From: Somniosus microcephalus
Taxonomy: Eukaryota
Direction of reading: 5' to 3'
Assembly (NCBI GenBank): GCA_052327205.1
Contig: CM126211.1
Span: 176,948,001-177,012,000 of the forward strand
Length of the DNA: 64,000 bases
Notes under the pieces: generated by a model
What the model was told of the DNA's origin: nothing
What the model saw: the letters and a program-made list of their open reading frames with translations, nothing else
The model's database searches: none
Position numbers and translations under genes: made by a program
Shown here: positions 1-64,000 of the stretch, one piece after another
How the letters are laid out: each line of letters starts with the position of its first letter
Numbering within the stretch: position 1 is the stretch's first letter

Positions 1-200
1 AGTCAAAACAAACAAGTGCTACATCATTCAATTTATTTATTTTTTATTTCTCCAATATCTCCTTCCAGAGGGTGCCAAGATTCCATGTTATTTTTGCTTA
101 CCTGTATGTTTCTCTGTGGGACTATCAGCCAAAAATTTTAAATGGGAAATTAAAATTATGCCACGGGAGTACTGTTCATTTTTGCAAACCAGTTATTCAA

Positions 201-525
201 AATGTACCATTCCCAAAAATCTAAAGCTAGCAGATAATCTAGCCAAGCAATTAGAAAAACTTTAGAACAATGTGGGAAATGAGATTGTATCATGTCTCAT
301 TAAGCAGTCAAAAATGTCAGATCTGCTGTACTAATTACCTGTATGGGCAGAGAGACACTGAAAATACTTAATGGTCTTCAATTAGAAACAGATGAAGACA
401 AGACTGATAGCGGTTGTTCTTGGCAACACCTCTGATCAAATGATTAATGCAACCCGAGAAAAGCTCCAGAAATATACTGTAAATACTATGGAGAATTCCA
501 TGTCAGAAAAAGAATCCCACCTTGT
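201..525 (+). pseudogene. Decayed Gypsy gag remnant
   Basis: Frameshifted translation gives NVPFPKNLKLADNLAK..FRTMWE..KNVRSAVLITCMGRETLKILNGL and later CKYYGEFH. This resembles a Gypsy gag N-terminus and a degenerate zinc knuckle. Confidence 0.5.
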
Positions 526-667
526 AACAACTTTATAGCACCTTTAACATATTAAAACGTCCCAAGGCACTTAAGTCGCAAGTACAATGCATGTGGAGAA
601 TGGAACCATTTTTCAGCAAGTTCTCAGTTTCCAGAAATCAGAAAAAAGGCAACAACAGCTGCACTGT

Positions 668-1778
668 TCTTCTTCGGCAGTCCCTCGGAACCGAGGATGA
701 CTTGCTTCCACATTAAAAATGAGTTCTCAGGTGACTGATGAGTCCAATGTGGGACCTACAGGCTCTGTCACAGGTGGGGCAGACGGTGGTTGAAGGGGCA
801 GGTGGGTGGGGTCCTCGGGTTGACATGCGCTCCTTGCGCTGCCTGCACTTGGCTTCCGCTTGCTCCCGGTGAAGAGACTCGAGGTGTTCGGCGCCTTCCC
901 GGATGCTTCTCCTCCACTTTGTGCGGTCTTGGGCCAGGGATTCCCAGGTGTCGGTGGGGATGTTGCACTTTTTCAAGGAGCCTTTGAGGGTGTCCTTGAA
1001 GCGTTTCCTCTGCCCACTTGGGGCTCTCTTGCCGTGTCGGAGCTCCGAGTAGAGCGCTTGTTTTGGGAGTCTCGTATCAGGCATGCAGACAATGTGAACC
1101 GTCCATCGGAGCTGAGCGAGCGTAGTCAAAGCTTCGATGCTGGGGATGTTGGCCTGAGCAAGAACACTGACGTTGGTGCGTCTATCCTGCCAATGGATTT
1201 GCAGGATCTTGCAGAACCTCTCCAGTTCTTTGAGGTGCCTGCTGTACATGGTCCATGTCTCTGAAGTATACAGGAGGGTGGGTATCACTACTGCTCTGTA
1301 GACCATGAGCTTAGTGACAGGTTCGAGGTCCTGGTCTTCAAACACTCTCTTCCTCAGGCGACCGAAGGCTGCACTGGCACACTGAAGGCGGTGTTGGACT
1401 TGGTCATCGATGTCTGCCCATGTTGACAGTAGGCTCCCGAGGTATGGAAAGTGGTCCACGTTATCCAAGGCCTTGTCGTGGATTTTGATAATCGGGGGGC
1501 AGTACTGTGTGGCGGGGGCAAGTTGGTAGAGGGCCTTTGTCTTACGAATGTTTAGTGTAAGGCCTATGCTCTCGTACGCTTCGGTGAAGGTGTTAACGAT
1601 GGTTTGGAGTTTGACCTCAGTGTGCGCAGACGCAAGCGTCGTCTGCATACTGTAATTTGACGACAGAGGATGGGACGACCTTGGATCTGGACTGAAGGTG
1701 ACAGAGGTTGAACGGTTTCCCCGTTTGTTCTGTAAATTAGCTCCACTCCAGCGGGGAACTTACCGAGGGTGAGATGGA
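668..1778 (-). mobile_element. RTE-clade LINE, 5'-truncated
   Basis: ORF 713..1648 encodes the RT C-terminal half (FPYLGS, AFGRL, YRAVVIPTLLY) and a terminal C2H2 finger CPTCDRACRSHIGLISHLRTH. The 3' UTR has a stem-loop and (GAA)n tail. TSD GCACTGT at 661-667 and 1779-1785. Confidence 0.92.
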
Positions 1779-1789
1779 GCACTGTAGAT

Positions 1790-3720
1790 CAGCAGTGTCA
1801 AACATACAACCCAGGGTATGCTGTACCAAGTCTCCCTGAATTGGACATGACTCTCCCAGGCACTGCATCCAACAGCCTGGGAGAACTGCGCCTTTCAAAT
1901 TCTGCAACGCAGCAGCAGCTCCCCATTCCATAAAGTCACCTCCCAACAGCACACAGAACTGCTCCCACTTCGGGATGACCGGAAACTGAATCGGCTGGTG
2001 GAGGGGAGAGAGAGGACGAGCAAGGTTAGGTGCGGGGGTGGGCTAGAGGGTGAACAGAGACTAGGGAGCAACGATTGGGACTGGGTGGGGAAGGGGAAAT
2101 CGGGAGATCAGAACTGGAGGGTGGGGATGAGAAAATTGGGACGGGGAGAGGGCGACAGGAACTGGGGGTCAGGGGAGGGAGGGGGAAAAGAGGGGCACTG
2201 GAGAATGGGAGAGTGGGCATTGGACCCAGCATTTACTACAGAGTCGGGAGCAGCAACAGCAAAGTGGTGAGTGGGAGCCGCCAGTAAAGGAGTGAGTGAA
2301 ACTTGGGGACCTTACTGTGGATAAATAGTGAAAGATTCTCACCGCCCAGGGGAACTGCACGCCCCGATTTTACATCACAAGCTCCAACCACCGCCACACG
2401 CGCCAAGTTGGGAGAGATGGGGAACAACAAGCAGGACTGCCTTAGCCCATCTTCCTCGGCTCCTCTCTCGGGGCAACAAGCCCCACAAACAGCCCCGGCT
2501 TTACACCCCCGTCTCAGCTGTTGGCTCCTCGCTCGAAATCTTGCAAAGTTTGTAGCTGAAGCTCGAGCTTCAATCAGCAACAATGGGAACAGCTGAACAA
2601 CGGGATTTGGGGGGGGGGGGGGGGGGTGACTGACTGGGAGACTGGCTGTCCTGATGGTGAAGATTAGTTTTCCGAATTATTTGAGATTTTTGAGTTCAGG
2701 GGAGAATGCCCTGGCGGCTGGGATTTTATTGATACAAAATTACTAGCTTTAGTGCCTTTGTTACAAAAGAAAATCTAGCTTTGTTCAAAAGCAAAAATAA
2801 TTGTTTTAAGCTCTGACAATAGCCTTCATTGTAACTTTTGTCCTCTCCTTCTTAAACTGTGCAGTTTGTATCCAAGAACACATTGGGAGTAATTATGCAA
2901 ATTACCAGAACATTCACATGAATCATGAAATTCATTTTGTATTTCTTTGTGGACTTGAATGGAAAGCTCACGTGCTTGATTTGCAAGCAGCTATGGCTAT
3001 GGCAAAAGAATACACTATTTTCTGGAGGGCAATTTTCTGAAGAACTACATGCCAAAACCTGCAAAAATAGTGGGGTTGAAATTCAAGCATGCATCAGAAC
3101 CCTGGAGTTCACCTGAAATGGAGCCTTGGCCTCATTTTAATACAAGAGGCGAGCTGCTGGCATCTATCGCACCTCGAGGCAGATCCACCGATTATTGGGG
3201 ATCAAATCTGGGCCTGCTGCATTGTAGGCAAGTCCTGCAAGGCGAGGTGGTGGTAAAATGCAGGAGGGCCGGCAGCAGCCCACAGTTGTGCTGTGAAGCT
3301 TTGTTGGGGGAGGATGAAGTACTCCTGATCCTCCTCCTAGGTATAGGGATAGAATTTCCACAGGGGGGGATTCACCGAGCACCCGATGGAAATTGAGCAA
3401 AAACCTCAAACGTCCATCTCCAAAGTTATGGTGGGAGATTGGGTCACCCCAACATAGTTTTAAAAGACTCGTAGAACATTTGCTTCAAAAATGTTGAGAC
3501 TTGCAGATTCTGCAACTTGAGGTTTACAATACTATATGATTCACAACCTAAACTAAACTAAATTTTTGGGGAAAGTTATATAGAATTTGCATTTTCAAAA
3601 CAAGTCTTGCACAATGTTCTATGTAATTTTAAACTGGTACAAATTGAAGCATTCAGATCTGCAACAGTTCCAAAATTGAGTTGCTTGTGTGTCAGCTGCA
3701 TTCTTCCTTTTCAAGCTTGC
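1790..3720 (+). mobile_element. Decayed hAT (Charlie/SPIN-like) DNA transposon remnant, interrupted by other insertions
   Basis: TIR-like CAGCAGTGTCAAACATACAACCC at 1790. Around 2935-3020 the sequence encodes YFFVDLNGKLTCLICKQ..AMAKEY, matching the N-terminal Zn-finger region of Charlie/GTF2IRD2-type transposases. Right end not found. Confidence 0.5.
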
Positions 3721-4069
3721 ACAAAAGCCTAGCAGTCCAGCAGCAAGGAGATTTACACACCAGCATGGCATTCTTTTTGGAAATTGTGAGGTAGGATGAG
3801 ATAAAACAGTTATATTAAAAAGACTTGTACTTTACTTTTCTCCCCAAGGAATGGGGAGAGGAAAAAGGGGGAAAAGAAAAGTTTTTATGCTTCAAGTTTA
3901 ATATTCTAAAATGGTAGATCACACGGATTGTGATCAATAGTGAAAAGCATTTCCAGAGCATTAGATACTTTTTTCAGGTCACTAGATCCTGTTTATAATC
4001 CTCTTCTACAGATCAGAAACAAAGCCCAGAACTAAACACTATTTCTTAAATTTTAAGGAAAAAAGGGGC

Positions 4070-5117
4070 AGGCTCTTTTTCCGAGTGGCAGGCAGTGACT
4101 AGTGGGGTACTGCAGGGATCGGTCCTTGGACCACAGCTATTCACAATATATATTAATGATCTGGACGAGGGAACTAGACGTAATATCTCCAAGTTTGCAG
4201 ACGACACAAAGCTGGGTGGGCGTGTGTGCTGTGAGGAGGATGCTGAGAAACTCCATTATGATTTGGACAGGTTGGGTGATTGGGCAGAAGCATGGTAGAT
4301 GCAATATAACATGGATAAATGCGACGTTATCCACTTTGGTGGCAAAAACAGGAAGGCAGATTATCTGAATGGCAATAGATTGGGAGAAGGGGAAGTGCAA
4401 CGAGACCTGAGTGTCCTTGTGCACCAGTCGCTGAAAGTAAGCATGCAGGTGCAGCAGGCGGTTAAGAAGGCAAATGGTATGTTGGCCTTCGTAGCGAGAA
4501 GGTTTGAGTACAGGAACAAGGATGTCTTGCTCCAGTTGTACAGGGCCTTGGTGAGACCACATCTTGAGTATTGTGTGCAGTTTTGGTCGCCTTATCTGAG
4601 GAAGGATGTTCTTGCCATGGAAGGAGTGCAGCGAAGATTCACCAGGCTGATACCTGGGATGGCAGGAATGACGTATGAGGAGAGATTGGATCGACTGGGC
4701 TTGTACTCGCTGGAGTTTAGAAGAATGAGGGGATCTCATCGAAACTTATAAAATTCTAACAGGACTAGACAGACTGGATGCTGGAAGGATGTTCCCGATG
4801 GCCGGGGAGTCCAGAACCAGGGGTCACAGTCTAAGGATAAGGGGTAAGCCATTTGGGACAGAGAGGAGGAATTTCTTCACCCAGAGAGTGGTGAACCTGT
4901 GGAATTCTCTGCCAAAGAAGGCAGTAGAGGCCAATTCATTCAATATATTCAAGAAGGAGTTGGATATATTTCTTAAGGCTAAAGGGATCAAGGGATATGG
5001 AGAGAAGGCAGGAACAGGGTACTGAATTTGGATGATCAGCCATGATCTTACTGAATGGCGGAGCAGGCTCGAGGGGCCGAATGGCCTACTCCTGCTCCTA
5101 TCTTCTATGTTTCTATG
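4070..5117 (+). mobile_element. CR1 LINE 3' fragment
   Basis: [36 protein letters not shown] and RTRGHSL motifs; 3' stem-loop and (TTCTATGT)n tail. Confidence 0.95.
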
Positions 5118-5589
5118 ACACAACTGCTTGAACTGTGCAACAAAACTGGGCATGCTCAAATTATATTACAAATGTTGCAGAGTTCATTTAGGTCCATTAG
5201 CATCAAACCCACTGCAGGACAGTTTGATAGGTGAAATAGCTAAGGATGAGGCCGAAAAAGGATGAGGCCGAAAGAGATCTAGAAATCTTTGTAGACTCAA
5301 CATGTTCAACTAAAGGAGAGCAGCCATCAACAAAGCCTATTGTATGTTGAACTACATAGCCACAATACAGAATGCAGGTCCAACAAAGTGCCGTTCAAAC
5401 TGTACAGACCACACTTTGAATACTGCATCCAATTCTGGTGCCAAGGAGACATTTAGCTGCTGGAGGCAGTGTAGAGAGGAGTCACTGTTGCTAGTGTCAG
5501 GAATCTAAGTTACGAGGAAAGACTGGAGAAACTTAGGCTTTTCAGCCTGGAAAGGAGGCATCTGAGAGATGATCTTGGAGGCAAAAATT

Positions 5590-7772
5590 TGGCAGGTGTT
5601 GAGTATAATGTGGGAAAATGTGGGTTATCCACTTTGGTAGGAAGAATAAAAAAGCAAAATATTATTTAAATGTAGAGACTACAGAATGCTGCAGTACAGA
5701 CGGATCTGGGTGTCCTCGTACATGAAACACAAAAAGTTAGCATGCAGGTACAGCAAGTAATTAGGAAGGCAAATGGAAAATTGGCCTTTATTGCAAGGGG
5801 GATGGATTATAAAAGTAGGGAAGTCTTGCTACAACTGTACAGGGTGTTAGTGAGCCCACACCTGGAATACTGCGTACAGTTTTGTTCTCCTTATTTAAGG
5901 AAGGATATACTTGAATTGGAGGCAATTCAGAGAAGGTTCACTAGGTTGATTACTGAGTTGAAGGTATTTTTTATTCGTTTATGGGATGCGGGCGTCGCTG
6001 GCAAGGCCAGCATTTATTGCCCATCTCTAATTGCCCTCGAGAAGGTGATGGTAAGCCACCTTCTTGAACCACTGCAGTCCGTGTGGTGAAGGTACTCCCA
6101 CAGTGCTGTTAGGTAGGGAGTTCCAGGATTTTGACACAGTGACTGAAGGATCGGTGATATATTTCCAAGTCAGGATGTTGTGCGACTTGGAGGGGAACTT
6201 GGCGGCGGTGGTGCTCCCATGCGCCTGCTGCCCTTGTCCTACTAGGTGAAAGAGGTCACGGGTTTGGAAGGTGCTGCCGAAGAAGCCTTGGCGAGTTGCT
6301 GCAGTGCATCTTGTAGATGGTACACACTACAGCCACGGTACGCCAGTGGTGGAGGGAGTGAATGTTTAAGGTGGTGGATGAGGTGCCAATCAAGCGGGCT
6401 GCTTTGTCCTGGATGGTGTCGAGCTTCGAGTGTTGTTGGAACTGCACTCATCCAGGAAAGTGGGGAGTATTCCATCACACTCCTTACTTGTGCCTTGTAG
6501 ATGGTGGAAAGGCTTTGGGGAGTCAGGAGGTGAGACACTCGCCGCAGAATACCCAGCCTCTGACCTGCTCCTGTTGCCACAATATTTATGTGGCTGGCCC
6601 AGTTAAGTTTCTGGTCAATGGTGACCCCCCAGGATGTTGATGGTGGGGGACTTGGCGATGGTAATGCCGTTGAATGTCAAGGGGCAGTGGTTAGACTCTC
6701 GCTTGTTGGAGATTGTCATTGCCTGGCACTTGTGTGATGCCAATGTTACCTGCCACTTATCAGCCCAAGCCTGATCGTCGTCCAGGTCTTGTTGCATGTG
6801 GGCATGGACTGCTTCATTATCTGAGGAGTTGTGAATGGCACTGAACACTGTGCAGTCATCAGCAAACATCCCCATTTCTGACCTTATGTTGGAGGAAAGG
6901 TCATTGATGAAGCAGCTGAAGATGTTTGGGCCTAGGACACTGCCCCAGGAAACATCTGCAGTGATGTCCTGGGGCTGTGATGATTGACCTTCAATCACTA
7001 CAACCATCTTCCATTGTGCTATGTATGACTCCAGTCAGTGCAGAGTTCCACCCCCCACCGATTCCCATGGACTTCAGTTTTACTAGGGCTCCTTGATGCC
7101 AGACTCGGTCAAATGCTGCCTTGATGTCAAGGGCACTCACTCTCACCTCACCTCTGGAATTCAGCTCCTTTGTCAATGTTTGCACCAAGGCTGTAATGAG
7201 GTCAGGAGCAGAGTGGTCTTGGCGGAACCCAAACTGGGCATCAGTGAGCAGGTTATTGGTAAGTGCCGTTTGATAGCACTGTCGATTACACCTTTCATCA
7301 CTTTGCTGATGATTGAGAGTAGACTGATGGGGCGATAATTGGTCTTGTGAGGAAAGATTGAGCCTATACTCATTGGAGTTTAGAAGAATGAAACGTGATC
7401 TTATTGAAACATAAGATTCTGAGGGAGCTTGGCAGGGTAGATGTTTCCCCTCGTGGGGGAATCTAGAACTAGGGGGCATAGTTTCAGAATAAGGGGTCGC
7501 CCATTTAAAACGGAGATGAGGAGGAATTTCTTCCCTCAGAGGGTCATGAATCTTTGGAATTCTCCACCCGAGAGAGCTGTGGAGGCTGATTCATTGAATA
7601 TATTCAAGGCGGAGATAGTCAGATTTTTGAAAAACAGGCGAATCAAGGGTTATGGGGAGCGGGCAGGAAAGTGGAGTTGAGGCCAAGATCAGATCAGCCA
7701 TGATCTTATTGAATAGCAGGGCAGGCTTGAGCAGCCAAATGGCCTAGTCCTGCTCCTATTTCTTATGTTATG
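5590..7772 (+). mobile_element. CR1 LINE 3' fragment split by a Zenon-like LINE (parts ~5590-5964 and ~7344-7772)
   Basis: ORFs 5742.. and 7441.. carry consecutive CR1 RT C-terminal motifs; tail TTCTTATGTTATG at ~7760. Confidence 0.88.
5966..7343 (-). mobile_element. CR1-Zenon-like LINE fragment
   Basis: NYRPISLLSIISKVM, ALDIKAAFDRVWH, MFADD, YKAQVRSVMEYS and LDTIQDKAARLIG motifs; A-rich tail at ~5966. Confidence 0.85.
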
Positions 7773-7875
7773 TAAAAGAGCTCAGGTAATAAAAAAGATA
7801 CAACGGTATCTTTAGGATTGATAAAGAATAAAGAAATTTTGGATACACTTTGCCTCTGTAGTGAAATCAAACCAT

Positions 7876-8585
7876 GGCCCGTATTTTCCGACGCCTATGG
7901 GTGTGTACGAGCTGTGTACACACCCGTAGGGACATCGGAAATGCCGGTTTCAGGCATGCAAAGCTCTTGACAGATCGGATGCCGGCCCTGGAGAAGGGCC
8001 TCTGCAGGTGGGGATTTCCGCTTTCTGGAGAACCTCCGCCCGCTGAAAACCCTTAGAAATCTTATGCCTGGTAAAAGTAGGCATAAGGCCTGCTTTAGCA
8101 GCATAAGATTCGAAAAAAAGTAAAAAAAGACATTTTTTTTCCCCATTCATAATTTTAAAATACTTTTTTTAAGTTTATTTTTAGCCCTGTAAAAAAGTAA
8201 TTTTTTTTCAAAAAATTATATTTGTTTAATATATTTAATTTAATGTAATTTTAACTCATTTTTAAAACATGATGGTTTTAAAAAAAATGTATTTAATGTT
8301 TTAGTGTGTTTTTGGGGTGATCTCCATTCATATATTTGACAGGTCTATCTGTCAAAAGTATGAAGGGAGGTTCCCTTCTCCTATTGGCTGGCCTGGCCCA
8401 CGTGATCCCAGGGACACTTGCGAACTGCGTGCGCCCCTGGGATACATGGGCCCTGCGCATTTCGACTGTGGAGAGGCCCAGGAGTGGAAGTGTCCGGACC
8501 TCGGGAGCCCTCAGGCAAGTTCGTAGATTTTTTCCCGACAGGAGGCATCCACACACAGGAAGCCTCCTATCGGAACTTATGGGCC
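7876..8585. mobile_element. Non-autonomous DNA transposon (PIF/Harbinger-like MITE)
   Basis: Imperfect TIRs GGCCCGTATTTTCCGA and TCGGAACTTATGGGCC; 3-bp flanks CAT and AAT; AT-rich core. Confidence 0.6.
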
Positions 8586-9096
8586 AATATGTTTTTATTT
8601 ATTCTTGGGGGTAGCAAGGAAAATGATTAGGTTCAGTTACAGACCTCAATATGTAGTCATAGCAGTGAAACTAAAGTATTTCACACATGTGAATAGTCTA
8701 TGCCAACAGTTACCATCTTGAACCCAAGTGGTCAAAAGGTCTCAATTGGGTAATAGAACTTCACAAGTCCAGGGTTCATCATCATAACCAAAATCATTCA
8801 AAAATGTAGATTATCTGAATTTAGAATTTTTACCCACCTAAAATTCTATTTACTCCGATCTGAATTCTTCAATCCCTCAGCTTTTCATCATGTATTATAT
8901 TCCACTTTAAATATATAACCCTAGAAATTGCCAATATCAGCAGATGAACACATCACATCCTTGTTTATCATTCTTCTGCCTGCTATTTTAGCTTCGATGT
9001 TATCCCACCCATGCTCTCTCATGAGTAGCATTGACAAAAGGCTAGTCATGCTAGAATTACATGAAATTCATGAAATAGGGGAAGACAGCAAGTAGA

Positions 9097-9882
9097 TTTT
9101 TTTTTTTTTAATTCGTTTATGGGATGTGGGCATCGCTGGCAGGGCCAGCATTTATTGCCCATCCCCAACTGTCCTCGAGAAGGTGGTGGTGAACCACCTT
9201 TTTGAACCGCTGCAGTACGTGTGGTGCAGGTACTCCCACAGTGCTGTTAGGGAGGGCGTTCCAGAATTTTGACCCAGCGATGATGAAGGAACAGCAATAT
9301 ACTTCCAAGTCAGGATGGTGTGTGACTTGGAAGTGGTGGTGGTGTTCCCGTGCGCCTGCTGCCCTTGTCCTTCTAGGTGGAAGAGGTCGCGGGTTTGGGA
9401 GGTGCTGCCGAAGAAGTCTTGGCGAGTTGCTGCAGTGCATCTTGTAGATGGTACACACTGCAGCCACGGTACACCGGTGGTGGAGGGGGTGAATGTTTAA
9501 GGTGGATGGGGTGCCAATCAAGGCGGGCTGCTTTGTGCTGGATGGTGTCAAGCTTCTGGAGTGTTGTTGGAGCTGCACTCATCCAGGCAAGTGGAGAGTG
9601 TTCCAGCACACTCCTTACTTGTGTCTTGTAGATGATGGAAAGGCTTTGGGGAGTCAGGAGGAGAGACACTCGCTGCAGAATACCTAGCTTCCGATCTGCT
9701 CTTGTTGCTACAGTATTTATGTGGCTGGTCCAATTAAGTTTCTGGTCAATGGTGACCCCCAGAATGTTGATGGTGGGGGATTCGGCGATGGTAATGCCGT
9801 TGAATGTCAAGGGGCGGTGGTCAGACTCTCGCTTGTTGGAGATAGACATTGCCTGGCACTTGTGTGCACGAATGTTACCTGA
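9097..9882 (-). mobile_element. CR1-Zenon-like LINE 3' fragment
   Basis: Same family as 5966-7343 (ILGVTIDQKLNW, LDTIQHKAA, CTIYKMHC); poly-A tail at ~9097-9109. Confidence 0.88.
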
Positions 9883-10096
9883 TCATTGGAGCAATCATTT
9901 CTAGAGGTAATGGTGTGTATTAAGGTGCTGACAGCAGAGAGAGAAAGGGATAACTGGGCAATTTTCCAGAGATGTAGGTAGAAAGGTCGGCTCAGGGTCA
10001 AGTTGAATGCCAAGGTGCAAAAGAACCTGGTTCAGTGCAGAGACTAATAGAGCAGGAGCCAGAAACATGTAGGTACTGATAGGAACCAAAAAGAAT

Positions 10097-11222
10097 GGTC
10101 CAGAATTTGCGGTGTAGCTAAGGAGTATGCTGCCGACATCCGAACGAAATCCACAGTTACATGGTGTGAACCCCCATTGAGAACTTGCGTTCTACCTTTG
10201 CGGAGTTGCACGCAGCTTAGTGGCCCACAGATCTTACGAGCGCACCATTGTGCGTAAGCGTACCTGGGGTCATGTGGGGTGGGGAGGTGCTCCTTTCACT
10301 AGCCGATCAGGAAACATAGAAAGCCCAGTGTAGTGTTATGTAGTTACAACTTGTAAATTAAACGGTGTGATACTAAGTATATGTATTTGACCAAAGTCCT
10401 CCTCGGTTCCGAGGGACTGCCTAAGAGGAGAAGTATTTGACCAGTACAGTACTTGGCTTTAAAAAGCACAGGGAATACTTTGAAGTAAGTACAGATAGTT
10501 ACTGGAAGACGCTGCAAATTAAAAAAAGATTAAGATCTCATCCCTCAAAACCAGCCTTGGGAACTCCGCTCTATCTTGATTTAGTTTTTCCAAGACTAAC
10601 AAAACTACTTTATAACATCTCTCTTTGTGATATTCTGCAAACAGTGGCCGCAATGTCATGAATTTCAACCACAGTTTTATCCCGATTCACATTAGCCTTT
10701 CTGTCATATTACGCACAATAGCGATTTTCTATCACTTTCTAACAACAGATCATATGAAGTAGAAAGAAAGAGATAGGTTTACGGGATAACAGAATATTTC
10801 TGAACGGATGCTAATTGTTTCGATAGCAACTGAAATGCAGTCAATGTAATGACTGTAATAGTTAGGTGGAATATGACAGTCTTCACACCCTCTTACAGTT
10901 TGGTACATGGCACTTTTACGTGTTTGTTTTTAATTATTATACAATTTTTTTATTCCCCCTCCCCCTATGCTGTGTAAACAGGCTCCTACGCCTGTTTGCA
11001 ACAGCCATAAAAATTTCCAGCGTAATTGATGAGCAATAAGTGGGCAATTAGCCCAACTTTTTACTAGCACATCATTTGAATGAAGACTTGAAAGTCGCAG
11101 CTGATCATCTATCTATTCGGAACTTGACAGATCGCAAGTTCAGGATTTAGCGCACGCGCTATCGCGAACTTGCGGTCAATTTCAAAGGCTGCGTCATACC
11201 GACCGTAAATTAATTCAAGGCC
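10097..11222. mobile_element. Possible Harbinger-like non-autonomous element
   Basis: Left end GGTCCAGAATTTGCGG resembles the reverse complement of the right end (GGCCTTGAATT..TACGG); flanks AAT and ATT. Confidence 0.4.
10394..10432 (+). mobile_element. 39-bp RTE 3'-tip insertion
   Basis: AAGTCCTCCTCGGTTCCGAGGGACTGCCTAAGAGGAGAA matches the 3' end of the RTE at 668. 11-bp TSD GTATTTGACCA at 10383-10393 and 10433-10443. Confidence 0.88.
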
Positions 11223-11473
11223 ATTGGCTTTAATTATGCAAACAGTGAGCTGAAGGAAATTTCAGCTCACCTGTGGCTCGATTTAGAAATTATGGAAAAA
11301 GTAGGAGTCCATGGTGTTGATGCGGAGGTAAAGTTGGGTACCATTTGTAAAAACATGAAAGCTGACTCCGCTATGGGCAATCTCGCCATTGCAAATTGCA
11401 TCGAAACTCCAACCAAATTGTCAAGTTGTCATAACACGTGCATCTTGGATTTTCTTTTTCAAAAAGCTTTCAA

Positions 11474-14225
11474 ATCATAGAACTTTACAGCACAGGCGGC
11501 CATTTGGCTCATTGTATCCATGCCGGCTGAAAAAGAGCTATCCAGCCTAATCCCACTTTCCAGCTCTTGCTCTGTAGCCCTGTAGGTTGCGGCACTTCAA
11601 ACGCATATGCAAATGCTTCTTAAATGCAATGAATGTTTCTGCCTCAACCACCCTTTCAGGCAGAGAGTTTCAGACCCCCACCACCCTCTGAAAAAAAAAT
11701 TCTCCTCGACTCCCCTCTAATCCTTCTAGCAATTACTTCAAATCTATGCCCCCTGGTTATTGACCGCTCTGCCAATGGAAATAGGTCCTTCCTATCCACT
11801 CTAGCTAGGCCTCTCAATTTTATACAGCTCAATTAAATCTCCCCTCAGCCTCCTCTGTTCCAAAGAAAACAACCCCAGCCTATCCAATTTATCCTCATAG
11901 CTAAAATCCCCCAGTCCTGGCAACATCCTCGTAAATCTCCTCTGTACCCTCTCCAGTGCAATCACATCTTTCCTGTAATGTGGTGACCAGAACTGTACGC
12001 AGTACTCTAGCTGTGGCCTAACTAGTGTTTTATACAGTTCTAGCATAACCTCTCTGTGCTTATATGCTATGCCTCGGCTAATAAAGGAAAGTATCCCATA
12101 TGCCTTCTTGACCACCTTATCTACCTGTCCTGCTACCTTCAGGGATTGTGGACATGCACTCCAAGGTCCCCCTGTTCTCTGCACTACTCATTATCCTACC
12201 ATTTATTGTGTATTCCCTTGTCTTGTTAGCCCTCCCTTTTTGCATTACCTCACATTTCTCTGGATTGAATTCCATTTGCCACTTTTTTGCCCACCTCACC
12301 AGTCCATTGATATCTTCCTGCAGACTGCAGCTTTCTTCCTCACTATCAACCAGACGGCCCATTTTTGTATCATATGCAAACTTCTGAATCATGCCCCATA
12401 CATTAAAGTCTAAATCATTGATGTATATCACAAAAAGCAAAAGACCTAGTACTGAGCCCTGCAGAATCCACTGGAAACAGCCACTCAGTCACAAAAACAC
12501 CCGTTGACCATTACCCTTTGCTTCAAAAAAGGTGGTAGAGAGAAAACGGGGAATTACAGACCGATAAGCCTGACATCGGTAGTGGGGAAAATGCTAGAGT
12601 CCATTATAAAAGATGTAATAGCAGAGCACTTGGAAAACAGTGACAGGATCGGACAAAGTCAACATGGATTTACAAAAGGTAAATCGTGCTTGACTAATCT
12701 ACTGGAATTTTTTGAGGATGTAACTGGTAAAATAGATAAGGGAGAACCAGTGGATGTGTTGTATTTGGACTTTCAGAAGGCTTTTGATAAGGTCCCGCAT
12801 AAGAGATTAGCATGTAAAGTTAAGGCACATGGGATTGGGGGCAAGGTATTGACTTGGATAGAGAACTGGTTGGCAGACAGAAAGCAAAGAGTTGGAATAA
12901 ACGGGTCTTTTTCCGAGTGGCAGGCAGTGACTAGTGGGGTACCGCAGGGATCGGTCCTTGGACCCCAGCTATTCACAATATATATATTAAGATGATCTAG
13001 ACAAGGGAACTAGATGTAATATCTCCAAATTTGCAGATGACACAAAGCTGGGTGGGCATGTGTGCTGTGAGGAGGATGCAGAGAAACTCCAGGATGATTT
13101 GGACAGGTTGGGTGATTGGGCAGAAGCATGGCAGATGCAATATAACGTGGATAAATGTGAGGTTATCCACTTTGGTGTCAAAAACAGGAAGGCAGATTAT
13201 CTGAATGGCAATAGATTGGGAGAAGGGGAAGTGCAACGAGACCTGGGTGTCCTTGTGCACCAGTCGCTGAAGGTAAGCATGCAGGTGCAGCAGGCGGAAC
13301 AGGCGGTTAAGGCGGCAAATTGTATGTTGGCCTTCGTAGCAAGAGGGCTCGAGTACAGGAACAAGGATGTCTTGCTCCAGTTGTACAGGGCCTTGGTGAG
13401 ACCACATCTTGAGTAATTGTGTGCAGTTTTGGTCGCCTTATCTGAGGAAGGATGTTCTTGCCATGGAAGGAGTTCAGCGAAGATTCACCAGGCTGACACC
13501 TGGGATGACAGGAATGATGTAAGAGGAGAGATTGGGTCGATTGGGCTTGTACTCGGAGTTTAGAAGAATGAGGGGGGATCTCATTGAAACTTATAAAATT
13601 CTGACAGGACTGGACAGACTAGATGCAGGAAGGATGTTCCCGATGGTCGGGGAGTCCAGAACCAGGGGTCACAGTCTAAGGATAAGGGGTAGGCCATTTA
13701 GGACAGAAATAAGGAGGAATTTCTTCACCCAGAGAGTGGTGAACCTGTGGAATTCTCTACCACAGAAGGCAGTAGAGGCCAATACATTAAATATATATTC
13801 AAGAAGGAGTTGGATATATTTCTTAAGGCTAAAGGGATCAAGGGGAGAAAGCAGGGACCGGATACTGAATTTGGATGATCAGCCATGATCGCATTGAATG
13901 GCTGAGCAGGCTCGAAGGGCTGAATGGCCTACTCCTGCTCCTGTCTTCTATGTTTCTATGTTTCCTGCCACTGAGCCCATTTTGGATCCAACTTGCCACT
14001 TTCCCTTGGACCCCAGGGGCTTTTACTTTTCTGACCAGTCTGCCATGTGGGACCTTGTCAAAAGCCTTGCTAAAATCCAGGTACACTACATCAAACACGC
14101 AACCCTCATCGACCCTTCTTGTTAACTCCTCAAAAAATTAAATCAAATCAAGTTGGTCAGACATGACCTTCCCTTAACAAATCTATGCTGACTGTCCTTG
14201 ATTAATCTGTGCCTTTCTAAATGAC
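11474..14225 (-). mobile_element. CR1 LINE fragment (parts ~11474-12524 and ~13961-14225) interrupted by a + strand CR1
   Basis: ORFs 11801..12184, 12117..12440 and 13838..14098 (YLDFSKAFDKVPH) are consecutive CR1 RT segments. Confidence 0.88.
12525..13960 (+). mobile_element. CR1 LINE, 5'-truncated (same subfamily as 4070-5117)
   Basis: GNYRPISLTSVVGK, QHGF, YLDFQKAFDKVPH and [11 protein letters not shown] motifs; (TTCTATGT)n tail at ~13946-13960. Confidence 0.95.
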
Positions 14226-15378
14226 GATTAATACTATTGCCATCACAGCAGCATTGCTGTAGGGATTCCCACGACAGAGCGCCGAAATCACTTGAACGAC
14301 AAAAAAGTCAAACTTCTCATCAGTGTTTGCGAGATTTCTGTGGGCAGCTTTCTCTGGGGCCAGCGACGAGCGCCTTTGCTTCGCCGCTGACTGCAAATTC
14401 CGGGCCCTTGTTTTAATGGTAACAGTGGCACAACTCACTGCATGGAAATTCTCCCATGTTTCTATTGCCTAAACGTATGTCTAAAAGGTTAATAGTCATG
14501 TATTTTTCAATAACCAAATGTGATTCAAATCAATTTTTCAAAAGAAATCTAATTATTCTAAACCATTAGAAGACATTGAATAGGCTAATTGTTGTATTGA
14601 TTGCGAGCAATGATCAAAGAATAATGTCAAACATTTGTCCACTAAAATTTACAAGATTTGAGAAGTTAGAAGTGCTATTGTAATATATAGATCAGATATA
14701 AAATGAAGATTCAAAATGATAATAAATGCCTCCACTTGTTTTCCTTTTGTACATAGCCTGGAGAGTTCAGCAAGTGGTTAACGTGCAACATTGATGCACA
14801 GCGTTCGCCAACAAATTACGAAAAAGGAAAACAATTTATTTAATATGATTATCTTAATTTAATTCCACAACCTATATCAATTTTTTTTAATGTAATGTAA
14901 TTCTTAGATGAAATATCAAATGCATAATGCATATCTTGTTTAATTACAGTCAATGTTTGTATATTTAGAGTCAATCCTCAACCAATTTTGATGGATGGAA
15001 TTTTTAACAGTTTAGTCAGTGTATTATTCCTTTATTGAAAAATTCCACACAGTATGCAGTGCTACCCTCTTCAATATTCAATGCCTAACCAGCAAAGTAT
15101 TACCAAAAAATGCTCATTCCATTGGTGAAAATATATGGAACCTTAATTTAGAGCATTCCTACAATAAAGATATTTTAAACACAATGAATGAACATTTTTG
15201 TTAAATTAAGTCAAGGCATGAAAGGCCTAAATTGTTTTTTTCCCCCCACTTAAGCTACACAGGTTCAGTAGAAAAGTAAATGGCGCCAAAAACCCACGGG
15301 GCCAACAATGGTCTCTCGCACTGACCTTGCTAGAGTCTGTACTTCATCATTTGCATAAAGTAGAAGGTGCTGCCAGAC

Positions 15379-16422
15379 TGTTAGAAATGAGGGTATCCAA
15401 AATATATGGGTTTATGCAAATAATACTGTGCTTAGATAATTGCATTAGAACTCGAGACAAAATGTCTCTTCAGATTAGTATTAGAATAACCGGATAGATG
15501 CTTAGAATTTGCTTATGTTTTGGTTCCCCGCGGATGCAATAACATTCTGCACCATGGCGGTGACCTTGTTTCCAGGCTAGCTGTCTGTGTGCTAGAAAGG
15601 TTGTTAACTGTAGCTTTGATTTGGCCAACCAAGGCCCAATGCCTCTGTTGCTTCCATTATTGCTAATAACCATATTATAATACTAAGTTAGGATTTTGAC
15701 TTTATTCAACAAAGCTGCTTTAAAATGTGTAAGTTAATTAAGTACAATGACATAGAATAGAAGATATCTTTGAGAATTTAGTGATTCATTCCATGGTACA
15801 ATAGTTGCATGAACAGCATGAACATAAATAACTGATAACAAGCAGTTACGAACATCTGATGGCCGAGAATGGCATGTCTGACTCCAAACTAGGGAGGATA
15901 GGGACAAGGGAGATGAGAAATTCCGACGGGCAGGCCTTCAAAATGTACAAACAAAAAAAGCATGTGTAATGCTCCTGGAGGGAGGATCTTCATCTCAAAG
16001 TTGAGACAAAGAACTCGATGTGCCATTGGGCACCTTGGTTTAGGAAGAGCCCTTACAGGTTAAATGGTCCTGTCCATATTTTACATCAGGCCCACCCCTA
16101 AAAAAGGGTACAAGAAAAAGACCTGAAAAACCCTTAGCAGAGACAGTGAGGGGGGGGAGGAGCTTCCAGGACTCATGCTGACCTAAGTTAACACTCTTGG
16201 AGGTTCCAGACGAGAGAAGGAAAGGCCGCAAGCCATTTAGCCAATCGGGTCCGGTACCAGCTGCTTGTCACGGTCATATGTTTTGGCTGTATAACTACTG
16301 TGTTATATTCCATCTTAAACTCTGATTAAAGACAATATTCGCACCATATTGGTTTGCAGTCGATCCTGATTATTTGAAAGACTAGAGATAAGCTAATATC
16401 AACAAATTGGCTAATCTCAACA
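15379..16422 (+). mobile_element. ERV-type near-solo LTR with PBS stub
   Basis: Starts TGTTAGAAATGAG and ends CTAATCTCAACA. 4-bp TSD AGAC at 15375-15378 and 16423-16426. ATTAAA polyA-like signal at ~16325. Terminal 13-mer is duplicated. Confidence 0.65.
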
Positions 16423-16819
16423 AGACTCTTGTCCCATCTCCAGAGGAACCCACCAGAAAAAGGCAGGAACACCTACGCTTGGAATTCCTACTTCTCTGTC
16501 TCAGAAAGGTCACGGCACATTACTGGAAGGCACTACATAGAGAGATGAAGCACTAAGTGCATTGCCAGTGCCCACTGGCCCTGTACAGCCAAAGTCCAGC
16601 AACTGCTTGCCATTGGGGGTATGTTGCCCAGGCTCGCTCCCTGCCTTTTCTCTCCCCCATTATTAAATATATACATGAAAAGGAAAAATTTGCAAGACTA
16701 TGGGGAAGGAGTACAGGAGTAGTACTAATGGTATAGCTCTTTCAAAGAGCTGGCACAGGCACAATGGGCTGAATGACTTCCTTCTGGTGCCCTACTTGCA
16801 CCCATCTGGAGTAAGATAG

Positions 16820-19170
16820 AGTCATAACTGCACAGGAGGCCATTCAGCCCAATAAGTCCGTCCTATTCCCCCGCTCTATCCCCGTAGCCCTGTAAGTTTA
16901 TTTCCCTCAAGTGCCTATCCAGTCTCCCCTTGAAAACATTGAGTGTCTCCATTACCACCACTTCCATCGGCAGCAAATTCCAGGTCATTACCACTCGCTG
17001 CATAAAAAAGTTTTTCCTCACATCCCCCCGTATCTCTTGCCCAAAACCTTATATCTGTGTCCCCTAGTCCTTGTACCGTCAACTAGTGGGACCAGCCTTT
17101 CCCCGTCTAGCCTATCCAAACCCATCATAATCTTGTACACCTCTATCAAATCACCCCTCAACCTCCTTTGCTCTAATGAAAACAAATCCAGCTTCTCCAA
17201 CCTGTCCTTGTAGCTAAGATCCCCCATCCCTGGAACCATTCTGCTAAATCTCTGCACCCTCTCAAGGGCCTTCACATCCTTCCTAAAGTGCGGAGACCAG
17301 ACTGGGCGCAATACTCCAGTTGCGGCCTAACCAGCGCTTTATAAAGGTGTAGCATAACTTCTCTACTTTTGTACTCAATACCTCTATTTATGAAGCCCAA
17401 GATCTCATATGCTTTGTTAACCACTCTCTCAATATGTCCTGCCACCTTCAGGGACCTATGCACATTAACTCCCAGGTCCCTCTGTCCCTGCACACTCTTT
17501 AAAACTGTGCCATTAAGTGTATATTGCCTCTCCCTGTTCCTTCTGCCAAAATGCATCACCTCACACTTGTCTGTATTAAATTCCATCTGCCACTTGTCTG
17601 CCCATTCTGCTAGCCTTTCTATGGCCTTTTTCCAGTCAATTGATATCATCCTCACTGTTTGCCACACCCCCAAGTTTGGTGTCATCGGCAAATTTAGAAA
17701 TTCTACTCTGTACTCCAATATCCAGGTCATTTATATATATCAAAAAAAAGTAGAGCCCCAGCACTGACCCTTGGAGAACACCACTGTCCGCCATCCTCCA
17801 GTCTGAAAAACAGCCATTTACCACAACTCATTGTTTTCTGACGTTAAGCCAATTCCTTATGCAAACTGCCATGACCCAGCTATGCCATGAGCCTCAGTTT
17901 TGTTAACCAACCTTCTATGTGGTACTTTGTCAAACGCCTTCCTAAAATCCATGTAGACAACATCCATTGCATTCCCTTCATCAATCCTCCTCAACTTCAT
18001 CAAAAAATTTAATTAATTAGTCAAACACGATCTGCCTTTTACAAATCAGTGTTGGCTCTCCTTAATTAGCTTAAATCTCTCCAAGTGCCCGTTAATTTTT
18101 TTCTTGATTATTGTTTCTAAAACTTTACCCATCACTGATGTTAAACTGACCAGCCTATAGTTACTAGGATTGTCCTTACACCCCTTCTTGAACAATGGTG
18201 TTGTAGGAACTGGGGTTCCTAGCCGAAGAATTGAGATCGACTCAGAAAATCAAAAACAATAAAATTTAATGAACAAACGAAGCTGTACAGGAAACTGTAG
18301 GATACAATGCAAATAGGTCTGGTCTACTTGAAAGCCTCTCTGGAAACTGCTAGAAGGTTCCGAGCTCAACTGCTAGCAGGTTCCGAGCTCAACTGCTAGA
18401 AGGTTCCGAGCTCTGACATCATGACGTCATCACGTTCTTCCCGCCGTTGAGAGATCACGTGATGGACAGCATGACGTCATCACGCGGAATACAGGAAAGA
18501 AGCCCTAGTACAGTTAACAGATACATTAAAGGTGCAGCCCCCAGCTGTACTACATTGCTGTAAAAGGAATTATATACAATTGTCCGTAATCCTCTGGTGG
18601 TTCCGCCACAGTGTCACATTTGCCACTTTCCAATCCTCAGGCACCTCTTCGCACCTAGGGAAGATTGGAAAATTATGGCAAGCCCTTCTGCTATCTCCTC
18701 CCCCAATTCCCTTAGCAACCTGGGATGCAAGCCATCTGGACTAGGCGACTTACCCACTCTAAGCATACCCAGCCTTTCTAGTACATCCTGTCTATCAATT
18801 TTCACCCCTTCCATTGGTTCTACCTTTTCCACTTCTAACGATATTTTGTCAGCATCCACCTCCTTAGTAAACACCGATACAAAGTACTCATTGAGTATTT
18901 TAGCCTTACCCTGCGCCTCTAACCATATATCACCTTCTTTGTCCCCAATAGGCCCCACCCCGCATCTTACTACCCGCTTACTGTTTAAATGCTGGTAGAA
19001 GATTTTTGGGTTCCCTTTTATGTTAACCACCATTCTACTCTCTCATTCTCTGTTTGTCAATCTTACCTTCATCTTCACTTCCCCTCTCAACTTATTGTAT
19101 TTGGTCTGGTTCTCCCTTGAAGAATTCACCCGTCATGCATCATACACCCTCTTTTTTTTGTTTCATCATC
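16820..19170 (-). mobile_element. CR1 LINE fragment containing a solo LTR
   Basis: ORFs 17018.., 17272.., 17636.. and 18614.. encode CR1 RT and linker ([25 protein letters not shown]). Confidence 0.92.
18202..18610. mobile_element. Solo LTR (409 bp, probably ERV-type)
   Basis: TGTAGGAAC...GTTCCGCCACA termini; 4-bp TSD GTGT at 18198-18201 and 18611-18614. Removing it restores the CR1 sequence seen uninterrupted at ~28925. Confidence 0.85.
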
Positions 19171-21654
19171 TTCTCTATGCCACATCTCTCTGTGACCACC
19201 CTTTAGTAATATGCAAACTGTATGGCAAGAATATTTGGGGATAATGAATGCACACTGTTTGCAATATTACACATCTGCTGCTCTGAATAAAATGGTATTA
19301 ACTTGACTTTTGCTTGTGGAACCCACATCCAAATTATAGAGTTACAATATTGGGGGCACTTACCAACTTCCCAAGAATATTAGTGAGAATAAGACTAATG
19401 TATCAGTGAACACGTGTGGTTTTGGCTAGCCGACAAATTCAAAAATGTACAGATAAACAGCTTATAATGCAAAAAAAATTACAATACTCACATTTGAAGC
19501 AGATTGTGAATCATGGAAGTACTTAAGGCAAACATGCAAAAATAACCCATTTGGTCATTGTTTGGATGTCTGTCAAACATATTTGAATAGCATGTTAAGT
19601 AAATCTCCATCCAACCAGTTCGGAAACAGTGGAACACTAAATTTTGTTAAGCTCACAAATGTCAACTAATTTCTTATCTAAAGTTAGTGGCCGACACCAG
19701 TCTGAACCATTTTTCTTGCATCATCGAAGTAAATGAAATTTCAGTTTGGACAAAGTCACAACAGAAACTAAATGTATAACCATATCTCCAAAAAACGAAG
19801 CTGCATTCTCATTTAACAACTGGCATTATTTTCCTTCAGACACAGTTCTGCTCTTCCATGATACAGCAACAAAAAAATAGAATAAGGCAACATGCAGTGC
19901 ACAGAAACCAATAACTCTCTTTCTAGATGCAATGTTATCATTGCAGGGTGCCACTGTTATTCAAACAGTTGACTAAAGAGATAGTGTTCCTTTTTGTTGG
20001 CCAGAGTAACTTAAGATTGTAATTCAACTCTTTCAGAAATCAACACAAAACACCAATCTTCTTTTATGCTTCTATTTGAGCAATTAGTTTATCTTTTTAT
20101 GTATGATGATGGTTTGTCCATCGTTGTCGATGACAGCCTATGATTCATTACCAATACGAGTACAGGTTATGGGCTCTCATATGACTGTAATGCCAGATTT
20201 TCACGAGGAATGTTTTCCCACACACAGGACATCAGATGTCAGATTTACCAGAGGTGTGATCTTTCCTCGACTTCCTTTGAGCTCTCTTCAGCTATCTGTA
20301 CAATTTGCTCCAAGCTTTGTTGTGCATCGTTAATCATCTTTTGCCACTTTTTCCTATCACAAGCATCACGTTCCCATGTGGCAGTTGAGATGGTAGTTTA
20401 AGATTGGTCTTTAGCCAATCCTTATGTCTTTTGAACTGAGCACCATGAAAGCATTTACCGAGCTTCCGCTCACCGTAGAATACCTTCTTGGGTAGTCAGG
20501 CATCATACCTTCGTTGACTAGGTTACCAATCCACCTTAGCTGTGCCTTTACTATCGTTGCCTCGATGACTGGCATATTTGCTCTTCGAGGACCTTATTTT
20601 AAAAAAAAATTGTTCATGGTACTCTATGTGGGCGTCGCTGGCAAGGCCAGCATTTATTGCCCACCTCCTTGTCCAGAACCTTGTGCCATCAAATTTTCAT
20701 GATCTTTCTAAGGAAACCTAGGTGAAATGATTGAGTTTTCTGATGTGGTGACTGCAATTGGTCCAGCTATTGCACATATACAGTAAGGATGTTATAACTA
20801 TTGCTTTTTAGACCTTTTTAGACCCTTTATCCCATAACCTCACACGAAGCCTTCCAAAAGCACTACAGTCCCCACCACTTACACTTTGACAATGACACTC
20901 GTAAATGACTGATTGCTATTTTATCCAACCAACACTCTCCAACGATTGGTTTCTCACCAATCAGAAAAGGGGGCGGAATCATTTTTGGACTTTTAAAAAA
21001 TATGAACTGTGTGTGAGTGTTTGCATTTCACAATAATTATTAAGTAATTATAGATAGATGCAACTCCAGAGTTGTTTCCATTGGTTAAAACCCAAGCCTA
21101 GTTTTTAAAAAGTATGATTCTATCCCTCTCCACAAACCAAATGTTAGCATGTCGTAAGATTGGCGGGTCAAGGAACCAATAAATGGTGAATCTATGTTCC
21201 TAGCTGGAGTTTTCCATCCAGAGTGCAGAGAGGTGGTGCTTAGAGGTTGGTGGGTGCGGGAAGATTATTATTAGTGTTAACAACATTTAATTTATCGTTA
21301 TTGAACGGTCTCCAGTTAGAAACCTTTTTACTTCAATATGTTTCACATATGAAACTTGTGACAGAGGCGGTTTAGTTCATGAACCCCCGCAACGTCTCTA
21401 CAGACCCAGTTTGAGAACCATTGCTGCGAGCCCTTTTGTTTTAAATGACAGCCATAATCCATTATAAAATTACCATGACAAGCAAGATGAGAGCGCGGAC
21501 TTCGCCAGACACCTGTATGTCTTGGACCGCCTCTTAAACAGTTCCAGAACTTTAAATTGCTGAGGGAGACTCAACGTGAAAAGACTGGGATCTCTTCATC
21601 TCTCACCCTGCACCATTCCTCCAGCACAGATAGGCTGTTCTGGAAGGTGTGGAC

Positions 21655-22840
21655 TCCCTGCAAAAAACAAGGCTGAAGCATTTGCAACCATTTTCAGCTA
21701 AAAGTGCCGAGTGGATGATTCATCTCAGCCTCCTCCTGAGGTCTCCACCATCACAGAAGCCAGTCTTCAGCCAATTTGCTTCACTCCACACAATATCAAG
21801 AAATGGCTGCGTGCACTGGATACAGCAATGGTTATGGGCCCCCGACAACCTCCCAACTGTCGTGCTGAAGACTTGTGCTCCAAAACAAGCTGCGCCTTTA
21901 GCCAAGCTGTTCCAGTACAGTTACAACACTGGCATCTACCTGACAATGTGGAAAACTGCCCAGGTAGGCCCTGTCCATAAAAAGCAGGACAAATCCAATC
22001 CAGCCAATTACCGCCCCATCAGTCTACTCTCAATCATCAGCAAAGTGATGGAAGGTGTGGTCAAAAGTGCCATCAAACAACACTTACTCACCAATAACCT
22101 GCTCAGCAATGCTCAGTTTGACATTCAACGGCATTACCATCGCTGAATCCTCCACCATCAACATCCTTGGGGGGGGGGGGGTCACCATTGACCAGAAACT
22201 TAACTGGACCAGACACATAAATACTGTGGCAACAAGAGGTCAGAGGCTGGGTATTCTGCGGCGAGTGTCTCACCTCCCGACTCCCCAAAGCCTTTCCACC
22301 ATCTGTAAAAGGCACAACTAAGGAGTGTGATGGAATACTCTCCATTAGCCTGGATGAGTGCAACTCCAACAACACTCAAGAAGCTCGACACCATCCAGGA
22401 CAAAGCAGCCCGCTTGATTGGCACCCCATCCACCACCTTCAACATTTACTCCCGCCATCACTGGAGCACCGTGGTTGCAGTGTGTACCATCTACAAGATG
22501 CACGCAGCAACTCGCCAAGGCTTCTTTGACAGCACCTCCCAAACCCACAACCTCTACCACCTAGAAGGACAAGGGCAGCAGGCGCATGGGAACACCATCA
22601 CCTCCAAGTTCCCCTGCAAGTCACACACCAGCCTGACTTGGAAATATATCGCCGTCCCTTCATTGTCACTGGGTCAAAATCCTGGAACTCCCTCCCTAAC
22701 AGCACTGTGGGAGTACCTTCACCACAAGAACTGCAGCGGTTCAAGGCGGCGGCTCATCACCACCTTCAAGGGCAATTAGGGATGGGCAATAAATGCTGGC
22801 CTTGCCAGCGACGCCCACATCCCAAGAATGAATTTGGAAA
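21655..22840 (+). mobile_element. CR1-Zenon-like LINE with internal deletion
   Basis: LKTCAP..AAPLAKLF and NPANYRPISLLSIISKVM, then a jump at ~22120 to TFNGITIAES; 3' tail near 22840. Confidence 0.88.
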
Positions 22841-22949
22841 AAAATCCTCCTTAAACCCGTTCCAAATTGCATCCTCCACCAAGGCCCAAGTGAGGACCCA
22901 AAACTTGTGGTAAAATTCCAACTTGTCGAGACACTCAAAGCCAACCAAT

Positions 22950-23385
22950 TTAGAGCCTTGGTGAATCTGGCCTCTGTATCGTGATCCTCAGCATTCCAGG
23001 GCAGGTTCAGGTGCCTGATGCAAGCACTTAAAAAAAAAAAAAAAAAATTTGCTTACACTAGCCATCACATATAGCAGGCAAATTGCACTGACACCAACAC
23101 GCCTGCTATAAGCAATGGGGACTGTACTGGCTTTAACCAAGCTGTGGTTCACTCCACGTGTCATGGTGCTTCCTAGGTAGGTGCAGCTATGCACTGTAGG
23201 CAGCGTGCGCCCTTTGATGGCAATACTGGGTGGCACATATGGTTTTCCAGGGGCAGGTTGGTATATAACGGTCTTCTTCAGACCTATGGCAAGGCCAAAT
23301 TTCTTACAAGCATCCGAGAAATGGTCCATGATGACTTAGAGGTCCTCTTCTGTGAGGGCAACAAGGGCAGAGTCATCAGCAACTA
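22950..23385 (-). mobile_element. Old RTE-clade LINE fragment
   Basis: MDHFSDACKKFGLAIGLKKT..YQPAPG and TYLGST, preceded by an ADD motif. Confidence 0.7.
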
Positions 23386-25699
23386 AGAGCTCCTGTTCAG
23401 AGGCCTTAGCTTTGGAGTGCGAGACAATGCATACATAAATGTGGATAGTGACTGCTGGTTGGTTTTAAAAGTAAAACCATTAAAAAAAAACTTGGGCTGC
23501 AAAAGGACAGAGATAACTACAGGAGGATTTTGGCTAATAATACATAAATCATACCATTTATTTTGCTTCAAATCCAATTGTATTATAATCTTATCCTTCC
23601 CAGATTTAGCTTTAAAAAAATAATCCAGCATATTCTGTAGCATTGCTTATAGCGAGTCAAGGGTTAGGTATGCTGTTGCCAGGTGAGCTGAGGTGGGTGA
23701 GGTTGTGGAGGAAGATGCTAGAGATTTGCAAATCTTCACTGAAAGGATTTATAAATAATTTGCAAGAGATCCGCTCAGAAACTGTGAAACAAGTGTTTTG
23801 TGAATAGTTCCTGGAAGAGACCCTAGCACTCTAGCTAGTAAATAAATGGCCAGTTCTCCAGGCCCGAATGGGAACCAAATTTTCCATGCCACTAGCTGCT
23901 CTCCACATTTAATACTCATCTGTTCTCCACATTTAATACTCATCTGTTCCACACAATTAAATCCTTTAAAATTCCATTCCCATTGCTGCCATTTTATTAA
24001 ATGACTCCCCTTATTTTTAAATACCCACCAATAACTCCAGTGCCTTCATAATGGCATTGCACTTCCTGCCTGCTCCTAGCTTTCAAAACCCTGTTTTCCA
24101 AAAAAACTTTTCCTCAAAATTCACATAAGCAAGGATGGACAGAAGGCACTATTCAATCTTCAAACAAATGGCCCAATCTTCCAATAAAGAAATAAATGCA
24201 TTCTTTAAAAGTTCCCCTTCCTCATCTTAGTACCAATAAATCCCATTAGCACTGCTGCTCTTTTATTAATCCCGATTAAAATGTTTAAATCTATAAAATG
24301 ATATTCTCACTGCTCCAAAAATTGCCCCATCTTCAAACTCAAATGCCCAGGAGGGAGAGAAGGGCCTTTGGATGGGCCAGTCACAGCCCAGTTATTTTGT
24401 GGGCCCAGGAGTAGCAGTGCACCCTTTTGCCACTTCCACACCCCTGAATCCTTCCTTGTAATAGCACAAGATCTGACTCACCTTGAGCAATAAGATGATC
24501 TGCTATATGATATTAAAGAAGTTGTATGTCTAGCATGTGCTGGTTCACCACAGTTCATTTCTGTGTCAAAACTTATTGAAATTATTTCAACAGCAATGAA
24601 CCACCACTTGGGTACATAACATGCAAGTCACCAAGTAAACATAAATTCAAAAAACGTAGGACCATCACATCTAACAGAAAGAGACCACCAGTCTGAACTG
24701 ATTTTTTTTTAAAAACCCACTGCATCACCCATTTTTAAATGCTTTCCTGTTGAAATACCCATGACCTTTCTTTATGACTTACCTACGGGCAATGATATAT
24801 GAAACGTTAGAAAACTACATAGATTCACATTCATGGATTTGTCTGCATATGCTCTCGACACTTTGTAAATTGGACAAGTCATTATGCTCAAGTCTTGTGA
24901 AAAATGCTTCACAAGATTTCTGCTACAGATTTATACATAACTTAAATATAGAAATGTATTTTCCAAGAACGTGCAAGAGTGTCTAGATTCTGCAGACTTA
25001 AGTGTGTATTGCTTTTGGCCTCAGAATGTTCCAAAGGCACACACGTATCAACTCAGGCCTTAGTAAATGTTGGGTGATTTGGCAAAAATGTACATATTTT
25101 AAAGAGAAACAGCTACTGTTTTGAACAGCGTGCACCAGTACTCATTTAGTTGATCATAATCTGCTCTGGATACAATATTATGGTTCCCAGCAATCCAAAG
25201 TAAAAATCTGAAATACCGCATTTAATCCAAAGGTGAATCCAACGCATTCTCACACTGGCCAAATACATAGGGCACAAACCAATATCCACAGGCTTTTTGA
25301 TAGTGACAGCCTGCCATACATTGAGGAATTTCTTCTCCTCATCCCGCCCCTCCAAAATAGTCAGCATTCCAACTTGGAGTGGAAGGGCACGTATTAGGTA
25401 CACAGTGGGATAAAGTTCATGTCAAAAGGTAGATACAGTACCATCAATTTCTTCCTTATTCTCCACATATCAAGTTATACTAAAGTAACACAAAAATTAG
25501 AGGTGGCAGATTCATCATTTGCCTTCAAGGCCAATGCAAAAGGAACATCTGGTCTAGAAGAGAAATCTGAACAGTATTGCTTAGCAAAAGAGGTTACTTC
25601 CATTTATGTTGTCACCTTGCAGTTTGATACTAAGGTGACTTTTTAAAACAATAGTCCAAATGATGACTCAATTTATCCAGTGAGGTTTTCAGATTCAAT

Positions 25700-25990
25700 A
25701 CCCAGTTTGATCAGTTAGTTGATACCTGTGGCAGCGGTAGGAGTGCTAAAATTAGCCTCAGTGTCTCCGCAAGCAGTGGAAAGGGCAACAACTTTTGATA
25801 GCAATCCACAACCTCTGCTGGAAGTCAATATATGTGGATACGGGGGAGGACAGAAATGGGCTCAACGCTGATGCCCCAGTAATCAATTAATCTGCTTACA
25901 CATGAATAATGGCCACTCAGGCAAGGCAACAGTGACCAGTGCCCTGGAAATATGCCCCAGCAAGAAGTCAATGCCTTTGAGAGAAGAAGA
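25700..25990 (+). mobile_element. Degraded SINE-like repeat, related copy at ~58980-59210 (-)
   Basis: Shared blocks GGACAG.A.TGGGCT and AATAA..GCCACT..GGCA in both copies; family unassigned. Confidence 0.4.
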
Positions 25991-26052
25991 AAATTGCTGA
26001 AGAAAGTACTTAAAGAAAAATGTAAAATGTAAAACACAAAACATTCCTTTAA

Positions 26053-26152
26053 TTAAAAACAGAAAATGCTGGAAATACACAGCAGGCCAGTCAACATCTG
26101 TAAAGAGAAAAGGCAAGTTAATGATTTGGGTGTACAACCTTCATCAGAACCA
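26053..26152. mobile_element. Penelope-like pseudo-LTR fragment
   Basis: AACAGAAAATGCTGGAAATACACAGCAGG...CTTCATCAGAAC; the minus strand retains the CTGATGA hammerhead core. Confidence 0.6.
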
Positions 26153-26529
26153 GAAACTAACATAGGAAGCATTTTAGTAAGGTTTGAAAGACAGAAAAAA
26201 CACCCAACATCTCCAGCACTCTGCTGCAGACATCACCTACATTACTTTGAAGCATTTGTGGCTATATAGAATTAATTAAATATATTGTATTATACAAGTA
26301 AACTAATTGTAACTGATATTTAATGGTATCCACATATTTCCATCTATGGGATGTAAATATTGTTCTTGGATTCACTCCCCATTGATCATATCTAGGTTTG
26401 ATGGATAAATTTAGTACCATTTAGAAGTATTTTTCCCAAAACGCTATCCTGTAAGCACAGGATAATTTGGTTAACTCACAATTAGGATGCAATTGTAAAC
26501 TTTGGTTACAGATATTTATCCAGAGTGTT

Positions 26530-26830
26530 TGCTTGGCTCAGTTGGTAGCACTCATCCAAGTCAGAACTAAGGAAGCGTTGCATTTTAGGAGACTACTTCC
26601 TTTAGACGAGGTCAAGGGCGAGGCCAAGGCCAAGTCTGTCTTCTCAGCAGTTCAAGTGAACATTAAATGTCCTAATATCCTGGAGAAGCAGGGAGTTCTC
26701 CTGGTGTCCTGGCCAACACCTCTTCAAAAAACATAAAACTGATAATTTTTCTCATTGTGTGGTTTTGCCGGACATAAATGCCTGCTGCATTTGTGTGCCG
26801 AATAGTCACTGCACTTCAACATAAATTCAG
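26530..26830 (+). mobile_element. Degraded Deu-domain SINE
   Basis: A-box-like TGGCTCAGTTGGTAGCA and GAAGCAGGGAGTTCTCCTGGTGTCCTGGCCAA shared with the copy at 56078. Confidence 0.6.
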
Positions 26831-28251
26831 AGAAATGTCGCAAAGCTCTTGAAGCTAAGAAATAAGGCATCTTTGCTGGTGTAGTAATGCTGGGCTTCAA
26901 ATAAGCCTTCCTCTGCTCATTTCCTGTAAATCAAGGGTTTGCCATCTCTGTAGAAATACAGAATCTAGCAGATTATAGGGGCAAAACCAATGCACGGTGT
27001 CAAAGAAACAAATATCTTTTGCAGTACCTAGAAGCTTGGCATCAGGTCATGGTCTGTAAATTCCTTACATGCTATTGAGGTTTGAATAGCTGCCACATGT
27101 AGACACACAAACAGCAACTTGTATTGAAATATCGTTTGAATGCAACACCTCAGCTAAGTTTTCAAAAGGTTCTGATTCGCAAATAGTACCCTCCGGCACT
27201 GCATTTGACACTAAGCTAGTCATTGGATCAGTCTTTTGATTTTTCTCATCTCCAGTCTAGGCATAAAACTAATCCATATCTAGTCATGGTATCACTATTG
27301 ATAACTTCATGAATCATAACGGCACAGAAGGAGGCCATTCGGCCCATCAAGTCCGTGCCGGCTCTCTGTAGAGCAGTCCAGTCAGTCTCATTCCCTCGCT
27401 CTATCCCCGTAGTCCTGCAAGTTTATTTCCCTCAAGTGCCTATCCAGTCTCCCCTTGAAAACATTGAGTGTCTCCGCTTCCACCACTTCCGTCAGCAGCG
27501 AGTTCCAGGTCCACAACACTCGCTGCGTAAAAATGTTTTTCTTCACGTCCCCCCCGTATCTCTTGGCCAAAACCTTAAATCTGTGTCCCCTAGTCCTTGT
27601 ACAATCAACTAATGGGAACAGCCTTTCCCCGTCTAGCCTATCCAAACACGTCATAATCTTCTACAGCTCTATCAAATCACCTCTCAACCTCCTTTGCTCT
27701 AATGAAAACAAATTCAGCTTCTCCAACCTGTCCTTGTAGCGAAGATACCCTATCCCCAGAACCATTCTGGTAAATCTCCTCTGCACCCTCTCAAGGGCCT
27801 TCACATCCTTCCTAAAGTGTGGAGACCAGAACTGGACGCAATACTCCAGTTGAGGCCTAACCAGCACTTTATAAAGGTTCAGCATAACTTCTCTACTTTT
27901 GTACGAATACCTCTATTTATGAAGCCCAAGATCCCATATGCTTTGCTAACCACTCTCTCAATATGTCCTGCCACCTTCAGGGACCTATGCACATTAACTC
28001 CCAGGTCCCTCTGTCCCTGCACACTCTTTAAAACTGTGCCATTAAGTGTATATTGCCTCTCCCTGTTCCTTCTGTCAAAATGCATCACCTCACACGTCTC
28101 TGTATTAAATTCCATCTGCCACTTGTCTGCCCATTCTGCTAGCCTTTCTATGTCCTGTTGCAGTCGATTGATATCATCCTCACTGTTTGCCACACCCCCA
28201 AGTTTGGTGTCATCGGAAAATTTAGAAATTCTACTCTGTATTCCAATATCC

Positions 28252-28465
28252 TCTTCTTCTTAGGCAGTCCCTCGGAACTGAGGATGACTTGCTTCCACAT
28301 TAAAAATGAGTTCGCAGGTGACTGATGAGTCCAATGCGGGACTTACAGTCTCTGTCACAGGTGGGGTAGACGGTGGTTGAAGGGGCGGGTGGGTGGGGTG
28401 CTTGGGTTCACGTGCGCTCCTTGCGCCGCCTGCGCTTGGCTTCCGCTTGCTCCCAGCAAAGAGAC
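28252..28465 (-). mobile_element. RTE 3' fragment
   Basis: Highly similar to 668-880; 10-bp TSD TCCAATATCC at 28242-28251 and 28466-28475. Confidence 0.92.
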
Positions 28466-29047
28466 TCCAATATCCAGGTCATTTTTATATATCAAAAAAA
28501 GCAGTGGCCCCAGCACTTACCATCCTCCAGTCTGAAAAACAGCCATTTACCACAACTCGCTGTTTCTGTCCTTAAGCCAATTCCTTATCCAAGCTGCCAC
28601 TGACCCAACTATTCCACGAGCCTAAATTTTGTTAACCAGCCTTTTACGTGGTACTTTGTCAAACGCCTTCACAAAATCCATGTAGAAAACATCAATTGCA
28701 TTCCCTTCATCAATCATCCCCGTTACTTCATCAAAAATTTCAATTAGATTAGTCAAACGCAATCTGCCTTTTACAAATCAGTGTTGGCTCTCCTTAATTA
28801 GCTTAAACCTCTCCAAGTGCCCATTAATTTTTTCCTGGATTATGGTTTCTAAAACTTTACCCACCACTGATGTTAAACTGACCGGCCTGCAGTTACTAGG
28901 ATTGTCCTTACACCCTTTCTTGAACAATGGTGTCACAATTGCCACTTTCCAATCCTCAGGCACCTCCCCCGCATCTGGGGAAGATTGGAAAATTATGGCA
29001 AGCCCTTCCACTATCTCCTCCCCCAATTCCCTTAGCAACCTGGGATG

Positions 29048-29281
29048 TGATGCGCTATCAATTACTCAAAAGACTGAGGTTAAGCGAGTAACTAACAGGC
29101 TTTTATTAACAAGAGAATGAAGGTGTGCCTCGAGTGGTCGACCAGTCCAGAATACAGAGGGACTGTGGAGCAGTCACCTTTATACCTGGACTCGTGGGAG
29201 GAGTCAGCCGAGGCATGTACAGACATGTACACAGTGGAATACAAACACACACACACGCAGGTATAACAGTGGTTTACCACA
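29048..29281 (-). mobile_element. Solo LTR, Gypsy-like (234 bp)
   Basis: Minus strand reads TGTGGTA...GCATCA; 5-bp TSD GGATG at 29043-29047 and 29282-29286; AATAAA on the minus strand at ~29102. Confidence 0.85.
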
Positions 29282-29846
29282 GGATGCAAGCTACCTGGAC
29301 CAGGCGACTTGTCCACTCTAAGCATACCCAGCCTTTCTAGTACATCCTGTCTATCAATTCTACTCTCATACTCTCTCTTTTCCAATCTTATTTTCATCTT
29401 CACTTCCCCTCTCAACTTATTGCATTTGGTCTGGTTCTCCCTTGAAGAATTCACCTGACATTTTTTGTTTCATCATCTTCTCAATCTCCCTCATCATCCA
29501 AGGAACCCTTGCTTTGGTTCCCTTACCCTTCCCTCTTGTTGGAATGTACCTAGCCGGTACTTGGAACATCTCCTCCTTAAAGATCACCCATTGTTCCATT
29601 ACAGTTTTTCCTGTCTATGGTTCCATTTTACCCTGGCTGGATTCTTTCGCATCCCATTGAAGTTAGCCCTATTCCAATTTAGAAGTTCCACTCTTTTCCT
29701 TCCTCCTCTCCATTACTAATCTAAATCTTATGATACGATGATCACCCGTACCCAAGTGTTCTCCCACAGACACTTGGTCGACCTAGCCCACCTCATTCCC
29801 CAGCACCAGATCCAGCAATGCCTCCTTCCTAGTTGGACCAAGAACA

Positions 29847-30168
29847 GGGGGCAGACACGGTGGCATAGTGGTTAGCACTGTTGCCTCACAGCACCAGGGA
29901 CCCAGGTTCGAATCCGGCCTCGGGCGACTGTCTGTGTGGAGTTTGCACATTCTCCCCGTGTTTGCGTGGGTTTCCTCCGGGTGCTCCGGTTTCCTCCCAC
30001 AGTCCAAAGATGTGCGGGTTAGGTTGATTGGCTATGATAAATTGACCCTTAGTGTTAGGGGGATTAAATATGTGGGGTTACGGGGATCGGGTGGGATATG
30101 TGTCGGTGCAGGCTCGATGGGCCGAAATGGCCTCTATCTGCACTGTGGGGTTTCTGTGATTTCTGTGA
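29847..30168 (+). mobile_element. V-SINE (HE1-like, tRNA-derived)
   Basis: A box TGGCATAGTGG, B box GGTTCGAATCC, V-domain TGTGTGGAGTTTGCACATTCTCCCCGTG..GGGTTTCCTCCGGGTGCTCCGGTTTCCTCCCAC, and a CR1-type (TTCTGTGAT)n tail. Confidence 0.92.
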
Positions 30169-30211
30169 TACTGGTCAAGGAAATTCTCCTGAACACATTT
30201 CAGAAATCCTT

Positions 30212-30830
30212 GCCCCTCCTTTATCTTGGCGACATTATCCGAAAACCCAGCATCAGTTTCCACATGTACGCGGACGACAACCAGCACTACCTCACTACTT
30301 CTTCTCTCGACCCCTCCGTGGTGTCTAAATTGTCAGACTGCTTGCCCAACATACACTTCTGGCTGGCCTCCCACATTTCACCCTACGTAGAGGTCATCCA
30401 AAATCGGTTGCCCATGTCCTAACTCGCACCAAGTCCCGTTCGCCCATCACCCTTGTGCTCGCTGACCTACAGTGGCTCCTGGTTAAGCAGTGCCTCGATT
30501 TCAAAATTCTCATCCTTGTTTTCAAATCCCTCCATGGCCTCACCCCTTCCTATCTCTAAACTCCTTCAGCCACCACCAGCCCCCACCCCGCAAGATATCT
30601 GCGCTCCTCTAATTCTGCCCTCTTGAGGATCCCTGATTATAATCGCCCAACCATTGGTGGCCATGCCTTCTGTTGCCTAGGCCCCAAGCTCTGGAATTCC
30701 CTGCCTAAACCGGTCCGCCTTGGTATCTCTCTTTCCTCCTTTAAGATGCTCCTTAAAACCTGCCTCTTTCAGCTTTTGGTCACCTGCCCTAATTTATCCT
30801 TGTGGATCAGCGTTAAGTTTTTTGCCTTAA
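30212..30830 (+). mobile_element. L2 LINE 3' fragment
   Basis: GDIIRK.SISFHMYADD, HITLVLADL.WL and GGHAFCCLGPKLWNSLP motifs. Confidence 0.8.
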
Positions 30831-31580
30831 AATACTCCTGTACTATATGACTACAAGTTGATGATGTTGTCCTAGCATTATCCCAATTGATATTTGGGTA
30901 ATTAAAGTCCCCCAATGTCACCACTCTATAGTTCTTGCATATCTCTGCGATTTCCCTGCAGATTTGCTCCTCCATCTCCCTCTCACTATTTGGAGGCCTG
31001 TAGAATACCCCCCGATAGTATGATCATACCCTTTTTGCTCCTCAACTCTAACCAAATGGATTCTGTCCTTGTCCCCTCAAGAACATCCTCCCTTTCAAAC
31101 ACTACAATGTCTTCCTTAATCAGCACTGCCACCCCACCTCCCTTTTTACCTTCCCTATCTTTTCTGAATAACTTGTACCCTTGAATATTAAGTGCAAAGT
31201 CCTCACCGTTTTTAAGCCACGTTTCCGTTATTGCCACACGGCTAATTGTGCTTGTAGCTCACCAACCTTATTCACCACACTTTGTGTTTACGTACATTCA
31301 TTCCAAACCATTTTTGAATTTTTCGTAGTCTGTCTTAGTCTGCTCCTATCTAATATAAGAACATAAGAAATAGGAGCAGGAGTAGGCCAATCGGCCCCTC
31401 GAGCCTGCTCCGCCATTCAATAAGATCATGGCTGATCTGATCCTAACCGCCAATCCACTATCACAGAACCATCTCCTGAATCTAACAGAATTAGACACAT
31501 GAAATAGGAGCAGGGTCAGGCTACACGGCCCCTGGGCCCGCTCCGCTACCCACAGGGCCATGACCGATCCGAACCTAGAC

Positions 31581-33107
31581 TCATGTCCAAATTCCTGCCC
31601 GCTCCCCGTAACCCTTAATTCCCTTTACTTCTAGGAAACTGTCTATTTCTGTTTTAAATTTATGTAATGATGTAGCTTCTACAGCTTTTTGGGGCAGCAT
31701 ATTCCATGGACCTACCACCCTCTGAGTGAAGTAGTTCCTCCTCATCTCAGTTTTGAAAGAGCAGCCCCTTATTCTAAGACTATGCCCCCTAGTTCTAGTT
31801 TCACCCATCATCGGGAACATCCTCCCCGCATCCACCCAATCCAACCCCTTCACAATCTTATATGTTTCAATAAGATCGCCTCTCATTCTTCTGAACTCCA
31901 ATGAGTAGAGTCCCAATCTACTCAACCTCTCCTCATATGTCCATCCCCTCATCCCCGGGATTAACCGAGTGAACCTTCTTTGTACTGACTCGAGAGCAAG
32001 TATGTCCTTTCTTAAGTATGGACACCAAAACTGTACGCAGTATTCCAGGTGCGGTCTCACCAATACCTTGTACAACTGAAGCAATACCTCCCTATTTTTA
32101 TATTCTATCCCCCTAGCAATGAAAGCCAACATTCCATTGGCCTTCTTAATCACTTCCTGCACCTGCATACTAACCTTTTGAGTTTCGTGCACCAGGACCC
32201 CCAGATCCCTTTGTACTTCAGTACTTTCCAGTTTCTTGCCATTAAGATAATAACTTGCTCTACGATTTTTCCTGCCAAAGTGCATAACCTCACACTTTCC
32301 AGTATTGTATTCCATCTGCCAAATCTCTGCCCACTTACTTAGCCTGTCTATGTCCCCTTGCAGGTTTTTTATGTCCTCCTCACTCACTACTTTCCCTCCC
32401 ATCTTAGTATCATCTGCAAACTTTGATATGTTACACTCGGTCCCCTCCTCCAAATCGTTAATATAGATTGTAAAGAGTTGGGGACCCAGCACTGACCCCT
32501 GCGGAACACCACTAGTTACTGATTGCCAGTCTGAGAATGAACCATTTATCCCAACTCTCTGCCTTCTGTTAGATAGCCAATCCTCTATCCATGCCAGAAT
32601 ATTACCCCCAATCCTGTGATTTTTTATCTTAAGCAATAATCTTTTGTGTGGCACCTTGTCAAATGCCTTTTGGAAGTCTAAATACACTACGTCCACTGGT
32701 TCCCCTTTATCCACCCTATATGTTACTTCCTCAAAGAACTCCAGCAAATTTGTCAAACATGACTTCCCCTTCATAAAACCATGCTGACTTTGTCCTATTA
32801 AATTATGATTATCCAAATGTCCTGTTACTGTCTCCTTAATAATGGACTCCAAAATTTTACCTACCACAGATGTTAGGCTAACCGGTCTATAGTTTCCAGC
32901 CTTCTGTCTACTGCCCTTTTTAAATAAGGGTGTTACATTAGCAGTTTTCCAGTCTGCCGGGACCTTTGCTGAGTCCAGGGAGTTTTGAAAAATTATTACT
33001 AATGCATCCACAATCCCTACTGCCACTTCCCTCAAGACCCTAGGATGTAAGCCATCAGGTCCAGGTGATTTATCCGCCTTGAGTCCCATTATTTTACCGA
33101 GTACCAC
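31581..33107 (-). CDS. CR1 ORF2 reverse transcriptase portion (uninterrupted 508 aa)
   Basis: [42 protein letters not shown] and RDLGV all in one frame. Confidence 0.9.
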   Translation of the reverse strand: MVLGKIMGLKADKSPGPDGLHPRVLREVAVGIVDALVIIFQNSLDSAKVPADWKTANVTPLFKKGSRQKAGNYRPVSLTSVVGKILESIIKETVTGHLDNHNLIGQSQHGFMKGKSCLTNLLEFFEEVTYRVDKGEPVDVVYLDFQKAFDKVPHKRLLLKIKNHRIGGNILAWIEDWLSNRRQRVGINGSFSDWQSVTSGVPQGSVLGPQLFTIYINDLEEGTECNISKFADDTKMGGKVVSEEDIKNLQGDIDRLSKWAEIWQMEYNTGKCEVMHFGRKNRRASYYLNGKKLESTEVQRDLGVLVHETQKVSMQVQEVIKKANGMLAFIARGIEYKNREVLLQLYKVLVRPHLEYCVQFWCPYLRKDILALESVQRRFTRLIPGMRGWTYEERLSRLGLYSLEFRRMRGDLIETYKIVKGLDWVDAGRMFPMMGETRTRGHSLRIRGCSFKTEMRRNYFTQRVVGPWNMLPQKAVEATSLHKFKTEIDSFLEVKGIKGYGERAGIWT

Positions 33108-33189
33108 TTCCTTAGTGATTTTGATCGTGTTTAGCTCCTCCCCCCCGTTTAGCCCCGTTTGTCCAGTGTTGGGATATTCTTAGTGTCTT

Positions 33190-34497
33190 CTACTGTAAAG
33201 ACTGATATAAAATATTCAGTGTTTTCCCGGTCTCATCCTTTAAGGGACCAACATTTACTTTAGCCACCCTTTTTCTTTTTATATAACTATAAAAACTCTT
33301 ACTATCTGTTTTTATATTTTTTGCTAATTTACTTTCATAATCTATCTTCCCTTTCTTAATCAATCTTTTTGTTATTTTTTGCTGTCTTTTAAAGTTTTCC
33401 CAATCCTCTATCCTCCCACTAGATTTGGCTACCTTATATGCCCTTGTTTTTAGTCGAATACTATCCTTAATTTCTTTACTTAGCCACAGATGGCTGTCTT
33501 TACTTTTACACCCTTTTCTTCTCAGTGGAATATATATTTTTTGGAAGTTGTAAAATAACTCCTTAAATGTACACCACTGATCATGTATCGTCTTACCCTT
33601 TAATCTATTTTCCCAATCCACTCTACTCAATTCCGCTCTCATACCTTCATAGCCTCCTTTATTCAAGCTTAGCACACTTGTTTGAGATCCAACCTTCTCA
33701 CCCTCTAATTGAATATGGAATTCAACCATGTTATGGTCACTCATTCCAAGGGGATCCTTTACTAGGACATTTTTAATTAATCCTGTCTCGTTACACAGGG
33801 CCAGATCTAAGGTTGCTTGCCCCCTGGTCGGTTCAGTTACATACTGCTCAAGAAACCCATCCCTAATACACTCAATGAACTCATCCTCAAGGCAGCCCTG
33901 CCCAATTTGATTTGTCCAATTAATATGATAGTTAAAATCCCCCATAATTATAGATGTTCCCTTATTACAAGCCTCAACTATTTCCTGATTGATACGCCGT
34001 CCAACAGAGTTGCAACTGTTCGGAGGCCTATAGACTACGCCCACTAGTGTTTTTTTCCCCTTATTATTCCTTATCTCCACCCAAACTGTTTCATTATCCT
34101 GATCTTTTGACCCAATATCATTTCTCTGTATTACAGTGATTCCTTCCTTTATTAACATAGCCACCCCACCTCCCCTTCCTTCCTGCCTGTCCTTCCTGAT
34201 CGTTAAATAACCTGGTATGTTTAATTCCCAGGCATTGTCACCCTGCAGCCATGTTTCTGTAATGGCCACAAGATCATACCCATATGTAGTTATTTGTGCC
34301 ATTAACTCGTCTATTTTGTTACGAATGCTACGTGCATTCAGATAGAGAACTTTCAAAGATGTTTTGTGATACTTAGTTCCTGCTTTTGCCCTTTTTATTA
34401 CTTTACCTTTTACTCCATACCTTCTGCCCCTTCCTGACACGCTCTGGTTTTTCATTTCCCCACTGCTACCTAAGTCTATGACCTTCTCTGTTGTCAT
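33190..34497 (-). CDS. CR1 ORF2 APE endonuclease and linker (frameshifted from the RT)
   Basis: YLNARS, AITETWL, GGGVA, VYRPP, GDFN, LDL and SDH APE motifs. Confidence 0.88.
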   Translation of the reverse strand: MTTEKVIDLGSSGEMKNQSVSGRGRRYGVKGKVIKRAKAGTKYHKTSLKVLYLNARSIRNKIDELMAQITTYGYDLVAITETWLQGDNAWELNIPGYLTIRKDRQEGRGGGVAMLIKEGITVIQRNDIGSKDQDNETVWVEIRNNKGKKTLVGVVYRPPNSCNSVGRRINQEIVEACNKGTSIIMGDFNYHINWTNQIGQGCLEDEFIECIRDGFLEQYVTEPTRGQATLDLALCNETGLIKNVLVKDPLGMSDHNMVEFHIQLEGEKVGSQTSVLSLNKGGYEGMRAELSRVDWENRLKGKTIHDQWCTFKELFYNFQKIYIPLRRKGCKSKDSHLWLSKEIKDSIRLKTRAYKVAKSSGRIEDWENFKRQQKITKRLIKKGKIDYESKLAKNIKTDSKSFYSYIKRKRVAKVNVGPLKDETGKTLNILYQSLQ

Positions 34498-34626
34498 TTT
34501 TATTATTTGCTCTCTAGGAACCTCCCCCCCACTACTGTGGTACTACTACTACCCAAACACTCTCTCTTTTATGCACCTTATTCCTCTTTTCTACTCCTAT
34601 ATGCTGGTGCCCATCCCCCTGCCAAG

Positions 34627-35015
34627 CTAGTTTAAACCCTCCCCAACAGTACTAACAAATCTCCCCGCGAGAATATTGGTCCCGGCTCTGTTGAAGTGTA
34701 ACCCATCCGGCTTGTACAAGTACCTTCCCCAGAAACAGTCCCAATGCCTCAGGAATCTAAAGCCCTCCCTCCCGCACCATCTCTCCAGCCACGCATTCAT
34801 CTGTTCTATCCTCCTATTCCTGTACTCACTAGCACATGGCACCGGGAGTAATCCAGGGATTACTACCTTTGAGGTCCTGCTTTTTAATCTCTCTCCTAGC
34901 TTCCGAAACTCTGCCTGCAGGACCTAATCTCTTTCTGCCTGTGTCGTTGGTACCGATATGGACAACGACCTCTGGCTGATCACCCTTCCCCCTCAGAGGG
35001 TCCTGCAGCTGCTCA
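34627..35015 (-). pseudogene. CR1 ORF1 C-terminal SGNH/GDSL esterase fragment
   Basis: VVVHIGTND and LYKPDGLHFNRAG motifs typical of the CR1 ORF1 esterase. Confidence 0.8.
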
Positions 35016-35019
35016 GTGA

Positions 35020-35890
35020 CATAGAAAACATAGAAGATAGGAGCAGGAGTAGGCCATTCAATGCGATCATGGCTGATCAACTATTTCTAGGGCCACTTCC
35101 TCAAGTACCCTAGGATGTAGATTATCAGGCCCTGGGGATTTATCGGCCTTCAATCCCATCAATTTCCCTACAAATACTGATTTCTTTCAGTTCCTGCCTT
35201 TCATTAGACACTATGTTCCCCAACATCTCTGGGAGGTTAATTGTGTCTGCCATTTCTTTGCTCCCCATTATAAATTCCCCTGATTCTGACTGCAAGGGAC
35301 CTACGCTTGACTTCACCAATCTTTTTCTCTTCACTTATCTATAGAAGCTTTTACAGTCAGTTTTTATGTTCCCTGCAAGCTTACTCTCATACTCTATTTT
35401 CCCCCTCTTAATTAATCCCTTTGTTCTCCTTTGCTGAATCCTAAACTGCTCCCAATCCTCAGGCTTGCTACTTTTTCTGGCCAATTTGTATGTCCTCTCC
35501 TTGGATCTTATGCTATCCCTAATTTCCCTTGTTAGCCACGGTTGAGTCACCTTTTTTGTTTTATTTTTATGCCAAACACGGATGAACAAATTCTGTAGTT
35601 CATCCATGCGATCTTAAAATGTTTGCCATTACCTATAACCCTTTAAGTAACATTCCCCAATCCATCCTACCCAACTCGCACCTCATAGCATCATAGTTTC
35701 CTTTATTTAAATTCAGGACCCGAGTCTCTGAGTCAAATACTTCACTCTCCATCTTAATGAAGAATTCTATCATATTATGATTGTTCCGTGCCAAGGGGCC
35801 TCGCACAACAAGACTGCTAATTAATCCTGCCTCTTTAAGCGACAATGCTAACCCACCTCCTTTTTGCCTGTCTTTCCTGAATATTGAATA
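35020..35890 (-). mobile_element. Mosaic of CR1 fragments (tail, EN-RT linker, EN)
   Basis: PWLTREIRDSIRSKE, EYESKLAGNIKTDCKSFY and NHNMIEF motifs. Confidence 0.8.
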
Positions 35891-35892
35891 GC

Positions 35893-36840
35893 AGAGAGCG
35901 CGTGCATGCGAGCGGGCGCGGAGAGAGAGAGAGCGAGGGCGGGGCGGAGAGAGAGAGAGAGAGCGAGGGCGGGGCGGAGAGAGAGAGCGCGCGAGGGGGC
36001 GGGGAGAGAGAGAGCGCGTGCGCGAGGGGGCGGGGCGCAGAGAGAGAGCGCGCGCGAGGGGGGGCCGCAGGGAGAGAGCGCGCGCGAGGGGGGGGCCGCA
36101 GGGAGAGAGCGCGCGCGCGAGGGGGGGGGCCGGAGGGAGAGAGCGCGCGCGAGGGGGGGGCCGCAGGGAGAGCGCGCGCGCGCGAGGGGGCGGGGGCGCA
36201 GGGAGAGAGCGCGCGCGAGGGGGCGGGGCCGCAGGGAGAGAGAGAGAGCGCGCGCGAGGGGGGGCGCCGCAGGGAGAGCGCGCGCGCGAGGGGGGCGCCG
36301 CAGGGAGAGCGCGCGCGCGCGAGAGGGGGCCGCAGGGAGAGCGCGCGAGGGGGCGGGGCGCAGGGAGCGCCCGCGCGCGAGGGGGCGGGGCGCAGGGAGC
36401 GCCCGCGCGCGAGGGGGCGGGGCGCAGGGAGCGCCCGCGCGCGAGGGGGCGGGGCGCAGGGAGCGCCCGCGCGCGAGGGGGCGGGGCGCAGGGAGCGCCC
36501 GCGCGCGAGGGGGCGGGGCGCAGGGAGCGCCCGCGCGCGAGGGGGCGGGGCGCAGGGAGCGCCCGCGCGCGAGGGGGCGGGGCGCAGGGAGCGCCCGCGC
36601 GCGAGGGGGCGGGGCGCAGGGAGCGCCCGCGCGCGAGGGGGCGGGGCGCAGGGAGCGCCCACGCGCGAGGGGGCGGGGCGCAGGGAGCGCCCGCGCGCGA
36701 GGGGGCGGGGCGCAGGGAGAGAGAGCACGCGAGGGGGCGGGGCGCAGGGAGAGAGCGCGCGCGAGGGGGCGGGGCGCAGGGAGAGAGAGCACGCGAGGGG
36801 GGGGCGCAGGGAGAGAGCGCGCGCGAGGGGGGGGGCCCCC
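35893..36840. repeat. GC-rich minisatellite with 11 near-perfect 32-bp units at 36361-36712
   Basis: Unit CAGGGAGCGCCCGCGCGCGAGGGGGCGGGGCG, flanked by degenerate (GA)n/(GC)n variants; no T on the + strand from 36020 to 36840. Confidence 0.95.
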
Positions 36841-39534
36841 TGTCATCGGTTGGTTCATCAGCTTCCGATGCTACTGTTTCTGGGGTAGATGCGACCTGTA
36901 CGTCGGGTTCATCCCCGTGACTCTAGGATCTGGTCAGCATGGCGTCTCACGATGCTCTCCCCAACGTCCACTGTGTACATTAGTGGGCCCTGCCGTGTGC
37001 ATATCGTTCCTGGCTGCCATTTTTCTGTTCGGTAGTCGCGGGCCAAGGCTGGTTGCCCTACATTGAAGCTCCTTGTTGGCTTCTCATGGATGTGCTGGAA
37101 TTGCTTACTCTCACCATCTCTTCGTACGTTTGGTCTGAGCAAATCCAGGCGAGATCTTAACCTTCGGTTAAAGAACATCATGGCTGGGGCCCGGTTGGTG
37201 ACTGCATGTGTCGCATTCCGGTAGGCGAACAGGAAATTGTCCACCTTGTGCTGCAGCGGAATGTTATCATTGTACATAGCCTTTATTGCCTTCTTAAAGG
37301 TTTGTACGAACCTCTCAGCCAATCCATTTGTGGCTGGACGATACGGGCGGATGTGTAATGCCTTACCCCATTCTTTTTCAAGAACCTCCGGAACTCTTCG
37401 GACACAAACTATGGTCCGTTGTCGGAGCAAATCTGTTCTGGCAAGCCATTCCTGGCAAAAATGGTCCGTAGGGCTGCAATAGTTTTCTCCGTGGTGGTGG
37501 AGGACATTTTGATGACCTCAGGCCATTTCGAGTGCGCATCCACAGCTATTAAAAACATTGAGTCCATGAATGGACCAGCAAAATCAATATGCACCCGTTG
37601 CCATGGAGATGAGGGCCACTCCCATGGGTGTAGAGGGGCCTGTGGTGGTGCATTTTGGACTTTCTGGCATCCTGAGCAGCTCTTGGTCAGGTCCTCGATT
37701 TGTTTATCGATTCCCAGCCACCACACATAAGCCCTGGCTAGGCTTTTCATTTTTACCCCTCCCAGATGACCCTCATGAAGCTCATTGAGCACTCTATCCC
37801 TTAACTTGGGTGGAATTACCACTCAGGATCCACACATCAAGGTCCCCCGGCACACTGACAGCTGTTCTCTCCTTGTCGAGAATGCTGGCAACAGTGAGTC
37901 GCCATGTGCTGGCCATCCCTTCACCGTCAAATCATATACCAGAGACAGTGTCGGGTCATTTCGGGTTTCCTTTTCGATACAAGCGTTAGTTACCGGTAGG
38001 TATTCAACTATAGTCAAATGGAATATTTCGACAGGATCCACTGCTGGTGCTTCCTCCGCAGTAGGCAGTGGCAGGCGTGATAGCCCATCAGCATTTCCAT
38101 GCTGTTTCGTGCCCTTATATTCAATCTCATAGTGGTGCGCCCCTAGAAAAAGTGACCATCTTTGTAGTCGTTGCGCAGTCATCACCGGAACGCCCTTCTT
38201 TGGATTAAAAATGAAGAGGCTGGTGATCAGTCAGCAAGGTGAATTTATGCCCGTGCAGATAGTGATTGAACTTTTTTACTCCCCACACTAGGCTGAGGGC
38301 CTCCCTGTCAATCTGGGCGTAGTTACGCTCGGCTGATGTTAGTGATCGTGACGCAAAGGCTATTGGCCTCTCTGAGCCGTCCGAGAATTTGTGCGACAGC
38401 ACCGCTCCAATGCCGTAGGGTGACGCACCACATGCCAACCGAATTGGTAATGCTGGGTTGTAATGGGCCAATACCTCTTTCGATGTGATTAGTGTTTTGC
38501 TCTTCTCGAAAGCTCGTCTACATTCGTCACTCCACTTCCATGGCACCCCAGTTTGCAGCAGGGTGTTCAGTGGGTGTAGTATTGTAGACAAATGTGGCAA
38601 GAACTTATGGTAGTAGTTTACCAGCCCGAGGAACAACCTCAGTTGTGACACATTTTCCGGTGCTGGAGCCTTGACTACTGCCTCAATCTTCTCTGCAGAC
38701 TTATGTAACCCCTCATTAGCGATAACGTGGCCACAATACGAGATCTGTTTTCTAAAAAACTCGCATTTGGGGCGGTTAGCTCGGAGCCCATATTCCTGCA
38801 ATCTAGTGAGCACCTGCTCCAGGTTGGCAAGGTGATCACTGTCATTTTCGCCCGTGACCAGGATGTCGTCCAAATAACACTGGGTCCCTGGGATCCCTTG
38901 CAGGACTTGTTCCATTGCCCTCTGCCAAATAGCCGGAGCTGATGCTACCCCGAATACCAGCCGGTTGTATTGGTAGAGACCTTTATGGGTGTTGATTGTG
39001 AGGTATTTTTTTGATGCTTCTTCTATCTCCATTTGCAGATACGCCTGGGCCAGATCAATCTTAGTGAAGCGTTTCCCTCCAGATAGCGAGGCGAAAATAT
39101 CTTCAATCCGCGGAAGTGGATATTGTACGGTGTGAAGGACCGGGTTCGCTGTTACCTTAAAGTCCCCACAGATGCGAACCTTCCTTGGTTCCCCAGGCGT
39201 GCTGCTCAACGACTTTTTCATCACAGGGACGATGGGTGTAGCCCACTCGCTCCAGTCTACCTTGGACAGTACACCTGAACGTTCCAGACTCTCCAGCTCC
39301 GCTTCGACGGCTGGGCGGATCGCATAAGGTCTGGCCTTAAAAAATTTGGGGCTTGCGTTTTCTTCAATTTTAATCGTCGCGGTCATGCCTTTTAGTGTTC
39401 CGAGTCCTTGCTGGAACACTTCTTTCACGTCAGTTAGGATCTTTGACAGTTGCCCAGGTGTGACATCGTCATCCTTTTTGTCAGCCACAGTCAGTGCCTG
39501 TATGGAATGCCAATCCAGTTGTATTTTCCGGATC
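36841..39534 (-). pseudogene. Gypsy pol: RT, RNase H, integrase (frameshifted)
   Basis: ORFs 38205.., 37823.., 37409.. and 36909..; RICGDFK, YLDD, ASPYGIGAVL, LHEGH..CSGC and HIDFAGP motifs. Confidence 0.93.
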
Positions 39535-39538
39535 CATT

Positions 39539-40110
39539 TGAGAATACCAAGGTCAAGGAAATAGAAACAAGAAACTGTGAAGGCAGCAAGAAGTAAAATA
39601 AAAAGGCTAAACTGATCTTTGGCTGCTAATATGGCTGGCGCCCACAATGTCACACCTTGCTGATAGGAACAATGTAAGGCAGCGTGCAGAAGTTATACAG
39701 ACAATAGGCGATCAGAAAACGCATTACCATGATTGCAAACGCATTACCATAATGTTTAGGTGATCGTGAACACATTACCAGGATGTTTACTTAGCTGTAA
39801 CCCATTCAGTTAAATGTGACTTCTTTATTTCAAACTGCCAGGCCAGGAAATCAAATTAAATGTATACGTGCACAGCTCAGGATTGGTGCAGGAATGTACG
39901 AGGTGTTAATGTCTTCTCAAATGCAAGTATAATAATGTAGCACACTGTATGAAAAATTGCTTGCTCTGTTGGGTTCGTCAGACTCTTGCAGGAGTCGGTG
40001 CCAACATTTCAGAGTAAGACTCCGCGGAAAATAAATCGTTTGAATTCTCCAGTTGCATTCGACTCAGTGATTACTGAACCAGACTGAGGGTAAAAGAATC
40101 CGTTCTATCA
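39539..40110 (+). promoter_or_regulatory. ERV 5' LTR
   Basis: Direct repeat of 46843-47414 with 3 mismatches by manual comparison; AATAAA at 40030-40035; U3 repeats AAACGCATTACCAT. Confidence 0.95.
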
Positions 40111-40112
40111 TT

Positions 40113-40130
40113 TGGTGTCAGAAGTGGGAT
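40113..40130 (+). other. Primer binding site, tRNA-Leu (CAA/CAG type)
   Basis: TGGTGTCAGAAGTGGGAT is the 18-nt complement of the vertebrate tRNA-Leu 3' end ATCCCACTTCTGACACCA. Confidence 0.9.
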
Positions 40131-40209
40131 CTCAACGGACAGTCACCGAGAGTTCGCGAACTAAGAGTTGAATCATCTCGGACGTGGAGAGAGGAAATGG
40201 GCCCCCGAT

Positions 40210-40215
40210 GTAAGT
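40210..40215 (+). promoter_or_regulatory. Probable ERV major splice donor
   Basis: GTAAGT consensus about 80 nt downstream of the PBS, the usual retroviral position. Confidence 0.6.
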
Positions 40216-40349
40216 AGTTTCTTGTACTACCTCGGTTTTCCTCTGATTCCGCCAGTCTGACGACGAGTCAGCCAATCGCTAACTCCTGTGTGGTGTCCCG
40301 CCGAGATCCAGGTCAGTCTGGCAAATACTGGAAGGGATAGGTGATTAGG

Positions 40350-40485
40350 TCAGTGATCGGATATCACTGAGGGTCAGTGATCGGATATCACTGAGGGTCA
40401 GTGATCGGATATCACTGAGGGTCAGTGATCGGATATCACTGAGGGTCAGTGATCGGATATCACTGAGGGTCAGTATACGTACTGA
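40350..40485 (+). repeat. Leader tandem hairpin array (5 x 24-nt period plus 1 variant)
   Basis: TCAGTGAT-CGGAT-ATCACTGA-GGG five times, then TCAGTA-TACG-TACTGA. Confidence 0.92.
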
Positions 40486-40624
40486 GGGAATAACTAGGAA
40501 CTGTGTAAACTTAGAAATAAGCACTTGTGTCAGGTAAAGAGCGTCGACCTCCTATATCACTTGGCCCGCCTAGGCTCTGAACAAGTTTAAAACGCGACTG
40601 TGTAAAGTTCACAAGGGGAGTAAG

Positions 40625-42680
40625 ATGGGCAACTGTTTAGATACCACGACTGAATCGGGTAGCGCCTTACAGACCCTTTGTGAACAACATCCTGACAAAG
40701 CAAAGCAACTTAGACAGTTGTCGGGAGGATTGAATAAGAAATTAGGAAGTGATCAATGGCCACTAGGAGGAACTAAGAATCTAGATGCCGCTAAAAAGGC
40801 TCAAGAACTAATTTGGAAAAGTAACAGGGGTACCACAGCCAAAGAACTAATTGCCCTATGGAGACAGTACTGTCAGGAACTGAAAGAAACTTCCTTGTTA
40901 GCAAGTTGGCAGGATAATGCCTTAAAATTAGGAATAGCACTTACAGGGGGAGGGGTAGTCAAATCAGTAGAGGTATTGAAAAAGGAATGCGCTCATGAGA
41001 AACGCTCAAAACAGGAGTCTGAAAAGACCACGAGCGAGCCTGGAAAGGCTGATAAGAGTGGATTACGTAATCCAATGGTTGGCCTTGCCTTGACAGAGGG
41101 AGATGGTGATGATGATTTGGACGAATGGAATCACAGGGCTCAGGTTGTTCCCACGCTCCCCCCCCCCCCCCGTATGTTAACATTTATCCCCCGGTGGCAC
41201 CCGCACCAGCTGCACAAACCCCCGCGCCGACACCAAGTATCTGCCAGTGCCGTTTCCCCGCCGCTGTCAGTCACGGTTCAGATGAACAGTCCCCCGCCGG
41301 TCCAGATGGGAGACCAACAACCGGGTCCCCAGTATACCGACCCTGTTGCCTTTTACACCCGACTCAGGACTAAGAATAATCGGCCCCCGACGACACCCTC
41401 CCCACCCCAACCCAGTCCATCAAGGTCACGAAAACGGAGAAATCAAAGGCAGATGATTCAAAGTCAGAGACTAGAGAGTCAGAGCCAGAGTACCCTCAAG
41501 GCTTTAAGGTCCTTTTTAGAGTGCCGGGACCATAGTGACATTGACAGTGGAGATTCAGGAGACGACTTGTCATCCCTGGAATCAGAATCTGATACCGAGA
41601 GACCCGCCAGACATAAACCGACACCCCGGCAGTTGCCGGTGAGACAAATGCCTAACCCTGCCTTTAACGCAAATATTCCAGTGGCCGCCGATAACCCCCG
41701 GACCATAGGTATCTTCTACCCCTGGAAACCTAACGAGATAATGGTTATCTTAGCCGGGATGCCAGATAGGAAGAAATCCCCCACCTTGTTTGTAGAATTC
41801 CTCCGGACTACTATACTCGTCTATAATGCTGAATCAAGAGACTTATGGGCGTTAGTACAGCAGATCTTGAATCCCGCCGAACATGCAAGGTTTTTGGTTA
41901 ACCTAGGCTTTGAGGACCATGCCACATTAGAGGCTCAAAACGCACAGAGTGCTGCTCGTGAACGCGCCATACTCACTGCTTTAACCACCACCCTGCAGAA
42001 ACCCATTGATATATCCAAGGGATACTAAACCACGAAAGGGCGAGGGAGCAGAGGAATTCCTAGAGAGATTCTCTGAGGTGTATCGGAGTCAGTCAGGAGA
42101 TGCTAATTACCGGAACGGAGCAAACTCGCCGCAATACTGTGCTATCCTGATAAATTGTCTACCAACCTCAGTGTCTGAAGCAATTAAGACTAACAATATG
42201 GACTGGTCAGAGAATAGTCCCAGCCAGATGGCCAGGGCAGTGAAATATTATTGGAAAGAGTAAGAGTCAGGAGAGTCAGCCCCAGGTCAAGGTCAAGACT
42301 GAGTACGTGATAAAAAAAGAGCCAAAGCCCACCCAAGATGTGATAGGGTATCAGACGGAGCCCAGTACTGCGTCCCAGGGTGGGTTGATAGACAAGGGTA
42401 CAGAGATACCAGCCATCCCAACGGACCAACCGTCCCTAATTATGGCCCACCCTACGCTCCCCCAAGACAAAATTTCGGCGATAGAGGAAGAGGAGGGAGG
42501 CAAGCAGGGTCAGATACCTGTTTTAATTGTGGCCAGCAAGGCCATTGGAGCAGGGAATGTCCCTCCCGAAGACAAGGAAGAGGGGGCCACATGCAAGGAC
42601 AACGGGGAGGTTGGCAGGGAAATCGGGGAGGAGGAAGATATACAGACTTCTCCCAGAATAATCCGTTTCCCCAGTACTGA
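40625..42680 (+). pseudogene. gag: ERV gag (frameshifted)
   Basis: MGNC myristoylation start; PPPPY late domain in a shifted frame at ~41160; MHR-like KPRKGEGAEEFLERF; NC knuckle CFNCGQQGHWSREC at 42519-42560; TGA at 42678-42680. Confidence 0.88.
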
Positions 42681-45600
42681 CTAGCCAACCTCGTGGCGAA
42701 CGGGTTCCAGTCGGACAAGGAGCCCGTTCTATCCCTGCTGATTGAAGGGAGCAGACATACCTTTCTGGTAGACACCGGAGCTATGTCATCTGTCCGATCA
42801 GAGCTCAATCTCCCTAAATCCGGGGAGACACAAAGCCTGTCCGGATTCCAAGGACAAGTGTGCCAGTACCCGATATCAGAACCAGTTGAAGTAGCATTTC
42901 AAAATGAGTCTGTGAAACACCAATTCGTGATCACAAATGGGCTGGATTGCAATCTCATGGCCAGAGACCGGTTATGTGCATTTCAACTAAGACTTGAGTG
43001 TGGGAACGAAGGAATAACTGTAAAACCATGGGCCCCTAAAAGACAATGTTACGTCTCTATCGCCCCACAATGGTGGACTCTGAACTTAAAAGATGAACCC
43101 CCATCTCATGTAACCCTAGCTTATGATCGAAGTGGGAAAGATAAGGAGTTGGAGAATTTTTACCAAGCTTATGAAGGGACTGAGTGGGATGTTGTTCTCC
43201 GAGCCATAGTTACGGGACCGGAGGGGAAAGCAGAATATGTTGAGGTTCCCTCGGAATTGTGGAAGCAACCCCTAACTGTAGCCCCACACATCACCCGGGA
43301 AGTGAACTCCCCCTGCCGTGCGGAAGATCTGGGACCCATGGTAAAACAGGCAGTTGAACAAGCTAACCCAGATGACCGGCGGGAGCAGGCCGTCAGGCGG
43401 TCGAGCTATCCTGTTATACCAAGAGCCAAAGGTAGTCTTGACACAGTTGCACCACCACGTTGGGAATGAGGTACCGGAATACGTCAATCCGCAAGTGTGG
43501 GCAGAAGACCCCACACAGGTAGGATGCGTTAAAATAACTCCAGCACGCCTTCTTCGCCTTGCCACTGGAACCGGCAAGCCAGTACCTCTTTGCTTTTACT
43601 TATAATGGACAACAATATACGTGGACCCGACTGCCGCAAGGCTTTGTAAACTCTCCAACATTATTCTCTAGGTGCCTACAAGGACAGTTGCAGACTTTGA
43701 CCTTGAAACATGGTTCTGCTCTGGTCCAGTACGTGGACGATTTGCTAATAGCTAGCCCTGACGAACAAAGTAACCGGGAAGACACCGCCCAGTTGCTTAA
43801 TCACCTATTCTCACTCGGGTACGTAGTCTCTCAATCAAAGGTACTAGTGGCCCAACAGAAAGTTAAATTCCTCGGCTTCATGCTCTCAGCAACCGAGCGG
43901 AGTCTAGAGAGAAGCAGGATTGAGCCAATCTGTCAGTTCCCCGTACCCCGTAGTGCAAAACAAGTGAGGCAATGGATGGGGATGGTAAACTACTGTAGAC
44001 AATGGATACCCAACATCGCTCTAGAAACCAAACGACTAACACCATACACCAGTATGGAGGGCGAGTTCCAGCTAGACCCTGTCGCCATAAGAGCGTTTGA
44101 AAACCTAAAAGAAGCATTGTCACAAGCCCCAGCACTGGGGAGACCCCTGTATGACAGGCCCTTCCAGCTATACTGCACTATCCTCACTGATTGTTCGACT
44201 GCTGTCCTAACGCAAAAACATGGGGACAAGCATAGGCCGGTGGCTTACTACTCCTCGAAGTTAGATCCGGTAGCGCTAGGGCATCCCGTATGCACCCAGA
44301 TTCTGACCGCCATCTATAATAGCCTACAATCGGCTGCCAACCTAACTTTGCAACAAGATATTACTGTATACAGTTTGCACTCGGTAACTGCACTATTAGG
44401 CCAATTACAAACTCAGCACCTCACTATGGCCCGACAAAATAAGTACGAGATATACCTGTTGAATAATCCTAAACTGCAATTTAAGCATTGTACTACTATC
44501 AACCCAGCATGTTTTCCTCACAGAACCACCCCTCGAACAAACAGACCCAGGACATGATTGTCTATTTTTAATCAAGGAAGATACCTCCATCAGGGAGGAT
44601 CTATCTGATGCCCCAATGCAGAGTCCTGACACAACCATGTATGTAGATGGAAGTGCGTCCGTCAGTCCCCTTGGGAAAAGACTTTCTGGATATGCAATCG
44701 TAGATCAGGACAGTAATACTTTGGAGTCTGCCGCCTTTGAACTTCCGTATTCCGCCCAACAAGCAGAACTGTTCGCATTAATACGAGCTTGTATCTTAGG
44801 GAAGGACTTAAAAGGTTAACGTTTATACAGACTCGAGATATGCCTTCGGAGTGGTTCATGATTTCAGACAATTATGGAAAAACAGAGGGTTCCTAACCTC
44901 TGCAGGAACACAGATATCCCATCAGAAATTAGTATCGGATTTGCTACAAGCCCTCATGCTACCAAAACAGATCTCCGTGATAAAGTGCTCCGCACACACA
45001 GCAGGACAAACCCCTGTAGATATAGGGAATAGATGCGCTGACCAGGGAGCAAGGGAAGCGTCCCAGGAACGACGAGTGGTTGTGCCTAGAATGATGAGCC
45101 AGACTAAAAGCTCAAATAAAAGCAAGTCTCCCTCGGAAAAGCCAATGCCAACCATCCAAGACGTCATTAAGTTACAGGAGGACGCTCCTGACCGTGATAG
45201 GGGACTGTGGAAACAGCTCGGTTGTACATATGATTGTGTGTCTAAATTATGGGTCACCCCTGCCGAGCAAACTTGTATGTCAGATGAGCTAGCATTATGG
45301 GTTATTGAATGTATACACTTTGCAACTCATTGTGGTGCCAGAGCAACTAGTGACACGTTATTAGCTACATGGTGGCATCCTAGATTACAAGCTCTGGCTC
45401 AAGGTATTAGCAGTCGCTGCCTCATTTGTCAGCAGCATAACCCGGGAAAAGGCATACCTTGTGAAACGGGTAAGACGCCGTTACCCACGGGTCCCTTTGA
45501 GACCCTCCAGATGGACTAAATTGAATTAGAAAGGTGTCAGTGTTATAAATATGTACTGGTTATTGTTGATGTATTTAGTAAGTAGATTGAGGCCTACCCG

Positions 45601-46299
45601 ACTACAGATAACAAAGCCTCCACTGTTGTAAAAGTTTTAAGGAGAGAAATTATTCCAAGGTACGGAATTCCAAACCGATTAAGTTCAGACAACGGCCCTC
45701 ACTTCGTGGGTCTGGTAAACAAGGAGTTCTGCACTCAAATGGGCATCCAACAGCAGCTACATTGTGCCTACAGGCCACAGGCCGCCGGACTGGTCGAGCG
45801 GGCTAATCAGACCTTGAAAAATAAACTTGCCAAATTACAGGCCGAGACGGGAACTACATGGCTCAAACTACTCCCCGTGGCCTTGTTCCAAATACGCACT
45901 ACCCCGGCTGGTGCAGCAAGATTAAGCCCTGCTGAAATCATATATGGCAGACCTCTCAAAACCCCGTGGAACCAGGAAGTCCCAAAGACTGTCCACTTTC
46001 ACCACATGACGGCAGAAATGACTAACTATATTTTGTCGTTAACCAGGGCATTGAAAAGTTTGCACTCCCGGGTACGCGCTGCTTACATCGACCTCCCTCC
46101 TATAGTCAGTCCGTCCCAGGTCGAGCCCGGAGCGTACGTATTAATCAAGAATTGGACGCGAAAAGGATTGGAACCTCGTTGGGAAGGACCCTATCAAGTC
46201 CTACTCACCACCCCAACTGCTGCCAAAGTAGAGGGAAAGAGTGCTTGGGTTCACCTCCACCACTGTAAAATTGTCAGTAATGCTATGCCTGAAACTTAA
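42681..46299 (+). pseudogene. pol: ERV pro-pol: protease, 2H-like domain, RT (N-terminal deletion), RNase H, integrase
   Basis: FLVDTGA; LPQGF..SP and YVDDLL; YVDGS, SAQQAEL, YTDSRY; H..TH/CLIC, SDNGPHF, VERAN, PRWEGPY. Stops at 45517 and 45583 and several frameshifts. Confidence 0.93.
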
Positions 46300-46346
46300 A
46301 GAACGCTAACCTCTCTTGCTTCCAAGAAATCTCTCCCTAAACAGAC

Positions 46347-46805
46347 ATGCAGACGTCGCTGTGGATCCTCTCTATCAGTGTCCTGATCACCCTTGGAATA
46401 ACTCAACAGCCCAGAATGAGAACATGCCGGCGGAACCAACCCAAGCGGGTACACCACCTATGCCACGAAGACGTGCTTCGGTGCAATGATGATAACCGAG
46501 GCGGGTTCGGGAAATGGAACGTGATCAACTGGGACACCTACATTGGGCTTATTAGACAGCCCCACCGCTCGCTAATGCTGAGATACATACACAGAGGAAC
46601 ATTGCCATGCCATTGGACCAAGTGTAAATTTGATTACGTCTGTCGACGCCAGGTGACCAAGTCTGTTACTGCAGGACCATGCAACAGAACTACCGATACC
46701 AAAGGACAAAGCTGTTATCCGAAGTCCAACCAGGAAAGGAAAAGAAATGGGCTGCCCCCTTTGAAAGAATTTGATCGACTAAATAAAATAGACGTAACCG
46801 AATAA
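46347..46805 (+). CDS. 152-aa signal-peptide, Cys-rich ORF in the env position (accessory protein or internally deleted env)
   Basis: ATG start, hydrophobic N-terminus LWILSISVLITLGI, 8 Cys, one NRT sequon, no TM segment. Upstream CTAAC, pyrimidine tract and CAG. Confidence 0.6.
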   Translation: MQTSLWILSISVLITLGITQQPRMRTCRRNQPKRVHHLCHEDVLRCNDDNRGGFGKWNVINWDTYIGLIRQPHRSLMLRYIHRGTLPCHWTKCKFDYVCRRQVTKSVTAGPCNRTTDTKGQSCYPKSNQERKRNGLPPLKEFDRLNKIDVTE

Positions 46806-46830
46806 CGGTTGGTTATCATAGAATGATGAT

Positions 46831-46842
46831 AAAAGGAGGGAA
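46831..46842 (+). other. Polypurine tract
   Basis: AAAAGGAGGGAA immediately before the TG of the 3' LTR. Confidence 0.9.
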
Positions 46843-47414
46843 TGAGAATACCAAGGTCAAGGAAATAGAAACAAGAAACTGTGAAGGCAGCAAGAAGTAA
46901 AATAAAAAGGCTAAACTGATCTTTGGCTGCTAATATGGCTGGCGCCCACAATGTCACACCTTGCTGATAGGAACAGTGTAAGGCAGCGTGCAGAAGTTAT
47001 ACAGACAATAGGCGATCAGAAAACGCATTACCATGATTGCAAACGCATTACCATAATGTTTAGGTGATCGTGAACACATTACCAGGATGTTTACTTAGCT
47101 GTAACCCATTCAGTTAAATGTGACTTCTTTATTTCAAACTGCCAGGCCAGGAAATCAAATTAAATGTATACGTGCACAGCTCAGGATTGGTGCAGGAATG
47201 TACGAGGTGTTAATGTCTTCTCAAATGCAAGTATAATAATGTAGCACACTGTATGAAAAATTGCTTGCTCTGTTGGGTTCCTCAGACTCTTGCAGGAGTC
47301 GGTGCCAACATTTCAGAGTAAGACTCCGCGGAAAATAAATCGTTTGAATTCTCCAGTTGCATTCGACTCAGTGATTACTGAACCAGACTGAGGGTAAAAG
47401 AATCCGTTCTACCA
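46843..47414 (+). promoter_or_regulatory. ERV 3' LTR
   Basis: 572-bp copy of the 5' LTR; AATAAA at 47334-47339. Confidence 0.95.
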
Positions 47415-47418
47415 CATT

Positions 47419-48530
47419 CATGTCCCAGTAATGGTGATCCTCCATCTTGCAATACATACAGGTCTAGTTTTGGTGTTTCCTTACCGTTATATATAACGGT
47501 CACCCTTATTTTTCCTTTGGGGTAGACTTTTTGCCCCGTGTACGTCTTCAAAATAATTTTTGTGTCTCTCAAGGGTATGTGTGAGAATAGCCGCTCGTAG
47601 TCCCGTCGGTTTATGACTGTTAGGGCTGATCCTGTGTCCAATTCCATCTTTACCTGGACTCCTGCTATCTTGAGAGTGACCCAAATGGTTCGGTGATCCT
47701 CCGTTGTGATCACATTATGTAGTTTCAGACAACTCAGTTCCCTGCTTTCGGAGTCGTTATCACTCTTTTGTTCGTCTGAACTATTCTCCGTCATCCTATG
47801 TACCTTCTTGTACTTTTCTTTGGTAGGTTTCTTATTGCTGGTTTTCTTTCCCAACCTGCAGACTCGTGCTATGTGTCCTACTTTTCCCACACTGTCTGCA
47901 CACTTTGTCTTTGAACCAGCAATCATTCTGGTCCTGTGCTGTTCTGCCGCAGCGATAGCACTTCGCTGTTCTATATGACATTTTGTTTGTGCCATATTCT
48001 TGCGGTCTCTGTTGTATCTCTGCAGCGCCCCGTGCTGCTGCTTCATATGATACCACAATGCTGAAAGCCTTTTCCAGCGTAAGGTCCTTTTCAGATAAAA
48101 GCCGTTTCTGGGTTCCTTCACTTTGAAGCCCACACACAAACTTGTCCCTTAAGGTATCTGCCAGTCCCGCTCCAAACTGGCAGTGTTTCGATAGTTTGCG
48201 CAGTTCTGTTAAATAATTAGCATTGCTTTCATCCTTATGCTGGTTCCGTTTGTGAAACTTGAATCTTTCTGCTATCATCAGCGGTGTGGGGTTTAAATGT
48301 TCCTGTAGTATCGTTACTATGTCTTCAAAACACTTTTCCATTGGCTTCGTTGGGGCTACTAGATTTTGTAATAAACCATACGTCTTTGCACCCATTAAAT
48401 TTAACAATACCGACGCTTTCTTGTCATCTGACACCTCATTTGCCTTGCAGTATACCTCTATTCGTTCGACATATGTAGTCCAATCTTCAACTTCATTGTC
48501 AAATGCGGTGATACTGCCACTCTTCGGCAT
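47419..48530 (-). pseudogene. Gypsy gag and protease (frameshifted)
   Basis: ORFs 47832..48530 and 47375..48139; MELDTGS and LKTYTG motifs. Confidence 0.9.
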
Positions 48531-49107
48531 TTTGGGTGTGGTTTAAAATGGCGTCTCCCAATGGCTTAAAATGGCGTCTCCCGCGCTTTCCTTCCGCCAA
48601 CGCTGCTCCCGGCGGTTCTCATGGCAATGGCGGCGCCCTGTAGGTTTCGCGCGCTTCTCCTGCGCTGCTGCCAACGCCGCTCTCGGCGGTCCTCGTGGCA
48701 ATGGCGGCGCCTCGCGGGTTTCTGCACGTCTCTCTCTCCCTCTCTTCGACGCTGCTCGGCCCCTGAACACCGGCTGCGCCCTGTGCACTCTGCCCTCTCT
48801 CTCCCCCGTCGACGCTGCTCAGCCCTTTGCTGTGCCGCTCGGTCGGGCTCTAGCCCGCCGCTGTCCAGGAAGGGTCTGCGCACTACCTGTTGCCAGCCCG
48901 TTTTGCTGGACCACCTCGACTGGAAAGCCAAGCCTGGCTCACGACAGCCTCCCCCGCAATTCTCGAGTCTCTGCTGGATAACTGGGCAGTTGCCCGTGGT
49001 CGCCACCCAAGTCTCTGGCCTTGACCTCCAATCCACTGATCTCCAGGAACGAATCCCCGGGAGGTGATGCAGAGTTGCAGGTAGGTTCGAACTTGCCTTG
49101 TTGCCAA

Positions 49108-49294
49108 TGTTGTGTCTGTGTATAATGAGACACAGACTGCAGGAGAACGGTACAACAGGTGTTTACTCAACGTGGCTCACACTGGAATGATCTGTACAGA
49201 TTACTACTCAGTGTTATATACAGGTGTGGTCACTGCCGGTACTGCAGTATACATGAGCTGTAAAAGATAGTTCCCCCCCTTAAAGGTATATACA
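49108..49294 (-). promoter_or_regulatory. Gypsy 5' LTR (approximate)
   Basis: Minus strand ends ..ACAACA followed by TGGCAACAAGG (49096-49106), read as a CpG-decayed TGGCGACGAGG PBS. Outer end uncertain. Confidence 0.65.
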
Positions 49295-50530
49295 TTAGAG
49301 AGAGAAAGTACTGGGCAAACTAATGGGACTAAAGGTGGACAAGTCTCCTGGACCCGATGGCATGCATCCTCGAGTCTTAAAAGAGGTGGCTGCAGAGATA
49401 GTGGATGCATTGGTTGTAATCTACCAAAATTCCCTGGATTCTGGAGAGGTCGCAGTTGACTGGAAAACCGCAAATGTAATGCCCCTACTTAAGAAAGGAG
49501 GGAGACAGAAAGCAGGCAACTATCGGGCAGTTAGCCTAACATCTATCATTGGGAAAATGCTGGAATCCATCATTAAGGAAGTGATGGCAGGACATTTAGA
49601 AAATCACAATATAGTCAAGCAGAGTCAGCATGGTTTTATGAAAGGGAAATCATGTTTGACAAATTTGCTGCAGTTCTTTGAGGATGTAACGAGCAGGGTG
49701 GATAAAGGGGAACCAGTGGATGTTGTGTATTTGGATTTCCAGAAGGCATTTGATAAGGTGCCACATAAAAGGTTACTACATAAGACAAGAGCTCACGGGG
49801 TTGGGGGTAATATATTAGCATGGATAGAGGATCGGCTAACTAACAGAAAACAGAGAGTCGGGATAAATGAGTAATTTTCAGGTTGGCAAACTAACTAGTG
49901 GGGTGCCACAGGGATCGGTGCTGGAGCCTCAACTATTTACAATCTATATTAACGACTTGGATGAAGGGACTGAGTGTAATGTAGCCAAATTTGCTGATGA
50001 TACAAAGATAGGTGGGAAAGCAAAGAATCTCCAAAGGATATAGATAGGCTAAGTGAGTGGGAAAAAATCTGGCAGATGGAGTTTTAATGTGGGAAAATGA
50101 GAGGTTATCCACTTTGGTAGGAAAAATAAAAGCGCAAATTATTTAAATGGTGAGAGATTACAAAATGCTGAGGTGCAGGGGGATCTGGGGGTCCTTCTAC
50201 ATGAATCATAAAAAGTTAGCATGCAGGTACAGCAAGTAATTAGGAAGGCAAATGGAATGTTGGCCTTTATAGCAAAGGGAATGGAGTAAAAAAAGTAGGG
50301 AAGTCCTGTTACAAATGTACAGGGTGTTGTTGAGACCACACCTGAAGTACTGCGTACAGTTTTGGTCTCCTTATTTAAGGAAGGATATACTTGCATTAGA
50401 GGCAGTTCAGAGAAGGTTACGAGGTTGATTCCGGAGATGACGGGGTTATCTTATGAAGAAAGGTTGAGCCTATACTCATTGGAGTTTAGAAGAATGAGAG
50501 GGGATCTTATTGAAATATATAAGATTCTCA

Positions 50531-52264
50531 GAGTCAGAGTTATACAGCACAGAAAGAGGCCATTCGGCCCATCGCGTCCGTGCCGGCCATCAAGCCCTAT
50601 CTAATCTAATCCCATTTTCCAGCATTTGGTCCATAGCCTTGTATGCTATGGCATTTCAAGTGCTCATCCAAATGCTTCTTGAATGTTGTGAGGGTTCCTG
50701 CCTCTACCACCCTTTCAGGCAGTAAGTTCCAGATTCCAACCACCCTCTGGGTGAAAAAGTTTTTCCTCAAATCCCCTCTAAACCTCCTGCCCCTTACCTT
50801 GAATCTATGCCCCCTTGTTATTGACCCCTCTACTAAGGGAAAAAGTTCCTTTCTATCCACCCTATCTATGCCCCTCATAATTTTGTATACCTCAATCAGG
50901 TCCCCTCTCAGCCTTCTCTGCTCCAAGGAAAACAACCCCAGCCTGTCCAGTCTTACTTCATAGCTGAAGCGCTCCAGCCCAGGTAACATCCTGGTAAATC
51001 TCCTCTGCACCCTCCTCTACTCCCTCTTCACCCACGACTGTGTGGCTGTTCATGGTTCCAACACCATCAAGTTTGCGGATGATACCGCGGTGGTAGGCCA
51101 GATCACCAACAACGATGAGTCAACCTACAGGGAGGAGGTCCAGCATCTCGTGAAGCGGTGCGCCGATAACAACCTGGCCCTTAACATCAAGAAAACCAAG
51201 GAAATCATTGTGGACTTCAGGAAGTCTAAAGGCAGAAGTCACACCCCCATCCACATCCATGGGGCTGTGGTGGAAAGGGTGGACAGCTTTAAGTTCCTCG
51301 GAGTCCACATCACGGAAGACCTCTCCTGGTCCCTCAATACCTATTCTTTGGTGAAGAAGGCCCAGCAGCGCCTATATTTCCTAAGGAGGCTGAAGGGATG
51401 TAACCTGTCACCCCTGATCCTCTCTAACTTTTACCGCTGCACAATAGAGAGCATCCTGACAAACTGTATCACAGTATGGTATGGCAGCTGTAGCTCCTAT
51501 GACCGGAAAGCCCTGCAGCGGGTAGTCAAAACTGCCCAACGCATTACCGGCACCCGGCTACCGACCATAGAGAACATCTACCAGAAACGCTGTTTACGGA
51601 GGTCACTGACCATCATCAAAGATTCTACCCACCCCAGCCACAGTTTGTTCGCCCCCCTGCCATCTGGGAGACGCTACAGATGCATTCGCACCCGTACGAC
51701 CAGATTTAGGAACAGCTTCTTTCCCAGGGCTGTCATCCTACTGAACTCCACAAATAAACTCTAAAGCCTGCACATCTGCCAATGCACTTTATTATGTTTA
51801 TGTATTACAAGCCAAATGAATGTTGAATGTTAAATGTCTTAATCAAAATGTACACTCTCGTTGTACTACACTTGTGCACTAACAATGACAATAAAGTTGA
51901 TTATTATTATTATCCTTCCTGTAGTGTGGCGACCAGAACTGCACAGTACTCCAGCTGTGGCCATACCAGCGTTTTGTACAGCTCCATCATAACCTCCCTG
52001 CTCTTATATTCTATGCCTCGGCTAATGAAGGCAAGTATCCCATATGCCTTTTTAACCACCTTATCCACCTGTTCTGCTGCCTTCAGGGATCTATGTACAT
52101 GCACACCAAGGTCCCTCTGATCCTCTGTCTTTCCTAGGGTCTTATCATTCATTGTGTATTCCCTTGCCTTGTTAGTCCATCCGAAATGCATCACCTCACA
52201 CTTTTCAGGGTTAAATTCCATTTGCCACTGTTCCACCCATTTGACCAACCCATCTATATCATCC
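50531..52264 (-). mobile_element. CR1 3' fragment nested in the previous CR1 and itself split by Rex1/Babar
   Basis: ORFs 50606..51010 and 51910..52248 are consecutive CR1 segments. Confidence 0.9.
51011..51913 (+). mobile_element. Rex1/Babar LINE 3' fragment with open 240-aa frame
   Basis: KFADDTAVVG, KTKEIIVDFRK, FKFLGVHI, KKAQQRLYFLRRL and FYRCTIESIL motifs; AATAAA followed by a (TAT)n tail. Confidence 0.92.
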
Positions 52265-52619
52265 TGAAGGGGCTTGACAAGGTAGATGCAGAGAAGATGA
52301 TTCCCCTCGAGGGGGCATCATTTCAGAATAAGGGGGCACCCTTTTAAATCTGAAATGAGGAGGGATTTCTTCTCTCAGAGGGTCGTGAATCTTTGGAATT
52401 CTCTTCCCCAGAGAGCTGTGGAGGCTGGGTCATTGAATGTATTTAAGGTGGAGATAGACAGATTTTTGAACTTATCGGAGTCAAGGGTTATGGGGTGTGG
52501 GCAGGGAAGTGGAGTTGAGGCCAAGATCAGATCAGCCATGATCTTATTGAATGGCAGAGCAGGCTCGAGGGGCCAAATGACCTACTCCTGCTCCTACGTC
52601 TTATGTTCTTATATCCTTA

Positions 52620-53010
52620 TGAGATGGGGCAGTAGTTTGCAAGGACAGAGGGGCAAGGGTTGGTTTTTTGAGGAGAGGGGTAATGACTGCAGATTTGAGG
52701 GAGAGTGGGACAGTGCCTGAGGAGAGAGAACTGTTAACAATGTCAGCTAACATGGGAGCCAGAAACGGAAGTTGGGTGGTTAGCAGTTTGGTGGGAATAG
52801 GGTCGAGGGAGCAGAAAGTGGGTCTCATGGACAAGATGAGCATGGAGAGGTCATGAGGGGAGATCGGAGAGAAACTGGAGAAAGATGTGAGTTCAGGGCT
52901 AGGGCAGGGGGGAACCTTAGAGGAAGTTTGGCCCAGTGGGCTAGGGGAAGGAAGGGAAGTGGCAGAGGCAGCTGAACAGATGGTCTCAATCTTAGAGATG
53001 AGGAGGGATA
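52620..53010 (-). mobile_element. L2 LINE fragment (RT N-terminal side)
   Basis: CSLDPIPTKLL, IVNSSLSSGTVP and KSAVITPLLKKPTL motifs. Confidence 0.82.
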
Positions 53011-53037
53011 CTGTACCACAGTGACCGTCAGTGGATG

Positions 53038-53890
53038 TCATAGAAACATAGAGATAGGAACAGGAGTAGGCCATTCGGCCCTTCGAGCCTGCTCCGCCAT
53101 TCAATGAGATCATGGCTGATCTTCGTCTGAGATCTTAGCTGATCTTACCAGTTCAGTACCCCGTCCCCGCCTTTTCTCCGTAACCCTTAATCCCCTTAGC
53201 CTTCAGAAATATATCCAATTCTCTCTTGAAAATATTTATTGAATTAGCCTTCACAGCCCTCTGTGGCAGGGAATTCCACAGGCTCACCACTCTTTGAGTG
53301 AAGAAATTCTTCCTCATCTCTGTTTTAAATGATTTGCCCGCTATTTTTAGACTGTGGCCCCTGGTTCTGTGCTCCCCTGCCATTGGAAACATTCTCTCTG
53401 AATTCAGCCTGTCCAGGCCTGCCATAATTTTATATGTTTCGATGAGATCCCCTCTCAATCTTCTAAACTCCAGTGAGTACAAGCCCAAACTATTCAATCT
53501 CTCCTCGTAGGTCATTCCCGCCATTCCAGGTATCAGCCTGGTGAATCGCCGCTGCACTCTTTCCATGGCAAGAACATCCTTCCGCAGATGGGGCGACCAA
53601 AACTGTACACAATACTCCAGATGCGGTCTCACCAGCACCTTGTACAGCTGTAGTAAGGTATCCCTATTCCTATACTCGAACCCCCTTGATATGAAGGCCA
53701 ACATACCATTTGCCTTCTTAATCGCCTGTTGCACCTGCATGCTCTCCTTCAGTGACTGGTGCACAAGAACACCCAGGTCCCTCTGCACTTCCCCATCTCC
53801 CAATCTATTGCCATTTAGATAATAATCTACCCTCCTGTTTTTACCCCCAAAGTGGATAACCTCGCATTTATCCACATTATAGTGCATGTC
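53038..53890 (-). mobile_element. CR1 3' fragment with open 244-aa frame
   Basis: ORF 53153..53887 plus a CR1 tail. Confidence 0.93.
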
Positions 53891-54302
53891 AAGTGACTTT
53901 AGTTAGGGAATGTTGTGAACAGCTTACTGAAAACAATATCATACAGCATATAGACCACATGATATAATTCCAGTAAGCTGGTATCAACACATTTCAGTAA
54001 AACAGCCATATGAAGCCATTTTCTTCAGTTGTGTAATCCTGATTTTCATTGTGCTTTCATTCCAATTATTCTAACTCAGCTTCCATCACCAAGGATACAT
54101 GTGGAAAATTGGGCGTTTTTACCAAAATTTTGTTTTGTATAGTTTCACTGATACGCTAGTTAGAATGAATTTGTGCACCGAGTTGAAGACAAGTAATTCA
54201 ATCTCTGGTGCCTTATGGCTTGTCACAAACCACTTGAGCTTCATTCTTGTGTTTTATGACGGATCAGAAATCTGAGATTGAATTACTCTCTTGTAACTCT
54301 CT

Positions 54303-54872
54303 TGTAAGGGTATTGGTGAGACCACACCTTGAGTACTGCGTACAATTTTGGTCTCCTTATTTAAGGAAGGATATACTTGCATTGGTGGCAGTTCAGAGAT
54401 GATTCAACGCGGTTGATTCCCGAGATGAGGGGATGACTTATGAAGAAATGTTGAGCCTATACTCATTGGAATTTAGGAGAATGAGAAGTGATCTTATTGA
54501 AACATATAAAGATACTGAGGGGGCTCGACAAGATTAATGCAGAGAGGATGTTTCGCCTAGTGGTGAAATCTAGAACTCAGGGACATCGTTTCAGAATAAA
54601 GGGTCGCCCTTTTAGAACTGAGTGAGGAGGAATTTCTTCTCTGAGGGTCGTAAATCTGCGGAATTCTCTGCTTCAGAGAGCCGGGGAGGCTGGATCATTA
54701 AATACATTTAAAGGTGGAGATAGACAGATTTTTGCAAGATAAGGGAGTGAAGGGTTATGGGGAGCAGGCGGGGAAGTGGCTTTGAGCCCAAGATCAGCCA
54801 TGATCTTATTGAATGGTGGAGCAGGCTCGAGGGGCCAAGTGGCCTATTCCTGCTCCTATTTCTTATGTTATG
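54303..54872 (+). mobile_element. CR1 3' fragment (decayed)
   Basis: [15 protein letters not shown] through to the 3' stem-loop and tail. Confidence 0.85.
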
Positions 54873-55619
54873 TAACTCAATACAAAGCATCCAATACATA
54901 ATAAAACAGACAACAGAATTTCCCCAAAAATCAACAGCAAATGATTAAACTTTCCATAATGACTGTACAATCAAAGGGTCATCACAAAGGATTGTAGAGT
55001 TTTAGGTAGGCTAAGTTCCTGAAACAGCCTGGTTGGTTAATTGGTACTATTTTGGCCACTTGAGAAAGTTTGCCATATAGTAGACATTAAAACTTTTTAG
55101 ATGCAAACTATATTAGTGGTTTTCATGTTTATAAATCAAGTAAACCTATTTTGTGCAGAAATAATGATACTGCATTACCTATTCTAAAGCCTAGTAGTCA
55201 CTTGAAAGTAATTTTAACCAAATGAGCCCCTTTAATCTACAGTATGAACATTAATGTGCTAACAGCAGAGTGTGCATCAGCATTCAGCATCCACTACAAA
55301 ACACACTGGTTCTACAAAAGGCAAATCTAAAATAAAACCTTAAGAAATGTAAGTAGTATATATTTGTTTAAAAATACACAAAGCAGATACCAGGAATTGA
55401 ATGCAAGGCAAGAATCTAATCTTAAGCATTCATATTATTTATAAACTACTCAAGGTCTGCCCTTGTTATTTAGGAACCACTAGATTAAAACCTAACCTCT
55501 ACTTACTGCCAGTTACCCTTTTTATTTTACGTAATGAATGCAGTCAACTGGTGTTTACTGTGCACTCACTGACCTACACTGTTTCCCAGGAACCAATGCT
55601 TCAAAATAAAGCATTCTTA

Positions 55620-55932
55620 TCCCAGTGTTTTAAATCCCTCCACAGTTTCACCCCACCCGATCACTGCAACCTCCCCCAGCCTGACAACCTTGTCTGCCCA
55701 CCCCATCTCCATTCCTCTAACTCCAGCCTCTTATGATTGGTGGCTCCGCCACCAATGGTGGACAATGTCCCACTCACTAGAATTCCCTTCCTAAACCCCT
55801 CCACACCTCTCCTTAAACCCTACTTTTTGGTCAACCCTCCCTCTCTCTCACTTGCCATCCATTTTCCTTGCACTTCTGAAGCACTGCGTTTTTCTACATT
55901 AAAAAGGTACTATATAAATGCAAGTTGTTATT
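55620..55932 (+). mobile_element. Decayed L2 3' end
   Basis: FKSLH motif and tail ..TATATAAATGCAAGTTGTTATTG. Confidence 0.55.
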
Positions 55933-56077
55933 GTGGTGCTTGGTTTATTGTACTGTCTTCATGGATACCTGTCTCAAGTCTGCAATAATCGATTTAATGA
56001 AGTCTTAACCTTTTTATAAATAAATACTGCACTACAGAATTCTAAATGGTTTGCTCATTGCTATCAAAGAGTTTTTA

Positions 56078-56528
56078 ACTGTGGCTCAGTGGGTAGCACT
56101 CTCATCTGAGTCAGAAGGTTGTGGGTTCAAGCCCCACTCTAAAGACTTCATCACAAAAATCTAGGCTGACGCTCCAGTCCAGTGCAGTGGAGGGAGTGCT
56201 GCACTGTCAGGTGCAGTCTTTTGGATGAGATGTTAAACCAGAGCCCCGTCTGCTCTCAGGTGGACGTAAAAAATCCCATGGCACTATTTCAAAGAGCAGG
56301 GGAGTTATCCCGGTGTCCTGGCCAATATTTATCCCTCAAATCAACATGACTGAAACAGATTATCTGGTCATTATCACATTGCTGTTTGTGGGAGCTTGCG
56401 GTGCACAAATTGGCTGCCGCTTTTCCTGCAACAGTGACTACACTTCAAAAAGTACTTCACTGGCTGTAAAGCGCTTTGGGACGTCCGTGCTCGTGAAAGG
56501 CGCTATAGAAATGCAAGTCTTTCTTTTG
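56078..56528 (+). mobile_element. Deu-domain SINE (SacSINE1/AmnSINE1-related) with L2-type tail
   Basis: A box TGGCTCAGTGGG, B box GGTTCAAGCCC, Deu-like core GATGAGATGTTAAACC..ATCCCATGGCACTATT..GGTGTCCTGGCCAA, tail GTAAAGCGCTTTGGG..GCGCTATAGAAATGCAAG. Confidence 0.85.
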
Positions 56529-58185
56529 ATGTTAAAACAGACACACAGAAAACTCTGGTAGGAAGGACTGGACTAGCTGCTATAATTAAGCACACGATTA
56601 GCCAAGCTGGCGGACAGCGTTAACCCAGTCGCCTCTTGGAGTGCCAGTAGTAATGTGACCGTTAACGGATAAAGAGTTTTCCAATCAGTGGGTGCAACGG
56701 CCGCGGGTCCGGAGGCGAGTTTATCAATGGAGCAGGGATTCTGCCCGCCAGGAACCATAACAACCTGTTCAACTGTAACCGTCGACGGTGAAAGTATAGT
56801 TTACAGCTGGTGTGATGGCGGTTTCGGCGATTACCAGCCCTGTTGGCGAGAGTCCTGACCGGCACCGAACAGGCAGGCCTCGGACAAGCAGCTGAGGGAC
56901 ACCAACTGCCCCATTAGCCGTCCGGGGCTCCCCGTCCACCTCCACCTCCGGCTCCTCCCTCCCATCGCGGGCCCTTTTACCCACCTGTTCTTCTATCACT
57001 CGCTTCCCTGACGTTATCTTTACTCCCAATTCACTCACTTTAAAAAAAAATGAAACAACCAAACTTACTTTACTCCTCCACATCCCGGAGACCGCCGGGC
57101 TCCGCTCAATCCTCGGCTTTTCCCGCCTCACGAGCCATGACTTCTTTTTTTCTCCTTCACGTGCGGTTAATGAAATCAAATCAAAAGGCGCCGCCTTCTG
57201 ATGGGCCGGTTATAGGGGCCGCCGGTGGGTGGCGAGTGAGCTTTGGCACTGCTGTCATTTGCATGTTAAAAGGTGAAGAGTTTGCTCTGGGGAATAGAAG
57301 ATCTGGTCCGGTCCTCTTGTTGACTTCGGTAACACTCACTTTTGTTATCCTTAAAACTATCAGCTGCTTTGACTTTAGGTATGTTCTTCCTTGTGGGATT
57401 GACAGGTTTTTAGTCAGTGGTAGATATCTGAGCTGTCCTGCCTTAAGCCCTCCCACCCTCTGCTTTTCATCAGAGAAGAAGAAGAAGGAGGCAATGTTTG
57501 TTCCCCTCTGAAATATGATCAGTTTCGGCGTGAAGAGTGATCAGGAGTGTTATCTGTTTCTTTTGTATTGAGGAAATAACATTGAAGTGACGAGATTTAA
57601 TCCTTCTTACCTCTTTTCTGTTTCTCATTCGTTTTCTGCTGCTTTGCCTTATGTACAGCCCACACATGGAGTCACATGAGTAGTTAAATATTTCCCTAGT
57701 TTGAGCAAATATTTTTTTGGTTTGATAATGGTTTTCAGATAAGAGTGGAACATTTTTCCACCAGTTGGGTAGAAATTCTAGCCAGCAGGGTGGGGTGGAA
57801 CTAGTACAATTCTGGTTGGTTTGAGGGACAGTGGCCACAGTTTGTTGTGGAACCTGGATCGGCTAGATTTCTGCCCCTTCCAAGTTTTCCAGTAAACTGT
57901 TGTGGAGGTGGCCACATCTTGGGTCGGCCCTGATACACAAATGACTTTGGGTGTGTATTTGGGAGACTTCATGAGCTACCCAGGGAATTGTGCCCAGCTC
58001 ACTACCTGATGGGTCCAGTGACACCTATACCTATCAAGAGTAGGCGTCGGTCCCATTCTGGTCCTGTAAGAAGGTGTCAGCATTGCAAGAAATTAAGGTA
58101 ATTGATCCCAGAGGCGTCCAATTCTTTCAAAAGGGAGGGAGGAAAACAACCAAAGTTACTAAGCTAGATCCCAGGAGATCAATTA

Positions 58186-58692
58186 CAGGAAACTCTCGTT
58201 TAAATGGCAAAATTCATACTCTGAAAACAACGCCTCAATAACCGGAAATGTGTCCAAGTCCGAGTCTCCCGCGGTGGCCGAGTTAGTCAGTGGGGGTAGT
58301 TCTCCAAACTGCCACTACTCAGCTTCTTGGCGCTATCGGAAGTCCGAACACCTCAATAACAGGAGTCTGACTCTCCCGCGCTGCCAGTAGTCTCTTCCGA
58401 TCCGCCATTTTTCTGTTTACTGTATAAGTTTTGTTTTACTGTTAAGTAATTAAAGAGTTATGGATTACCCTCAACTGGCAGTACTGTGCTTAATCAAGCA
58501 TCTTCCACCATCCATTTAACCCAACATTCTGTAGGTGAGTACCCAATTACTGTATACTGCACATTTCTCGATTTTTCTTATTTTTGTTTGTTAAAAATAG
58601 CCTTGGTAGATAACCCTCTCCGTCATCCGGAATTTTTAATCAACCGCCACCATCCTGGTCCCGTCGGTGCCGGATACCAAAGAGTTTCCTTG
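58186..58692. mobile_element. Tc1/mariner (pogo/Tigger-like) MITE
   Basis: TA|CAGGAAACTCT...AGAGTTTCCTTG|TA ends; subterminal TGGTCCCG..CGGATA also seen in the element at 63210. Confidence 0.65.
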
Positions 58693-59467
58693 TACATTCA
58701 AAAAGATGCCCCTTTGCCCACTGAGGGACTTTATAAAAACGTTTGTGTCCATATTGCTGGGCCTTAGGTGCCCCCTGTTGGAGCAGAATAGTGCCTCCTC
58801 ATTGGGGAAGGTGCTTTGACTGTACCACAACAGGGACAGATGCCTACCCTGAATACTTAAAATGACCCCATCCCTACGATTTGGGGCAAGATCAACAGCA
58901 GGTCAAGGCAGTGCACATCCAACCTTTAAAAGGGTTTATGAATTTCTAGCCCAGTAACATTGTTTCTTTATCTCTGATGTTCTTCCTCCTGTAAGAATTT
59001 GTACCTCTCTATGGTAAAGTTGCACTGGTGGCAGTTGCTTCCTGATACCATGCCCAAGTGGCTGTTATTTATATTTGACAGTGGCAGATTATCTGATTGT
59101 GGAGAATGTCACCACCTAGCCCAATCCTGTCCTCATTTGCAATCCATATGCATGCATTTGCAGCAGGGATCACTGACCGGAGTGAAACCCTTGGATTATT
59201 TCTTCACGCTCTGCCCCCATTTTTACTGCAATGTTTTTTCTATGTTTCTGTTTTTAAAGTTTTGGGTATCCAAAAATAGTGGAGAATGTTTAGGTGGAAA
59301 CAAAAGTAGCTGAATATTAATGAGTGTCAAATTAATGCAACTGTAATTAAAGCATTTGTAAGACTTCAGCAGAACAGACATTGCTGGAAAAGGGTACATA
59401 AAAGGGAATCTTAGGATACTGGAGGTCATGGAGCATTATGGCAGCTAAGTGCAAGCTACTGTGCCAA

Positions 59468-59570
59468 TACGATAGCAAAATACTGCGGATGCTGGAAATC
59501 TGAAATAACAACAGAAAATGCTGGAAATACTCAGCTGCCTGGCCTGCTGAGTATTTCCAGCATTTTCTGT
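59468..59570. mobile_element. Short Penelope-like insertion with inverted end
   Basis: 14-bp TSD AGCTACTGTGCCAA at 59454-59467 and 59571-59584; perfect 25-bp inverted repeat at 59511-59535 and 59546-59570; same motif as 26053. Confidence 0.8.
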
Positions 59571-61476
59571 AGCTACTGTGCCAAGTTAAGTTAAAGTTAA
59601 TAATGGTGGTCGATCTTAAAAGTGCCCAAATACAGTATGGTTGAACTGGTATAAGATGAACGAAGGTATGGCAGGAAGAAGCAGAGTCAGACTTGCAGCA
59701 CCTCCCATTATGCCACCACACATATCTGCAGGCTCTTGGCACACGTACCTGGCAATGAATCCATGGAGCCAGTTGTATAGCTGTACCATCTGCTTCAAAA
59801 TCACCTGTCGCCAAACTGCGCCATAAGGATGCTACTGATAGTGATAGTCAAGGTTAGCATACCCTCAACTTTTTTTCTTCTGCCTCCCCCTGTGCTACAA
59901 TAAGGATCATCTGTAATATCAGTCAATCTACTGTCCACAAATGTATCAAGCAGGTTTTTTTGTTTTTTATCTTCATACTCTTTCCTTGGAAAGAATAGTG
60001 TGAAGTAGTGGATGGATTCTCAGGCTGATTAACAGTCTGCTGGGTTGTGACGAACGCTTCTTCCATGGCCGTAACCATCTTTCCATCAGCCGACAGGCTG
60101 GTTAGTCCTATACAGCAGGAGGGTTTTATGGGCTCCCACAACCCATACAATGAGGGGAATGCGAGTATCCTGCTGGATATCAATTCAGAGTGGAAATCTG
60201 GTCTCCACTTGCCAGGAATAGGGCTCCAACCCTGCACCTACTCACTTGGAAATGCAATCTCTAAACTAAAGGCTCGCTCATCAAGCAGGTAACTGTGGTA
60301 TTGATCAGCACTCTCACCTCCTTTCTTACTTAATCCTAAAAGTAGCATGACATGACTACTCATAGTCACTGCACTGCTGCATTTCTTAAAAGTAGAGTAG
60401 GTCACTGATGACAGCCATGTGACTATCTGCTCCTTCTCTAACACAATCATCTGCTTCTCCTCATCTATGCGCTGTAGCTCACCTGATGCCACTCCTCAAG
60501 CTCACTAACTGCAACCATCAAGATGTGCTGTGCAGGTTGCTTGCAAATATTTGTGTGAGAGGGAAGCAGAGTGTTGTGCGGTATCTTGTTCTGGTGCCAC
60601 CGTCAGCACTGATAGGCTATCTACCAGTCCTACAATGACCAAAAAGGAATAAATGTTAGAATGTTGACATCAAGAGATTCCTTAATTTTGGAGCTTGCAT
60701 TGCAAGATGCTGTCTGTGTTTTGGCTATGTATAGTCCATCCCTGGGAGTGAATGACAAGGAAGACGCGACCTATAAGCTGAATGATACTGGCCCTGATCT
60801 TGGGGAGGCCTGCAGCATCACCTTCCCTCTACTATGTCCATGTTCTTGTATGCAACAATGTCCAGGGTATTCTCCTCCAAGAAGTTCAAGGGCTTTCAGT
60901 TTCTGAGCCCTCTTCTGGTTCAGGTTCTCTTGTACAATGAGATGGCAGATAATACAAGTAGAGAAGTATTCTGAGGTATTTTAAATTGAAGGAGCACATG
61001 TACATTTACAAACATCTATCCAATCTGTAGTCCATCCTGTGTGTCAGTAAGTGATTATGCAGCTAGGTTGTGTTGCACTGATATTGTGTGGAGCCCTTTG
61101 AAGATGCCAATGTGCTGTGGTTTTCAATTCCAAGTTTTCGCTTGAATGTATGCTCTCCTGGGGTACACTTGGTAAGTAATGAAAGAGTCGAATGGTTGTA
61201 TGTGACATTGGTTTGAGTCAGCAATAAATGTCCAACAATTGGTGGGCAACACTTTGTGGTATGCATATTTTGGCTATCTACCCAGTAAATGGTACTATTG
61301 AGTCGTCCTTAGCGGCTTCCTTAAGGCATGCCATCTTCTTTTGCATCTGTTCCCACATTCTGAAGATAGTGCACTGAGTGTTGACCATGATTATCACTTC
61401 CTGCTAGGCATGTTGCACCTCTGCGGAGGGTGCCCTGAAATGCTAAACAAGGCACTCTTCCTCACAGTCATCTTGT

Positions 61477-62290
61477 GCAACAACAACTTGTATTTATATA
61501 GCATCTTTAACATAGTAAAGCGTCCCAAGGCGCTTCATAAGAGAATTATAAAACAAAATTTGATACTGAGCCACATAGAGATATTAGGGCAGATGATCAA
61601 AAGCTTGGGCAAAGAGGTAGGTTTTAAGGAGTGTCTTAAAGGAGGGTAGAGAGGCGGAGAGTTTTAGGGAGGGAATTCCAGAGCTTAGGGCCTTGGAAGC
61701 TGAAGACAAAGCCACCAATGGTGGAGCGATTTATAATCGGGGTTGTTCAAGAGACCATAATTAGAAGAGTGCAGATATCTTGGAGGGTTGTGGGGCTGAA
61801 GGAGATTACAAAGATAGGGAGGGGCAAGGCCATGACAGGATTTGAAAACAAGGATGAGAATTTTAAAATTGTGGCGTTGCTTAACCAGGAGTGAATGTAC
61901 AGCAAGCATTGATGGGTGAAAGGGATTGGTGCGAGTTAGGATACGGGCAGCAGAGTTTTTGAAGGTTGGAAAATGGGAGGTTGACCAGGAGAGCATTGGA
62001 GTAGTCAAATCTAGAGGTAACAAAGGCATGGATGAGAGTTTCAGCAGCCGATGAGCTGAGGCAGGGGTGGAGTTGGGCGATGTTCTGGAAGTGGAATGGT
62101 GACCAGGATGAGAATTTTTAAATCGTGGCATTGCTTAACCGGGAGCCAGTGTAGCTCAGCGAGCACAGGGTTGATGAGTGATCGGGACTTGATACAAGTT
62201 AGGACACAGACAGCAGAGTTTTGGGTGACCTCAAGTTTACAGAGGGGTGCGTTGGAATAGTCAAGTCTAGAGGTAACAAAGGCATGGAAG
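61477..62290 (-). mobile_element. L2 LINE 3' fragment with internal partial duplication
   Basis: NSAARILTRT and FKILILVFKSCHGLAPPYL motifs; (TTG)n tail; blocks from ~61850-62030 recur at ~62105-62290. Confidence 0.82.
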
Positions 62291-62585
62291 CAGAAGCAAC
62301 CTCCATTTCCTGACTATCAAACACAGAGTTTCAGTGCTAAGTGCTCTACCACTTGCCCATGGGCTCATTTTTCTGTCCCCATATTCGCTTTGTCTTCCAT
62401 TGTATTTTTATTAACCACCTATTTTGCCCCATACAGCCTTTTGGAAAAACTGGTCACTGCCCTTTAAACCGAGCTTGCAGCCTTTTATGGGCTGATGATT
62501 TGCCATATTTCCTATCCCCTGTCACTCCTTGGCAAAGTTCTATTGCCATACTCGATCCAGGCCAGAAGCTTGCTTTGAATGTGAA

Positions 62586-63209
62586 TTTTTTTTAAATTCC
62601 TTTTATGGGACGTGGGCGTCGCTGGCAAGGCCAGCATTTATTCCCATCCCTAGTTGCCCTTGAGAAGGTGGAGGTGAGCTGCCTTCTTGAACCGCTGCAG
62701 TCCGTGTGGTGAAGGTACTCCCACACTGCTGTTAGGGAGGGTCGTGCCAGGATTCTGACCCAGCGACGATGAAGGATCGGCGATATACTTCTAAGTCAGG
62801 ATGGTGTGTGACTTGGAGGGGAACTTGGAGGTGGTGGTATTCCCATGCACCTGCTGCCCTTGTCCTTCTAGGTGGTAGAGGTCACGGATTTGGGAGGTGC
62901 TGCCGAAGAAGTCTTGGCGAGTTGCTGCAGTGCATCTTGTAGATGGTACACACTGCAGCCACGGTACGCTGGTGGTGGAGGGAGTGAATGTTGAAGGTGG
63001 TGGATGGGGTGCCAATCAAGTGGGCTGCTTTGTCCTGTATGGTGTTGAGCTTCTTGAGTGTTGTTGGAGCTGCACTCATCCAGGCAAGTGGAGAGTATTC
63101 CATCACACCTCTTACTTGTGTCTTGTAGATGGTGGAAAGGCTTTGGGGAGTCTGGAGGTGAGACACTCACCACAGAATACCTAGCCTCTGACCTCTTGTT
63201 GCCACAGTA
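62586..63209 (-). mobile_element. CR1-Zenon-like LINE 3' fragment
   Basis: ORF 62882..63166, same family as 5966 and 9097; interrupted at a TA by the next element. Confidence 0.88.
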
Positions 63210-64000
63210 CAGGTAGACTACCCTTTATCCGGACTTCCGAAAACCGAAACCCTCTAAAAACCGAAGGTTTTTTCGTTCAGCGTAAGTCGTGCGTACGAAC
63301 GAAAAAACCTTCGGTTTTTAGAGGGTTCCGGTTTCGGAAGTTCGGATAAAGGGTAAGTCGTGCGCACGACCCCCCGCCGACCCCCCCGCGGACCCCGCCG
63401 GCCCCGACAACCGCCGGCCCCGACAACCGCCGACCCCGACAACCGCCGATCCCCCGCGGACCCCGCCGGCCCCGACAACCGCCGATCCCCCCCGCGGACC
63501 CCGCCAGCCCCGACAACCGCCGACCCCCCCAGCCCCGACAACCGCCGACCCCCCCGCGGACCCCGCCGGCCCCGACAACCGCCGACCCCGACAACCGCCG
63601 ACCCCCCCCCGCGGACCCCACCGGCCCCGACAACCGCCGACCCCGCCAACCGCCGATCCCCCCCGCCGACCCCCCCGCGGACCCCGCCGGCCCCGACAAC
63701 CGCCGACCCCGACAACCGCCGAACCAGCCCCGACAACCGCCGAACCCCCCCGCCAGCCCCGACAACCGCCGACCCCCCCGCGGACCCCGACAACCGCCAG
63801 CCCCGACAACCGCCGACCCCCCCGCGGACCCCGCCGGCCTCGACCCCCGCCAACCCCGACTGACTTACGCTGAGCGTCAGCGTAAGTCGTGCGCACGACC
63901 CCCCGCCGACCCCCCCCCGCGGACCCCCGCCGACCCACCTTCCGAAATCCGAAATTCTCCTTTATCCGAAACTCGGCTGGTCCCGAGGTTTTCGGATAAA
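63210..64000. mobile_element. Tigger/pogo-like MITE with internal palindromes and minisatellite (runs past the window end)
   Basis: TA|CAGGTAGACTACCCTTTATCCG left TIR; the window ends in TGGTCCCGAGGTTTTCGGATAAA, the start of the complementary right TIR. Confidence 0.75.
63367..63860. repeat. C-rich minisatellite
   Basis: Interspersed CCCCGACAACCGCCGA and CCCCCCGCGGACCCCGCCGG units. Confidence 0.92.

Follow-up and report, generated by a model that had tools for sequence, protein, structure and literature searches.

A defective provirus from a probable epsilon-like, multi-copy retrovirus family in sharks and rays, and env deletions that spare an N-terminal module

The 64,000-nucleotide stretch of DNA analysed here (the window) holds an endogenous retrovirus (ERV) that is defective and incapable of autonomous replication. 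It is very probably a dead provirus of a multi-copy epsilon-like shark and ray family, which entered a Gypsy retrotransposon about 12 million years ago and derives from an env-reduced sub-lineage of that family. With it, an apparently elasmobranch-wide, epsilon-like and as yet unnamed lineage comes into view, reaching from skates and catsharks to horn shark, sevengill and sawshark. Its Env carries an extra module that is kept through repeated env loss. The features of the provirus are collected in Table 1.

Table 1. Features of the provirus and of its flanks, in window positions.
Feature	Position	Strand	Remarks
RT/RNase H part of host Gypsy LTR retrotransposon, downstream of insertion	38205..39538	-	RVT_1 7.5e-27, RT_RNaseH_2 2.4e-35
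5' target-site duplication (TSD), CATT	39535..39538	.	Empty-site join in Gypsy RNA
Provirus	39539-47414	+	CATT at both flanks
5' LTR, 572 bp, TG...CA; TATAA at 39928, AATAAA at 40030	39539..40110	+	
Primer-binding site (PBS), tRNA-Leu(CAA), 18/18 complementary	40113..40130	+	Identical site in 52/56 loci read
24-bp tandem repeat in leader, ~5 units	40348..40474	+	Other copies: 0-11 exact units
gag: myristoylation signal, PPPY, one CCHC; frameshifts near 41150, 41234, 42020, 42257, 42361; ends TGA-CTAG	40625..42680	+	
pro-pol, in frame with gag: protease (DTG 42771), 2H, RT (YVDD 43730), RNase H, integrase, GPY tail	42681..46299	+	
CNPase-like 2H phosphoesterase domain, HxT at 43107 and 43287	43050..43388	+	AlphaFold pLDDT 87.8
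Remnant of env, an open frame of 152 codons: signal peptide, six-cysteine module, last ~13 env codons	46347..46805	+	
Polypurine tract (PPT)	46831..46842	+	
3' LTR, 572 bp, 3 substitutions relative to 5' LTR	46843..47414	+	
3' target-site duplication, CATT	47415..47418	.	
Host Gypsy gag/protease part, upstream of insertion	47415..48542	-	gag-asp_proteas 7.3e-07

The outer structure agrees with an earlier note made from the letters alone: the two 572-bp LTRs with three differences, the CATT duplication, the 18-nt tRNA-Leu PBS and the PPT are all borne out. The LTR pair aligns without gaps, with substitutions at LTR positions 134, 439 and 570, and its two members are mutual nearest neighbours among 135 LTR matches in the loci fetched, the next lying at five and seven differences. 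The insertion sits in reverse orientation inside Gypsy pol. That the duplication is 4 bp long is confirmed by RNA from uninterrupted copies of the host Gypsy, in which 358 reads of one run and 199 of another connect 39534 to 47415, overlapping by 4 bases; among two-LTR loci of the family, a matching 4-bp duplication is found in 27 of 37 flank groups. The PBS pairs at all 18 positions with the 3' end plus CCA of intron-containing tRNA-Leu genes of the same genome, whose anticodon CAA was read by eye from the gene sequences, the ARAGORN labels being wrong. The order LTR-PBS-gag-pro-pol-env-PPT-LTR, read-through gag-pol, an MLV-type integrase tail (MLVIN_C/GPY, 6.5e-18) and the 4-bp duplication together make up the layout of a class I ERV.

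The gag and pol motifs named in the earlier note are likewise all present, but the frames that hold them are broken. Gag starts with MGNCLDT and has a single CCHC (Pfam zf-CCHC 9e-09), while PPPY is out of frame with this start. The gag terminus TGA-CTAG, followed by the protease in the same frame, recurs in 51 of 52 loci read. Called against natural copies of the same genome, the breaks of the window copy comprise eight frameshifts (five in gag, three in pol), two stops, a 313-317-bp deletion of the RT front and, in env, the in-frame loss of 1,422 bp. Those in pro-pol are frameshifts near 43392, 44516 and 44810, stops at 45517 and 45583, and the deletion of ~315 bp at ~43540; one stop takes the place of the codon that follows the first catalytic Asp of integrase. 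Of the 11 breaks in gag and pol, nine are private among the loci fetched and the other two are common to only one or two loci, so nearly all of them probably arose at or after insertion. Some frameshifts, in homopolymer runs, could be assembly errors. The earlier note, which saw in the layout a fit to class I fish ERVs, had missed the envelope, of which the open frame between pol and the PPT is the remnant.

The 2H-like domain is confirmed by its predicted fold. The 113-residue interval between protease and RT matches mouse CNPase (2xmi) with a VIA Z of 9.4 and an rmsd of 3.4 over 113 aligned residues; the next match has Z 5.1, and nearly all top rows below CNPase are 2H enzymes. Foldseek gives a probability of 1.0 but E above 0.03. 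Within the family the motifs are invariant (HVT in 28/28 and H[IL]T in 27/27 loci read), and a profile search found matches in 20 database Pol proteins of teleosts, sturgeon, hagfish and skates. With a dN/dS of 0.20 for variants shared between loci and 2.17 for singletons, the domain is under purifying selection, and the family offers a natural CNPase-like viral domain of this kind. CNPase-like domains are already known from fish ERVs, having been described in epsilon-like ones by Basta et al. 2009, as cited in the accessible part of Naville and Volff 2016 (PMC4977317). Those of ray-finned fish (ZFERV type) are alike in that 2H sits between protease and RT and shows two HxT/S motifs; the shark family forms a separate RT clade, in a tree that holds neither ZFERV nor SSSV by name.

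The assignment to class I fish-type ERVs is supported, and the RT phylogeny suggests an epsilon-like one. The best Pol matches are uncharacterised proteins of Heptranchias (84%), two of Scyliorhinus (72-74%) and Leucoraja (61-62%), the next following at ~41%. As the five best (61-84%) all come from skates or sharks, the elasmobranch host proposed in the earlier note is likely, judged from the virus clade. That note had also called for an RT phylogeny against ZFERV, SSSV and WDSV. Our quick maximum-likelihood tree, built on RT plus connection with all 55 rows kept and without these three or class II/III references, places the family in a clade of seven rows, all elasmobranch and including an Amblyraja protein (SH-aLRT 99), where skates branch first and the branching roughly follows the skate/shark split. 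Its sister, outside the gamma clade, is walleye epidermal hyperplasia virus 1 (WEHV-1, Epsilonretrovirus; SH-aLRT 93), at 41% RT identity. Relatives by Env come from Leucoraja, Scyliorhinus, Pristiophorus and Heterodontus, plus four without species name. In other sharks, the related Envs are 36-40% identical. A literature search, with Repbase, Dfam and the supplements of Chen et al. outside its scope, found neither a name or description of the family nor one of its N-terminal Env module or of the retention of this module through env loss, in line with the suggestion that the lineage may be unnamed.

Pol and TM are nevertheless of a known kind. The Env of WDSV and WEHV is without gamma-type hallmarks according to the accessible text of Hogan and Johnson 2023 (PMC9967133), and these viruses have accessory genes, whereas the shark family has an immunosuppressive-domain (ISD) motif and no room for an open frame between env and PPT. 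Since env reaches to ~30 nt from the PPT and the ISD is present, we do not place the family in the genus Epsilonretrovirus. Closer in layout are the epsilon-related class I ERVs with gamma-type Env that Chen et al. 2021 (bioRxiv 10.1101/2021.11.23.469661) describe from amphibians and fish, among them six cartilaginous fish, three with over 500 copies. In the part of that text available, they share with the shark family an epsilon-like Pol, a gamma-type Env with ISD and the absence of accessory genes; the same part mentions no N-terminal module, basic site before SU or module-sparing deletions, a comparison made by description only. Their alignments or consensus files could hold relatives of the shark family. 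The elephant-shark lineages CmiERV II and III cluster with walleye epsilonretroviruses (Han 2015, PMC4422223, accessible part) and, compared by description, are few and 54-75 Myr old, against hundreds of copies and 8-52 Myr at the same rate in the shark family. Gamma-type Env in ERVs of sharks and skates, the CXnC type of TM and the fish-ERV CNPase are thus already published, as far as the accessible texts go (Han 2015; Chen et al.; Naville and Volff).

How large and how intact is the family? In the 6.45 Gb genome, 983 candidates matched the LTR at a first look and 319 matched integrase, while within env the 5' module had 173, SU 132 and the 3' tail 169; 40 candidates were scored per query, and these counts are rough and no copy numbers. 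They correspond to roughly 170-320 proviruses and 1,000 LTR matches, and 12 of the 40 scored LTR matches are solo LTRs. Older members may lack the module, as the integrase count exceeds that of the module. We fetched 97 stretches around family matches and read 68 loci, all chosen by similarity to the window copy; for this reason an intact member may exist elsewhere. The genome-wide LTR search that the earlier note had asked for thus produced ample candidates but no intact member in the loci read.

Deletions are shared between many of these loci. One that removes 2H and RT is present at 24/68 loci, three of them additional copies of an insertion that was duplicated on contig C42; a burst of insertions on that contig was considered and rejected, one insertion having been duplicated together with its flanks. 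A second pol deletion is found at 13 loci, and both combine with different env states. RT-less classes at so many loci, together with mixed env states, point to mobilisation in trans and recombination. Among variants shared by at least two loci, gag and pol have a dN/dS of 0.20-0.49, TM has 0.35, SU 0.61 and the 5' part of env 0.79-0.85, and singletons otherwise range from 0.6 to 1.4, mostly 0.6-1.0. The counts are low, and some shared variants reflect recurrent mutation. The contrast between shared and singleton variants (Fisher) gives p 8e-5 for integrase and p 0.045 for TM, the latter suggesting that some of the spreading depended on a functional envelope.

From these patterns a history can be sketched. 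The family carried gag, a read-through pro-pol with the CNPase-like domain and an env of ~626 codons. Members with an envelope probably spread by reinfection, consistent with purifying selection on TM, while RT-less members may have been mobilised in trans by a helper virus. Env-deleted members, the parent of the window copy among them, would have spread inside germ cells or in borrowed envelopes, and recombination between co-packaged genomes could have produced the mixed combinations of pol and env deletions.

Undeleted copies encode an Env of ~626 residues, and the idea that the family is wholly envelope-less was dropped on this account. Judged by its motifs, this Env would consist of a signal peptide, a small disulfide-rich module, a basic site for cleavage, SU and finally TM, which has its fusion loop inside the chain and is without the usual SU-TM disulfide. 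TM is recognised by TLV_coat (6.1e-08) and an Ebola-like HR1-HR2 profile (1.4e-05) and carries the ISD motif QNRYALDYLLA. Its best PDB matches are filovirus glycoproteins (E 1e-17 to 1e-12), ahead of syncytin-2 (3.6e-07). The fusion loop lies between two cysteines, in a conserved EFC...LIC/LVC around a glycine-rich hydrophobic stretch. The third cysteine is absent: CX6C is followed by L in 35/35 family reads and by I or M in 7/7 homologues. No CXXC was found in the Env part of the seven homologues, nor by eye in the family Env; alpharetroviruses lack CXXC as well. The SU/TM junction reads RKIVVR in 22/28 family reads, with a canonical RVRRR only in the skate relative. Filovirus GP2 and alpharetrovirus TM are alike in the cysteine-bounded fusion loop and a glycan site in HR1, but have CX6CC where the shark family has CX6C then L, I or M. 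This likeness reflects the common ancestry known for gamma-type Envs; it is no sign of a filovirus. ISD and CX6CC are called invariant in the accessible text of Hogan and Johnson 2023 (PMC9967133), whereas that of Chen et al. 2021 (10.1101/2021.11.23.469661) describes a CXnC subtype without the third cysteine among anamniote Envs, which the shark TM, by its sequence, fits. The Env hence departs from the textbook gamma type in an ISD without third cysteine or CXXC, a filovirus-like fusion loop and the extra module.

This module of ~80 residues precedes SU and has six cysteines, five of them invariant in a 9-row alignment, and a conserved tryptophan. Next come a linker and, for most of the rows, a basic site (RQKR, RVRR, RCKR, RRKR, KKRKR), which in most family copies has the non-canonical form KRHER. 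Among 1.84 billion proteins a module search gave seven matches, six of which are Envs of the same layout; the remaining one, P0130, was dropped as a repeat-rich chance match. Two relatives have no such module. The predicted model is a low-confidence beta-sandwich (pLDDT 51) whose best fold match, ToxA at VIA Z 7.7, is within background, and no viral Foldseek match has E below 0.001. Pfam gave no match and the Atlas no usable one for the module; for SU, the Atlas returned Env clusters only. The foamy virus leader peptide stays membrane-anchored and binds Gag, whereas the shark module, lying behind a signal peptide of the ordinary kind, would be soluble; the two showed no similarity in sequence. 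The two Envs are alike in their three-part build with a cleavage site before SU, the foamy one consisting of leader peptide, SU and TM with two furin sites (PMC8278194, accessible part).

It is this module that env deletions spare. In the window copy the deletion takes SU and TM and joins the frame at ~46764; it is present at five loci with different flanks, and since deletion classes are common to loci with different flanks, they were copied to new sites after arising. In the 64 loci scored, 29 are env-deleted through 12 events: nine start at env nt 414-487 and others at nt 565 and nt 918, and a further one takes away the first 200 nt. An env-based search favours module-keeping copies, and the count was therefore repeated by hand in the 40 loci chosen through integrase. 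Every one of these keeps the module, and 21 are deleted through ten events, nine of which again start at nt 414-487. Random placement reached nine of ten in this interval in 0/200,000 trials under either of two nulls, a simulation on uncollapsed events, which may be fewer as left ends 449 and 487 occur twice each; seven different left ends are left after collapsing. No env deletion leaves a membrane anchor in frame. The products would be soluble proteins of 152-178 residues, and env-deleted copies would secrete the module only.

Why do the deletions begin where they do? We would guess first that these genomes need the 5' part of env in cis, either as RNA or as a translated frame, to go on replicating. 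An RNA element is unsupported, since synonymous variation in the 5' env module is normal (0.159 shared synonymous variants per site, 0.166 in integrase) and no synonymous constraint was seen there. The clustered ends could instead mark a deletion hot spot of reverse transcriptase or a few founder events, leaving the module functionless after env loss, a possibility that we rate below even. The recurring left ends, behind which nested events may hide, would fit, as would the fact that classes of 7, 6, 5 and 3 loci hold most deleted copies and that the module's dN/dS of 0.83 for shared variants is neutral-like and not different from that of singletons (p 0.82). Yet homology-driven template switching was rejected for a microhomology of only 0-2 nt in eight of nine events, an origin from spliced RNA for the lack of GT-AG ends, and no long-range RNA pairing or strong hairpin stands out at the left ends, of which seven persist after collapsing. 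That the module acts as a secreted accessory protein, an immune modulator or receptor decoy that envelope-less derivatives were selected to keep, seems unlikely to us. It would accord with the clustered starts and the missing anchors, with the conserved cysteines and basic site before SU in six other Envs, and with RNA, where in one run the highest sense-type internal depth lies over the module (34.6). The same neutral-like dN/dS speaks against it, however, as do a module frame open in 22/26 deleted and 21/29 undeleted copies (no clear enrichment), a poorly modelled fold of no known family, the KRHER site and the two relatives without module. Equally doubtful is the more specific proposal that elasmobranch epsilon-like env encodes a secreted, disulfide-bonded beta-sandwich accessory, cleaved before SU and repeatedly kept by selection. 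Were the module such an accessory, dozens of loci in the shark genome would be able to make it, to the benefit of an element without envelope.

The other question is whether the family is still invading, with intact infectious proviruses or an exogenous form of which the window copy would be a very young by-product. We consider this very improbable. LTRs that are 99.5% identical, many family LTRs 99% alike, low-level family RNA, purifying selection on TM and single open genes in some copies (gag in 7, pol in 2 and env in 5 of 68 loci, these genes being spanned by 51, 53 and 43) would be expected of it. But gag and pol are both open in none of the 68 loci sampled, the five loci without large deletion carry 5-7 breaks each, and LTR pairs of matching-duplication loci, grouped by flank, differ at 2-13 of 572 sites (median 5) with 0/27 identical, so that the replication-competent relatives envisaged in the earlier note were not found in this sample. 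The accessible text of Wang and Han 2023 (PMC10435555) lists identical LTRs and insertional polymorphism among the marks of an invading ERV (ERVi); the window copy has three LTR differences and, besides, is broken. The shark clock is also slow. Han 2015 (PMC4422223, accessible part) worked with 2.2e-10 per site per year, and at this rate differences of 0.5-0.9% translate into 12-20 Myr: ~12 Myr for the window copy (95% Poisson range 2-35), an age resting on three LTR differences and a borrowed rate, and 20 Myr for the median pair, the family spanning 8-52 Myr. At 7e-10 per generation (rate from the accessible part of PMC10587355) the window copy is 3.7 million generations old. LTRs may underestimate its age, as eight internal indels in 5.7 kb stand against none in the LTRs. 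The dead, env-reduced provirus is therefore recent by LTR identity but less so in years; the family is moderately young. In sharks, 99.5% LTR identity need not imply an active virus.

Family RNA was followed in two runs, of which 24% and 31% were read and whose organism may differ from the source species. Depth over the internal region is low (bin means ~4-36, both directions summed); the reads of one run mostly share a direction, while those of the second are mixed. Variant letters assign most of these reads to copies other than that of the window, and the RT-less junction is covered by 3 and 15 reads. Host Gypsy RNA is several hundred-fold deeper than that of the family. In a run index, 0.55-0.66 of the query words were present in six runs from three organisms and three studies.

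On contig C42 of the assembly (48 Mb), a single provirus of this epsilon-like family, of the RT-less type in which a shared pol deletion takes the 2H domain and RT, is present together with its flanks at no fewer than eight places through duplication, and the LTR differences of these copies are higher (5–15). The contig itself may be a repeat-rich sex chromosome or a B chromosome. Six further loci (L053, L062, L063 and L090–L092), the majority grouped on contig C35, form a recombinant sub-lineage that combines a divergent 5' U3 and gag with the RT-less pol and a deletion in env. The flanks of nine two-LTR loci (L001, L022, L026, L033, L041, L061, L063, L078 and L079) form no target-site duplication, which suggests that different proviruses have recombined or that the assembly has joined them. 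At L049/L050, proviruses stand in tandem with one LTR common to both.

Positions of repeat features and duplicated copies
Feature	Sequence	Position or loci	Partial copies
GC-rich tandem stretches	window	near 35600–37000 and 63250–63960	
Host Gypsy	window	38205–39538 and 47415–48542	
Duplicated RT-less provirus	contig C42	L070–L073, L087–L089, L097	L068, L069, L096
Tandem array with tRNA-Leu(CAA) 3' ends	contig C19	72.81–72.93 Mb	

Around the 4-bp duplication, the family's insertion flanks frequently carry T at position −2 and A at position +2, a weak palindrome as judged by eye. It resembles the weak target-site palindrome of MLV integrase.

The 3' end of tRNA-Leu(CAA), the primer tRNA, has 443 exact matches in the whole genome, and it occurs in every unit of a long tandem array with a period of ~1,160 bp.

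Both RNA runs show strong transcription of the Gypsy family to which the interrupted host element belongs, at a depth of several hundred and mostly in one direction; the runs come from one organism, which may be another species than S. microcephalus. The remainder of the window (1–38000 and 48500–64000) holds LINE and other RT fragments at high density, and no host gene was seen among the 15 ORFs scanned there.

A Scyliorhinus torazame gene model (P0123) joins an annotated LDLRAD3 isoform to a related, internally deleted env. This fusion could reflect either a chimeric transcript or an error of annotation.

What the first reader, a model, noticed from the sequence alone, without database searches (positions are those of the whole stretch)
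40350..40485. Array of six stem-loops in the ERV leader, the last with compensatory changes
Seen: five identical hairpins TCAGTGAT[CGGAT]ATCACTGA with a 24-nt period and GGG spacers, then TCAGTA[TACG]TACTGA, whose sequence differs but still pairs and has a UNCG-type loop. The array lies between the splice donor and the gag ATG. Known: this is where retroviral psi and dimerisation signals sit, so it would be absent from spliced RNA. Inference: an amplified packaging or dimerisation module could let a coding-defective genome compete for helper Gag, like a defective-interfering element. It is not CRISPR-like because there are no variable spacers.
Basis: partly seen in the sequence, partly recalled or inferred. 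Interest (0 to 1): 0.7.

Follow-up and report, generated by a model that had tools for sequence, protein, structure and literature searches.

The report
Unstable hairpin repeat in retrovirus leader
A short hairpin-forming sequence in the front end of an endogenous retrovirus family is repeated 1 to 24 times in different copies; the long arrays grow in the host's own DNA after the virus has inserted, so the five repeats seen here are likely a copying by-product of a small module that may help packaging, not an amplified weapon of defective genomes.

Summary
The array is real (5 identical 24-nt units plus one shorter hairpin, 40350-40485), but it is a variable-number repeat of a young class I ERV family with at least 170 copies. 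Of 77 insertion groups, 63 carry 1-3 units. All 10 arrays of 5 or more units are separate, private expansions on the leader tree. One insertion multiplied by host DNA duplication carries 3-24 units, so length changes after integration. No compensatory change occurs among 425 units, and the longest arrays are mostly stem-broken units. As RNA the five units are predicted to fold into one nested rod (six hairpins only as single-stranded DNA or as a folding intermediate). A sister family, 80% alike, lacks the module in 10 of 10 copies but has its own unrelated 1-4x hairpin repeat; covariation lies in the upstream U5-PBS-donor stem instead. Leader repeats are known from zebrafish ZFERV, and this scan noted a similar array in another genome. 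Verdict: ordinary minisatellite instability on a plausible accessory packaging element.

The parts
39535..39538 (+). 5' target-site duplication (4 nt), repeated at 47415-47418
39539..40110 (+). 5' LTR, 572 nt, TG...CA; 3 mismatches to the 3' LTR
40064..40077 (+). U5 hairpin, near-palindrome, same outer 5 bp as the array units; stem kept with a changed loop in the sister family
40113..40130 (+). primer binding site (tRNA-Leu type, assignment recalled, not tested)
40085..40320 (+). long leader stem shared with the sister family; 6 of 91 predicted pairs change on both sides, 99.3% of cells pair; holds a conserved GGGCCC palindrome (40199-40204) and the donor
   Evidence: limits approximate
40210..40216 (+). 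predicted splice donor
   Evidence: use not shown
40331..40503 (+). family-specific segment holding the whole array, bounded by a 4-nt direct repeat, absent from the sister family
40350..40469 (+). five identical 24-nt units (8-bp stem, 5-nt loop, GGG linker); 1-24 units in other copies
40470..40485 (+). terminal hairpin, near-palindromic, predicted self-dimer (-6.9 kcal/mol against two monomers)
40625..42680 (+). gag, broken into several frames; zinc knuckle in the last piece
42681..46299 (+). pro-pol, broken by stops, frameshifts and a deletion of about 0.3 kb; MLV-like RT and integrase C-terminus
46347..46805 (+). env remnant: first 138 codons of the family's 626-codon 3' ORF, then a deletion of about 1.4 kb
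46828..46842 (+). polypurine tract
46843..47414 (+). 3' LTR

Best explanation
The array is a variable-number minisatellite in the leader of an endogenous retrovirus family: copies carry 1-24 units in front of one terminal hairpin, long arrays change length in host DNA after integration, and the five units here are likely a neutral expansion of a 1-3-unit module that would act as an accessory packaging or dimer element. Shown: copy-number range, low numbers shared within clades, high numbers private, length change among host duplicates of one insertion, no covariation, absence from the sister family. Inferred: the first duplication came from slippage or template switching at the 7-nt sequence shared by the starts of unit and terminal hairpin; DNA hairpins then promote slippage or unequal exchange; the basic module binds Gag or helps dimerisation (from position and analogy to MLV only, about even odds).
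For: 63 of 77 insertion groups have 1-3 units. One-unit state clusters on the leader tree (14 rows, 8 changes, 0 of 500 shuffles as low), whereas 10 rows with 5 or more units need 10 changes. 18 copies on contig C42 share flanks (16 with a 3' flank recovered: 98.4-100% over about 800 nt) yet carry 3-24 units with new variants and higher-order repeats; a second duplicate pair has 10 and 11 units of different make-up. 0 compensatory changes in 425 units; 20 of 26 loop events are CpG-type. 51 of 77 units in arrays of 10 or more are stem-broken against 7 of 126 in arrays of 1-3 (these come from 3 of 5 loci). Best single-stranded DNA fold is six serial hairpins. Partial-unit and whole-module duplications exist. 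Sister family lacks the module, 10 of 10. Groups with an unbroken gag (8 of 77) or pol frame (5 of 77) do not differ in unit number (p 0.31, 0.64).
Against: Unit number correlates with defectiveness across groups: longest pol frame rho -0.40 (p<0.001), gag-env span rho -0.36 (p 0.002); RT-deleted lineage has 3 or more units in 16 of 23 against 14 of 51 (p 0.0009). Unit number does not rise with LTR divergence (rho -0.06, n 58), as steady post-integration growth would predict. Only host duplicates show post-integration change directly; for the window's own five units it is inferred. The family is too young (median LTR divergence 1.06%) for covariation to have much power. The sister family has its own 1-4x hairpin repeat, which hints at function of repeated hairpins as a class.
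Confidence: 0.72

Rival explanations
1. Defective-interfering advantage: extra hairpins raise Gag avidity, so coding-defective genomes with more units were packaged and re-inserted more often.
For: Trans-mobilisation is shown: one 1.8-kb RT deletion at 23 insertion groups, scattered over the leader tree (10 changes for 22 rows), also seen as a joint in RNA reads and contigs. Median 3 against 2 units (p 0.002). Independent pairs lean the same way (2.6 same, 0.6 opposite of 5).
Against: Pairs test not significant (median p 0.625); a 3-unit founder would explain the shift. No enrichment for 5 or more units (4 of 23 against 6 of 51, p 0.49). No long array founded new insertions. The three sisters sharing the window's env deletion have 1, 2 and 2 units. 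At equilibrium extra units are predicted to collapse into one rod, not to add loops.
Confidence: 0.12
2. The whole module, including the single unit and terminal hairpin, is functionless filler in a length-tolerant spacer; packaging and dimerisation rest on the conserved upstream stem and its palindromes.
For: Sister family multiplied to a similar share (10 against 9 of the 100 PBS sites listed) without it; covariation sits upstream; the U5 near-palindrome is predicted to dimerise more strongly than the terminal hairpin; terminal hairpin probability in the whole leader is only 0.26.
Against: No copy examined lacks all units (sample biased by how it was chosen); units in short arrays are 119 of 126 paired; the module is kept in contigs of other organism labels whose gag differs by about 13% (difference tables cut); both families have a repeated hairpin in this interval. 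This rival is compatible with the neutral-expansion part of the best explanation.
Confidence: 0.35
3. The units act as DNA: tandem palindromic sites for a dimeric transcription factor or insulator protein, as in leader repeats of some LTR retrotransposons (recalled).
For: Perfect 8-bp inverted half-sites with fixed spacing; the same half-site occurs in U5.
Against: No binding data; arm-breaking variants spread freely; absent from the sister family.
Confidence: 0.1
4. Assembly artefact.
For: Short reads cannot span the five units.
Against: 101 copies with graded lengths and diagnostic unit variants; raw RNA reads and contigs from other runs hold it.
Confidence: 0.01

Closest known systems
Zebrafish ZFERV repeat region (PMC3382231, passages read; bioRxiv 10.1101/2021.01.21.427598, passages read)
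   Same: Fish class I ERV with a block of direct repeats (517 bp, 9 repeats), listed between the 5' LTR and gag-pol in the figure legend; exact leader position recalled from the original paper, which was not held.
   Different: Unit about 57 nt against 24 nt; the passages seen give no fold, copy-number range or function; no sequence comparison was made here.
MLV dimer linkage / core packaging signal SL-A to SL-D (PMC5874298, passages read)
   Same: Several hairpins in the 5' leader; palindromic hairpins that convert to intermolecular duplexes; the terminal loop TACG differs from the GACG loop by one base and keeps the CG.
   Different: No GACG loop, only one NACG hairpin, stems 6-8 bp, no sequence likeness, variable tandem number, not conserved in the sister family.
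Host minisatellites / VNTRs (general knowledge)
   Same: 10-60 nt unit, hypervariable number, variant units in runs, higher-order repeats, change among duplicated loci.
   Different: Carried by a retrovirus, so low copy numbers are also inherited through RNA.
Defective-interfering or trans-packaged retroviral genomes (template switching and co-packaging: PMC5086612, passages read; VL30-type elements recalled)
   Same: A deleted lineage spread in trans and recombined with helpers.
   Different: No evidence that it outcompetes by repeat number.

Membership tests
Class I (gamma/epsilon-like) endogenous retrovirus | LTRs, PBS, PPT, short target duplication | tested here: met
Class I (gamma/epsilon-like) endogenous retrovirus | RT and integrase closest to MLV type | tested here: met
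   MLV-type RT E 2e-69 against foamy 5e-32 and Ty3 4e-22; MLVIN_C
Class I (gamma/epsilon-like) endogenous retrovirus | env with immunosuppressive-domain-like motif and membrane anchor | tested here: met
   626-codon ORF in 7 copies; motif at 487 and hydrophobic stretch at 552 in the one inspected (motif pattern recalled)
Epsilonretrovirus-like clade specifically | phylogenetic placement with walleye/fish viruses | not tested
   no reference sequences at hand
Gammaretroviral double-hairpin packaging signal | two hairpins with GACG tetraloops | tested here: not met
   loops are CGGAT and TACG
Gammaretroviral double-hairpin packaging signal | palindromic hairpin able to form an extended intermolecular duplex | tested here: met
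   predicted only: terminal hairpin dimer -6.9 kcal/mol against monomers
Gammaretroviral double-hairpin packaging signal | conserved by covariation across relatives | tested here: not met
   0 of 425 units; absent in 10 of 10 sister copies
Gammaretroviral double-hairpin packaging signal | downstream of a used splice donor | tested here: inconclusive
   GT kept in 97 of 100 copies; no joint listed in RNA
Gammaretroviral double-hairpin packaging signal | binds NC/Gag and is needed for packaging | not testable with these tools
   needs experiment
Minisatellite / VNTR | tandem 10-60 nt unit with variable number among copies | tested here: met
Minisatellite / VNTR | length change in host DNA | tested here: met
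Defective-interfering genome | defective and replicated in trans | tested here: met
   shared deletions at independent sites, including the window's env deletion in 4 groups
Defective-interfering genome | advantage over helper due to the amplified element | tested here: inconclusive
cUNCGg tetraloop | C-G closing pair (recalled) | tested here: not met
   closing pair is A-U

The most novel reading that the evidence does not exclude
Repeated leader hairpins are a tunable packaging signal in this ERV clade: two sister families independently evolved unrelated hairpin repeats (1-3 and 1-4 copies) between donor and gag, and the RT-deleted lineage that spread in trans was selected for a third unit, a natural defective-interfering arms race recorded in the germ line.
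Probability: 0.12. Interest if true: 0.65.

Novelty: new member of a known kind. Interest (0 to 1): 0.3.

Why it matters
It shows how to read repeat arrays in ERV leaders: length in a provirus can be a host-DNA mutation record, not viral design, and host duplicates of one insertion give a built-in control. The family also offers a natural series (1-24 units, helper and deleted genomes, a sister family with another hairpin) for the little-studied packaging signals of fish-type retroviruses. If copy number did tune packaging, it would be a germ-line record of defective-interfering competition.

Tried and rejected
Rfam scan of 39500-41000: one chance hit, E 3.1. ADAR editing as source of unit variants: A>G 13 against T>C 9 group-events, no asymmetry. 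The 154-codon 3' ORF as a novel secreted protein: no Pfam hit, it is an env remnant. Age as driver of length: no correlation. Splice joint in RNA: none listed, depth low and tables cut. No RNA holder was listed by index; two raw RNA runs under a holder's species label were laid instead. A third related family to tell gain from loss of the module: none among 90 PBS loci. A genome-wide list of long arrays was not obtained, so 70 of 170 pattern matches were not examined and long arrays may be under- or over-counted. Flank group L101/L129/L130 shares a 3' flank (97.5-97.8%) but differs in leader, so it was not relied on. Literature: 10 searches found no description of this family or of copy-number variation in ERV leader hairpins; the original ZFERV paper was not held; no supplements were read, and ERV catalogues in supplements could hold the family. 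CRISPR-like array: no spacers, rejected.

Full report
Observation. The array is at the stated place: five identical 24-nt units from 40350 and a 16-nt terminal hairpin at 40470-40485. As RNA the best fold is not six hairpins. Every 5' arm can pair with every 3' arm, so the five units nest into one rod (-60.9 against -49.3 kcal/mol; probability 0.95-0.99 alone or in the leader). Natural one-unit copies fold as two hairpins; most copies with two or more units fold as rods. Six serial hairpins are the best fold with DNA parameters, and could be a transient RNA state (barrier at most 14.7 kcal/mol). The terminal loop is closed by A-U, so it is not the stable UNCG type (rule recalled).

Context. 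The array lies in a provirus at 39539-47414 with 572-nt LTRs differing at 3 sites, a 4-nt target duplication, a PBS and a PPT. RT and integrase are MLV-like. In this copy gag and pol are broken by frameshifts, stops and a small deletion, and env has lost about 1.4 kb. Earlier scan notes call the host a cartilaginous fish (not tested here). Epsilon-like ERVs are known from elephant shark (PMC4422223, first of two parts read; PMC4977317, passages). With the neutral rates quoted in PMC4422223, 0.5% LTR divergence gives about 1-12 million years.

Family survey. The terminal hairpin with its flank matches 170 places (up to 1 mismatch, control 0). I fetched 97 of the 100 listed (dropping the window and two near-duplicates on C7) plus 3; with the window, 101 copies in 77 flank groups (76 after one merge; 15 copies gave no flank and count singly). 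Because the sample was chosen by the terminal hairpin, its constancy (97 of 101 identical) is circular. Units per group: 1 in 15, 2 in 31, 2.5 in 1, 3 in 16, 4 in 4, 5 or more in 10. Median LTR divergence is 1.06% (58 groups).

Where length changes. Eighteen copies on C42 are one insertion multiplied with its flanks (16 with 3' flank recovered, 98.4-100% over about 800 nt). They carry 3-24 units, with shared end variants, new internal variants and higher-order repeats. No reverse transcription is needed for this. On a tree of leader and 5' gag without the array (73 rows; two long-branch rows and one without a PBS left out), the one-unit state is clustered (14 rows, 8 changes, 0 of 500 shuffles), three or more units weakly so (31 rows, 20 changes, 27 of 500), and five or more not at all (10 rows, 10 changes). 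So low numbers travel with the virus and high numbers are private. The three other insertions with the window's env deletion have 1, 2 and 2 units.

Covariation. Among 425 units none has a double compensatory change. The commonest variant keeps a wobble pair (8 groups), the next breaks a pair (4 groups), and the loop excess is CpG decay. Three of the longest arrays consist mostly or wholly of stem-broken units: 51 of 77 units in arrays of 10 or more, against 7 of 126 in arrays of 1-3. The family is young, so this test has little power on its own.

Sister family. Sampling 90 of the first 100 of 1243 PBS matches gave 10 copies of a sister family, about 80% alike in leader and 70-72% in Gag. All 10 lack 40331-40503, which is bounded by a 4-nt repeat. 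They carry instead 1-4 copies of an unrelated 19-nt bulged hairpin further downstream. Between the two families the upstream U5-PBS-donor region keeps a long stem: 6 of 91 pairs change on both sides, 99.3% of cells pair, slid controls give 0-3 such pairs; the shuffle control for pair count is not significant (73 of 500), the structure was derived from this alignment, and two lineages are in effect one comparison. This conserved region, with a GGGCCC palindrome and the U5 near-palindrome, is the better candidate for the core signal.

One 1.8-kb deletion in RT occurs at 23 insertion groups, scattered across leader backgrounds, and is seen in RNA reads and contigs: defective genomes were packaged in trans and recombined. 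They have a median of 3 units against 2 (p 0.002; three or more in 16 of 23 against 14 of 51), and unit number correlates with shorter pol frames (rho -0.40). On independent pairs the direction holds but is not significant (5 pairs, median p 0.625), and five or more units are not enriched (4 of 23 against 6 of 51). The terminal hairpin is predicted to form an intermolecular duplex, like the palindromic SL-A/SL-B of MLV, and its loop is one base from GACG (PMC5874298, passages). Contigs from other organism labels keep the module, and loose ends suggest the terminal hairpin is itself tandemly repeated there (inferred from cut tables).

Mechanism. Shown: variable number, post-integration change, private long arrays, trans-mobilisation, absence in the sister. 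Inferred: first duplication by slippage or template switching at the 7 nt shared by unit and terminal starts (such switching is known to give duplications, PMC5086612, passage); growth by hairpin-aided slippage or unequal exchange in host DNA; an accessory packaging or dimer role for the basic module (about even odds).

Known counterparts. ZFERV has a 517-bp region of 9 direct repeats (PMC3382231; bioRxiv 2021.01.21.427598; passages only). An earlier scan note reports a tandem hairpin array in another ERV leader (e1-7858707; unchecked); none matched this sequence. Ten paper searches found no account of this family. Verdict: new member of a known kind, interest 0.3.

Noticed in passing
window 40085-40320: Long leader stem with compensatory changes between two sister ERV families, holding the PBS, a conserved GGGCCC palindrome and the donor; likely the core packaging/dimer domain.
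   Followed up: partly
L151:1930-2060 (approx.) and nine other sister copies: Sister family has an unrelated 19-nt bulged hairpin in 1-4 copies (32- and 58-nt periods) between donor and gag.
   Followed up: partly
window 42991-44483 (joint): A 1.8-kb RT deletion shared by 23 independent insertion groups and present in RNA reads: a non-autonomous lineage spread by co-packaging and recombination. A 294-nt integrase deletion is shared by 9 groups.
   Followed up: partly
G000 contig C42 (L110-L127): One provirus with its flanks multiplied at least 18 times over about 40 Mb of one contig, a large host duplicon family.
   Followed up: partly
window 46347-46805: Several independent env deletions keep the signal peptide and about 130-160 codons open; a secreted truncated Env is possible but untested.
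   Followed up: no
window 38205-39534 and 47419-48148, minus strand: The provirus interrupts the pol frame (RT, RNase H) of another LTR retrotransposon, probably Ty3/gypsy type.
   Followed up: no
window 40064-40072: U5 holds 9 nt complementary to the 3' arm of each unit, allowing an alternative long-range pairing or a common origin.
   Followed up: partly
window 35937-36836: GC-rich 32-nt minisatellite, 28 copies, strong strand skew.
   Followed up: no
window 63370-63955: C-rich complex tandem repeat with 12-, 37- and 66-nt periods.
   Followed up: no
L131-L160 and L191-L250: At least four other LTR families share this exact PBS (1243 matches in the genome); one has overlapping hairpins just after the PBS.
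   Followed up: no

Follow-up and report, generated by a model that had tools for sequence, protein, structure and literature searches.

The window, as we call the whole 64,000-nucleotide stretch analysed here, contains a provirus whose two LTRs differ at 3 of 572 sites, which marks it as a young insertion. The features of this provirus are as follows.

39535..39538, + strand: left copy of the target-site duplication CATT (right copy at 47415-47418)
39539..40110, + strand: 5′ LTR, 572 nt, identical to the 3′ LTR at 569 of 572 positions
40113..40130, + strand: primer-binding site beginning TGG, which we take to be of the tRNA-Leu type
40197..40209, + strand: leader ATG, 13 nt upstream of the donor, used for frame comparison across the predicted splice
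40210..40215, + strand: predicted splice donor GTAAGT (GTGAGT in many siblings)
40625..42680, + strand: gag, with five frameshifts in the window copy and a zinc knuckle near its end
42681..46299, + strand: pro-pol, comprising protease, RT, RNase H and an integrase with an MLV-type C terminus
46306..46344, + strand: predicted env branch point, pyrimidine tract and acceptor AG
46347..46763, + strand: env codons 1-139, comprising a predicted signal peptide (about 1-20), a six-cysteine module (27-99) and part of a linker
46764..46805, + strand: env codons 614-626 (end of the cytoplasmic tail) and the stop codon
46831..46842, + strand: polypurine tract (PPT)
46843..47414, + strand: 3′ LTR

In the window copy, pro-pol is damaged by three frameshifts, two stop codons and a 317-nt deletion. 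The provirus sits within the protease-RT region of an opposite-strand LTR retrotransposon, presumably Ty3/Gypsy-like (38205-39538 and 47415-48542, − strand), and splits its reading frame. Its leader includes about five units of a 25-nt tandem repeat (40345-40480), which is present in many more units in copy L110, and window positions 35917-36916 are occupied by a GC-rich tandem array of about 23 units of 32 nt.

The integrase stop codon TAA (46297-46299) and the PPT are separated by 531 nt, in agreement with the gap of about 530 nt given in a preliminary description of this DNA. The uninterrupted 152-amino-acid ORF placed there by the same description is found at 46347-46805 (+ strand) and has the eight cysteines counted in it (residues 27, 39, 46, 88, 93, 99, 112 and 123). 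A single hydrophobic stretch lies at the N terminus, and both hydropathy and a comparable hydrophobic N terminus in homologues agree with the proposed signal peptide. As described, the ORF has no fusion peptide, CX6CC motif or transmembrane (TM) segment, and a Pfam search with it returned no family match. The NRT sequon at residue 113 and the basic RKR at 131-133 are likewise present, but neither is conserved in the family: NRT is found in 21 of 49 near-full-length env copies, and RKR reads RER in all four other copies that carry the identical deletion. The proposed splice-like signals also lie where they had been placed (CTAAC at 46306, CAG at 46342-46344 and GTAAGT at 40210). The caution that the intactness of so short an ORF is weak evidence of selection is well founded, because 456 nt would be free of lesions with a probability of 0.77 at the family pol rate and 0.41 at the window copy's own rate. 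Thus, for inherited env coding sequence, the open frame is not beyond chance.

Origin and predicted expression of the ORF

A sibling DNA search of the 6.4-Gb genome (49 matches from the best 40 of 304 candidates) reveals the source of the ORF. In many siblings the spacing that measures 543 nt in the window is about 1,980 nt, and their env frame spans 626 amino acids. In a pairwise comparison with this sibling env, residues 1-139 of the window ORF match at 96%, and residues 140-152 correspond to residues 614-626 with 13 of 13 identical. The two parts are joined by an in-frame deletion of 1,422 nt with its junction at 46763/46764 and 1 nt of microhomology. The leading proposal of the preliminary description, a separate accessory gene in place of env, thus fails, since the entire ORF aligns to both ends of the sibling env. 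Its alternative, an env N terminus joined to its tail by deletion, is correct. Siblings with a full env do exist, as the sceptical part of that description had anticipated, but the deletion is in frame and present in five insertions rather than out of frame and specific to one copy. That a dedicated gene unrelated to env occupies this position has next to no probability, as nothing speaks for it beyond the look of a single copy.

The ORF therefore very probably consists of the first 139 and last 13 codons of the family's 626-codon env, fused in frame, and in the window it is likely a neutrally decaying remnant. There is no GT-AG placement at its junction, which together with the 1-nt microhomology suggests that a template jump during reverse transcription would have made the 1,422-nt deletion. 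The envelope-less element would then have copied itself inside cells or with a helper, and the predicted spliced env mRNA would carry the fused ORF and give rise to a small secreted protein.

A splice origin of the env deletions was considered and rejected, as GT-AG boundaries are found at none of the junctions tested. The same result sets the ORF apart from accessory proteins of the Rec, Np9 or Rem type (the last presumably also a spliced product), which arise from a second GT-AG splice within env.

The sibling env has the hallmarks of a gamma-type Env, namely an immunosuppressive-domain (ISD)-like stretch and heptad repeats in TM. Its TM matches TLV_coat (E = 4e-8) and an Ebola-like HR1-HR2 (E = 4e-7), and the solved structures that it matches in a PDB search are filovirus GP2, syncytins and MLV TM. 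A membrane anchor is present as a hydrophobic segment starting at residues 552-564. The third cysteine of CX6CC is missing: of 49 full copies, 48 have L, I or F after CX6C, and the remaining copy is gapped at this place. An AlphaFold model of the full env has a pLDDT of 33 with two confident helices, and the anchor helix is among the confident parts. CXnC variants of gamma-type Env are known from anamniote ERVs, according to the portions consulted of a preprint (10.1101/2021.11.23.469661). As far as those portions and excerpts of a related paper (PMC9967133) describe them, these Envs resemble the sibling env in having an ISD-like stretch, heptad repeats, a TM anchor and CX6C without the third cysteine. 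Unlike the Envs as described there, the sibling env has an extra N-terminal six-cysteine module of about 135 amino acids with its own basic cleavage site. As a side observation, the sibling TM (P0001 residues 427-577) is closest to filovirus GP2 (E = 1e-18), with mammalian retroviral TM at E = 1e-7 or weaker.

Comparison among siblings also bears on how env is predicted to be expressed. Of 39 scorable proviruses (43 non-duplicates were examined, 4 of them without the anchor), 37 have a donor of the form GTRAGT (GTAAGT or GTGAGT). In those 37 the predicted joint would put the leader ATG into the env frame, an agreement that has one-in-three odds by chance and comes from related copies. The window copy lacks 18 nt (six codons) that siblings have between the acceptor and the env ATG, and the frame is preserved. 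Judged from these alignments, the splice sites of the window are probably those normally used for env in this family, and the leader ATG at 40197 is likely the true env start. Spliced env mRNA has been reported for a zebrafish ERV (excerpt of PMC8672886). On unspliced RNA the leader ATG opens a six-codon upstream ORF (40197-40217), and with splicing it would become the in-frame env start; in siblings, this predicted start adds basic residues before the hydrophobic stretch.

The available RNA runs come from a species that has the family in its genome, and family reads are present in them; the four joints listed all lie elsewhere. Neither a 40209-46345 joint nor a joint at the deletion was found in 750 and 989 reads (24% and 31% of two RNA runs), a search in which the 18-nt gap at the acceptor handicaps junction reads derived from siblings. 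At position 46498 the sibling letter is carried by 73 of 73 and 24 of 24 reads, and at 46468 by 54 of 54 and 21 of 21. Contigs of two further RNA runs likewise carry sibling letters at the private sites of the window. Because all of these reads and contigs have sibling letters, the animals from which RNA was sequenced may not carry the window insertion. RNA depth over the module is raised in one run (20-48, on one strand, versus 0-20 elsewhere) but not in the other.

Spread of deleted copies and a recurrent deletion boundary

The 1,422-nt deletion junction occurs five times in the genome, each time with different flanks. The target duplications at these copies are 4 bp long and mutually different; four of the five are perfect, and the fifth has one mismatch. 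Their LTR pairs show 2-8 differences per about 572 sites. No gag or pol lesion is common to all five copies, and gag-pol of the window copy has 10 small lesions in addition to the 317-nt deletion. The different flanks and duplications, the lack of a common gag-pol lesion and the lesions of the window copy together indicate that the deletion predates the insertions and that the window copy is now dead. One deletion thus occupies several independent sites, which defines an env-deleted amplifying lineage of five copies. The absence of a common gag-pol lesion fits intracellular retrotransposition and helper-mediated infection alike.

The five copies do not form one clade on the 5′ env tree, and this scatter implies recombination. 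In a separate observation, one 1,810-nt pol deletion is paired with four different env deletions (in copies L095, L096, L106, L113 and L115), which suggests frequent recombination between defective lineages. Some copies multiplied by segmental duplication. On contig C42 (L161-L171), a single insertion whose env frame is stopped at codon 100 was spread in this way, its 3′ flank being common to all 11 copies fetched, and a similar group is found on C35.

Env-degraded ERV lineages that spread without their own envelope, such as mouse IAP, have been termed 'superspreaders' (excerpts of PMC10536682). As portrayed in those excerpts, they share with the present family the loss of an internal part of env and a later spread to several loci. 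Here, by contrast, few copies are seen per deleted lineage (2-10), and one boundary is used repeatedly, which leaves a signal peptide and module that can still be translated.

This boundary emerges from a survey of copies through anchors outside env, which is without query bias. The anchors were an acceptor-site pattern (144 matches, 100 surveyed) and a PPT pattern (92 matches). Among the 100 surveyed copies, 65 have paired anchors, of which 42 are full length, 22 short and 1 longer. The 22 short and the 35 unpaired copies were read individually, with env deletions scored at a length of at least 150 nt. Left out of the counts were L019, an insertion misread as a deletion, and segmental duplicates with common flanks (the C42 and C35 groups and pairs on C2, C4, C6 and C40). 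Also left out was L074, which has no 5′ anchor and is given as an exception: its deletion runs from integrase to env nt 200 and takes the acceptor with it.

Large env deletions are present in 32 of the 100 surveyed copies. Thirty of them start at env nt 415-488 and the others at 919 and 1602, so that none starts before nt 415. Copies detected only by their PPT add deletion starts at env nt 506 and 566. The deletions have 14 distinct junctions, which reduce to 10 conservatively independent events when possibly nested ones are merged. Given the deletion lengths, the probability that none of 10 events starts before nt 415 is 3.7e-5, and it becomes 2.5e-4 or 2.4e-3 if the boundary is set at Cys123 or Cys99 instead. 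Counting one event per subfamily background gives 0.012, or 0.07 with the Cys99 boundary. Each of the three main branches of the 5′ env tree includes env-deleted copies, and large pol deletions, in contrast to the env deletion starts, are scattered.

The six-cysteine module ahead of SU

The region kept by these deletions also occurs in ERV envs of other sharks. A whole-library protein search found six relatives at 30-42% identity, all of them longer env-like proteins; the named env homologues are from skate, catshark and sawshark. Six cysteines, one tryptophan and a few other residues are invariant among the module relatives. Of the five distinct relatives that were checked, four place a canonical R-X-K/R-R site after the module and ahead of a conserved N-x-F stretch, and the basic sites of homologues at the equivalent place read RQKR, RVRR, RCKR or RRKR. 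Of 49 full copies in the shark family itself, 28 have KKRKR or KRRKR at codons 153-157 and 16 have KRHER there. In a skate env the signal peptide is followed directly by the basic site, and the module is absent. Between subfamilies, pN/pS values calculated from non-independent pairs are 0.46 for codons 1-123, 0.41 for SU and 0.76 for the linker, the most variable part. From this organization we infer an Env in three parts. The first of these would be set free as a soluble protein, and deleted proviruses would make this part directly.

An AlphaFold model of the module from six sequences has a pLDDT of 54 and six strands. An immunoglobulin-like or other fold is not claimed, since the best VIA-align score (Z = 5.6) is at background, none reaches 8 or above, and the likeness is that of a generic beta-sandwich. 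An ESM Atlas search gave no usable match. None of 51 candidates of 49-179 amino acids is a stand-alone module protein, which is weak evidence. No second module-bearing family was found in the genome among the best 150 of 255 candidates, which are 35-45% identical to the query and almost all copies of this family. In the catshark annotation, pieces of the module appear in predicted host proteins (P0033 and P0037, an LDLRAD3 isoform and a NACHT-LRR protein), possibly as exonised ERV sequence or through gene-model error.

The foamy virus leader peptide, nairovirus GP38 and ebolavirus sGP are N-terminal pieces of glycoprotein precursors or soluble N-terminal forms, and they provide a working analogy for the predicted three-part Env precursor. 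Unlike in those precursors, the short form here results from genomic deletion rather than from editing or splicing. Pfam, ESM Atlas and VIA-align searches returned no sequence or fold link between the module and any of the three. In the literature searched, which included few subscription journals and the bioRxiv preprint minus the env alignments of its supplement, we found no description of the six-cysteine module or of the recurrent boundary.

Possible causes of the boundary and the fate of the window copy

The recurrent cut between the six-cysteine module and SU may reflect selection on the spreading element to lose SU-TM and keep the 5′ 415 nt, a proposition we regard as about evenly balanced. 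If selection is at work, the secreted module itself is slightly favoured as the thing retained. Signal peptide and module would then form a soluble piece, furin-released from intact Env, which envelope-less lineages are selected to keep making for receptor masking, entry help or immune modulation. This account has a substantial but minority share of the probability. The 30 of 32 deletion starts at nt 415-488, with none earlier, argue for it, as do the probabilities for 10 independent events (3.7e-5, and 2.4e-3 with the Cys99 boundary), although a single event per subfamily background weakens the value to 0.012, or to 0.07 for a boundary at Cys99. Also consistent with a retained protein are deletion starts that bracket the basic site at codons 153-157, the conservation of a basic site and six invariant cysteines in homologues, the skate env without the module, the pN/pS of 0.46 in codons 1-123, and the finding that no retrotransposed deleted lineage has a disabling module lesion in common. 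Against it, L074 has dispensed with the start of env, and the spread of copies with common pol deletions indicates that products can come from other copies in trans, so that an element would be under less selection to encode a secreted product in cis. The private substitutions common to deleted lineages (two nonsynonymous to one synonymous) are too few for a test.

A purely mechanical cause has nearly the same share of the probability: the linker at env nt 415-506 would be a hot spot for template switching or slippage, with nothing selected beyond env loss. Indeed, 5′ sites are reused by several junctions (449/450, 473/476 and 488), some of which look nested, and small indels, a C run and an insertion site all fall in the linker, where the protein varies most (pN/pS 0.76). 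The breakpoints, however, have no common motif and only 0-2 nt of microhomology when compared with a reference copy, and local folding is ordinary (z of 0.1 to 1.4 in windows over nt 301-600). Windows at nt 361-480 pair unremarkably with the commonest 3′ breakpoints at nt 1780-1880, whereas nt 481-540 pairs well with nt 1621-1680. It is somewhat less probable, by our estimate, that env nt 1-415 is instead kept for a cis signal in genomic RNA (export, packaging or splice balance), with the protein as a passenger. Such elements are known in the residual env of IAP elements, and the retention of this region by trans-complemented pol-deleted copies would be explained, as would a copy deleted from pol up to the acceptor that retains the AG and the module. 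Codons 41-80 have low synonymous divergence (pS of 0.019 and 0.010), but pS falls just as low at codons 161-180, 421-440 and 501-520, and overall pS in codons 1-123 (0.162) exceeds that of SU (0.111) and the TM ectodomain (0.084). In addition, no stable fold and no Rfam match are found in 5′ env. Mixed causes account for the remaining probability.

In its fullest form, the proposal of a selected protein holds that a soluble six-cysteine protein, released by furin, precedes SU in the Envs of a group of shark ERVs, and that envelope-less lineages repeatedly trimmed env to it because it aids their spread, so that an accessory gene was born by convergent deletion. We consider this somewhat improbable as a whole. 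Env loss in ERVs is usually taken as plain decay, whereas here about ten natural deletions mark one boundary. This boundary points to an undescribed N-terminal module of the cartilaginous-fish gamma-type Env, whose role becomes testable. If the module is a secreted protein needed by the element, it would show a route by which a retroviral accessory gene can come from env; should a cis signal or a hot spot be the cause, the shape of env remnants is still accounted for.

The window copy itself is ordinary. Soluble truncated Envs with demonstrated activity, FeLIX and Refrex-1, are known from defective proviruses and hold the receptor-binding region of SU, and enFeLV includes a group of truncated Envs of 140-273 amino acids (excerpts of PMC11019853 and PMC9245640). 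Receptor-binding domains in soluble form can affect entry in trans (excerpt of PMC9967133). The window ORF is alike in overall design to FeLIX and Refrex-1 as the former excerpts describe them, with a signal peptide (here predicted from hydropathy) and N-terminal env, no TM and a defective provirus. It differs in that its piece ends before the furin-type site and the SU-like part, the part homologous to skate SU, and in that no host selection is seen. The LTR, donor and acceptor of the window provirus are intact, as a host-domesticated restriction factor of this kind would allow. Domestication of this locus is nevertheless very improbable, as the insertion is young (3 of 572 LTR differences), the intactness of its ORF is expected by chance, and the window's private alleles are in no RNA read, the sequenced animals perhaps being without the insertion.

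Lesions across the family agree with this assessment. In the 32 env-deleted proviruses, the module (env codons 1-138) has 0.54 small lesions per kb (7 in 12,974 nt) and pol has 0.58 (63 in 107,821 nt); the gag value of 1.16 per kb is inflated by homopolymer and alignment noise. Singleton changes in the module number 35 nonsynonymous to 9 synonymous, against 320:94 sites. Pooled over copies, lesion density therefore equals that of pol and the singleton ratio is neutral, rather than reflecting a frame kept open by the host. The private changes G41E and P51R of the window copy hit residues that are invariant in 49 of 49 near-full-length copies. Lesion rates, the neutral singleton ratio, chance-level intactness and these two changes make host co-option of the window locus unlikely, as read from its sequence. 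An ATG-initiated frame of at least 138 codons is still open in 25 of the 32 independent deleted copies, and the pooled neutral decay may leave room for one co-opted copy somewhere.
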